Source: a virus
Lineage: Duplodnaviria > Heunggongvirae > Uroviricota > Caudoviricetes
Virus record (IMG/VR): IMGVR_UViG_2681813321_000028
Length of the DNA: 15,746 nucleotides
Strand: one strand, 5' to 3'
Positions within the stretch are counted from its first letter, which is position 1; every line of letters starts with the position of its first letter. This document shows positions 1 to 15,746 of the stretch, in pieces. The notes beneath the pieces were generated by a model. That model made no database searches and had not been told where the DNA came from. It saw only the letters and a program-made list of their open reading frames with translations. Position numbers and translations under genes: made by a program.

Positions 1-74
1 TCCTTGCGGCCGGGCGTGGAGAGCGCTTTCTCGCCTCCGGGGGAAATACCCATAAGTGTATCGGCTGGCGTTAG

Positions 75-389
75 TCCCCGGAGGTTGCGCCTTATCGCTG
101 GCCATTTGAAGAAAACGGGAGAACTTTCGACCTTGCGATTGAACCGCAGATTACGACTAATGATCTGCGTCTGATGTTGAGGCTGGCTCTTGCCGGCGGA
201 GGAATAACAATTGCCACTCAGGAAACTTTCAGGCCATATATTGAAAGCGGTAAGCTTGTATCGCTGCTTGATGACTTTCTTCCACAATTTCCGGGCTTCT
301 ATCTGTATTTCCCACAGCGTCGCAATATTGCACCAAAGCTCCGCGCCCTGATTGACTACGTCAAAGAATGGCGGCAGCAATTGGTTTAA
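75..389 (+). CDS. LysR-family transcriptional regulator, C-terminal (effector-binding domain) portion; 5' end outside window and reading frame interrupted
   Basis: Frame ending at TAA 387-389 translates to a typical LysR C-terminal region (LALAGGGITIATQETF...GKLVSLLDDF...YLYFPQRR). This frame has an in-frame TAG at 72-74, while a different frame is open from position 1 to about 183, implying a frameshift near the C-run at 76-79. Confidence 0.55.
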   Translation, partial: SPEVAPYRWPFEENGRTFDLAIEPQITTNDLRLMLRLALAGGGITIATQETFRPYIESGKLVSLLDDFLPQFPGFYLYFPQRRNIAPKLRALIDYVKEWRQQLV

Positions 390-856
390 ATAGCTGCACC
401 TGCACTGCCTGATGTCAGAACAGTATTTTGATGAATTGCCAAGGTTACAATGGCACAAATGCGGCACAGGAGGAAACGTGGTGTATTTAAATATGGGGTA
501 ACTCTTTGATTTTAATGGTGCGATAATAGGAACAAAACAAACAATAAAAATACATTGATATATAAAGATATTTTCACGTTACATCTTTGGAGATACCCCC
601 AAAAGTACCCCCCAAACAATTTTCTCTCACCACCATTTGCACATAAAGCAGCCATGTACAACTGGTAGTTGAACAGGCGGGTAGACCGTTCGTTCAGTAA
701 ATACCTGATATTTCCGCCAACGAGAAATTGCGTTGGCTGGCAGAGTGCAAATTTGCACGATGACCTAACCCATTGATTCTTTCGAAAACCTGCAATGCAG
801 GAAGCCGGATAACACCATTTTTATAGCTCCGATCCCTTCAAAGTGAGGGGTAATTT

Positions 857-886
857 GCCAAAACAGAGAGAGCATTACTGTCTCTG
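857..886 (-). terminator. Putative intrinsic terminator of the PerC-like gene
   Basis: Inverted repeat CAGAGA(864-869)/TCTCTG(881-886) overlapping the stop codon (875-877), followed on the minus strand by a short T-run (plus-strand AAAA 860-863). Confidence 0.3.
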
Positions 887-1162
887 GCAATCTTTATCGC
901 GATAACGCCTGAAGTACCCTCTCGCTTCCTCATCCATACCAAGAGCCGAATGAGTCCGCTTAACTGCCTGTCTTAAATCTCCGAATCTGTCTGTAGTTGC
1001 TGGTGGGCGTGCCGCCTTACGGATACATTCAGAGCGTCTGTTTGCTGCATGTTCACGTTCTTTATCGCCATCTGCCAGCATCATGACTTCTGCCCATCGT
1101 GCGGCAGCTCTCCGGTATAGCCCTTTTGACTCCAGTTCTTCAGCTTTCCTGTCCCTTATCAT
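875..1162 (-). CDS. PerC-family-like small transcriptional regulator (95 aa)
   Basis: ORF with RBS GAGG 5 nt before the ATG and a perfect TATAAT -10 (minus strand, plus coordinates 1176-1181). N-terminal motif EELESKGLYRRAAARWAEVM matches my recollection of the PerC/Pch family signature; not verified by search. Confidence 0.5.
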   Translation of the reverse strand: MIRDRKAEELESKGLYRRAAARWAEVMMLADGDKEREHAANRRSECIRKAARPPATTDRFGDLRQAVKRTHSALGMDEEARGYFRRYRDKDCQRQ

Positions 1163-1191
1163 TTCTGCCTCTCAGATTATATAGATAAGCA

Positions 1192-1319
1192 AAAAGGTGT
1201 TGGTTCAGTTGGTTCAGTTGGTTCAATTTGTAAAGATCGTTGTTTTTATTGTGTTTTTTCTGAAATATTGAACCAACATCAACTCATTTTGAACCAACAC
1301 AGCCCAGCTCTGAACCAAC
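1192..1319. repeat. Iteron cluster 1 (ori/crr-like): 3 tandem GTTGGTTCA + AT-rich spacer + 3 inverted TGAACCAAC at 21-bp spacing
   Basis: GTTGGTTCA at 1199-1207, 1208-1216, 1217-1225; AT-rich 1226-1268; TGAACCAAC at 1269-1277, 1290-1298, 1311-1319. Segment 1192-1236 is the exact reverse complement of 7628-7672. Confidence 0.75.
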
Positions 1320-1373
1320 AACACAGCGATAGCTTTGTGATTGGTCCGTTATTTTCTGGCTGATATTTGAGCG

Positions 1374-1404
1374 TATAACAGTGTTATACAGTGGTATACT
1401 GTAT
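1374..1404 (+). promoter_or_regulatory. Two overlapping palindromes (operator-like) immediately upstream of the RHH regulator gene
   Basis: TATAACAgTGTTATA (1374-1388) and ATACAGTggtatACTGTAT (1386-1404), both with perfect 7-bp arms; -10-like TATACT at 1395-1400; lies 18 bp upstream of the ATG at 1422. Confidence 0.5.
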
Positions 1405-1421
1405 GGATATTACTCACTGAT

Positions 1422-1877
1422 ATGGTCTTTGCAATGAGCAAATCTAATCTGGTCGCGTTCCGCATCCCATCTGAATTGCAGGATGAGTTTAATCGGTCTG
1501 TTCTCGCTTCTGGAGGGGATAAAACCTCCTGGCTTGTTGATGCGATTCGCATGAAGCTGGGACAGCCGGAAAAGTCTATTGATTCACGAATGCTTGGGCT
1601 GGTGGAGCGCATGGAAAAAGCCGCTGCGTCGCTTATTGCCGGAAAGCCGAACATCCCACCAAAGCCATATAACGAAACGGCAGTTATAAAGATCATTGCC
1701 GATACCATCCGACAGGGATTTGATAATGGGCGCGTGATAGCTGAACGGATCAATGAAGCAGGCTATCAAACAAAAGCTGGTAAAGCGTGGGATAAAGATA
1801 TTTACAGCGCGTGGAAGCGTCAGGGAAGCAATGCTGAAAAGTTAAAAGCGGTGATTGATTGTAAGGTCAGCGTATAA
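1422..1877 (+). CDS. DNA-binding protein: N-terminal ribbon-helix-helix-like, C-terminal resolvase-type HTH-like (151 aa)
   Basis: ORF 1422-1877. N-terminus NLVAFRIPSELQDEFNRSVLASGGDKTSWLVDAIRMKL fits the strand-helix-turn-helix pattern of RHH proteins; C-terminal IAERINEAGYQTKAGKAWDKDIYSAWKR resembles the DNA-binding tail of serine recombinases. Alternative start ATG 1434; no strong RBS. Confidence 0.6.
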   Translation: MVFAMSKSNLVAFRIPSELQDEFNRSVLASGGDKTSWLVDAIRMKLGQPEKSIDSRMLGLVERMEKAAASLIAGKPNIPPKPYNETAVIKIIADTIRQGFDNGRVIAERINEAGYQTKAGKAWDKDIYSAWKRQGSNAEKLKAVIDCKVSV

Positions 1878-1956
1878 ACATGAGTGCCCATTGGAAAACT
1901 GCTTGGGCCAATACCTTTATACACCAGCAGGTGGTGACGATGGGTGAGGATCAGGC

Positions 1957-2178
1957 ATGAAAGGCAGAACGCCACACATTGAACATCAAGCCAACCACTT
2001 CTCGGATGTTCGCAATGAGATGATTGCCATTCGCGGTGATATGCACGGCTTGGAGCGTCGAATTATTGATAAGATTGATGAAAATAGAGATAAGGCCAGT
2101 GAAAATCAAAAGTGGATCATCGGCCTGTTGATTTTATCAATGCTTATCCCGCTACTTATCGCATTGGTCACAAAATGA
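1957..2178 (+). CDS. Small coiled-coil protein with C-terminal transmembrane anchor (73 aa)
   Basis: RBS GGTGAGGA 1942-1949; C-terminal hydrophobic stretch WIIGLLILSMLIPLLIALV; ATGA overlap with an upstream 26-codon mini-ORF. Confidence 0.5.
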   Translation: MKGRTPHIEHQANHFSDVRNEMIAIRGDMHGLERRIIDKIDENRDKASENQKWIIGLLILSMLIPLLIALVTK

Positions 2179-2461
2179 ATATCCAATGTGTATGCTGTCG
2201 ATGCTACGCGCGCGTACTTGTCGCAAAATATCAGACAAAAGCCAGATTCAGAACGTCGTGATAACCACCAGCACAACAGAGAGGTCATGTAACGCGATTT
2301 ATCACACCAGATACATGTGATTGGTGTACCCGCATAAAACATCGTCATAGCGCGTCCTGTGCGCATATACGCCGATAATCAACACATCACCACCACTCTG
2401 TCTCGTGTAGAGAACAGTTTCATGGTATCCCCCGCCATCGTGTGCGTACTGGTCGGACGCA

Positions 2462-2481
2462 GTTGCAAAAAATTTTGCAAC
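2462..2481. promoter_or_regulatory. 20-bp palindrome GTTGCAAAA-AA-TTTTGCAAC flanked by repeated GCGCGTACTGGTC-type motifs
   Basis: Perfect 9-bp arms. GCGTACTGGTC occurs at 2444-2454 and 2497-2507, with related copies near 2213 and 2577. Function unknown. Confidence 0.3.
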
Positions 2482-2700
2482 TGATACCCCTCGCGCGCGT
2501 ACTGGTCACGAAATTGGTGTTTTGCTGTGGCAGTGATATCAGAAAAATCTTCCTGTTTCACATAAAGCGGATATGCGCGTACTGTAACGGCCCCATCAAC
2601 GGGGAGCGGATTTGAAATCCCGACCCAAGCTATGTACCAAATGCCATGTCTTGGATATATGATGATTGCCATTCTAAACAAAGCTAAAGGGAGGGTTGGT

Positions 2701-3051
2701 GTGAATGCTCAGGCTGTCATCATGGTTTTACTTGGTCTGATTGTCGCAAAACTATATCCAGACTGGTGGAAAGGGGCATTAGCAACTGTCGCCATCTATT
2801 TGCTTTTATCCGTCGTTAAGCGATCGTTCGTTAAGACCGTAAATCAAGCAAAACGTTTCTCATTTAAGAATTTAATAAACTATATTACTGGGCTTATTTT
2901 TTGCCTTTCAATTTTGATCGCTTCAGCTTTTTTGCCCGTATCAATAGCTAATTTTTTTGGCGCACCATATGAGGTAGGTTATCTATTCTCTGTTTTTTGT
3001 CTTGTTCTTTCCCTTCTTTACCTATGGATGAGAGCAAAGAACAAAAATTAG
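2701..3051 (+). CDS. Small polytopic membrane protein (about 116 aa from GTG 2701; ORF open from 2632)
   Basis: Strong RBS AAGGGAGGG (2687-2695) 5 nt before in-frame GTG 2701; alternative ATG 2722. Three to four hydrophobic segments. Markedly AT-rich relative to its neighbours. Confidence 0.5.
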   Translation: MNAQAVIMVLLGLIVAKLYPDWWKGALATVAIYLLLSVVKRSFVKTVNQAKRFSFKNLINYITGLIFCLSILIASAFLPVSIANFFGAPYEVGYLFSVFCLVLSLLYLWMRAKNKN

Positions 3052-3065
3052 CCATCCATGGCTAA
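3043..3065. terminator. Intrinsic terminator between convergent genes (clear for the minus-strand operon)
   Basis: Hairpin TTAGCCA-tcca-TGGCTAA (3048-3065) directly after the minus-gene stop (3070-3072), followed on the minus strand by UUUUU (plus AAAAA 3043-3047). Confidence 0.6.
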
Positions 3066-3069
3066 CCAG

Positions 3070-5175
3070 TTATTGAGATTCTTTTTGTGATGCCTGTGCG
3101 ACTCTGGTGAGCGATTGTGTGACCGTACTGATCGCTCTGTCATATGCTGTGCTACCTTTTGGCGTATTTGCCAGACGTAACAAGGCATTTCGTATAACAG
3201 GGCTTTCGTATGCCTTCGCTGCTCCGCCTACGGCACCAGCAGCAGGAACAACAAACGCAGCCGTTTTTAGCATCCCCGCTAATACTGCTGCGTTTATGAT
3301 GCCACCACCAACTAACAATCCATAAAGCTGCTGACCATTTAAGTTTTGAACGTTCGCTTTTGCCGCGTGTCTTGTATCGTTGAGGTATTTAATAACGCCG
3401 TCCAGTTCCTTTCCATGTACGCCTTTAAAGAAAGTTGCTGATTGCTTCCTGTTCCGGTGTAACGCATTAATAAACTTCTCAACACTGATATTTCCAGACG
3501 GATCAGTCGCCTTATCTACAGCATTCTGAACTATGGCTGCTCGTGCGTTTTGCCTACCATTGTCATCCAGAAGCCTGTAAAGCTGAGAACGTTCTGATGG
3601 GCTTTGGCTAAAAACGAGTTTTGTTACATCCTCAGGCGTGGCCTTGCCGCTGGCTATTGCCTTTTGAACGCGCGTTCTTCCCATCATGTCATTGAATTTA
3701 GACCATGAGCGATCAACCCTTGCCATATTAATGGCTTCGTCTGCTCCAAGATTTTTGGCTACGGCTTTTTTCATATCCGCCGTATATGCCTTGTAGATAA
3801 TATCGCTGGCTTTCTGGAGCGTATCTTTATCAACAGTGTCAGATGACGCCATAAATCGCTTTCGAAGATCGGTTCTGTTTTCCCTCGCCAGACGCAGGTC
3901 ATTTGGTCCGCTGGTGATATCGTCTTTAAATTGCTGCAAGACTTTTACCGCGGCTCTATCCTGAGATTTGCCCGGGCGGCTTAACACGGCAATCTGATTG
4001 TCGATAGCTTTTACCGTGTTTGAGAGATCGACAGGGGTATCCCCCATAGCGTCAATTATGCGGTTATATCGCTTTCCTGCTGCCTCAATGAATTTTTGTT
4101 GCCCTTTAGTCGCAGATTCATAAAGCTGTTTATCAGAAATGCCACCCAGACCATCGCTAAATGTTCTGACTAAATTTTCTCGTGCTTGTTGTTGATTCAG
4201 CCGATTCTTACCGGTTCCAAAAAAAGGAACTCTTTCGCCTAATGTCTGAGCCTGACTCTGCATAAAGGTTTTATCTTTCAGCATGTCACTGGTCATTAAC
4301 GGCAGATTTCTTTCCGATGCAAAGTCGACAGCAGCCTTTGCTTCAGGCGACATATCACCACGAACAGCCCTCGAAACCGCACTCGCTGTATTTTCCAGCC
4401 CCTTACCAATACCACCAATGCCAGCAGAAATTACCGTTTGTAACGGATCAATATCTTCTCCACCAGCAAGGCTGGTGGCTCCCTGTAGTGCTAAATCTGT
4501 AGCTGCTGATTTTCCTATGGCACTAAGCACCGTTCCAGCCCTGCCCGCTGGTGTAAACGCCAACGCATTAGCAAGAAACGAGGTCAGGTCTTGCGGTGAT
4601 AAACCCGGCTTGTTCAGGGCATAATCACCTGATGGCAGAGAAACGATAGTATTCCCCTTCTCATCCTGCCTTAATGTCGCCCCCATTCCCTGAAGAATCT
4701 TTTCCTGAGACGCGTCAGAGCCGAAAAGTTGAGACCATCCAGCCTTTAGGGCATCCATGCTTAGTGAGTTCAATTCTGGGGCAGAGGCGACATTTTGCAG
4801 TCTCTCCATCTCTGGAGTCATTCGGCTTTCGCCTGTTATAGCATCGCGCATCGCAGCCCCAAGACTGGCTCCCTGTTCTGCTGAACGCTCAAGCCCCTCT
4901 CTTTGCTGAGTAGCTAACTTTGCATACCCTGACGCAAGAGAATTATCAGATGATGTATGTTGAATATTTTGAGTTGCTGATTGGGATCGGTCTATTTCAT
5001 TCGTTGATGGTAGTGGATAGGCAGCATAAAAAGCCTGCTTAGCCTGCTCTACACTTTCTCCGGCTTGCGGGGCCACGACTTCATTGAAGTATTGCTCCTG
5101 AGCCTGCGCTTTTTGTTCTGGTGCTAACGCCTGATACTGTGGAGAGGCGATAACATCTTTCCATGCTTTAGCCAT
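3070..5175 (-). CDS. Hypothetical 701-aa protein, Ala/Gln/Ser-rich, with C-terminal Gly/Ala-rich hydrophobic hairpin (predicted membrane insertion)
   Basis: Long uninterrupted ORF; TAATG stop/start overlap with the upstream gene at 5173-5177; C-terminal segment LYGLLVGGGIINAAVLAGMLKTAAFVVPAAGAVGGAAKAY; no catalytic motif recognised by eye. Confidence 0.8.
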   Translation of the reverse strand: MAKAWKDVIASPQYQALAPEQKAQAQEQYFNEVVAPQAGESVEQAKQAFYAAYPLPSTNEIDRSQSATQNIQHTSSDNSLASGYAKLATQQREGLERSAEQGASLGAAMRDAITGESRMTPEMERLQNVASAPELNSLSMDALKAGWSQLFGSDASQEKILQGMGATLRQDEKGNTIVSLPSGDYALNKPGLSPQDLTSFLANALAFTPAGRAGTVLSAIGKSAATDLALQGATSLAGGEDIDPLQTVISAGIGGIGKGLENTASAVSRAVRGDMSPEAKAAVDFASERNLPLMTSDMLKDKTFMQSQAQTLGERVPFFGTGKNRLNQQQARENLVRTFSDGLGGISDKQLYESATKGQQKFIEAAGKRYNRIIDAMGDTPVDLSNTVKAIDNQIAVLSRPGKSQDRAAVKVLQQFKDDITSGPNDLRLARENRTDLRKRFMASSDTVDKDTLQKASDIIYKAYTADMKKAVAKNLGADEAINMARVDRSWSKFNDMMGRTRVQKAIASGKATPEDVTKLVFSQSPSERSQLYRLLDDNGRQNARAAIVQNAVDKATDPSGNISVEKFINALHRNRKQSATFFKGVHGKELDGVIKYLNDTRHAAKANVQNLNGQQLYGLLVGGGIINAAVLAGMLKTAAFVVPAAGAVGGAAKAYESPVIRNALLRLANTPKGSTAYDRAISTVTQSLTRVAQASQKESQ

Positions 5176-6653
5176 TAATCACCCCATAGTGAAGAAAAGT
5201 TACTGCTGGCTGCTGGCTGTGATACCTGCTCAGATTGCGGCAATGTCTGCGACGAAGAAGCAGTTCCTCTGTCAACTGCTGAAATAACCCGCAAAGCATC
5301 ATAAGTTCGACCAGAAGCAGCTTTCAGCGAATTGAACTGGTTTTCCATCTTCCGGCGCTTGGTATCAATGGTTTTTGTGGAATCACCAGGCTGAGGGAAA
5401 TACATTTGATAATATTTGGACATTTCAGCTGGTAGGATAGATGCCCCTGTTTCCTGACGGAGTATTGCCATTATTGCGTCATTAGCATTAACAACGTATT
5501 GCTGCTCTGCTGGGCTGAGCGTTAAGTTAGCCAGCGTCCCATTACCCAAAGCATTATTAATGATCGCCACTCGCTGTGGGCTAAGCTGGTCTTTCAGTGT
5601 ATCTATTGAATCAAGAGCATCCCTAACCCTGTATGCAAATCCAGCAGCTTTTTTAGCCCCTTCTGGCGACTTTTCCATGATCTTTTGGGCTGTTGGCAAA
5701 GCTATTGGACGAAACCCATCTCCAGATATTGGCTGGTTTAGTTTTCCCTGCTCTTCACTTCCGTCTGTGTAGTATTTTGTGACAGTGCCATCATCGTTTT
5801 CTCTAACACTCATTAATTTTTTGGCGTTTATATTAATTCCAGCCGCTGCCGCAAATGCCGCCGCCCCCTCTGGATCCGCCTTTAACATTTGAGCGTACTG
5901 ATTGTAATTCTGCATTGCTGCTGTTGGTGCATATGCTGACGTTAACGCATTTGCTCGGCTAATATCCTGCCCTCTCGCCTGAAGTGCTTCGCCAGCCTGA
6001 TTGCTGCGGATTGTCTCTGCCAACTTGCCACGCTCAATATCCCGACCTTCCATTTGATCTTTGATATCGAAATACTTCTCATGACCGAGAGAAAACAGCG
6101 CCAGATTACCTGCGAAATGCTGGAAGCCCTGCGGGTCATTAACCTGCATTTCAGCAATAGTTTCTGGAGGGATACCTAAACGACGCATCTCCTGCTCATT
6201 ATCCATCATGAACCTGCCAAATGCGCCCTGACCAAGCGATGAGGCTACCTGTGCTTTGAGCGCCAGATTGCCATAATCATCCCTTTGAGCATCATCGACA
6301 TAACTCATCCCTTTACGGACTTCCTCAAACTCTTCTGGGAATGCTGTAATAAGATTACGCATCTGCTCCCTGTCACCGGACGCATAAGCATCTGCATAAG
6401 CTTTCTGGAATGCCGCTTTACGCTCCTGCTGTTGCTGCTGCTTATAAATATCAGCAACGCCAGCCAGACCACGAAGACCTGTCAGAGCAACGTTATTTGC
6501 ACCTGAGCGAGCCAGTTCATTGTTTTCGCGGATCAGACCAAGCGTTGCGTTAATGTCGCTTGCCTTTGGCGCATTCTCATTTTGCGTACCGATGCCAGCC
6601 AGAAAACCACCAGAATTAATACCCTGTTGCCACGTAGCCATTGATTTACCCAC
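5175..6653 (-). CDS. Hypothetical 492-aa protein, low-complexity (poly-Q, Ala-rich), translationally coupled to the 701-aa gene
   Basis: ORF from GTG 6653 (or ATG 6641) to TAA 5175-5177; overlaps the upstream 57-aa ORF stop; contains QQQQQ and Gly-rich N-terminus GINSGGFLAGIG. Confidence 0.8.
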   Translation of the reverse strand: MGKSMATWQQGINSGGFLAGIGTQNENAPKASDINATLGLIRENNELARSGANNVALTGLRGLAGVADIYKQQQQQERKAAFQKAYADAYASGDREQMRNLITAFPEEFEEVRKGMSYVDDAQRDDYGNLALKAQVASSLGQGAFGRFMMDNEQEMRRLGIPPETIAEMQVNDPQGFQHFAGNLALFSLGHEKYFDIKDQMEGRDIERGKLAETIRSNQAGEALQARGQDISRANALTSAYAPTAAMQNYNQYAQMLKADPEGAAAFAAAAGININAKKLMSVRENDDGTVTKYYTDGSEEQGKLNQPISGDGFRPIALPTAQKIMEKSPEGAKKAAGFAYRVRDALDSIDTLKDQLSPQRVAIINNALGNGTLANLTLSPAEQQYVVNANDAIMAILRQETGASILPAEMSKYYQMYFPQPGDSTKTIDTKRRKMENQFNSLKAASGRTYDALRVISAVDRGTASSSQTLPQSEQVSQPAASSNFSSLWGD

Positions 6654-6819
6654 GTCCAGTTAAAGTGTAAGCCAGCGCCTTATCCATTAATCCCCGAGCA
6701 ATTTCGTGGATCGTTGGCGCAACTCCTACCTCTGATTTTTTACGCTGCTCCTCCTGAATTTTCTTTATCGCTTCCATTTGCTTCTCACTTATCAATACTG
6801 GCTTTACTGAAATAGCCAT
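6646..6819 (-). CDS. Small RHH-like protein (57 aa), first gene of the operon; absent from the supplied ORF track
   Basis: ATG at 6819-6817 preceded by RBS AAGGGGG (spacing 4-5); translation MAISVKPVLISEKQMEAIKKIQEEQRKKSEVGVAPTIHEIARGLMDKALAYTLTGRG has a strand-helix-loop-helix pattern; stop TAA 6646-6648 overlaps the start of the 492-aa gene. Confidence 0.5.
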   Translation of the reverse strand: MAISVKPVLISEKQMEAIKKIQEEQRKKSEVGVAPTIHEIARGLMDKALAYTLTGRG

Positions 6820-6852
6820 AACGCCCCCTTAGAACTGTATAAAACAACAGTC

Positions 6853-6881
6853 ATTATAGTTTCATAAAACGCAACATTCAT
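6853..6881 (-). promoter_or_regulatory. Putative sigma70 promoter of the 57/492/701 operon
   Basis: Perfect TATAAT on the minus strand (plus coordinates 6853-6858) about 35 nt upstream of the ATG; only a weak -35 (ATGAAT at 17-bp spacing). Confidence 0.3.
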
Positions 6882-6913
6882 CATTGTGATTGCAAAATAT
6901 GAAACAAATAGCA

Positions 6914-6947
6914 CAAAAAAATGCCACCGTTCAGTAGCTGGTGGCAT
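6914..6947 (-). terminator. Intrinsic terminator downstream of the 153-aa gene
   Basis: Perfect 8-bp stem ATGCCACC(6921-6928)/GGTGGCAT(6940-6947) with 11-nt loop, followed on the minus strand by a 7-nt U-run (plus AAAAAAA 6914-6920). Confidence 0.6.
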
Positions 6948-6999
6948 CGTTCTGTATGTCAGGTTTTGACAGTTTTTTTATGGACTCTAAAAACTATAT

Positions 7000-7461
7000 T
7001 TATGGAGTCGCATTACTCTTCATGGCGTGAGCTTTCCTGTTCTCTCTTTGTTCCTGGTTCCATGGATAAGTGTAATTGCCACCAGCAAAGACCATATTGA
7101 TTTTGTGAGGAACCATTAAAGCGATATCAGCACTCATGTCACTGAATGAAACACAGTGCAGACGTTCAAGCCATTTGTATGCTGCTGCCGCTTCTCCCCA
7201 CAAATTAATCCCTGCAAGTTCAACAATATCTCTGATGGAGCAGATATCAACCATCCCGTTAACGCCTGTAAAACGGCGTTTAAAGTCGCCAAGATACTTT
7301 CTGAAAAGAGTTGCTTTCATTGGTTCAGAAAGGTCTATGTATGGGAACACAACCACATCAAGCAGCATCTCCCTTCTGTTGTTCATCGGTATTACAGATG
7401 GCAAATCGGATACTTTGCCAAATACATGATGAAAAGCCTTTGCGATTATCTTCATCATCAA
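7000..7461 (-). CDS. Hypothetical protein (about 151-153 aa), monocistronic
   Basis: ORF with RBS GGGAGA upstream of tandem ATGs (7458 or 7455 the likely start; the track starts at TTG 7461); followed by its own terminator; no family recognised. Confidence 0.55.
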   Translation of the reverse strand: MMMKIIAKAFHHVFGKVSDLPSVIPMNNRREMLLDVVVFPYIDLSEPMKATLFRKYLGDFKRRFTGVNGMVDICSIRDIVELAGINLWGEAAAAYKWLERLHCVSFSDMSADIALMVPHKINMVFAGGNYTYPWNQEQRENRKAHAMKSNATP

Positions 7462-7554
7462 TCTCCCACTGAAACCAGTGATGTGGTGTTCAGATTTCGT
7501 AAAACACTCTCTAATGCCAGCCAGATGTTGTGCTCATCAATTCAGTCACGTTGT

Positions 7555-7672
7555 GTTGGTTCAAAATGCCGTGTTGTTGGTTCAGTGTTGGTTCAATAAA
7601 AAGAATAAAATCCTTATAAAACAATACTCTTTACAAATTGAACCAACTGAACCAACTGAACCAACACCTTTT
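7555..7672. repeat. Iteron cluster 2 (ori/crr-like), mirror image of cluster 1, immediately downstream of the primase gene
   Basis: GTTGGTTCA at 7555-7563, 7576-7584, 7587-7595; AT-rich spacer; tandem TGAACCAAC at 7639-7647, 7648-7656, 7657-7665; 7628-7672 is the exact reverse complement of 1192-1236. Confidence 0.75.
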
Positions 7673-7690
7673 CTACGCACATGAAGAAGC

Positions 7691-10447
7691 TCATTCTTCA
7701 GATGAGTTGTAATCTCCTGGCTGGTAATTGAGTACATAAACGTTTATTTGTCGTCCCTGAATACGTGGTGATTTTCTTTGGTATCCACGACCGCTGTTTG
7801 GTGGGGTTAGCATCCCGGCTTTTTTCAACACTTCAGCAAACTGTTTTGCGTTGAAACCACATGCGATCTCCTTTTCAAATGTGGCCGGGAATGTGTAGAA
7901 AATCATTGGGCTTTCGTCATGTTCTCCACGCTGACGGTATCCGGCTAAATCTTTGATGGGCAAATCTGCCGGGCTGTATGGAAATGGTGCAAAACGGCTA
8001 AGCCCATAGGCATTAAGAAATGCCTCCGTTTGTTCAATAATCTGCTGATGCTCTTTGTTACCTGTGCCGAACTCGCGCAACCATGCGTTATAGCTGTGCT
8101 GTATCGCATCACGGCATGTCTGAGCATCCCAGCCTGTTACAACCTCGCCTAACAACAATGCGGCCTCCAGAATGGCAAATCGCGCGGCTACACGGTGAAC
8201 CTGCTCACCATAATCGGATGGGATCAGGCTTCTCCATCTGCTTTCGCAGTCACGAACAGTTTTAATAGCCTGTTGCTGGTGGTCTGCCAGCCATTTAATC
8301 CACTCACGCCCGGACGCGCCGTGGTGATGCTGGTAAGCGTCTTTCAGTGCGTCTGCGTGCTGTTTTCCGTTCTGGTAATCGTGAAAGCGTACTGCTTTAC
8401 TCAACGGAATATTCAGCAGTCGCACCATTTGCCCGGCTTTGGTTTTTCGCCCGGAAGTAGCGATAAATGTTTCTAAATCCATTTCTCCGGTGCTGATTGC
8501 CACTGTACGCCAGCGTTTTAGATCCCGGTTTCCACCATCTTTAGCGCCTTGCAGTTTCCCTACACCGTTAAATAACGCATAGGCAGACTGTGAAACACTG
8601 ACAGGATCAGCGCCCTGACCAACTTCATCAAGCGGCATTAGTCCGTCATTGTGGGCGGCAGCTTCATTTGCCAGCCCCAGCGCGGTTCCGTACCACGTCA
8701 GCCGCAGTAAATCAGGGTTGCCGTATAAGCTGCTCGCCACGTTTGCCGTGGTGGTCTTACCTGCGCTCGACTGCTCATAGAAATGAATGCCGAACCCGTC
8801 AGCGCCCACCAGCCCAATCAATGGCGCTGCCAGTGCTGCGCCGATCCCGGTCATCATTGAATAGTTACCAAAGGCCAGACGCGCCACGTTATCACGCCAG
8901 CTTTTCGCGCTCCCTGAGACGGTATATCCGGCTGCGGCTGAGCTTCTCCCGCTGAACAGCACAGGATTTTCAGGTGTTCCGATGATTTCCCCATCAGGCA
9001 TGATGTACGCTCCGCATTGCCAGCCAGTGGCATGAGCAACACGCCACAATTCACGAGAGCCACTGCGTTGTAGCCAGTCTGCCAGTATTGCTCTGAGGCT
9101 GCTTTTGGTCGTGACATTTACCCCACCAGCTTTAAGTGTGCGCCATCCTTCACGTTCACCAATATCAGCCAGTGGAATGGCAGCGGTTGTCGGCGTTTCA
9201 GAACCAAACGACAGCCAGCGAAGAATGAGATACTGGTCTTTATCGTCTCTGCCAGTACCGATAACGCTTAACGGAGAACATAACCAGCTTTCGTTATTGA
9301 TGATTTCTCCACTCTGGCTGTCAGCTCTCGGAGATACCCAATAAATACCATCCTCGCGGCTTTCTATTCTTGGTTTCAGTGGGTCGGTATCCATAACCTT
9401 AAAATCGCTTCCCTCAATGGTCTGTGGCTCCTGTTTCACGCCATTACCCTGTGGTTGGTACATTGACTTATTGAACGCTTCTGTGGCGCATTTAATGCCG
9501 TGTTTTTGGTGGTAATCATTCCAGTCTGCTTTGTGATCTGTCGGGGGTAATGCCACCCATCCAGAAACAGATAAAGCTGCCTTTTCTGCTGCTATTCTCC
9601 CCGTGTTTTGTCTTCCTTCGCTGTGGTCGTTATCCGCAGCAATGATGATTTGTGCTGAAGGAAATTTATCCCGCAGTACCTGGGCGACATATAACAGGTT
9701 CCCGGCATCAATCGCCGCCACTGTCAGCGCCTCTGGACGAATTAAATGGGCAGATAATGCCGTTGCCAGCCCTTCTGCGATTAAGATGCTCTGTGTTGTT
9801 TCTGGTGCGTTTATGGCGTGATATGCCCCCCGCTTTGCTGAACCTGTCAGGAGTCTTTTTTCACCATGTGAGGTAATAGTCTGTGCTGCTGTTACTGCGC
9901 CGGATTTATCCACCAGCGCCAGCAACAGAGATCCATCGGGCAACACGGGGAATGTAAAATCACCTACCCCTTTCGCAACCAGATAATCAGATTTGCCGTT
10001 TACAGCCTTTCTGCGCATGTCATCAAACTGACGGGAAAACGTATCCCGTCTTTGTTGTTCGTCCTTCTCTGCCCTTTTCAGGCGCTCCTGTTCGCGTCGC
10101 TGGCGCTCGGTTTCCAGTTGTTCCCGTTTCTGGCTGGTGGCTTCTGGTGTTTCCGTTGTCCGGTAATCAATACCCAGAACATCAGCGGCAAGAAGCGCCG
10201 CCTCTGTTGTGTCGCAGTTATTTACGCGTTTAATTAAATCCAGCCCATCACCAGCGCCGCACTGATTACAGATGAAGCTACCGCGCCCGTTGTCATCGAA
10301 CCGGAATCGATCTTTGCCCCCACATGCAGGGCAGGGAGCATGACGGCGCGGAGAGTCAGGGACATTTATGTTCAGGCAGCCCAGCACATGAGGCCAGTTG
10401 TTTTCAGACGCACTGATAACCTGACGGATAAGATCAATGTTTCGCAT
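7691..10447 (-). CDS. Primase-helicase of the P4 alpha type (zinc ribbon + TOPRIM primase + P-loop NTPase), 918 aa
   Basis: N-terminal CPACGG...CNQCG zinc-ribbon motif; TOPRIM-like IAEGLATA ... IIAADNDH; P-loop-like SSAGKTT; RBS GGGGG upstream of ATG 10447; iterons directly downstream. Confidence 0.9.
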   Translation of the reverse strand: MRNIDLIRQVISASENNWPHVLGCLNINVPDSPRRHAPCPACGGKDRFRFDDNGRGSFICNQCGAGDGLDLIKRVNNCDTTEAALLAADVLGIDYRTTETPEATSQKREQLETERQRREQERLKRAEKDEQQRRDTFSRQFDDMRRKAVNGKSDYLVAKGVGDFTFPVLPDGSLLLALVDKSGAVTAAQTITSHGEKRLLTGSAKRGAYHAINAPETTQSILIAEGLATALSAHLIRPEALTVAAIDAGNLLYVAQVLRDKFPSAQIIIAADNDHSEGRQNTGRIAAEKAALSVSGWVALPPTDHKADWNDYHQKHGIKCATEAFNKSMYQPQGNGVKQEPQTIEGSDFKVMDTDPLKPRIESREDGIYWVSPRADSQSGEIINNESWLCSPLSVIGTGRDDKDQYLILRWLSFGSETPTTAAIPLADIGEREGWRTLKAGGVNVTTKSSLRAILADWLQRSGSRELWRVAHATGWQCGAYIMPDGEIIGTPENPVLFSGRSSAAAGYTVSGSAKSWRDNVARLAFGNYSMMTGIGAALAAPLIGLVGADGFGIHFYEQSSAGKTTTANVASSLYGNPDLLRLTWYGTALGLANEAAAHNDGLMPLDEVGQGADPVSVSQSAYALFNGVGKLQGAKDGGNRDLKRWRTVAISTGEMDLETFIATSGRKTKAGQMVRLLNIPLSKAVRFHDYQNGKQHADALKDAYQHHHGASGREWIKWLADHQQQAIKTVRDCESRWRSLIPSDYGEQVHRVAARFAILEAALLLGEVVTGWDAQTCRDAIQHSYNAWLREFGTGNKEHQQIIEQTEAFLNAYGLSRFAPFPYSPADLPIKDLAGYRQRGEHDESPMIFYTFPATFEKEIACGFNAKQFAEVLKKAGMLTPPNSGRGYQRKSPRIQGRQINVYVLNYQPGDYNSSEE

Positions 10448-10459
10448 TCTGGCCCCCGT

Positions 10460-11063
10460 TTAGTGCGTCACTGGTGCTTCTGGGATGCCGTTTTCGTTTA
10501 GTTCGGCAATAAAGCTGTTGTGAAGATCGGCAAGCACTTCTCGCCCAAACGAAGTGAGTGTTCCCTGTTCGACATCGAACATGTTGCTGTAAAAAATGAT
10601 GGCATTCTTTGTTCCGACATCAACACCATATTTCTCGATCATTGCGCCCTCAATGTTGTTTGCCATAGCGAGGCGCTCTGCTACTGGATACAGCGGCATG
10701 GCGACGATGCCATTGGAATAAACAGAAACCACGGAATGATTGCCACTGTCATCAATAATGCTGACGGTGCCGTTTCCCTTTCTCATTTCATTGATGAATG
10801 CTGTTGCTATCAGCCAGCGCCACATAATCACGTGATGCTGTGATGTGTAATCGAAATATCCCTGGTTGCCGCCACTGGCAATAGCGAGATGTATAAACAT
10901 GCCTTCATCTGGTTTATCGTCATAATCCCCGGCATCCAGACGATTTACGGCATCAATATATGAGACGGTCTCAACGCGTTCTGTCATGCCATCGTTGCTG
11001 CGGTGCATGATGTTTACGCCGTCAGGCGTTGCTTCTGCATGGAAGGTTAAGAAATTATTCATG
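10460..11063 (-). CDS. Hypothetical protein (201 aa) immediately upstream of the primase gene
   Basis: Start ATG 11063-11061 (MNNFLTF) with ATGAATAA-type overlap onto the upstream gene stop; the ORF-track N-terminal extension to 11167 would overlap the upstream gene by about 110 nt. Confidence 0.55.
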
Positions 11064-11276
11064 TTTCGCCTCGCCTGAATGATTCTGTAACTCATATTTG
11101 CCCAACAATTCGTCTGCTTCCTGAATAGCTTCTGGTACGCCATTGAGCAGTGACATAACCGCGCCAATCATTAACTTGTCTCTGTTGCTGGGGCTGGCCC
11201 CTTCAAGCCAGAACCCTAAAACAGTCTGAACCTGTTCGATGCGACATTGCGCTTCAATGAGCTGGATGTTGGTCAT
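11055..11276 (-). CDS. Hypothetical small protein (73 aa)
   Basis: ATGA start/stop overlap with the upstream gene at 11273-11276; part of the coupled operon. Confidence 0.5.
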   Translation of the reverse strand: MTNIQLIEAQCRIEQVQTVLGFWLEGASPSNRDKLMIGAVMSLLNGVPEAIQEADELLGKYELQNHSGEAKHE

Positions 11277-11536
11277 TTCGCACTCTCCACATCGATTAAA
11301 CTGATATCTATCAGGGAGGTAACTTTTTGTAGCCAGCTATTGATTACTGTCGCCTGTTCCCCTCCCACCGAGGGAATAATCTCATTCATCACATGAACCA
11401 GACCTGTGCGCGCTCTGGTAAGCCGTTCAGTCGCGCAATCTGCGGGAGTGAATGTGTCTGGATATGGCTCTTCGCGCCCCAGCAATGATTCAATTTCCAG
11501 CTCACACGGATGACGATAAATTAAGTTGATATTCAT
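11273..11536 (-). CDS. Hypothetical small protein (87 aa)
   Basis: RBS GGGGGTG; ATGA overlap with the upstream gene at 11533-11536. Confidence 0.5.
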   Translation of the reverse strand: MNINLIYRHPCELEIESLLGREEPYPDTFTPADCATERLTRARTGLVHVMNEIIPSVGGEQATVINSWLQKVTSLIDISLIDVESAK

Positions 11537-11727
11537 TTTTCACCCCCAAGAATTACCAGCTCGGCACGGGCATCGTTAACCAAAGATGAGCACGCTTTAA
11601 TCGCATCCACGACATCAGCAGCGTCCATTTCTTCAGCCGAAAGACTGACAGCAACCAGGACAGCCGCTGCTTGCTCGATTAATTGAAGTGCGGACGTAAG
11701 GCGAGGGGTATTAATTGAGTTATTCAT
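11533..11727 (-). CDS. Hypothetical small protein (64 aa from ATG 11727)
   Basis: ATGAATAA overlap with the upstream gene (11720-11727); GGGGG upstream; the ORF track's longer version starts at 11784. Confidence 0.45.
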   Translation of the reverse strand: MNNSINTPRLTSALQLIEQAAAVLVAVSLSAEEMDAADVVDAIKACSSLVNDARAELVILGGEK

Positions 11728-11938
11728 TGGTTGCCCCCGTTTTGCATGGCATTTGTCCACCTTCCAGCAGGAAATGAACGTCACGAACGGCGAGATCCAA
11801 TATCGCGAGTAACGCCTTCAGTTTTTCGTCTCGTGAGGGAGAGTTGCTCACCAGAATGTCATTAATCACTTCTGTCAGTGTGATGATCTGGCTTGTGCGT
11901 TCGAGGGGATCCATATGCACATCGTAGGTTTTAATCAT
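11720..11938 (-). CDS. Hypothetical small protein (72 aa)
   Basis: Strong RBS GGAGGTG 6 nt upstream of ATG 11938-11936; it is the 3' part of a 355-codon open frame that I treat as composite. Confidence 0.5.
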   Translation of the reverse strand: MIKTYDVHMDPLERTSQIITLTEVINDILVSNSPSRDEKLKALLAILDLAVRDVHFLLEGGQMPCKTGATNE

Positions 11939-12424
11939 GTGCCACCTCCATGCGGATACGACCAGCAAAAAAGCAGACGTGATCGCGCACCAGAGAACGG
12001 CGAGCATCGCGTTCAGACTCGGCAGCAATATGATGAATTTTGGCGGTAATTGTCGGGCAATCGCGGCGAACTGCGGCGATAATCCAGATAAATTGCGGTT
12101 TTTGGGTAGGGGTAGTAGCCAGCATGTGGCAGCCTCCATTCGATAGCATGTAACGCTACCACCGGAAACGCCAATTTCGCTGGTGGTAGCCCAGACAGGG
12201 TTGGCGTAACCGGCTCGAATGGATACCGGCGCTTCCGAAGAAGCCCCTGCCTGAGCCACCATTGATTGACAAAGGCGCTGGATTATACACCAACGCCCAA
12301 AAAATGGGTGAGTCAGACCTACGACATAAAAAAAGACGCTCGGCGCGTCATATGTCGCCATTCGATTTACCAGGACGCCAATCCCGGCACCCGTTTTATG
12401 AGGTGCCTTATAACCATAAACCGT

Positions 12425-12452
12425 GTTGCCGCATAACGGCAAGCTCTTTTTT
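12425..12452 (+). terminator. Terminator-like hairpin plus T-run on the plus strand inside the low-coding region
   Basis: Stem TTGCCG/CGGCAA with 5-nt loop (12425-12442) followed by TTTTTT (12447-12452); the strand is opposite to the surrounding operon, so function is uncertain. Confidence 0.25.
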
Positions 12453-12780
12453 ATGGACTCCGAAAACTCACTATTGGAAGAACCAGAAGCACAGTACATC
12501 GCGCTCATTTCGTTAACGTCACGCGCGTGGACGAAGGTTTTTGTGGAGTCACTACGCGAGCAGAGAAAGCCATCTACGACCAGAAATTCTCTGGCGCAGC
12601 CGCTGACCTTCTCAACGCTAACACCATCGACCGTAATTTCTGACATAGTTAAGGCATCCGCTCCTACCACCAGCAAATGATAAACTTTGCTTGTATCTGC
12701 TGTATTAATGCCTGACTTTGCTGTCATATTGCTGGATTTTGGCGACATACCAGCCAGTGAAAATGTCTTCTTCTGGGCGG

Positions 12781-12963
12781 TTAGCATTTGTTAACCTCCG
12801 CGAACTCCTTCATGAAACGTGCCAGCGGTTGTACGCATGGCGATTGATACCCGTCGCGATAAAACGTCACTCGGTTGTGAGACACGCTTTCGACAGTAAC
12901 GAGTGCTCCGTGGGCATCTTTGTAGCGTTTTTGAGGTTGTGGTGTTCCTGTCGGCTTAAACAT
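12781..12963 (-). CDS. Hypothetical small protein (60 aa from ATG 12963)
   Basis: Strong RBS GGAGGCGG 3 nt upstream of ATG 12963-12961; ATGTTTAA overlap with the antirepressor-like gene stop; stop overlaps a further downstream start at 12787 preceded by GGAGG. Confidence 0.4.
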   Translation of the reverse strand: MFKPTGTPQPQKRYKDAHGALVTVESVSHNRVTFYRDGYQSPCVQPLARFMKEFAEVNKC

Positions 12964-13789
12964 GGACCGCCTCCAGACGCTTAGCGAGCCAGCGTTGCGA
13001 CAGGCGGGTGAGTTCTCCTTTGCGCTGCTCATATTCCATGCCCATATCAATTAACGTGATATTGGTGCTTTCGAGATATGAGAGGTGCTCAAGCTGTTCT
13101 GCGTTCATATGGTCGCGAGGTTCGCCAGAATAGCCATTTATCCGCGCCCACTGCTTAGCAGTTAGCCCACCAAGAACGATACGAGAAATCATATTGCTCT
13201 CGTTTGTGTAGTGGTGTTGCTGCGTCGTTTTCCCCATCTCAGCACGGGCCATATTCAGCGCATCGCACATTGGCTTAAAGTTGTTTGCGGCACTGATACG
13301 GGCTTTTAGCTGGCGACGATAGCGGGCGGCGATTTCAGGCACGCTACGCTGTAATTCTTCCTCGCACTGGATGAAATAACGGCGGATAGCGCGCCCCTGA
13401 TCATTGCGTTCGATCATTGCCAGTTCTTTCGCCATTCCGACACTTAACAGATAGTCTTTGCCGGGTCTTCCAGACTGCTTAATCTTGCTGTAAGCCGCGC
13501 CATTCGGGATTTTCCCCAAATTTGGGGAAATAGTTTTATGGACTGAGTAATCGTGCCCAATGGTGAAGTCATATTCAGAGATGCGATCAGTGATCCATGT
13601 AGAGAAGTCTTTTCCCACGCCCAACGCTTTGTGTAACGCTTTTGCGCTAACAATATTGGTTTCACGCCCACCGATATGACCAGGAATAACCGGGACAATT
13701 GCGGCAAATTCATTACCGTTAATTGTGCCCAGAGAGGCGTTCAGATGAGGGGCAGCCTCAGAAATTAATCTGCTTTTTTCGATGTTCAT
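12956..13789 (-). CDS. Phage antirepressor-like regulatory protein (AntA/KilA-C-type), 277 aa
   Basis: RBS GGAG 7 nt upstream of ATG 13789; motifs ETNIVSAKALHKALGVGKDFSTWITDRISEYDF and YLLSVGMAKELAMIERNDQGRAIRRYFIQCEEEL resemble phage antirepressor families from memory. Confidence 0.55.
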   Translation of the reverse strand: MNIEKSRLISEAAPHLNASLGTINGNEFAAIVPVIPGHIGGRETNIVSAKALHKALGVGKDFSTWITDRISEYDFTIGHDYSVHKTISPNLGKIPNGAAYSKIKQSGRPGKDYLLSVGMAKELAMIERNDQGRAIRRYFIQCEEELQRSVPEIAARYRRQLKARISAANNFKPMCDALNMARAEMGKTTQQHHYTNESNMISRIVLGGLTAKQWARINGYSGEPRDHMNAEQLEHLSYLESTNITLIDMGMEYEQRKGELTRLSQRWLAKRLEAVHV

Positions 13790-13871
13790 TTTCAGTCTCC
13801 GTTAGGCGGCGTTAAACGGTAACCGGCTCATTTAAACCGTCTGGTCTGTTTCCTCCGGCTCTACAAAAATA

Positions 13872-14549
13872 ATGTCCATCATTTTTAATGGACACTATCG
13901 TATGAAACACCGGACCTGGATCACTGAAGCTTTACGTCTTCACTTTGAAGAACATTTACCCCGGGTTGTGGCCGGGCGTCGCCTGGGTGTACCAAAATCA
14001 ACAGTTTGTAGTATGTTCGTGCGCTTTCGGAGAGCTGGCCTTTCGTGGCCTTTGCCCGCAGGCATGTCGGAGCAGGAACTTGATGCCTGCCTTTACGGAC
14101 AATTTTCCACGGTACCAGTCGTACGTCCTGAAAGCACCGTTATATCCGAAGCCCCCGTGGTAAAAAAACGTCCCCGGCGGCCCAACTTCCCTTATGAGTT
14201 TAAAATCGCCTTAGTGGAGCAGTCACTGCAGCCCGGAGCCTGTGTGGCGCAGATCGCCCGGGAAAACGGAATCAACGATAACCTGCTCTTCAACTGGCGC
14301 CATCAATACCGGAAAGGTGGCCTGCTGCCTTCCGGAAAAAATATGCCGGCACTGCTTCCCGTGACGTTAACGCCGGAGCCGGATAATAAAATCCCGGCCC
14401 CCGCACAGGAACCAGAGCAGATAAATACACCGTCCGACAGTCTGTGTTGTGAGCTGGTTCTGCCGGCCGGAACTCTCAGGCTTAAAGGTAAACTGACGCC
14501 GGCGTTATTACAGACACTTATCCGCGAAATAAAAGGGAGCAGCCACTGA
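13872..14549 (+). CDS. tnpA: IS66-family accessory protein TnpA (orfA) with an approximately 95-aa N-terminal HTH-like extension
   Basis: C-terminal two-thirds (KKRPRRPNFPYEFKIALVEQSLQPGACVAQIARENGINDNLLFNWRHQYRKGG) matches IS66 orfA as I recall it; the N-terminal part (WITEALRLHFEEHLPRVVAGRRLGVPKSTV...) looks like an HTH from a transposase N-terminus; true start uncertain (ATG 13872 or 13902). Confidence 0.65.
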   Translation: MSIIFNGHYRMKHRTWITEALRLHFEEHLPRVVAGRRLGVPKSTVCSMFVRFRRAGLSWPLPAGMSEQELDACLYGQFSTVPVVRPESTVISEAPVVKKRPRRPNFPYEFKIALVEQSLQPGACVAQIARENGINDNLLFNWRHQYRKGGLLPSGKNMPALLPVTLTPEPDNKIPAPAQEPEQINTPSDSLCCELVLPAGTLRLKGKLTPALLQTLIREIKGSSH

Positions 14550-14896
14550 TGATATCTCTCCCTGCAGGTTCGCGTATCTGGCTGGTTGCAGGTATCACCG
14601 ATATGCGAAATGGCTTTAACGGCCTGGCATCAAAAGTTCAGAACGTCCTGAAGGATGACCCGTTCTCCGGACACCTGTTCATCTTCCGCGGACGCCGGGG
14701 TGACCAGATAAAAGTGTTGTGGGCTGACAGTGACGGACTGTGCCTCTTCACCAAACGCCTGGAGCGGGGCCGCTTCGTCTGGCCAGTCACCCGTGACGGC
14801 AAGGTGCACCTTACTCCGGCTCAGTTATCCATGCTTCTTGAAGGTATCAACTGGAAGCACCCGAAACGAACGGAACGCGCTGGAATCCGCATATAA
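14549..14896 (+). CDS. tnpB: IS66-family TnpB (orf2), 115 aa
   Basis: MISLPAGSRIWLVAGITDMRNGFNGLA...HLFIFRGRRGDQIKVLWAD is the hallmark IS66 TnpB sequence. Confidence 0.9.
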   Translation: MISLPAGSRIWLVAGITDMRNGFNGLASKVQNVLKDDPFSGHLFIFRGRRGDQIKVLWADSDGLCLFTKRLERGRFVWPVTRDGKVHLTPAQLSMLLEGINWKHPKRTERAGIRI

Positions 14897-14915
14897 CCCG
14901 TTGTAAAGTGAGGAT

Positions 14916-15746
14916 ATGGACACCTCACTTGCTCATGAGAACGCCCGCCTGCGGGCACTGTTGCAGACGCAACAGGACACCATCCGCCAGATGGCTGAAT
15001 ACAACCGCCTGCTCTCACAGCGGGTGGCGGCTTATGCTTCCGAAATCAACCGGCTGAAGGCGCTGGTTGCGAAACTGCAACGTATGCAGTTCGGTAAAAG
15101 CTCAGAAAAACTTCGTGCAAAAACCGAACGGCAGATACAGGAAGCACAGGAGCGAATCAGCGCACTTCAGGAAGAAATGGCGGAAACGCTGGGTGAGCAA
15201 TATGACCCGGTACTGCCATCCGCCCTGCGCCAGTCTTCAGCCCGTAAACCGTTACCGGCCTCACTTCCCCGTGAAACCCGGGTTATCCGGCCGGAAGAGG
15301 AATGCTGTCCTGCCTGTGGTGGTGAACTCAGTTCTCTGGGATGTGATGTGTCAGAGCAACTGGAGCTTATCAGCAGCGCCTTTAAGGTTATCGAAACACA
15401 ACGTCCGAAACAGGCCTGTTGCCGGTGCGACCATATCGTGCAGGCACCAGTACCTTCAAAACCCATTGCACGCAGTTATGCCGGAGCGGGGCTTCTGGCC
15501 CATGTTGTCACCGGGAAATATGCAGACCATCTGCCGTTATACCGCCAGTCAGAAATATACCGTCGTCAGGGAGTGGAGCTGAGCCGTGCCACACTGGGGC
15601 GCTGGACAGGTGCTGTTGCTGAACTGCTGGAGCCGCTGTATGACGTCCTGCGCCAGTATGTGCTGATGCCCGGTAAAGTCCATGCTGATGATATCCCCGT
15701 CCCGGTCCAGGAGCCGGGCAGCGGTAAAACCCGGACAGCCCGGCTG
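14916..15746 (+). CDS. tnpC: IS66-family transposase TnpC, N-terminal 277 codons (3' truncated by window end); not in the supplied ORF track
   Basis: ATG 14916 preceded by GTGAGGA; frame open to 15746; leucine-zipper-like N-terminus and CCPACGG...C...CCRCDH zinc-finger motif typical of IS66 transposases. Confidence 0.9.
   Translation, partial: MDTSLAHENARLRALLQTQQDTIRQMAEYNRLLSQRVAAYASEINRLKALVAKLQRMQFGKSSEKLRAKTERQIQEAQERISALQEEMAETLGEQYDPVLPSALRQSSARKPLPASLPRETRVIRPEEECCPACGGELSSLGCDVSEQLELISSAFKVIETQRPKQACCRCDHIVQAPVPSKPIARSYAGAGLLAHVVTGKYADHLPLYRQSEIYRRQGVELSRATLGRWTGAVAELLEPLYDVLRQYVLMPGKVHADDIPVPVQEPGSGKTRTARL

Follow-up and report, generated by a model that had tools for sequence, protein, structure and literature searches.

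Two mirror-image copies of a probable replication-origin unit flank a P22-like ejection-protein module in an EcCIMP1-like phage-inducible chromosomal island

The viral DNA analysed here (15,746 nt, IMG/VR record IMGVR_UViG_2681813321_000028; referred to below as the window) carries two clusters of a 9-nt iteron, GTTGGTTCA. On comparison with related islands, the replication-origin unit of an EcCIMP1-like island is probably present here twice, as two mirror-image clusters which are read by its own primase-helicase (Pri-Rep) and parted by a module composed of gp20/gp16-like and accessory genes. The features concerned, with their positions in the window, are as follows.

875-1162, minus strand: PerC-family regulator, directly outside the left unit (Pfam PF06069, E=2.6e-33)
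1192-1236, plus strand: left arm of the 45-nt inverted repeat, composed of AAAAGGT, three tandem iterons and ATTTGTAAAGA; exact reverse complement of 7628-7672
1199-1225, plus strand: left unit, three tandem GTTGGTTCA iterons spaced by 9 nt and separated from the start codon of PerC by 36 nt
1226-1268: left unit, 43-nt AT-rich spacer (79% A+T), a candidate DNA-melting site
1269-1319, minus strand: left unit, three inverted iterons with 21-nt phasing (1269, 1290, 1311)
1356-1362, plus strand: left unit, CTGGCTG motif on its inner side, a partial copy of the CTGGCWGG of relatives with two-unit origins
1422-3051, plus strand: three genes converging on the gp16-like gene (151-aa ORF, 73-aa ORF and a 139-aa predicted membrane protein)
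3070-5175, minus strand: P22 gp16-like DNA transfer protein (phrog_770, E=1e-162; comparison with P22-like phages)
5175-6653, minus strand: P22 gp20-like ejection protein (Pfam Inj_translocase, E=5.6e-84; phrog_917; matches P22-like phages)
7000-7461, minus strand: 153-aa ORF with no assigned function, the first gene inward of the right unit
7517-7524, minus strand: right unit, CTGGCTGG motif on its inner side
7555-7595, plus strand: right unit, three inverted iterons (7555, 7576, 7587; spacing 21 + 11 nt)
7596-7638: right unit, 43-nt AT-rich spacer (84% A+T)
7628-7672, minus strand: right arm of the 45-nt inverted repeat
7639-7665, minus strand: right unit, three iterons in tandem, separated from the stop codon of the primase by 25 nt
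7691-10447, minus strand: Pri-Rep (918 aa), a Zn-ribbon and TOPRIM primase fused to a DUF927 helicase of the SaPI Rep/Cch type (Pfam, PHROGs; PDB 8tch_A, E=1e-11, and 5dgk_A)

The window represents an EcCIMP1-like phage-inducible chromosomal island (PICI), i.e. an E. coli phage satellite, and annotated versions of this island exist in E. coli genomes. Its gene set includes PerC, the TOPRIM/DUF927 primase, AntA, Ash and the gp20/gp16-like genes. The integrase and AlpA genes lie beyond an IS66-family insertion present in the window copy, and both were observed in a near-identical island (L001). This corresponds to the gene content of EcCIMP1-like PICIs: integrase, AlpA, antirepressor, Ash, TOPRIM/DUF927 primase, DNA-transfer proteins and PerC, with no capsid, tail or lysis genes. 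The helicase part of Pri-Rep is homologous to Cch (5dgk_A) and to 8tch_A, a solved chain labelled 'Pathogenicity island protein'.

EcCIMP1 itself is a PICI of E. coli MP1, for which excision and transduction with the P22-like helper phage Kapi1 were demonstrated experimentally (Pick, Stadel and Raivio 2025, PMC11773190); helper-induced excision, replication and transfer are shown there for EcCIMP1 only. The two islands share the gene set, the primase family and the chromosomal neighbourhood (paoD / LysR-fragment side). The EcCIMP1 locus (L083) has the same two GTTGGTTCA clusters, 8.5 kb apart, which adjoin the primase and PerC as they do in the window. The differences are the IS66-family insertion in the window copy and the cargo, which in EcCIMP1 contains DUF2824, a 225-aa gene and a longer transglycosylase-containing protein.

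The segment between the clusters is not foreign DNA, but the satellite's own helper-exploitation module, encoding the P22 gp20/gp16-like ejection proteins, together with a variable accessory slot. This slot is the position of the 73-aa ORF, which in relatives is occupied by Abi or by an ImmA/IrrE pair, while the position of the 153-aa ORF is taken in close relatives by DUF2824 and the 225-aa gene.

A preliminary description of this DNA had reported a perfect 45-bp inverted repeat and the positions of the 9-mer in both clusters, and we can confirm both: the two arms are exact reverse complements of each other, and exact search recovered all the positions listed. The next base on either side mismatches, and a repeat finder stretches the inverted repeat to 55 nt at 95%. 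About 1e-19 such inverted pairs would be expected in random sequence of the window's length. The arms lie 6391 nt apart, with an outer span of 6481 nt. All 12 exact copies of GTTGGTTCA in the window (0.16 expected; maximum of 2 across 200 shuffles) are located inside the two clusters, at 1199/1208/1217 (+), 1269/1290/1311 (-), 7555/7576/7587 (+) and 7639/7648/7657 (-). The 21-bp phasing noted earlier holds throughout the left unit (21 + 21 nt), whereas the copies of the right one are spaced by 21 + 11 nt.

Homology between the units covers about 175 nt, from AAAAGG, where it ends on the outer side, through the phased copies to the CTGGCTG motif, where it ends on the inner side (1356-1362; CCAGCCAG at 7517-7524). 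The motif at 7517-7524 was found in 29 of 30 compact double origins, compared with a background of 0.064 per 200 nt. Both 43-nt spacers (79% and 84% A+T) are clearly richer in A+T than the window (52%). Rfam and NCBIfam provided no information on the clusters themselves.

According to Fillol-Salom et al. 2018 (PMC6092414), PICI origins are located directly 3' of pri-rep and 'always' contain two iteron sets around an AT-rich region, and EcCICFT073's pri-rep-ori drives plasmid replication. Both units of the window have this layout, with three tandem and three inverted copies of GTTGGTTCA around the AT-rich spacer. The right unit resembles the Gram-negative PICI origin (EcCICFT073) in position as well, being placed immediately 3' of pri-rep, whereas the left unit, which resembles it in layout, lies 6.4 kb away. 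Among the relatives, 77 of 80 have a cluster beginning 27-60 nt past the primase stop. What distinguishes the window from the described Gram-negative PICI origin is that a complete unit occurs a second time, mirror-oriented and at the island's far end. Such a unit is not described in the available text (figures aside) of PMC6092414 or PMC11773190, and the latter text mentions neither the origin nor the repeats. In the literature we found nothing relevant on PICIs with two origins or on the iteron sequence.

We propose that each cluster would be one complete origin unit, a 43-nt AT-rich melting region between three tandem and three inverted 9-nt iterons, and that this unit is recognised by the C-terminal domain of Pri-Rep. 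The right unit would be the canonical origin, where the SaPI-Rep-type self-loading helicase is predicted to bind the iterons, open the AT-rich spacer and prime synthesis, and the left unit would be a second, mirror-image copy bound by the same Pri-Rep. In the window's lineage, the two halves of a mirror-symmetric origin appear to have been split by the helper-exploitation/accessory module, and may therefore act like the P4 ori and crr or, in the case of the second unit, as an origin of opposite polarity on the excised circle.

That the clusters are cognate sites of the adjacent primase had been suggested before, and three observations support it: the position next to the primase, a covariation of the iteron with the Pri-Rep C-terminus, and a helicase swap in one relative. 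Across 80 related loci, the iteron sequence co-varies with the last ~80 residues of Pri-Rep (encoded at about 7694-7927). Where two of the proteins have helicase cores with an identity of 90% or more, their C-terminal identity amounts to 0.95 when the iteron is shared versus 0.56 when it differs. Six iteron variants were found in the relatives (GGTGGTTCA, GTCGGTTCA, CGTGGTTCA, ACGGGTTCA, ACGGGTTAC and GTTGTCTCA), and they substitute for GTTGGTTCA in all 9-12 copies and in both halves, leaving the architecture unaltered. In L002, the primase N-terminus is kept, while the helicase and C-terminus are swapped to the DUF5906 type, and 10 copies of another iteron, GGTACAGGT, adjoin the gene in two clusters.

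All 17 split loci, the window and EcCIMP1 have one and the same iteron, so the covariation was seen in compact forms only and never directly for the distant left unit. As less than 60 nt separate the C-terminal coding part of Pri-Rep from the right unit, part of the covariation could also reflect recombination-tract linkage. For the window's Pri-Rep we infer from this covariation that its C-terminus would determine the specificity; an AlphaFold2 model of the domain (27-sequence alignment) reached a mean pLDDT of 51.6, a quality that does not suffice to confirm a DNA-binding fold. The possibility that a neighbouring gene encodes another iteron binder was considered and rejected: the 151-aa and 153-aa ORFs have no similarity to the primase C-terminus, and neither PerC nor the 151-aa ORF co-varies with the iteron across the relatives.

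The preliminary description had also compared the clusters with the ori and crr of P4. We read the layout of these sites from the annotated P4 record, and the functional analogy is a fair one. In both cases two separated arrays of one short repeat lie in cis, several kb apart on a small circle with one initiator (primase N-terminus, helicase and C-terminal origin-binding part), which in the window would be the putative binding partner of the arrays. One array is located directly 3' of the initiator gene (P4 crr begins 46 nt past the alpha stop), and each 120-nt crr unit contains two repeats 9 nt apart, a gap and inverted copies, and so resembles the unit found here. However, the defining features of P4 differ, and the window does not belong to the same family. 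The P4 repeat (type 1) is an 8-mer of another sequence, as opposed to the 9-mer GTTGGTTCA. The crr consists of two direct 120-nt units, whereas the window has single units in inverted orientation. The distant array of P4 is ori, and the P4 arrays bracket the replication operon, not cargo. An alpha-type initiator combines TOPRIM, a D5/DUF5906 helicase and a C-terminal origin-binding domain; Pri-Rep shares the primase N-terminus, but its helicase is DUF927, and an alpha-like DUF5906 helicase occurs only in the swapped relative L002.

Initiator-binding repeats at several cis sites, with looping or handcuffing between the arrays, are also known from P1 (oriR/incA) and R6K (alpha/beta/gamma), whose initiators are Rep/pi proteins that recruit the host DnaB. 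The presence of initiator repeats at more than one cis site would be common to these replicons and the window. The difference would be that here the initiator itself is a primase-helicase, and that each array would contain its own AT-rich melting region.

Three layouts occur among the relatives: a single unit, a pair of adjacent units, or a pair 4.8-9.7 kb apart, the last being found in at least five primase clades. It had been suggested that the cargo was inserted into or between replicator repeats, and that an alignment with related elements might reveal the two clusters side by side. The mirror units are indeed directly adjacent in L023, L035, L064, L067 and L071, and in L035 the same gp20/gp16/orf151 genes are located outside the adjacent pair. 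On the other hand, each of the window's two halves retains the central CTGGCTG motif, so that a simple insertion into a compact origin does not account for the split layout; nor is the cargo foreign. Only one unit is present in about 20 relatives for which the downstream sequence extends over 10 kb, which means that the second unit is not essential in the EcCIMP1-like island family. Where a distal unit is present, in lineages with unrelated cargo, its iteron columns are conserved at 0.93 versus 0.68 for the other columns, and beyond the unit the sequences cannot be aligned. This pattern indicates that the distal unit is under constraint.

What the distal unit does is a matter of more tentative proposals. 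It is possible, though doubtful, that the mirror pair is a functional design and not an accident, in which the units bound a slot for exchangeable helper-matched delivery/packaging and defence-like genes, and the distal unit cooperates with the proximal one by crr-like looping through Pri-Rep or by firing with opposite polarity. The slot so defined would hold the P22 gp20/gp16-like genes here and, in other satellites of the family, genes for tape measure, transglycosylase, hub and TerS. The distal unit occupies the extreme end of the island, next to the attachment site. If the pair is such a design, the distal unit would determine in which direction replication runs, or bring about, after induction, an amplification of the module between the units or of the island ends.

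It seems unlikely that the left unit is instead an inert relic, i.e. a duplicated or displaced origin half tied to PerC and the island end, with the right unit as the sole working origin. This would agree with the existence of single-unit relatives, and with L035, where the same gene set accompanies an adjacent pair. Moreover, the left unit stays intact in L002, with its swapped helicase, and in the deleted remnant L084, neither of which has the cognate helicase, so that a left unit can persist without function, at least briefly. However, these two loci are 93-99% identical to intact islands, which makes them too recent for decay to show. A relic would also hardly have retained all six iterons in at least five primase clades with unrelated cargo and flanks, nor the spacer length and the AATTTGTAAAGA..TTGTTTT element, and a gene-conversion patch between the arms in L085 likewise speaks against it.

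Quite unlikely as the main explanation is that the clusters are operators, bound by Pri-Rep or another factor and serving the inward operons and PerC, or that the distal array titrates or handcuffs the initiator for copy control in the manner of P1 incA; in iteron plasmids, additional iteron arrays are copy-control loci. On the left, the inward operon concerned is that of the 151-aa ORF, and on the right that of the 153-aa ORF, gp20 and gp16. The two units agree in polarity relative to the inward gene, their phased copies lying upstream of the respective ORF starts by 102 and 93 nt, the left unit is the sole place for a PerC promoter, and a conserved TATATATAAGC element is found on the outer flank of left units. 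Nevertheless, no gene separates the two units in compact relatives, the left unit adjoins the island end and not PerC in several lineages, and the absence of covariation for PerC and the 151-aa ORF does not fit operator function. A consensus scan found no sigma-70-like promoter in either cluster region, where 1.2-1.6 would be expected by chance. A duplicated promoter/operator was thus set aside as the main reading and kept as a minor rival, which is compatible with the origin reading and does not exclude it.

The preliminary description further held that the repeats could support homologous inversion of the 6.4-kb segment. In principle, a 45-nt perfect repeat could allow RecA-dependent inversion (or site-specific recombination) between two isomers, and the conversion patch common to both arms in L085 indicates that the arms do interact. 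We searched 5426 complete E. coli genomes with a synthetic inverted-isomer junction and with the native junction; the former was found in none of them and the latter in 255. The orientation of gp20/gp16 relative to the primase is constant in every relative carrying them, no invertase/recombinase domain of the Gin/Hin/Cin type or other was detected in any ORF from 875 to 10447, and in other lineages the perfect stretch is merely 13-37 nt. An invertible segment is therefore very improbable and was rejected. Transposon ends are scarcely credible and were rejected too. Only the geometry of inverted repeats flanking cargo speaks for them, whereas the cargo lacks a transposase, the sequences outside the arms (..gataagc / ctacgca..) do not form a target-site duplication, and the repeats are iteron arrays which elsewhere stand side by side or singly beside the primase.

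PICIs, which transfer genes and interfere with phages, are widespread, but only a single pri-rep-adjacent origin has been described for them so far. In the islands studied here there is a second, mirror-image unit, which may be adjacent, absent, or kilobases off at the island terminus. This series of layouts provides natural material on how a self-loading primase-helicase uses iteron geometry, and on P4-like two-site control in satellites, and EcCIMP1, with the same layout, is its experimentally tractable member. The covariation also predicts which residues would set origin specificity, and hence the incompatibility of co-resident satellites, with TPPNSGRGYQRKS-PRIQGRQINVYVL as the candidate segment.

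Re-checking of the sequence bore out the exact 45-bp inverted repeat and the iteron positions of the preliminary description. Reverse-complementing 7628-7672 gives 1192-1236 without a mismatch; the match is lost at the next base on either side, and at 95% identity the inverted repeat extends to 55 nt. The 9-mer iteron, GTTGGTTCA, occurs in 12 exact copies in the window (0.16 expected), all of them inside the two clusters. In each cluster a 43-nt spacer (A+T content of 79% in the left cluster and 84% in the right one, versus a window average of 52%) separates three tandem copies, spaced by 9 nt, from three oppositely oriented ones, which are spaced by 21 and 21 nt on the left and by 21 and 11 nt on the right. 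The two units lie 6.4 kb apart in mirror orientation and are similar over about 175 nt, up to a CTGGCTG motif that forms the inner limit.

Features of the window
875-1162, minus strand, PerC-family regulator
1356-1362, CTGGCTG motif, inner side of the left unit
3070-5175, minus strand, P22 gp16-like ejection protein (phrog_770, E=1e-162)
5175-6653, minus strand, P22 gp20-like ejection protein (Pfam Inj_translocase, E=5.6e-84)
7517-7524, minus strand, CTGGCTG motif, inner side of the right unit
7691-10447, minus strand, Zn-ribbon/TOPRIM/DUF927 primase-helicase
11720-12787, Ash-family ORF
13872-15746, IS66-family insertion
13872-14549, HTH_Tnp_1 orfA of the IS66-family element
14549-14896, TnpB_IS66 of the IS66-family element, followed by a transposase region
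window ORF, AntA antirepressor

The outer flank of left units (window 1177-1194; loci L038-L063) carries a conserved TATA(T/G)ATAAGC(A/G)..AAA element, perhaps an outward promoter or a site for a host factor. It is absent from right units, where the 3' end of the primase gene has a CACATGTGAG-like stretch instead.

The origin of a PICI sits directly 3' of pri-rep and is built of an AT-rich region between two iteron sets (PMC6092414). The right cluster, ending 25 nt from the primase stop, agrees with this description in both position and layout, the left one in layout but not in position. In its helicase part the protein shows homology to the SCCmec helicase Cch (5dgk_A) and to 8tch_A (E=1e-11), a chain of solved structure with the label "Pathogenicity island protein"; both are members of the self-loading SaPI Rep/Cch class. 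Scanning viral contigs yielded 80 related loci (primase identity 52-100%), and in 77 of them an iteron cluster begins 27-60 nt past the primase stop.

Six iteron variants were found among the relatives (GGTGGTTCA, GTCGGTTCA, CGTGGTTCA, ACGGGTTCA, ACGGGTTAC and GTTGTCTCA), each present in all 9-12 copies and both halves of its element, with unaltered architecture. What sets the variant elements apart from GTTGGTTCA elements is specifically the final ~80 residues of the primase-helicase. For pairs of proteins sharing at least 90% identity across the helicase core, mean C-terminal identity was 0.95 when the iteron was shared (n=275) versus 0.56 when it differed (n=69), the pairs being phylogenetically non-independent and the C-terminal coding end physically linked to the proximal unit. 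Residues aligned to TPPNSGRGYQRKS-PRIQGRQINVYVL change along with the iteron. Neither PerC nor the 151-aa ORF inward of the left unit tracked the variant across relatives. Split loci have one common iteron throughout, so the covariation was observed in compact forms only. A natural swap is provided by L002, which is 99.5% identical to the window across window 810-7063: the N-terminus of its primase is retained, but the helicase is of the DUF5906 type and the C-terminus is not that of the window. Beside the swapped gene are 10 copies of another repeat, GGTACAGGT, in two clusters (16511-16606 and 17615-17717) that are ~1 kb apart and flank two small genes. The former GTTGGTTCA unit next to PerC is an orphan. 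The DUF5906 helicase is P4 alpha-like, and its two-cluster arrangement is independent. Judged from these sequence comparisons, position and covariation argue for the clusters being the cognate sites of the adjacent primase, as had been proposed.

The earlier comparison with P4 ori/crr holds in part. In the annotated P4 record crr lies 46 nt past the alpha stop, and ori is at a distance of 4.7 kb. The crr units, 120 nt each, consist of two repeats 9 nt apart, a gap and inverted copies. The arrangement in the window is a good analogue in function and geometry, but membership fails on the repeat sequence, the orientation of the units (direct in P4, inverted in the window) and the helicase family.

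The relatives adopt three layouts: one unit, two units within ~300 nt (compact) and two units 4.8-9.7 kb apart (split). In L023, L035, L064, L067 and L071 the neighbouring units form a true mirror, both halves having an AT-rich spacer, and the split layout recurs in at least five primase clades (88% identity), interspersed with the others. A CTGGCWGG motif lies ~30 nt inside the phased iterons, ~+160 to +200 past the primase stop, in 29/30 compact double origins, 8/17 split and 4/30 single-unit ones (background 0.064 per 200 nt); its CTG triplets allow the speculation that it is a priming site. L003 (572-690) has a left-type unit and a PerC-like gene 9.4 kb ahead of the primase start, possibly because the islands are in tandem or the contig is permuted. 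In the loci with the most divergent primases (L078, L079 and L081; 52% identity), six one-mismatch iterons form a cluster ~5.4 kb upstream of the gene, and no iteron cluster was found downstream of it. On a 53-kb contig, L023 bears a compact mirror origin and a 77%-identical primase (16131-20546), and genes for a myovirus-type head, neck and tail sheath follow ~3.4 kb downstream, so the replicon module may serve complete phages too.

The adjacent mirror pairs largely support the idea that cargo lies between replicator repeats. The cargo itself is not foreign DNA; it carries the genes for the ejection proteins and three opposite-strand genes convergent with them. Close relatives carry DUF2824 and a 225-aa gene in place of the 153-aa ORF inward of the right unit, and an Abi gene or ImmA/IrrE pair at the position of the window's 73-aa ORF. 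The inter-unit genes of the other split loci examined (L038, L040 and L042) differ from the window's, and encode SSB, a small terminase, a transglycosylase-bearing virion protein, a hub-like protein or a tape measure protein (892 aa in L040, 15413-18091; the transglycosylase-bearing, hub-like and small terminase proteins in L042, 12092-16096). DNA-delivery proteins of differing helper types are found between the two origin units in satellites of this family (window 3070-6653, L040, L042). In L035 the gp20, gp16, membrane-protein and orf151 genes of the window are all present, but beyond the adjacent unit pair and PerC, which indicates that the position of the left unit-PerC block relative to the module varies between lineages.

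Among lineages with unrelated cargo, conservation within the left unit is 0.93 for iteron columns versus 0.68 for other columns, and the sequence beyond it is unalignable. The left unit of L085 (14224-14494) has aacacggtattt between two phased iterons, a 12-nt patch matching its own right unit (20379-20610) and not other left units, in which atcaactcattt stands there; the pattern suggests that one arm has been converted by the other. Only one unit is present in some 20 relatives whose downstream sequence extends for 10 kb, which counts against an essential distal unit, as does its retention in L002 and the deleted remnant L084, both without the cognate helicase; the latter two are too recent to inform on its function. 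The island ends with the distal unit in several lineages: dinD lies ~220 nt past that of L059 (15922-16146), and those of L043 and L047 are followed by an integrase belonging to another element. Such a unit would adjoin attP on the excised circle, like P4 crr.

A minor reading, compatible with that of an origin, is that the units act as promoter or operator. Both lie upstream of the genes on their inner side, by 102 and 93 nt, and with the same polarity toward them, and PerC transcription has to start within the left unit; however, no sigma-70-like site was detected in either unit region, nothing is encoded between the units of compact relatives, and the left unit is followed in several lineages by the island end and not by PerC. 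The suggestion that the 45-nt repeats mediate inversion of the intervening segment is unsupported: among 5426 complete genomes the inverted junction was found in none and the native one in 255, the orientation is invariant among relatives, and profile searches of the ORFs in and beside the segment revealed no recombinase. Transposon ends were rejected, there being neither a transposase in the cargo nor a target duplication.

The window is a phage satellite of the EcCIMP1 family. EcCIMP1 is a PICI of E. coli MP1, excised and transduced upon induction of the P22-like phage Kapi1 (PMC11773190), and has both clusters, beside PerC and beside the primase stop, 8.5 kb apart. Many E. coli chromosomes carry near-identical islands, the far end of which encodes an integrase and an AlpA-like regulator. 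The IS66-family element, immediately upstream of the antirepressor gene, cuts the window island off from this end (compare L001, a near-identical island located elsewhere, between dinD and yicC). A LysR substrate-binding-domain fragment at the left end (174-389) matches the paoD-side flank of L087 and L088, placing the window copy in the same chromosomal neighbourhood as EcCIMP1. Two Rfam matches above gathering score inside the Ash-family ORF, C4 antisense RNA (12179-12266, minus strand, 79.5 bits) and isrK (12329-12406, minus strand, 67.1 bits), suggest a P1/P4-type immunity RNA in this PICI.

Both the island and the origin unit are of already known kinds. What appears undescribed in the literature texts searched is the mirror-image second unit and its polymorphism among the relatives, in which it is compact, split or absent.

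Follow-up and report, generated by a model that had tools for sequence, protein, structure and literature searches.

The window analysed here, a stretch of 15,746 nucleotides of viral DNA, carries three plus-strand genes, for a small regulator, a 73-aa protein and a 116-aa membrane protein. The question is whether they form one unit or several, and what such a unit would do. An earlier note on this DNA had read them as a single autoregulated module of the kind seen in superinfection exclusion, abortive infection or toxin-like functions. By its gene content, the window is an E. coli island of the EcCIMP1-like phage-inducible chromosomal type (PICI), living as a satellite on P22-like phages, and the three genes make up its accessory end, where genes are swapped. 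On balance, we lean towards reading this end as three independently exchangeable units: a core self-regulator, a cargo slot and an exclusion candidate in a sieA slot (Table 1).

Table 1. Features of the accessory end of the island and its surroundings, in window coordinates.
Feature	Position	Strand	Remarks
Iteron cluster upstream of regulator gene	1199..1319		six exact TGAACCAAC copies; context, outside module
Operator palindrome 1, GTATAACA-G-TGTTATAC	1373..1389		8-bp arms; immediately upstream of extended -10
Palindrome 2, ATACAGT-GGTAT-ACTGTAT	1386..1404		overlaps putative extended -10 TGGTATACT (1392-1400)
RHH-type regulator gene, 147 aa	1434..1877	+	core gene of island family; alternative start 1422 = 151 aa
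Variable cargo slot A	1833..2197		last 15 regulator codons + 73-aa gene; swapped in L002, L004
73-aa tail-anchored membrane protein gene	1957..2178	+	TM 54-72; matches PHROG 6324, a family of unknown function
Conserved non-coding spacer of E. coli islands	2198..2626		GCGCGTACTKGTC repeats at 2210, 2442, 2495; 22-bp palindrome 2461-2482
116-aa four-TM inner-membrane protein gene (predicted), sieA slot	2701..3051	+	GTG start; SD GGGAGGG 2689-2695; GC 0.373
Hairpin TTAGCCAT-CC-ATGGCTAA	3046..3067		in 18-bp gap, 116-aa gene / gene 16 homolog
P22 gene-16-type ejection (injection) protein gene, 701 aa	3070..5175	-	constant neighbour of 116-aa gene family
P22 gene-20-type ejection protein gene, 492 aa	5175..6653	-	PF16928, 5.6e-84

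Sister islands (loci L001-L003) carry int, an alpA-type HTH gene, antA/B, ash, a TOPRIM/DUF927 primase gene, gp20, gp16, cargo and PerC. They show the traits by which PICIs are recognised, namely an integrase, an AlpA-type regulator, a primase, a length of about 15 kb and no capsid, tail or lysis genes. The window likewise has the primase gene, ash and antA/B; int and alpA are absent, and an IS66-family insertion cuts this copy of the island before them. The backbone of EcCIMP1 (L065) matched that of the window island. EcCIMP1 is the PICI of E. coli MP1 and is mobilised by its helper, the P22-like phage Kapi1 (Pick et al. 2025, PMC11773190); within the EcCIMP1-like group, helper-phage induction and packaging have been shown only for this pair (PMC11773190). 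Neither the region nor the spacer matched any of 50,697 phage records by megablast or blastn, nor did the regulator and the 116-aa protein match phage records by tblastn. The iteron cluster consists of three tandem TGAACCAAC copies on one strand and three at 21-bp spacing on the other, and is an inverted copy of a cluster at 7555-7665, just 3' of the primase gene. The 9-mer also precedes the RHH promoter in other genera.

The frame of the membrane ORF is open from 2632, and the real start is most likely the GTG at 2701, giving 116 aa. Distant homologs keep a GTG or ATG start codon and an N-terminal MN(A/G/Y)Q, and 2705 is where allelic replacements set in. The dN/dS ratio was 0.14-0.46 against homologs at 74-88% identity and 0.78 against a near-identical copy (L056); together with the conserved GTG start, this indicates that the ORF is a real gene. 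Of the three to four hydrophobic segments noticed earlier, Kyte-Doolittle analysis gave four (residues ~3-19, 23-39, 62-78 and 92-108), and the AF2 model also had four helices, at low confidence (pLDDT 65). A YPDWW motif is nearly invariant in the family, and the C-terminus is basic. An HMM search with the family against 1.84 billion representatives recovered seven clusters, all of the same family. The AT-rich patch was evident when the GC content of the gene was set against 0.47 in the neighbouring gene 16 homolog; GC content is equally low in sieA genes, at 0.33-0.34 compared with 0.47-0.50 in gene 16. A convincing sigma-70 promoter was not seen immediately upstream of the 116-aa gene in the window. 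As described earlier, it converges on the large minus-strand operon, with its stop codon at 3051 and that of the gene 16 homolog at 3070, and the hairpin in the gap looks like a terminator for the minus-strand operon.

The order of the gp16, 116-aa, 73-aa and RHH genes is that of the P22 map, in which gene 16 converges with sieA, followed by orf59a and mnt (16 -> <- sieA <- orf59a <- mnt). In one sister island (L001), window positions 2705-3049 are replaced by a 204-aa ORF, with the SD, GTG start and downstream hairpin shared. This allele is homologous to P22 SieA (BLASTP 8e-8, a RYPGEA motif, phrog_7745 at 4e-4 and a weak PF26849 match). Its length matches that of type B SieA (Leavitt et al. 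2024, PMC10883804). Such exact start-to-stop replacement of a cassette bears out the suggestion that the AT-rich membrane gene was acquired separately. Elsewhere the slot is occupied by a protein with a signal peptide or, beside a different gp16 type, by a lipoprotein, so that the envelope is a shared theme of its occupants.

In the P22-like prophages of E. coli 20AR0300 and APEC O1, homologs of the 116-aa gene have gene 16 on one side and the Arc/Ant/tailspike genes on the other; in a P22-like prophage of Yersinia, a homolog is placed between gene 16 and the tailspike (head-binding) gene. The arrangement by which sieA is recognised, convergent with gene 16 and between gene 16 and gene 9, was found in the P22-like prophages L055, L073 and L058; the window copy adjoins gene 16 in a satellite island. 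In all 10 contexts examined, with homologs down to 35-37% identity, the gene was downstream of a convergent gene 16, always of the same type, at a distance of 17-21 bp. Across these linked contexts gp16 identity was 60-99%, and gp20 identity ranged from 24% to 94%. Physical adjacency on its own would produce such tight linkage to a single gp16 type as well.

The 116-aa protein itself was not recognisable as SieA. BLASTP against P22 SieA was not significant (E 0.89), and hhalign of the family profile against a SieA profile of types A and B gave a probability of 0.4%. The phrog_7745 search that detected P22 SieA (9e-109) and the 204-aa allele gave no match for the 116-aa protein, and the precomputed PF26849 tag was on no member of the family. 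The SieA motif FxRYPxEAxxFNK (PMC10883804), visible as RYPGEA in the 204-aa allele, was absent from the family alignment.

Of the functions put forward in the earlier note, superinfection exclusion is the best reading for this gene, given the sieA slot and a SieA homolog as the allelic alternative. By analogy, the 116-aa protein is most likely a non-homologous counterpart of SieA that excludes P22-like phages, and it probably blocks DNA injection by related phages; we infer this because the gene sits where P22 keeps sieA. The protein would be made in the resident cell, with transcription either starting at a promoter of its own or reading through from that of the regulator. The predicted topology is N-in/C-in, which would place a basic loop (residues 40-58) in the cytoplasm and YPDWW at the periplasmic face. 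Like P22 SieA, it would act against the gp20/gp16 DNA-delivery conduit at the inner membrane, which incoming P22-like phages could then neither build nor use. More tentatively, the family could add a fourth class to the inner-membrane superinfection-exclusion proteins, with no sequence relationship to the other three, aimed at the gp16/gp20 conduit and common to P22-like prophages and their satellites.

The small size, four hydrophobic helices and basic C-terminus would also suit a holin-like or membrane-depolarising effector, which would kill or arrest the infected cell and leave DNA entry unblocked. The best structural neighbours of the model in BFVD were holins, and the neighbouring cargo slot holds AbiD in sister islands. 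However, nothing in the Foldseek search was significant, the holin matches being far from it (E 0.37, probability 0.25) and obtained with a low-confidence model. The gene is convergent to the late operon and outside any lysis cassette, its allelic alternative is a homolog of SieA, which blocks injection without killing (PMC10883804), and the E. coli genomes that carry it (229 of 5,426) do so without a linked antitoxin-like gene. We consider an effector of this kind unlikely.

It would seem improbable, too, that the protein is a moron with a host-directed function, or an accessory factor of the linked gp16 that, for example, shields the host membrane from the element's own gp16. Co-inheritance with one gp16 type across 35-99% identity would be in keeping with such a role, as would the lack of homology to any exclusion protein found and the relaxed dN/dS at short distances (0.43-0.78). 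Since the gene is transcribed against the late operon, however, it would not be co-expressed with gp16. Moreover, a 98%-identical gp16 functions where the slot is filled by a SieA homolog or by a periplasmic protein of 132 aa, so gp16 does not need the 116-aa protein.

For the regulator, the 151-aa ORF described earlier (1422-1877) is present, but homologs in other genera and RefSeq begin at the second ATG, making 1434 the more likely start. The RHH-like N-terminus and HTH-like tail proposed for it agree with the predicted layout of the protein, in which an N-terminal strand-helix-helix is followed by a long helix (49-68) and a C-terminal four-helix HTH-like domain. In the AF2 monomer, whose pLDDT was low, residues 1-12 formed a coil and residues 13-25 and 32-42 formed helices. 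Alignment of residues 7-45 with Arc/Mnt RHH proteins by hhalign was in register though weak (E 1.7e-3, probability 15.6%), and the pairwise comparison with Mnt was marginal (E 1e-3). The protein matched phrog_30270 at 2.8e-4, and Pfam and PDB sequence searches gave no match. Sequence support for an RHH fold is weak. In total, 371 homologs were found, and, judged from its distribution, the regulator is a core island gene across Enterobacterales.

Both perfect 7-bp-arm palindromes reported upstream of this gene were found, although the first has 8-bp arms and starts one base earlier, at 1373. Perfect inverted repeats with 7-bp arms number 26 in the window when nested ones are included, compared with 8.8 ± 2.9 in shuffled sequence, and so the pair alone is unremarkable. 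Palindrome 1, however, is conserved at a fixed distance from the extended -10 in 21 other loci of several genera, and is therefore non-random; palindrome 2 is confined to E. coli, Klebsiella, Raoultella and Pluralibacter loci. An extended -10 (TGnTAnnnT) lies ~29-34 nt upstream of the regulator start codon in most loci, and the operator abuts it in 42. The inverted-repeat operator GTATAAC-N3-GTYATAC was accompanied by the beta-strand (N/T)L(V/I)AF in the regulator protein in 22 of 22 loci, and a direct-repeat operator (GTCTTAC in the Pantoea/Erwinia type) by (L/I)SVTF in 20 of 20. This perfect co-variation supports autoregulation by the RHH protein; it splits two clades, so a single historical switch may account for it. 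No further operator copies were found elsewhere in the window.

Taken with the conserved operator-promoter layout, the co-variation upholds the autoregulation through the palindromes that had been suggested. The regulator is very probably RHH-like and autoregulated through these sites, to which it would bind. As a dimer or higher oligomer, it would occupy the 17-bp palindrome abutting its own extended -10 promoter and so repress its own transcription, along with whatever is co-transcribed downstream.

In L002 the cargo slot next to the regulator carries AbiD, and in L004 it carries an ImmA/IrrE-family peptidase gene together with a 125-aa gene. Here it holds the gene for the 73-aa tail-anchored protein, in place of the AbiD or peptidase cargo of these sister islands. 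The C-terminal TM segment noticed in this protein was confirmed as a single hydrophobic segment (residues 54-72, Kyte-Doolittle 2.8). A likeness to XhlA-type tail-anchored proteins was considered and had no backing in Pfam. It showed no similarity to P22 orf59a, and the genomic context of a phage homolog from Klebsiella was uninformative. The spacer that follows is repeat-rich, as described, with five GCGCGTACTG-like copies besides the 22-bp palindrome. An Rfam search of the spacer gave no match, its RNA folding z-scores were -1.2 and -0.3, and no sigma-70 promoter or terminator was found in it. By tblastx its only match was the conserved spacer of EcCIMP1, and the match extended over several frames simultaneously, a pattern that does not point to the remains of a coding sequence.

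Whether these genes could nonetheless form a single autoregulated operon, running from the regulator through the 73-aa to the 116-aa gene as a membrane-acting toxin or abortive-infection unit silenced by an RHH repressor or antitoxin, was weighed against the same comparisons. All three genes are on the plus strand, with no terminator-like site found between them. The 73-aa gene has a good SD, 80 nt past the regulator stop codon, and in each of the six listed occurrences of the exact 73-aa protein the regulator gene came before it. However, the regulator gene occurs without either membrane gene in more than 40 loci of other genera, the two membrane genes are replaced independently, and minus-strand genes lie between the regulator and the sieA slot in L002 and L004. 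Nor is the 116-aa gene tied to the regulator, as the earlier note supposed: it travels with gene 16, and is found in P22-like prophages that lack a regulator of the window type. The toxin-like or abortive-infection function proposed for the module found no signature in any of the three proteins, which had no match in PADLOC and, in scans of NCBIfam and of a Pfam copy lacking PF26849, sub-threshold chance-level matches only, none near the curated cut-offs. The single module has thus been given up in favour of separate units, and there is only a slim chance that the operon reading is correct. A toxin-antitoxin pair of the RHH protein and the 73-aa protein was dismissed as well, since other genera conserve the RHH gene but have no such partner beside it.

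If the exclusion reading is true, the 116-aa gene and the satellite's own ejection-protein genes would make a portable entry/exclusion cassette, by which a satellite supplies conduit proteins to virions and decides which related phages inject into its host. To our knowledge, SieA is the only characterised system that blocks the ejection-protein conduit of podoviruses. If the slot also holds an unrelated protein, one that keeps to a single gp16 type throughout, this would offer an independent handle on the SieA-type mechanism, for which the tolerance of very divergent gp16/gp20 is still to be explained (PMC10883804). The slot is also found in satellites of P22-like phages, beside their own ejection-protein genes. 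Its three alleles occur in 229 (the 116-aa gene), 126 and 103 of 5,426 complete E. coli genomes, each listed copy being annotated as a hypothetical protein. The slot is also relevant to the unexplained superinfection immunity reported for EcCIMP1, though EcCIMP1 has a different gene in it. In the regulator family, for its part, operator type varies together with beta-strand sequence, which makes it a clean system to test, and throughout Enterobacterales its gene marks the fixed edge of a defence hotspot.

EcCIMP1, the one relative for which experiments exist, shares with the window island antA/B, ash, the TOPRIM/DUF927 primase, P22-type ejection-protein genes, the conserved spacer and a terminal PerC. 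With the sister islands it has in common int, the alpA-type HTH gene and the integration region. It differs from the window island in that alpA_1 occupies the place held here by the RHH gene, its gp16 is another, SLT-containing one followed by a lipoprotein gene, and both the 116-aa gene and sieA are missing; the window copy, in turn, is truncated by the IS66-family insertion. The cargo slot recalls the defence hotspots of P4-like satellites (Rousset et al. 2022, PMC9122126). In both, a fixed site between conserved genes holds highly variable anti-phage cargo, and AbiD, Shosta, SoFic, PDC-M18, PsyrA and RnlAB were among the cargo found. The window island is of another family, without psu, sid and delta, and its hotspot lies between the RHH gene's 3' end and the primase or ejection genes.

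The regulator is closest in kind to Mnt and Arc, the RHH repressors of the P22 immI region. It resembles them in a predicted N-terminal strand-helix-helix with an F-R-x-P signature and in a putative operator that overlaps its own promoter, and its gene has the same relative place as mnt. In contrast, the similarity in sequence is only marginal by the scores given above, and the window regulator has an extra C-terminal helical domain of ~70 aa. The divergent gene is PerC, the arc-ant operon of immI being absent, and whereas mnt and arc are phage genes, the window regulator belongs to the core of satellite islands across Enterobacterales.

The 116-aa protein is best compared with P22 SieA. It has no sequence or profile similarity to types A and B of SieA (types A, B, C; PF26849), lacks their motif and is smaller, at 116 aa against 164-210 aa. 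Both genes, however, occupy the slot immediately downstream of gene 16 and convergent with it, both are strongly AT-rich relative to their neighbours, and both encode polytopic inner-membrane proteins, by prediction in the case of the 116-aa protein. The 116-aa gene is interchangeable from start to stop with that of a SieA homolog. Both genes occur in P22-like prophages, to which sieA is restricted according to PMC10883804, whereas the 116-aa gene is also carried by satellite islands.

Analysis of the window showed that its sequence is matched in E. coli chromosomes, in an island of ~16 kb with conserved gene order: tyrosine integrase, AlpA-type HTH regulator, antA/B, ash, TOPRIM/DUF927 primase, P22 gene-20-type and P22 gene-16-type ejection protein genes, variable cargo, the RHH regulator gene and PerC. 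The window's share runs from antA/B onward. Its copy is broken by an IS66-family element, at which homology to the sister islands stops, and the alpA and integrase end is missing. The island was found adjoining paoD or between yicC and dinD. It shares its backbone with EcCIMP1 (L065), a PICI carried by E. coli MP1; mobilisation of EcCIMP1 by the P22-like phage Kapi1 has been described (PMC11773190). A survey of 5,426 complete genomes of E. coli placed some version of the region in ~618 of them, in many combinations. The region is the mosaic accessory end of a satellite island, of a kind already known.

Coordinates of features in the window and in related loci
Feature	Record	Coordinates	Strand	Remark
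PerC-family regulator gene	window	875-1162	-	Pfam 2.6e-33
TGAACCAAC cluster	window	1199-1319
TGAACCAAC cluster	window	7555-7665		inverted relative to the other cluster
Palindrome 1	window	1373-1389
Palindrome 2	window	1386-1404
Slot A	window	1833-2197
73-aa ORF	window	1957-2178	+
Conserved spacer	window	2198-2626
22-bp palindrome	window	2461-2482
Shine-Dalgarno sequence, 116-aa gene	window	2689-2695
Slot B	window	2705-3049		116-aa gene body
gp20 and gp16 genes	window	3070-6653	-	P22-type ejection proteins
C4 antisense RNA	window	12179-12266	-	Rfam, 79.5 bits
isrK	window	12329-12406	-	Rfam, 67.1 bits
IS66-family insertion	window	13819-15746		break from ~13819
HTH_Tnp_1 ORF	window	13872-14549
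TnpB_IS66 ORF	window	14549-14896
Exact 13-mer GCGCGTACTKGTC	L009	6788
Exact 13-mer GCGCGTACTKGTC	L010	5674
Exact 13-mer GCGCGTACTKGTC	L017	8977	-
Exact 13-mer GCGCGTACTKGTC	L022	7933
Exact 13-mer GCGCGTACTKGTC	L064	392
132-aa protein gene	L069	6741-7142	+	slot B
232-aa lipoprotein gene	L065	12632-13330	-
232-aa lipoprotein gene	L068	6765-7463	-

Several further features of the island were observed. The PerC-family gene is divergent from the RHH gene; the PerC homolog of EcCIMP1 has been reported to repress LEE1, not to activate it (PMC11773190). Matches to C4 antisense RNA and isrK, both above the Rfam gathering score, lay within the ORF annotated as ash family protein, beside antA/B, which suggests that the island holds a P1/P7 immI-like c4-icd-ant control module. 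Twelve exact copies of TGAACCAAC occurred in two mutually inverted clusters, one directly 3′ of the primase gene and the other directly upstream of the RHH promoter; at ≤1 mismatch, 18 hits were found against 3.9 expected. In islands of Pantoea, Erwinia, Rosenbergiella, Mixta and Cedecea, too, the 9-mer stands ahead of the RHH gene. The clusters look like a two-site replication origin resembling the ori and crr pair of P4. The only virion genes of the satellite are those for ejection proteins, gp20 and gp16 in the window, with gp7 and gp14/DUF2824 genes in addition in relatives (L056, EcCIMP1). A satellite with its own DNA-delivery proteins might alter entry or evade SieA-type exclusion.

The earlier note had read 1374-3051 as one autoregulated membrane-protein module. 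The palindromes, three ORFs, hydrophobic segments and AT-rich patch on which it drew were all found in the sequence, and its interpretation was right in part; the single three-gene unit did not stand, as pairwise comparison with sister islands revealed two independent replacement cassettes. Slot A comprises the last 15 codons of the regulator gene and the 73-aa gene, whose product has one hydrophobic segment, at the C-terminus. It is occupied instead by a minus-strand AbiD gene in the sister island L002 (PADLOC, 7e-58), and by an ImmA/IrrE-family metallopeptidase gene (PADLOC CapP model, 8e-25) and a 125-aa gene in L004. In slot B, the sister island L001 has a 204-aa ORF that retains the window's Shine-Dalgarno sequence, GTG and downstream hairpin, while L069 has a 132-aa signal-peptide protein found in 126 E. 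coli genomes. Where an island's gp16 is of a different, SLT-containing type, as in EcCIMP1, a 232-aa lipoprotein is encoded beside it; the match of this lipoprotein to TraT was weak and not significant (E 0.09). Both the 132-aa protein and the lipoprotein are candidates for envelope-level exclusion, and the lipoprotein is a candidate for the cause of EcCIMP1's unexplained superinfection immunity. The 3.6 kb 3′ of the regulator gene was highly variable (40 loci) and rich in defence and toxin-antitoxin genes (PDC-M18, SoFic, Shosta, AbiD, PsyrA, RnlAB, PIN). The regulator gene's 3′ end thus forms the constant edge of a hotspot for cargo genes.

Every E. coli island of the family, EcCIMP1 among them, has kept the spacer, regardless of what adjoins it. 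It contains GCGCGTACTKGTC repeats and a 22-bp palindrome; searches of it for an RNA family, a stable fold, a promoter or a coding remnant were negative. Exact copies of the 13-mer also occurred in the cargo regions of islands from Serratia, Rosenbergiella, Buttiauxella and Photorhabdus; another stands upstream of a gene distantly homologous to the 116-aa gene. In EcCIMP1, a ~45-nt version of the repeat flanks PerC through slot A as a direct repeat.

Two palindromes, GTATAACA-G-TGTTATAC (perfect, 17 bp) and ATACAGT-GGTAT-ACTGTAT, lie just 5′ of the regulator ORF, which encodes 151 aa from a start at 1422 or 147 aa from 1434. Homologs numbered 371 at E ≤ 1e-3, mostly of ~143 aa, in Escherichia, Klebsiella, Serratia, Pantoea, Erwinia, Providencia, Morganella, Photorhabdus and others. 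At many of these loci a homolog of the same primase lay within a few kb, and the 73-aa gene, 116-aa gene and gp16 were absent. A common layout was identified in 42 loci, with a repeat element directly abutting an extended -10 upstream of the regulator gene; the extended -10, TGnTAnnnT in 36 of the 42, ended 29-34 nt before the start codon. Where the element was the inverted repeat GTATAAC-N3-GTYATAC (22 loci), the protein began MSKS(N/T)L(V/I)AFR in 22/22; where it was a direct repeat of GTCTWAC in two or three copies (20 loci), (L/I)SVTFR was present in 20/20. Base reading in the RHH proteins Arc, Mnt and CopG is done by the N-terminal strand, so this perfect association of operator with β-strand is what autoregulation predicts. 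The association divides two clades, and may reflect a single historical switch. At the sequence level the RHH fold was weakly supported, both by hhalign against Arc/Mnt (residues 7-45 in register, E 1.7e-3, probability 15.6%) and pairwise against Mnt (E 1e-3); Pfam and PDB sequence searches returned no match. The regulator is an uncharacterised yet conventional putative autorepressor.

The 116-aa ORF follows a 520-bp spacer, has four hydrophobic segments and a GC content of 0.373, compared with ~0.47 in the neighbouring gene. GTG 2701 is its most probable start, giving 116 aa, because it is preceded by GGGAGGG, because MN(A/G/Y)Q opens distant homologs at the same site, and because allelic replacements in sister strains start at 2705. 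Its end is separated by 18 bp, with a hairpin in between, from the stop codon of the convergent 701-aa gene. The family is small: it forms 19 clusters at 90% identity, and a search of 1.84 billion proteins yielded 7 representatives at 50% identity; all named clusters are called hypothetical protein. Of 5,426 E. coli genomes, 229 carry the gene. A tblastn search of 50,697 phage records with the protein gave no match. Purifying selection acts on the gene (dN/dS 0.14 in comparison with the Yersinia homolog). The contexts examined were three further islands of E. coli (L004, L005, L056), one from Edwardsiella, P22-like prophages in Yersinia enterocolitica and in the E. coli strains 20AR0300 and APEC O1, and three metagenomic contigs whose proteins are just 35-37% identical; in all of them the gene lay 17-21 bp downstream of a convergent gene 16 homolog of the same type as the window's. 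In both E. coli prophages the homolog is flanked by gene 16 and the Arc/Ant/tailspike genes, and in the Yersinia prophage by gene 16 and the tailspike (head-binding) gene.

By the positive-inside rule, the basic loop (residues 40-58) and basic C-terminus would be cytoplasmic, which would place the N-terminus there too. The near-invariant KLYPDWW segment, between helices 1 and 2, would then lie at the periplasmic face. By analogy with SieA, the protein may disturb assembly or function of the gp20/gp16 conduit in incoming P22-like phages. Expression could arise from a promoter in the spacer; prophage versions carry TGGTATCCT or TGGTAGAGT ~25 nt upstream of the start. Since a search for a terminator between the regulator and 116-aa genes found none, it could instead arise by read-through from the regulator's promoter. 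We consider the chances about even that the protein acts in exclusion of P22-like phages. The structural and evolutionary description of the region is well supported.

In P22, sieA occupies exactly the position of the 116-aa homologs in prophages (16 -> <- sieA <- orf59a <- mnt; P22 record). Sequence comparison identifies the sister island's 204-aa allele as homologous to SieA: it matches P22 SieA (BLASTP 8e-8, RYPGEA motif covered) and phrog_7745 (SieA-like, 4e-4), and has a weak PF26849 tag. Its length fits type B SieA, and the type B protein of prophage HS1 has been shown to exclude P22-like phages (PMC10883804). The 116-aa family had no detectable relationship to SieA, and the SieA motif was absent. 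P22 sieA (GC 0.34) and the 204-aa allele (0.33) are as AT-rich as the 116-aa gene, whereas gene 16 has a GC content of 0.50 and 0.47. Every occupant of the slot known so far is an envelope protein. The 116-aa family is best regarded as a positional, and probably a functional, analogue of SieA. As a new occupant of the sieA slot, unrelated by sequence, its protein is a good candidate for a new exclusion protein.

Follow-up and report, generated by a model that had tools for sequence, protein, structure and literature searches.

A P22-type gp20/gp16 ejection-protein cassette in an EcCIMP1-like satellite island

What are the two large proteins encoded by a self-contained operon in a phage satellite, and why would a satellite carry them? 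The question is raised by IMGVR_UViG_2681813321_000028, a stretch of 15,746 nucleotides (the window), in which a sequence-only reading had singled out a minus-strand cassette, headed by a small RHH-like protein, as either a membrane-acting defence or exclusion system or ejection/tape-measure-like proteins co-opted by a satellite. Our analysis indicates that the cassette almost certainly encodes a P22-type gp20/gp16 pair in a satellite context. The best explanation as a whole, to which we assign a probability of about one half, is that it represents the ejection-protein (E-protein) module of an EcCIMP1-like PICI, a satellite of P22-like podophages.

The satellite island

Sequence comparison identifies the window as an EcCIMP1-like PICI, a satellite type already published in E. 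coli; EcCIMP1 itself is the island of E. coli MP1 (Pick, Stadel and Raivio, ISME J 2025, PMC11773190; GenBank OR778291). The backbone marker linking the two is the primase:

7691..10447, minus strand: satellite primase with Zn-ribbon, Toprim and DUF927 (Pfam)

The window primase shares 99.5% identity with its EcCIMP1 counterpart and 99.8% with the one in the ABU 83972 island. The backbone also matches EcCIMP1 in AntA, DUF4222, ash, small hypothetical proteins and PerC, with common synteny and a common att core (TCCTATTATC, window 522-531), while int and alpA fall beyond the window edge; the near-identical island of NZ_CP062910 has both. Pfam and PHROG searches of all window ORFs, together with RefSeq annotation of the full island, revealed no capsid, tail, lysis or large-terminase genes, and no portal, coat, tail or terminase genes surround gp20/gp16; the satellite context and lack of capsid and tail genes proposed from the letters were thus correct. 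An IS66 element interrupts the island from 13819 onward and may disable this copy. Accessory genes upstream of the cassette vary among related islands, as with a 153-aa ORF here (7000-7461, directly upstream of the cassette and absent from EcCIMP1) and AAA ATPases in Raoultella.

Two P22-family ejection proteins

5175..6641, minus strand: P22 gp20-family ejection protein, 488 aa (Pfam PF16928, PHROG 917)
3070..5175, minus strand: P22 gp16-family ejection protein, 701 aa (PHROG 770; phage N7 homologue)
3226..3330, minus strand: coding region of a Gly/Ala hydrophobic hairpin, residues 616-650 (hydropathy and alignment)

Both large proteins, initially described as of unrecognised type, have confident full-length homology to P22-family E-proteins. 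The 488-aa protein matches Pfam PF16928 (Inj_translocase) over residues 12-228 (5.5e-84, 281.7 bits, gathering 29.7) and PHROG 917 over its full length (residues 1-488, 1e-142); blastp also matches it to P22 gp20, with identity to sequenced phages reaching ~55-58% at most. The 701-aa protein had no significant match in Pfam; it matches PHROG 770 over its full length (residues 19-699, 1e-162), aligns with P22 gp16 at 31% identity over 435 aa (blastp, E 3e-49), and is 67% identical to ORF13 of Lederbergvirus N7, which occupies the gp16 position and is its closest relative among sequenced phages. RefSeq already names the two 'phage DNA ejection protein' and 'P22-gp16 family phage DNA ejection protein', and their homologues sit in conserved gp14-gp7-gp20-gp16 morphogenesis clusters in P22, N7 and Kapi1. 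The suggestion of an undescribed system therefore falls, on precisely the refuting outcome that had been named for it in advance, whereas the alternative of co-opted ejection or tape-measure-like proteins had the identity right; a genuine tape measure protein even occupies the corresponding slot in sister islands.

The gp20-like gene, first read as 492 codons overlapping the small-ORF stop, most likely starts at ATG 6641, which is the start used by RefSeq and gives an N-terminus (MATWQQGINSGG) essentially that of P22 gp20. This ATG lies 4 nt past the small-ORF stop, so the two genes do not overlap. The TAATG at 5173-5177 that was reported to couple the gp16 gene to the gp20 gene is present, and P22 genes 20 and 16, arranged in the same order, likewise overlap stop to start by 1 nt. 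The window genes differ from their P22 homologues in lying under their own, predicted regulated, promoter rather than in a phage late operon, and in the absence of gp14 and gp7. Mosaic analysis showed the gp20-like protein to be chimeric, with residues 1-80 P22/N7-like and the sequence from ~200 onward matching the ABU 83972-type island allele.

The hydrophobic hairpin noted earlier in the 701-aa protein is real (mean Kyte-Doolittle over 19 residues >1.4) and corresponds to the P22 gp16 region holding SieA-escape substitutions (PMC10461980). P22 G532 aligns with window G614 and P22 P546 with window T638; glycine occupies the G532 position in six of six gp16 proteins aligned, and a C-terminal motif (YES..IRN.LLRLANT..G..AY.RA) is common to window, P22 and N7 gp16. 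Two island alleles differ by clustered substitutions at 603-626, G614S among them.

Promoter, operator and small gene

6923..6938, minus strand: intrinsic terminator upstream of the cassette promoter (terminator scan), conserved in E. coli islands
6859..6905, minus strand: candidate operator, a perfect 8-bp inverted repeat (repeat search)
6853..6858, minus strand: -10 hexamer TATAAT, nearly invariant in 13 related loci from ~10 genera
6835..6850, minus strand: candidate LexA (SOS) box CTGT-N8-ACAG, 2 nt downstream of the -10
6646..6819, minus strand: 57-aa conserved small protein, head of the module, with RBS AAGGGGG at 6830-6824
3036..3067, minus strand: terminator ending the cassette, hairpin 3067-3046 (scan: 9-bp stem, then T-run TTTGTTCTTT)

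The TATAAT (6858-6853), RBS, 57-aa ORF and terminator hairpin on which the sequence-only reading built its operon are all in place. The cassette lies downstream of the primase with a terminator of its own between them: that at 6938-6923 closes the primase/accessory transcription unit and, together with the hairpin at 3067-3046, makes 'insulated' a fair description. The -35 matches at only 3/6 positions, which explains why a sigma-70 scanner made no call here and suggests that the promoter is probably regulator-dependent. The arms of the inverted repeat, GTTTCATA (6905-6898) and TATGAAAC (6866-6859), are spaced by 31 nt, cover the -35 region and adjoin the -10 on the right; the columns TTTCAT...TGCAAT...ATTGCA...TGAAA are invariant or nearly so across 13 loci in ~10 genera. 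The LexA pattern has its sole match in the 15.7-kb window here (0.2 expected) and is identical in EcCIMP1 and a Serratia island; it is canonical only in E. coli and Serratia islands, other genera having a non-canonical CTG-N9-CAG, and this restriction counts against the best explanation given above. This conserved putative operator at the promoter, along with the LexA box predicted for the E. coli and Serratia islands, is new here.

The 57-aa protein has 45 homologues, all in Enterobacterales and none with a relevant Pfam domain, and itself has no Pfam match at E<=1. Its 'RHH-like' pattern held up as a resemblance in secondary structure, and as that only: the AF2 monomer (pLDDT 73.5) is predicted to have an extended N-terminus and helices at 12-28 and 37-53, an arrangement compatible with, though not diagnostic of, RHH. 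Alignment against Arc/Mnt with hhalign gave a probability of 1.3%, and Foldseek against the PDB returned nothing at E<1, the top RHH-type match being the TraM N-domain (4qpo_A, probability 0.2). We regard the protein as a putative regulator with a possible RHH fold. The RHH autoregulation suggested earlier is accordingly hypothetical: the promoter does have a conserved candidate operator, but the searches gave no match to an RHH family. Its PADLOC-DB 2.0 search produced only a chance-level Cas11a match (E 0.017).

Distribution and module variants

The short form of the module (small gene, gp20 and gp16, no gp14 or gp7) occurs in 217 of 5,426 complete E. coli genomes and a long form in 258, so that both together reach ~475 (~9%). 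EcCIMP1 carries the long form, consisting of the small gene, gp14/DUF2824, gp7, gp20 and an SLT-domain gp16 of 906 aa. In both islands the primase is followed by an E-protein module that opens with the same promoter and small gene (87% identical), but the module in the window is without gp14 and gp7, and the window has the 153-aa ORF and the IS66 insertion in addition. The alleles themselves are far apart, with 26% identity at the gp20 N-terminus and gp16 proteins not alignable by blastp. The authors of the EcCIMP1 study noted its 'DNA transfer'-like genes, with a packaging role as a guess (PMC11773190).

Small gene, gp20 and gp16 are found together in both E. coli and Serratia, which favours the sequence-only reading, and all three are under purifying selection (dN/dS 0.04-0.21 for the 57-aa gene, 0.12-0.32 for the gp20-like gene and 0.15-0.23 for the gp16-like gene). 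Both large ORFs are intact in 5/5 islands examined. The gp16 gene of ABU 83972 is a pseudogene, a point against the best explanation. The cassette occupies the same position behind the primase in 18/18 related loci from ~10 genera, with primase homologues (62-100%) upstream of the small gene in every one. These data bear on whether the cassette is what remains, inert, of a decayed P22-like prophage adjoining the satellite by chance, as the absence of other morphogenesis genes, the ABU 83972 pseudogene and the IS66 interruption might suggest. We consider this extremely unlikely: selection (dN/dS 0.12-0.32 with intact ORFs) and synteny already contradict it, as do the ~475 complete E. coli genomes and the conserved promoter and small gene, which were not found in phages.

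The contents of the module are exchangeable. E-protein alleles have been exchanged on a near-identical backbone. Comparing satellite with helper in strain MP1 gives identities of 83% (gp14) and 57% (gp7), but only 26% (gp20) and 24% (gp16). Sister islands fill the slot with a tape measure protein, an internal-virion trio or a hub plus spike, and TerS is sometimes present too. In ~10 genera one small gene and its promoter head swappable cargo, a pattern new here: the cargo is P22 E-proteins in some islands and, in others, a tape measure protein, the internal-virion trio of a podovirus, or a myovirus hub and spike. Tentatively, this may point to Enterobacterales-wide PICI-like satellites that combine a conserved backbone, small gene and promoter with a swappable DNA-delivery cassette fitting the helper's morphotype and replacing only the envelope-crossing parts of the virion: P22-type gp20/gp16 with or without gp14/gp7, a siphovirus tape measure, the three internal-virion proteins of T7-architecture podoviruses, or the baseplate hub and central spike of myoviruses. 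Such satellites, if real, could enter cells that exclude the helper's delivery proteins or are impenetrable to the helper, a way of hijacking the helper that is neither capsid-size redirection nor terminase swapping nor capsid formation.

The same slot bears on the defence or exclusion system originally put forward, in which E-protein homologues in the envelope of the resident cell, or titrating incoming phage components, would block P22-like DNA entry. EcCIMP1 does add to the superinfection immunity of Kapi1 lysogens (Pick et al., PMC11773190), which leaves room for a resident-cell function and counts against the delivery explanation; the gp16-like protein has its hydrophobic hairpin, and the region beside PICI primases is a known defence hotspot (PMC11364771). 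We nevertheless find this explanation quite unlikely, as the 488-aa and 701-aa proteins are ejection homologues that match no defence model in PADLOC-DB 2.0, the sister-island contents (sometimes including TerS) point to a morphogenesis/packaging operon, not to a defence slot, and the promoter, with its candidate operator and LexA box, looks repressed at rest. By eye, moreover, the cassette proteins have no N-terminal signal peptide, so their synthesis would leave them on the membrane's cytoplasmic side.

Proposed role in DNA delivery

12533..12639, plus strand: 107-bp homologue of a segment of P22 gene 3 (TerS), outside the cassette coordinates

By sequence, the island also holds a copy of the P22 pac-site region, likewise new here. 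The 107-bp segment is 87.9% identical to P22 nt 4-110, is found in all E. coli islands examined (as two alleles), and matches 117 phage records, always within the small-terminase gene. The homology begins exactly at the 22-bp pac site, making the segment a candidate satellite packaging site, though the island's equivalent matches P22's pac at 16/22 positions, which counts against the best explanation.

Known satellite strategies are capsid remodelling, redirection of terminases and the making of capsids of their own. Our reading is that gp20/gp16 probably re-equip helper particles with the satellite's own DNA-delivery proteins. In a resting island, a factor bound at the inverted repeat, joined in E. 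coli and Serratia by LexA, would hold the promoter off, which would fire upon DNA damage or when a helper starts the satellite cycle. Satellite gp20 and gp16 might then enter helper procapsids, which are known to take E-proteins merely 21-50% identical to their own, and satellite concatemers would be packaged by the headful from the pac-like site. In the next cell, the matched gp20/gp16 could form the trans-envelope DNA conduit jointly with gp7, an interchangeable protein that the helper provides. What the satellite would likely gain is access to cells that block the helper's ejection proteins (SieA-type exclusion, helper lysogens), or altered entry requirements.

This scheme accords with P22 work showing that foreign E-proteins assemble and function in P22, that SieA escape maps to gp16 and gp20, and that the E-proteins of HK620 bypass P22 SieA (PMC10461980). 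The same study found that gp16 and gp20 need to be swapped jointly whereas gp7 is interchangeable, which makes sense of a gp20/gp16 pair lacking gp7 (PMC10461980). With the P22-like phage Kapi1 as helper, EcCIMP1 excises, replicates and is transduced, but transduction was of low frequency only (Pick et al., PMC11773190), which counts against the explanation. Because E-protein loading precedes DNA packaging, helper virions would take them up as well, and a satellite has no obvious way of reserving them for its own particles, a further point against. The benefit of SieA bypass, moreover, is reasoned from another system, which also counts against it. We judge virion incorporation of satellite gp20/gp16 and exclusion bypass to be plausible at slightly short of even odds.

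Loading of helper virions might itself be the function. Interference with helpers is common among satellites, though others use capsid or terminase proteins for it. Here, satellite gp20/gp16 would co-assemble with helper E-proteins, and the mismatched pairs would poison virions and lower infectivity, much as P22 hybrids with foreign gp16 alone or gp20 alone were non-infectious even though foreign gp16 assembled (PMC10461980); identities of just 24-26% between the MP1 satellite alleles and those of the helper would favour such mismatch. We think this unlikely, given that EcCIMP1 did not reduce Kapi1 titres after induction (PMC11773190), that a complete matched pair in the satellite should itself function, and that poisoning would also hit particles carrying satellite DNA. 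It is very unlikely, too, that the cassette serves as a counter-defence spare part, supplying helper structural variants insensitive to assembly- or entry-targeting immunity of satellite or host. Tai-type PICI systems target tail or needle proteins, leading their authors to predict that satellites need a workaround (PMC11364771), and variable accessory genes lie directly upstream (the 153-aa ORF and the Raoultella ATPases); yet the window has no recognised defence gene beside the cassette, which is found both with and without an upstream accessory gene.

Comparison with known systems

If DNA delivery is indeed the role, a satellite equipped with ejection proteins of its own would add to the strategies already known. 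Capsid-forming PICIs (cf-PICIs) likewise supply part of the virion and take the remainder from the helper, but they encode capsid, portal and connector themselves and steal tails; by comparison, the present family appears to encode envelope-crossing proteins alone, with capsid and tail from the helper. SaPI operon I, a LexA-controlled morphogenesis/packaging operon of staphylococcal islands carrying capsid-size redirection genes and TerS, offers a second parallel. Both are helper-exploitation operons that follow the replication module and have an SOS box at the promoter (predicted in our case), though the cargo here is ejection proteins rather than capsid-size redirection genes or TerS.

P22 SieA and other superinfection-exclusion proteins act at the same step, DNA entry via gp16 and gp20, precisely the two large proteins of the short cassette. 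Neither the cassette proteins nor a 139-aa ORF in the window resembles SieA, and the cassette proteins are presumed to be targets of such exclusion rather than excluders. The proposed role, if true, would therefore tie the spread of satellites to superinfection exclusion in a concrete, testable way, with the pac-region copy and the SOS/operator promoter as experimental handles. Standard satellite finders class phage structural genes as 'forbidden' in PICIs (PMC10085698), and may consequently overlook this satellite family systematically or file it under defective prophages.

The 139-aa ORF gave a BLASTP E of 0.99 against P22 SieA and no match in a tblastn search of 50,697 phage records. It appears by eye to be a membrane protein with ~4 hydrophobic segments and lies convergent to gp16, in a position equivalent to that of sieA in P22.

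Cassette genes encode P22-type ejection proteins

Inspection of the minus strand of the window recovered all the features that the sequence-only reading had listed for the cassette, with two corrections, one at the start of its middle gene and one on the strength of its -35 element. The terminator scan also bore out the description of an insulated unit, with terminators at both sides (3067-3046 and 6938-6923), since the second of these precedes the promoter.

Features of the cassette
6938-6923, minus strand: second terminator, 5' of the promoter (terminator scan)
6858-6853, minus strand: perfect -10 TATAAT of the cassette promoter
6830-6824, minus strand: RBS AAGGGGG of the 57-aa ORF
6646-6819, minus strand: 57-aa ORF (the small gene), head of the cassette
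5175-6641, minus strand: 488-aa gp20-like gene, between the 57-aa and 701-aa ORFs
5173-5177, minus strand: TAATG stop/start overlap joining the gp20-like and gp16-like genes
3070-5175, minus strand: 701-aa gp16-like ORF
3067-3046, minus strand: intrinsic terminator at the cassette end (terminator scan)

The middle gene, previously taken as a 492-aa frame overlapping the stop of the 57-aa ORF, almost certainly starts at ATG 6641, which lies 4 nt past that stop and gives 488 aa with no overlap. The N-terminus read from this codon, MATWQQGINSGG, is essentially that of P22 gp20, and RefSeq uses the same start.

Both large proteins had been described as being of unrecognised type, a description replaced here by family matches to gp20 and gp16. 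The 488-aa protein matches Pfam PF16928 (Inj_translocase; 281.7 bits against a threshold of 29.7), described as 'DNA/protein translocase of phage P22 injectosome', and matches PHROG 917 over its full length (1e-142). The 701-aa protein matches PHROG 770 ('DNA transfer protein') over residues 19-699 (1e-162), aligns with P22 gp16 (E 3e-49) and shares 67% identity with Lederbergvirus N7 ORF13, the protein found in the place of gp16 behind gp14, gp7 and gp20. RefSeq labels on the two genes include 'phage DNA ejection protein', 'injection protein' and 'P22-gp16 family phage DNA ejection protein', and P22 genes 20 and 16 share a 1-nt overlap, as do their counterparts here. The cassette proteins had no match in NCBIfam, and a sequence search found no PDB chain for either large protein. 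The suggestion that these might be ejection/tape-measure-like proteins co-opted by the satellite was right on identity.

The Gly/Ala hydrophobic hairpin noticed earlier in the 701-aa protein is present at residues 616-650. In an alignment of gp16 anchored on the motif YES..IRN.LLRLANT, P22 Gly532 pairs with window Gly614, immediately ahead of the hairpin, and Pro546 of P22 with Thr638, inside it; G532 and P546 are the two gp16 positions of P22 SieA-escape mutants (PMC10461980). Eight amino acid differences between the window gp16 and that of NZ_CP128790 cluster at residues 603-626 (3298-3369, minus strand), just before the hairpin. They include G614S, at the site aligned with P22 G532, and the remaining hairpin is identical.

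A published island family with exchanged ejection genes

The E. coli island that makes up the window belongs to a published family, and its large proteins already carry annotations. Its left end is the att core GATAATAGGA (522-531), adjoining the yagP/paoD region, and the primase, with Zn-ribbon, Toprim and DUF927 domains, shares 99.8% identity with its counterpart in the ABU 83972 thrW island and 99.5% with that of EcCIMP1, the PICI of E. coli MP1 published by Pick, Stadel and Raivio in 2025 (PMC11773190). Excision of EcCIMP1 occurs in the presence of the P22-like podophage Kapi1, increases on Kapi1 induction and requires the island's alpA and int (PMC11773190). Genes 3' of the EcCIMP1 primase were described as resembling 'DNA transfer proteins' as well as DUF2824 and a packaging role was suggested, ejection not being discussed (PMC11773190). 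Our literature search for satellites with ejection, injection, internal virion or tape measure proteins found only this study. In the window, an IS66-family element (13819-15746; an HTH_Tnp_1 ORF, TnpB_IS66 and a transposase start) is inserted just past antA and isolates the alpA/int end from the remainder of the island; this satellite copy may therefore not be inducible.

EcCIMP1 and the ABU 83972 island carry a long form of the module, made up of the small gene, DUF2824 (homologous to gp14, with 83-84% identity to the Kapi1 protein), a gp7 homologue (56-59% identical to P22 gp7), gp20 and gp16. The window has a short form that lacks gp14 and gp7; homology between the two forms takes in the upstream terminator, the promoter with its RBS and nearly all of the small gene, and is lost within that gene's final codons. 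Among 5,426 complete E. coli genomes, 217 contain the short-form junction and 258 the long-form junction, and Serratia islands likewise consist of the small gene, gp20 and gp16. The window gp20 (5175-6641, minus strand) is chimeric, with residues 1-80 near-identical to P22 and N7 gp20, while from about residue 200 (200-488) it follows the ABU 83972 island allele at about 99% identity. Recombination with the 5' end of a P22-like gp20 therefore gave rise to the short form and removed gp14 and gp7.

Despite a backbone 99.5% identical, the window and MP1 gp20 proteins share 26% identity, at the N-terminus only, and their gp16 proteins could not be aligned by blastp. In MP1 the island and helper alleles are close for gp14 (83% identical), intermediate for gp7 (57%) and very distant for gp20 (26%) and gp16 (24%). 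Synonymous divergence between two islands was 0.25 for gp16 against 0.019 for the primase. dN/dS values of 0.15-0.23 (gp16), 0.12-0.32 (gp20) and 0.04-0.21 (small gene), with ORFs intact in five islands, indicate that all three cassette genes are constrained. That the cassette is an inert remnant of a decayed prophage is highly improbable; selection, synteny and prevalence contradict this candidate, and we rejected it on those grounds.

A conserved small gene and promoter with variable cargo

Homologues of the 57-aa protein number 45 and are confined to Enterobacterales; no relevant Pfam domain is assigned to any of them, the single precomputed one, on a partial record, being unrelated. The 57-aa protein had no tblastn match in the phage collection and is therefore satellite-owned, not phage-derived. 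An AF2 model (pLDDT 73.5) has an extended N-terminus and helices at 12-28 and 37-53, which fits a ribbon-helix-helix fold without proving one; Pfam assigned no such family, hhalign against Arc/Mnt gave a probability of 1.3%, and Foldseek against the PDB returned nothing significant.

DNA upstream of the small gene is strikingly conserved in an alignment of 13 loci from about ten genera, following the pattern TTTCAT-N4-TGCAAT ... ATTGCA-N4/5-TGAAAC and then directly TATAAT. A repeat search showed that in the window promoter this pattern makes up an inverted repeat with perfect 8-bp arms (6905-6898 and 6866-6859). The -35 element is poor (3/6), which is why a sigma-70 scanner missed this promoter. 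Two nucleotides past the -10 lies CTGT-N8-ACAG (6850-6835), the sole LexA-box match in the window (0.2 expected); EcCIMP1 and Serratia share this box, and other genera have a non-canonical 9-nt spacing. These motifs suggest that the promoter is kept off by an operator-binding factor, either the small protein itself or AlpA, and that LexA may also repress it in the E. coli and Serratia islands.

A family scan based on alignment of the small protein, with one genome per species, gave 15 loci, to which direct look-ups added three. A primase homologue (62-100% identical) lies upstream of the small gene in all 18, and in most of them alpA, the 143-aa gene, antA, ash and int are found as well.

Loci of sister islands that share the primase backbone, small gene and promoter but hold other cargo than P22 E-proteins
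L010, L019, L022, L024, L025, L027, L018, L020, L023: about 10150-14000
L015, L016, L014, L026: about 10200-18000
L021: 10153-13111
L009, L017: 10206-12650

What follows the small gene varies. Escherichia and Serratia carry P22-type ejection proteins (E-proteins), and most Erwinia, Pantoea, Chimaeribacter, Lonsdalea and S. silvae loci carry a 108-aa protein with a tape measure protein of 850-1190 aa, the large protein being shorter or split in two loci of this type. The Erwinia tape measure protein, the one of this class that was scanned, matches PHROG 1107 (E 0) and Pfam TMP_3 (1e-56). Raoultella has a 605-aa tape-measure/transglycosylase-like protein, and Rahnella a baseplate hub and a central spike with a GpV Apex motif, followed by a TerS gene. 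Klebsiella, Leclercia and Pectobacterium have three large proteins; the Klebsiella trio corresponds to Pseudomonas podophage Ab31 ORF14-16 in gene order and protein size, and its last member matches ORF16 directly. In Ab31 these ORFs are flanked by the internal virion proteins on one side and the tail fibre on the other. The three-protein set is classed as podovirus internal-virion cargo, held in place of P22 E-proteins. In every class the cargo is a virion part that crosses the recipient's envelope, and a satellite family that swaps such proteins under one conserved small gene and promoter is apparently undescribed.

That the cassette proteins mediate exclusion in the resident cell we consider improbable: the promoter looks repressed, sister islands hold morphogenesis-type cargo in the slot, and the cassette proteins have no defence match. 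PADLOC, run on the three cassette proteins and eight neighbouring proteins, returned nothing relevant, and none of its models matched either large protein. The undescribed defence system first proposed is not supported.

Proposed role in satellite delivery

Building on the observed identity and context of these genes, we infer a later course in which the cassette promoter would fire on SOS or helper induction, yielding island gp20 and gp16 that helper procapsids would take in. Island concatemers would be packaged from a pac-like site, and the island's matched gp20/gp16 pair, together with helper gp7, would form the entry conduit. The probable pay-off is that the island can enter cells, helper lysogens among them, from which the helper's own delivery proteins are excluded. 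E-proteins of Sf6, L, HK620 and CUS-3 are taken up by P22 procapsids and work there, even with gp16 and gp20 that mostly share only 21-50% identity with the P22 proteins (PMC10461980). Moreover, gp16 and gp20 must be exchanged jointly, gp7 is interchangeable and SieA acts on both gp16 and gp20 (PMC10461980); these published genetics account for a minimal cassette of exactly gp20 plus gp16.

Poisoning of helper virions by the island E-proteins is unlikely, since EcCIMP1 does not reduce Kapi1 titres (PMC11773190). EcCIMP1 contributes to the superinfection immunity of lysogens (PMC11773190). There is a slim chance that the cassette supplies a spare component insensitive to immunity carried by the island itself.

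Packaging from the island, as the delivery role would entail, has a candidate site at 12533-12639 (plus strand), where 107 bp share 87.9% identity with P22 nt 4-110, a stretch within P22 gene 3 (TerS). The homology starts exactly at the annotated 22-bp pac site, 16 of whose 22 positions are the same. All 117 phage records that match the segment do so in the small-terminase gene. The segment is present in all E. coli islands examined, as two alleles that differ far more than the flanking DNA, and lies antisense within the N-terminal part of an annotated 355-aa 'ash family' ORF. Kapi1 TerS gave no alignment with it and is of a different type, which may be why Kapi1 transduces EcCIMP1 at low frequency (PMC11773190).

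Neighbouring ORFs and RNAs

Convergent with the gp16-like gene is a 139-aa ORF (2632-3051, plus strand) with about four hydrophobic segments by eye. It holds the position that sieA has in P22; we rejected it as SieA for want of similarity, and it had no match in phages, Pfam, PHROGs or PADLOC. This slot 3' of the gp16-like gene varies among islands, and in EcCIMP1 it is occupied by a 232-aa lipoprotein-like gene. A 153-aa ORF that matched no family (7000-7461, minus strand) is placed between primase and cassette and falls within a 433-bp insertion (7064-7496) absent from EcCIMP1 and ABU 83972; this primase-adjacent accessory slot is a reported PICI defence hotspot (PMC11364771). A PerC-family regulator is encoded at 875-1162 (minus strand); its EcCIMP1 counterpart is a repressor of LEE in Citrobacter.

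Inside the 'ash family' ORF, Rfam matched a C4 antisense RNA (12179-12266, minus strand, 79.5 bits) and an isrK Hfq-binding RNA (12329-12406, minus strand, 67.1 bits), both overlapping its Phage_ASH Pfam region. Together they suggest a P1/P4-style RNA immunity region, and the long 'ash family' protein annotation may be partly spurious.

Follow-up and report, generated by a model that had tools for sequence, protein, structure and literature searches.

What does a stretch of about 0.8 kb with a poorly protein-like translation do in the middle of a tightly coupled operon, upstream of a primase gene? We addressed this question in the window, the whole stretch of viral DNA that was analyzed (15,746 nucleotides; IMG/VR record IMGVR_UViG_2681813321_000028). 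On its minus strand, the stop codon of each gene overlaps the start codon of the next all the way from 13789 to 10460 (ATGTTTAA at 12963, ATGCTAA at 12787, ATGATTAA at 11938, and ATGAATAA at 11727), largely as an earlier note on this DNA had described, and positions 11939 to 12780 fall within a 355-codon open reading frame (ORF) of this operon. The note proposed that they hold either an RNA-based immunity or attenuation region analogous to that of phage P4 or a frameshifted gene. The first proposal is supported by matches to two RNA families above their gathering scores and by covariation between an antisense RNA and its targets. We conclude, with a probability of about 0.8, that immunity and early control in a phage-inducible chromosomal island (PICI) of the EcCIMP1 family reside in this stretch, which is homologous to the PLE-seqA-cI-seqC-kil/eta region of P4 and the c4-icd region of P1. 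All of the functions that we assign in it were deduced from sequence. On this evidence, the RNA switch is an ordinary one of a known kind, with a P4/P1-type isrK/seqA leader, a C4/CI antisense RNA, and an icd/kil gene; the new feature of the region is a previously undescribed 117-bp copy of a P22-type pac site.

A covariance-model search against P4 CI-type RNAs, which the earlier note had suggested as a check, identified a C4/CI antisense RNA on the minus strand at 12179 to 12266 (Rfam RF01695, 79.5 bits versus a gathering score of 45, model positions 1 to 87 of 87). An isrK/seqA-like leader RNA lies upstream on the same strand at 12329 to 12406 (RF01394, 67.1 bits versus a gathering score of 50). 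Both RNAs scored above their gathering scores in the window, in P4, and in 21 further scanned loci, and the two P4 matches are in the same order as those of the window. IsrK and seqA, as well as C4 and the CI RNA, have been equated (PMC3632133), and the literature already reports C4 and isrK matches in enterobacterial PICIs.

The promoter of the immunity transcript, the predicted equivalent of P4 PLE, is at 12407 to 12442 on the minus strand, with a -35 box (TTGCCG, 12442 to 12437), an 18-nt spacer, a -10 box (TATGGT, 12418 to 12413), a start G at 12406, and an upstream A-tract. The P4 hexamers TTGCCT and TATAGT align with these boxes in position, the same boxes occur in the other loci compared, and the promoter has no variable sites among 14 islands. 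A simple consensus promoter scanner did not call it at 12442 to 12413. The isrK RNA that follows consists of two hairpins, a linker, and an intrinsic terminator (12349 to 12329, minus strand; GACGC..GCGTC and then seven U residues) that forms its 3' end. In alignments of 17 loci, P4 included, which we used for the isrK and C4 folds and the C4 target sites, the isrK fold was paired in 93.8% of cells with 8 compensatory pairs, and none of 500 shuffles was as good. Target a1 (ATTGGCGT, 12382 to 12375, minus strand) is in the loop of the second isrK hairpin, and target b1 (TCGAATGG, 12365 to 12358, minus strand) is in the linker. Although both sites are present, the window is left outside the Rfam c4-a1b1 model (RF03163), which gave 17.9 bits at 12419 to 12367 versus a gathering score of 46.7; four related loci pass.

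All three hairpins that the earlier note had listed are present, and two of them belong to the RNA switch. The GGCACC/GGTGCC hairpin near 12390 to 12412 is the first stem of isrK, and the hairpin between 12155 to 12163 and 12182 to 12190 is taken up below. The terminator role suggested for the third, at 12425 to 12452, did not hold up. This plus-strand structure shares positions with the -35 box of the isrK promoter on the opposite strand, its stem-loops differ among homologues and are out of register, and its fold is not unusual (z = -1.8). The hairpin may have a role in stopping antisense transcription.

The C4 RNA has a 17-bp closing stem with an ACCACCA end and two further hairpins. Recognition element b' (UCCAUUCGA, 12223 to 12215) is in the loop of hairpin 2, and recognition element a' (ACGCCAA, 12207 to 12201) is in the junction. 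The predicted minimum free energy is -47.2 kcal/mol (z = -5.8), all 459 cells of the 27 pairs in the alignment were paired (100%), 11 pairs were compensatory, and 0 of 500 shuffles were as good. Between isrK and C4 is a 62-nt spacer (12267 to 12328, minus strand; 21 to 107 nt in other relatives) with a partly conserved hairpin, 12296 to 12290 with 12281 to 12275, in which six of the seven pairs show compensatory changes and some are broken. We considered the TATAAT at 12287 to 12282 as a promoter belonging to C4 itself, but it has no usable -35 box or extended -10 element, and the scanner was silent there. Since the 21- to 24-nt spacers of some relatives leave no room for a promoter and the TATAAT sits in the loop of a partly covarying hairpin, a separate C4 promoter is unlikely. 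A 45-codon ORF starting with TTG (12293 to 12156), which uses the icd frame and lacks a Shine-Dalgarno sequence, was also set aside.

Directly 3' of C4, the leader at 12126 to 12178 (minus strand) contains a second target pair, and both of its sites covary with the C4 elements. Target a2 (ATTGGCGT) is at 12175 to 12168 and target b2 (UCGAAUGGA) at 12143 to 12135, both on the minus strand, and b2 overlaps the Shine-Dalgarno sequence GGAGG (12137 to 12133) of the icd-like gene. The b'-b2 and a'-a2 helices were paired in 97.8% of cells with compensatory changes in 13 of 16 pairs, and their covariation score was 0.597 compared with 0.125 after shuffling (0 of 500 shuffles as good). The mean longest perfect match of a C4 RNA with its own leader was 9.4 nt, versus 4.7 nt in noncognate combinations, and the loci compared fall into about a dozen cognate antisense-target specificities. 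The leader also contains GGUGGUAGC (12163 to 12155), which is able to pair with the C4 3' strand at 12190 to 12182. This alternative hairpin, which the earlier note had listed with a 9-bp stem, is conserved, with 96.7% of cells paired, 5 compensatory pairs, and 0 of 500 shuffles as good.

The segment from a1 to b2 (12138 to 12382, minus strand) behaves as an immunity-specificity cassette, being about 40% different between otherwise near-identical islands. Compared with loci L019, L020, and L007, the flanks of the cassette differ by 0 to 4% and the spacer, C4, and leader by 38 to 41%, without gaps; isrK differs by 17.9%, from the a1 loop onward. The two alleles with a 62-nt spacer have no indels between them, and a third immunity allele, in L021, has a spacer that is 38 nt shorter. 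The substitutions that separate the swapped cassettes are spread evenly over codon positions (13, 10, and 13 at the first, second, and third positions in C4), and every RNA pair is kept. The homologue alignment for which the earlier note had asked thus found compensatory changes in the stems and codon positions without synonymous bias.

Past C4, the next gene to have a ribosome-binding site (GGAGG) of its own is a 64-codon icd/kil-like gene at 11931 to 12125 (minus strand), annotated by PGAP, which matches NCBIfam NF033153, the family of Icd-like cell division inhibitors such as P1 Icd and P4 Kil, at 71.7 bits (threshold, 25). The claim that the 355-codon ORF is the only open frame here is therefore incorrect. 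The last 65 codons of the P4 eta frame, an Icd-like segment taken as kil, encode a sequence 43% identical to the product. The frame of the gene differs from that of the long ORF in the window, L007, L019, L021, and L012 to L014 and is the same in P4, L005, L006, L008 to L011, L022, and L037 to L040; relative to the arrangement in P4, L005, and L022, there is a 1-nt difference directly before the icd ATG. Because icd is out of frame here, the nested kil-in-eta arrangement of P4 is not reproduced. The icd stop overlaps the start of a 72-codon gene (11720 to 11938, minus strand; ATGATTAA), which is the in-frame end of the long ORF and had been recognized in the earlier note from its internal ribosome-binding site (GGAGG) and ATG at 11938. 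It has no match in Pfam, NCBIfam, or PHROG, and its variable sites number 2, 4, and 7 at the three codon positions.

The 355-codon ORF itself (11720 to 12787, minus strand) is the counterpart of P4 eta. It has a coupled start with GGAGG 9 nt upstream of the ATG, as had been noted, and extends across the promoter and both RNA genes, crosses the icd-like gene in another frame, and takes in the 72-codon gene in its own frame. The ORF begins within the stop of the DUF4222 gene and ends within the start of the gene that follows; overlaps with the neighbors at both ends recur in every annotated relative. The long-ORF frame through isrK to C4 was open in 15 of 16 distinct loci, whereas the other two frames were open in 0 and 3 of 16. 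A P4-like layout was found in 21 of 23 loci; in these, translational coupling links the long ORF to the gene before it, and the ORF extends from a start upstream of the immunity promoter across the RNA gene. Cys, Trp, and Pro together make up 4.9% of residues 1 to 123, 10.3% of residues 124 to 220, 19.0% of residues 221 to 283, and 5.6% of residues 284 to 355. The central peak, which confirms an observation in the earlier note, arises where residues 221 to 283 are icd read in the wrong frame. The substitutions of the long ORF through the RNA genes do not resemble those of protein-coding sequence, and its central part is no protein domain in any useful sense.

These features suggest how the region would work. 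Transcripts from the promoter at 12442 to 12413 would start at 12406, and most would stop at the isrK terminator; those that read through would carry C4. With its tRNA-like stem ending in CCA, C4 is presumably excised from the transcript, by RNase P as for P4 CI and P1 C4. Its exposed a' and b' elements would pair with a1 and b1 in the isrK leader and with a2 and b2 directly 3' of C4. Through the overlap of b2 with the Shine-Dalgarno sequence, this pairing would block icd/kil translation, which by analogy with P4 would lead to premature termination before the replication genes (primase, 10447 to 7691). No Rho-dependent terminator could be located by sequence. The island would then be quiet, with immunity against elements that share its specificity. 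Once the upstream operon is on, coupled ribosomes would pass from AntA through DUF4222 into the 355-codon ORF and translate isrK, C4, and the leader without a break. Such translation would disrupt the RNA structures and prevent termination, which is the role described for P4 eta, and selection on the long ORF seems to act on the open frame and not on the amino acid sequence. The P4 eta/kil/CI logic, including the frame kept open through the RNA genes in P4 eta, is summarized in PMC10111431. An IS66-family element is located directly upstream of the AntA gene in the window, with IS66-family genes from 13872 onwards, and homology to EcCIMP1 ends at 13818, so this copy may have lost its connection to the activating promoter upstream.

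The layout is close to that of the P4 immunity region. Both have the order promoter, isrK/seqA, C4/CI, targets before and after the RNA, and an Icd/Kil-like first gene, and in both a long ORF coupled to the preceding gene runs from upstream of the promoter through the RNA genes, with a primase operon downstream. The isrK-C4 spacer is 62 nt here and 107 nt in P4, the preceding genes are AntA and DUF4222 here and orf88 in P4, and the window ORF has the P22-type pac fragment. Because icd is out of frame, the long ORF continues through it into the next gene and reaches 355 codons compared with about 199 in P4. The recognition sequences differ as well, which would make the two elements heteroimmune. 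The immI regions of phages P1 and P7 consist of a c4 antisense RNA, a1/b1 and a2/b2 targets, icd, and ant. They share with the window a C4-family RNA with two recognition elements, each with one upstream and one downstream site, and a downstream target pair that covers the ribosome-binding site of an icd-type gene. Unlike in P1 and P7, where the antirepressor gene is downstream of the module, it is upstream here, and the upstream targets here are in an isrK-type terminated leader.

Could the 355-codon ORF instead be an ordinary gene for a functional Ash-family regulatory protein, with incidental RNA matches? PGAP calls it an "ash family protein," it is conserved and intact, and residues 124 to 232 (nucleotides 12418 to 12092) match Pfam PF10554 Phage_ASH at 105.3 bits (threshold, 26; E = 3e-30). 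Its first 49 codons, with 5, 3, and 11 variable sites at the three codon positions, lean toward the third. However, the residues of the Ash domain are the translation of isrK, C4, and the leader, and the domain match reflects conservation at the RNA level. The cassette alleles described above, which diverge strongly yet evenly over codon positions with all RNA pairs kept, the out-of-frame icd in residues 221 to 283, and the antisense of a terminase gene fragment in part of the N-terminal region also speak against an ordinary protein, and we consider this explanation very improbable. The earlier note had named a conserved intact protein with synonymous-site variation across this span as evidence against an RNA. 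The conserved intact ORF was found but the synonymous-site bias was not, and the RNA proposal stands. We give equally little credence to a decaying or frameshifted pseudogene remnant without a current role. It would fit the icd frame, which is shifted relative to P4 and many relatives (L005 and L022 among them) with the 1-nt difference just before the ATG, and the incomplete "ash family protein" flags that PGAP places on some copies. Against it, all 12 full-length islands examined in this lineage, which include three immunity alleles and at least two pac alleles, have an intact 355-codon frame, which shows that this is not a pseudogene; the frame is intact in EcCIMP1 as well. The promoter is invariant, the RNA folds and target sites are fully maintained, and the region is present in more than 400 E. 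coli genomes.

A less remote alternative, although still an unlikely one, comes from the Salmonella Gifsy-1 isrK-orf45-anrP module, which has a homologous isrK followed by a C4-like RNA (STnc1160) and an ORF whose translation starts at an AUG in the 5' end of the C4 region and is linked by coupling to that of the following gene. Translation of orf45 has been shown (PMC4825925), and the module was shown to act by IsrK activation and not by repression through the C4 homologue. A similar on-switch here would open an inactive a1:a' structure and allow translation from the AUG at 12262 inside C4, on to the downstream genes, in place of an immunity repressor. From the published coordinates, the counterpart of orf45 would be the long-ORF frame from AUG 12262 and not the 45-codon TTG ORF. 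The RNAs are homologous, the mechanism is established in Salmonella, the C4 AUG is conserved and in the long-ORF frame in 21 of 23 loci, and isrK has sites complementary to C4. On the other hand, no Shine-Dalgarno sequence precedes AUG 12262, repression is what one would expect from the position of b2, directly over the ribosome-binding site of icd, and from its covariation with C4, and the element is a P4-like satellite with P4-like downstream genes. The arrangement also differs; Gifsy-1 has a 45-codon ORF and a downstream antirepressor, whereas the frame here is open from far upstream of isrK. Activation of this type and P4-type repression are not mutually exclusive.

A characterized member of the same island family is EcCIMP1, an E. 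coli PICI that, according to PMC11773190, is mobilized by the P22-like phage Kapi1. Identity is 98.9% over 7497 to 10447 and 93.9% over 10462 to 13818 (about 6.3 kb). The gene order AntA, DUF4222, Ash, Icd, primase, the intact 355-codon ORF, and a 22-mer at the pac position are shared. EcCIMP1 carries the other immunity allele (L007/L019 type) and a different late and ejection-gene module, and it has an alpA and integrase side where the window copy has the IS66-family element. Term searches of PMC11773190 returned no mention of C4 or antisense RNAs or of a pac or cos site, and the 2025 paper leaves the packaging mechanism of EcCIMP1 open.

A candidate packaging site of the satellite lies on the plus strand at 12524 to 12640, inside the N-terminal part of the long ORF, and reproduces the pac region found in the small-terminase gene (gene 3) of P22-type phages. 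The fragment is 87.8% identical to P22 gene 3 over 107 bp, from the annotated pac site onward. Its 22-mer at the pac position (GAAGGTTTTTGTGGAGTCACTA, 12533 to 12554, plus strand) matches P22 at 16 of 22 bases and the published P22 pseudo-pac pattern at 16 of 17 positions. Three P22-like contigs in IMG/VR carry the exact 22-mer (22/22) inside a full-length gp3-like gene, with 95.3% identity to the fragment over 107 bp. A second pac allele has the same fragment boundaries. For its 22-mer (GAATG...), no phage carrier was found, all five IMG/VR matches being satellites. The equivalent N-terminal ORF segments of L022 and L005 had no match in the phage collection, which indicates that the pac insert is specific to this island lineage. 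Short helper-derived packaging sequences in islands without a terminase gene are also found in cos-type PICIs (EcCICFT073 and 11capE), such as the 258 bp that 11capE shares with its helper at 90% identity at the cos position. Here, in contrast, the sequence is the pac of a headful-packaging P22-type phage, comes from inside the small-terminase gene, and is located in the immunity-region ORF and not downstream of primase.

Judged from these comparisons, the chances are about even that 12524 to 12640 is a working packaging site of EcCIMP1-type islands, allele-matched to P22-like helpers with a gp3-type small terminase. It is also possible, if somewhat doubtful, that the fragment was left passively by recombination or acts as a decoy, titrating the helper small terminase. 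It is missing from the equivalent ORFs of other islands (L005 and L022), and low-frequency transfer of EcCIMP1 is achieved by Kapi1, its experimentally shown helper, even though the small terminase of this phage is unrelated and its sequence contains nothing that matches the fragment. A scar or decoy does not readily account for a fragment that begins at the pac 22-mer and is 117 bp long, when P22 initiation cuts fall in a 120-bp region around pac, or for a 22-mer identical to that of some P22-like phages. Several pac alleles share their boundaries, each is nearest to a different phage gene 3, and their variation is concentrated at third-codon positions of the terminase frame. The absence of a terminase gene from the island and the presence of genes for P22-type ejection proteins also favor a packaging site.

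The RNA switch itself adds little that is new, being a further instance of P4/P1 antisense immunity. Genome annotation misleads at this locus, where two RNA genes appear in translation as an "ash family protein" domain and the Icd-like gene is frequently missing. Near-identical islands with different, internally matched immunity cassettes are a natural test set for RNA-based heteroimmunity between satellites. As for how EcCIMP1-type islands are packaged, and with the help of which phages, the P22-type pac copy suggests an answer that is concrete and can be tested. If it is a packaging site, a single translated-through ORF of 0.85 kb holds two independently swappable specificity cassettes, pac and RNA immunity (a1 to b2). 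Such a site would account for the very low frequency at which Kapi1, with its unrelated small terminase, transfers EcCIMP1 and would predict which phages act as efficient natural helpers.

A structured, poorly coding stretch at 11939-12780 had been read in the earlier note, from the sequence, as a possible P4-like RNA immunity or attenuation region. Covariance models for such RNAs matched isrK (12406-12329, minus strand; 67.1 bits against an Rfam gathering score of 50) and the C4 antisense RNA (12266-12179, minus strand; 79.5 bits against 45). The literature identifies these RNAs with seqA and CI RNA, respectively, in the satellite phage P4 (PMC3632133), and both models are noted to match enterobacterial PICIs (PMC10111431). 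The same order, isrK and then C4, was found in P4, in 14 loci from other Enterobacterales, in three further E. coli islands, and in four true phages. An alignment of 17 distinct loci was then searched for the compensatory changes that a conserved stem should carry, and these were found in both RNAs: the C4 fold was 100% paired over 459 cells and had 11 compensatory pairs, and for the isrK fold the figures were 93.8% and 8.

The three hairpins described from the sequence (12155-12190, 12390-12412, and 12425-12452) are all present, and they differ in what they are. The second corresponds to stem 1 of isrK. In the first, the 3′ side of the closing stem of C4 pairs with a segment downstream; this hairpin is conserved and covarying (96.7% paired, with 5 compensatory pairs). 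In an unprocessed transcript, it would form an alternative to the C4 fold and would expose the a2 site, described below, in its loop. The third had been called terminator-like, a reading that fails: it lies on the plus strand, is not conserved, and overlaps the -35 box of a minus-strand promoter. The actual terminator is the hairpin that closes isrK at its 3′ end. The 62-nt spacer between isrK and C4 also holds a partly covarying hairpin (12275-12296, minus strand) with TATAAT in its loop, which is missing in relatives with spacers of 21 to 24 nt.

C4 exposes two recognition elements, a′ (ACGCCAA) at its junction and b′ (UCCAUUCGA) in its hairpin 2 loop. Each is complementary to one site in isrK and one in the leader directly after C4: a′ to a1 in an isrK hairpin loop and to a2 just 3′ of C4, and b′ to b1 in the isrK linker and to b2 (12143-12135, minus strand), which overlaps the GGAGG of an icd-like gene. 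This is the a′, b′/a1, b1/a2, b2 layout known in P1 and the seqB/seqA/seqC arrangement known in P4. Across the 17 loci, the intermolecular pairs were 97.8% paired, 13 of 16 had changes in both partners, and covariation scored 0.597, versus 0.125 in shuffles. A C4 RNA matched its own leader over a mean of 9.4 nt, compared to 4.7 nt for noncognate leaders, and the compared loci hold about a dozen C4-target specificities.

The isrK and C4 matches and the covariation bear out the RNA immunity proposal and place the region in a known kind of system; homology with P4, P1, and Gifsy-1, together with covariation, suggests how it would work. In Gifsy-1 the same module has been shown to activate, not repress, and activation of that kind is a live alternative, or addition, to repression. 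In SfV, 118970_sal3, PhiR47_1, and an Stx2a phage, all true lambdoid phages, the isrK-C4 module is enclosed by a long ORF whose annotation is Rha, antirepressor, or regulator protein. The module belongs there to the early right operon: cro or an HTH regulator gene precedes it, and replication genes follow it immediately in three of the four phages. The Icd-like part stays in frame, and two of the four have it joined to a longer C-terminal domain.

The coding context was largely as described in the earlier note. Every gene in this part lies on the minus strand; a chain of genes with overlapping stop and start codons runs from 13789 to 10460, the 355-codon ORF (12787..11720) has a GGAGG-ATG start, and there is an internal GGAGG-ATG at 11938. 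Contrary to the earlier note, the long ORF is not the sole open frame, since a second ORF of 64 codons (12125..11931, minus strand) with its own GGAGG lies in a different frame. This ORF scored 71.7 bits against the NCBIfam model for Icd-like cell division inhibitors and is annotated by PGAP in some genomes. Residues 221 to 283 of the long ORF (19% Cys, Trp, and Pro) are the icd-like gene translated out of frame. The Pfam Phage_ASH match (residues 124 to 232; 105 bits) corresponds to nucleotides 12418-12092, which are isrK, C4, and the icd leader; the family thus represents translated RNA genes, and so does the PGAP name "ash family protein."

The long ORF is nonetheless maintained. It is intact in all 12 full-length islands of this lineage and in EcCIMP1, and in every annotated relative the RNA-spanning ORF overlaps its neighboring genes at both ends. 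From the start of isrK to the end of C4, the frame set by the AUG conserved in C4 is free of stops in 15 of 16 distinct loci, versus 0 and 3 of 16 for the other two frames. The arrangement is that of P4 eta. The eta ORF starts before the constitutive promoter, is coupled to the gene ahead of it, and has kil as its C-terminal portion; when it is translated from the late promoter, immunity-dependent termination is blocked (summarized in PMC10111431). Forti et al. (1999) reportedly described this eta/kil arrangement. The P4 sequence agrees with it: the orf88 stop is overlapped by three ATGs, and the final 65 codons of the eta frame are Icd-like. Whereas kil is the in-frame C terminus of eta, icd here is out of frame because of a 1-nt difference just before its ATG relative to L022, another island; the long ORF therefore extends across icd and finishes in the frame of the next gene, of 72 codons. 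Both arrangements recur among relatives. What the relatives share is an RNA region that is translated through, rather than a given protein product. PGAP annotation of the locus is inconsistent, from a 355-residue protein to a pseudogene fragment plus Icd to a 290-residue "Icd-like" fusion (L022).

The island belongs to the EcCIMP1 family (94 to 99% identity). EcCIMP1 homology stops at 13818, directly upstream of the AntA gene, where an IS66-family region begins (13819-15746; HTH transposase ORF, 13872-14549; TnpB_IS66, 14549-14896; a further ORF, 15067-15582); EcCIMP1 and the compared locus L001 have their alpA and integrase side there instead. The upstream activating promoter may thus be disconnected, leaving this copy cut off from induction and perhaps immobile. 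A PerC-family regulator gene (875-1162, minus strand; Pfam, 2.6e-33) is present; the EcCIMP1 homologue is reported as a repressor of the LEE pathogenicity island. The repeat TTGGTTCA occurs 13 times, versus 0.8 expected by chance, in clusters at 1200-1318 and 7556-7664 and once at 7320. The clusters are inverted to each other (55-nt arms, 95% complementary) and flank the ejection gene module, one just 3′ of the primase gene and one beside the PerC gene. They are probably origin iterons, with one set duplicated.

Inside the long ORF, on the plus strand, lies a 117-bp copy (12524-12640) of the pac region of a P22-like small-terminase gene (gene 3). Its start coincides with the annotated pac site (22 bp), where 16 of the 17 positions in the published pseudo-pac pattern of P22 are matched, and its length is close to that of the 120-bp region in which P22 initiation cuts fall (PMC10996546). 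The 22-mer GAAGGTTTTTGTGGAGTCACTA occurs in 11 IMG/VR contigs, 8 of them satellites; in the other 3 it occupies the pac position within a full-length gp3-like gene, and the fragment is 95.3% identical to these over 107 bp. EcCIMP1, which has the same 22-mer, is a verified PICI without a terminase gene whose packaging mechanism its authors found difficult to characterize; phage Kapi1 transfers it only at very low frequency (PMC11773190). Two P22-type DNA ejection/transfer genes (5175-6653 and 3070-5175, minus strand; Pfam Inj_translocase, 5.6e-84; phrog_770, 1e-162, with a transglycosylase part) are also carried, and own ejection proteins are unusual for a satellite. The 5175-6653 product is 52.6% identical to a Kapi1 DNA transfer protein over 213 residues. 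Kapi1 has a small terminase unrelated to gp3, and a search of Kapi1 with the fragment gave no match. From the pac match, the terminase-free EcCIMP1 with the same 22-mer, and the ejection genes, we propose by inference that the fragment is a packaging site for gp3-type helpers and a candidate for that of EcCIMP1-type islands; it is possibly a recombination scar or a decoy instead. The other alleles among the islands keep these boundaries but have a different phage likeness (IME10 type, 90.7 to 91.6%, or P22 type), with variation concentrated at the terminase third-codon position, a pattern suggestive of recurrent exchange with gene 3 of helpers.

The immunity segment also varies as a block. Between islands, the spacer, C4, and leader within the a1-to-b2 segment (12382-12138) differ by 38 to 41%, and the flanks differ by 0 to 4%. 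Three alleles were seen, and the promoter is invariant among 14 islands. The two alleles with a 62-nt spacer show no indels, and their substitutions are even over codon positions (13/10/13 in C4). To judge from these comparisons, the cassettes look like heteroimmune variants that arose when the specificity unit was exchanged as a whole.
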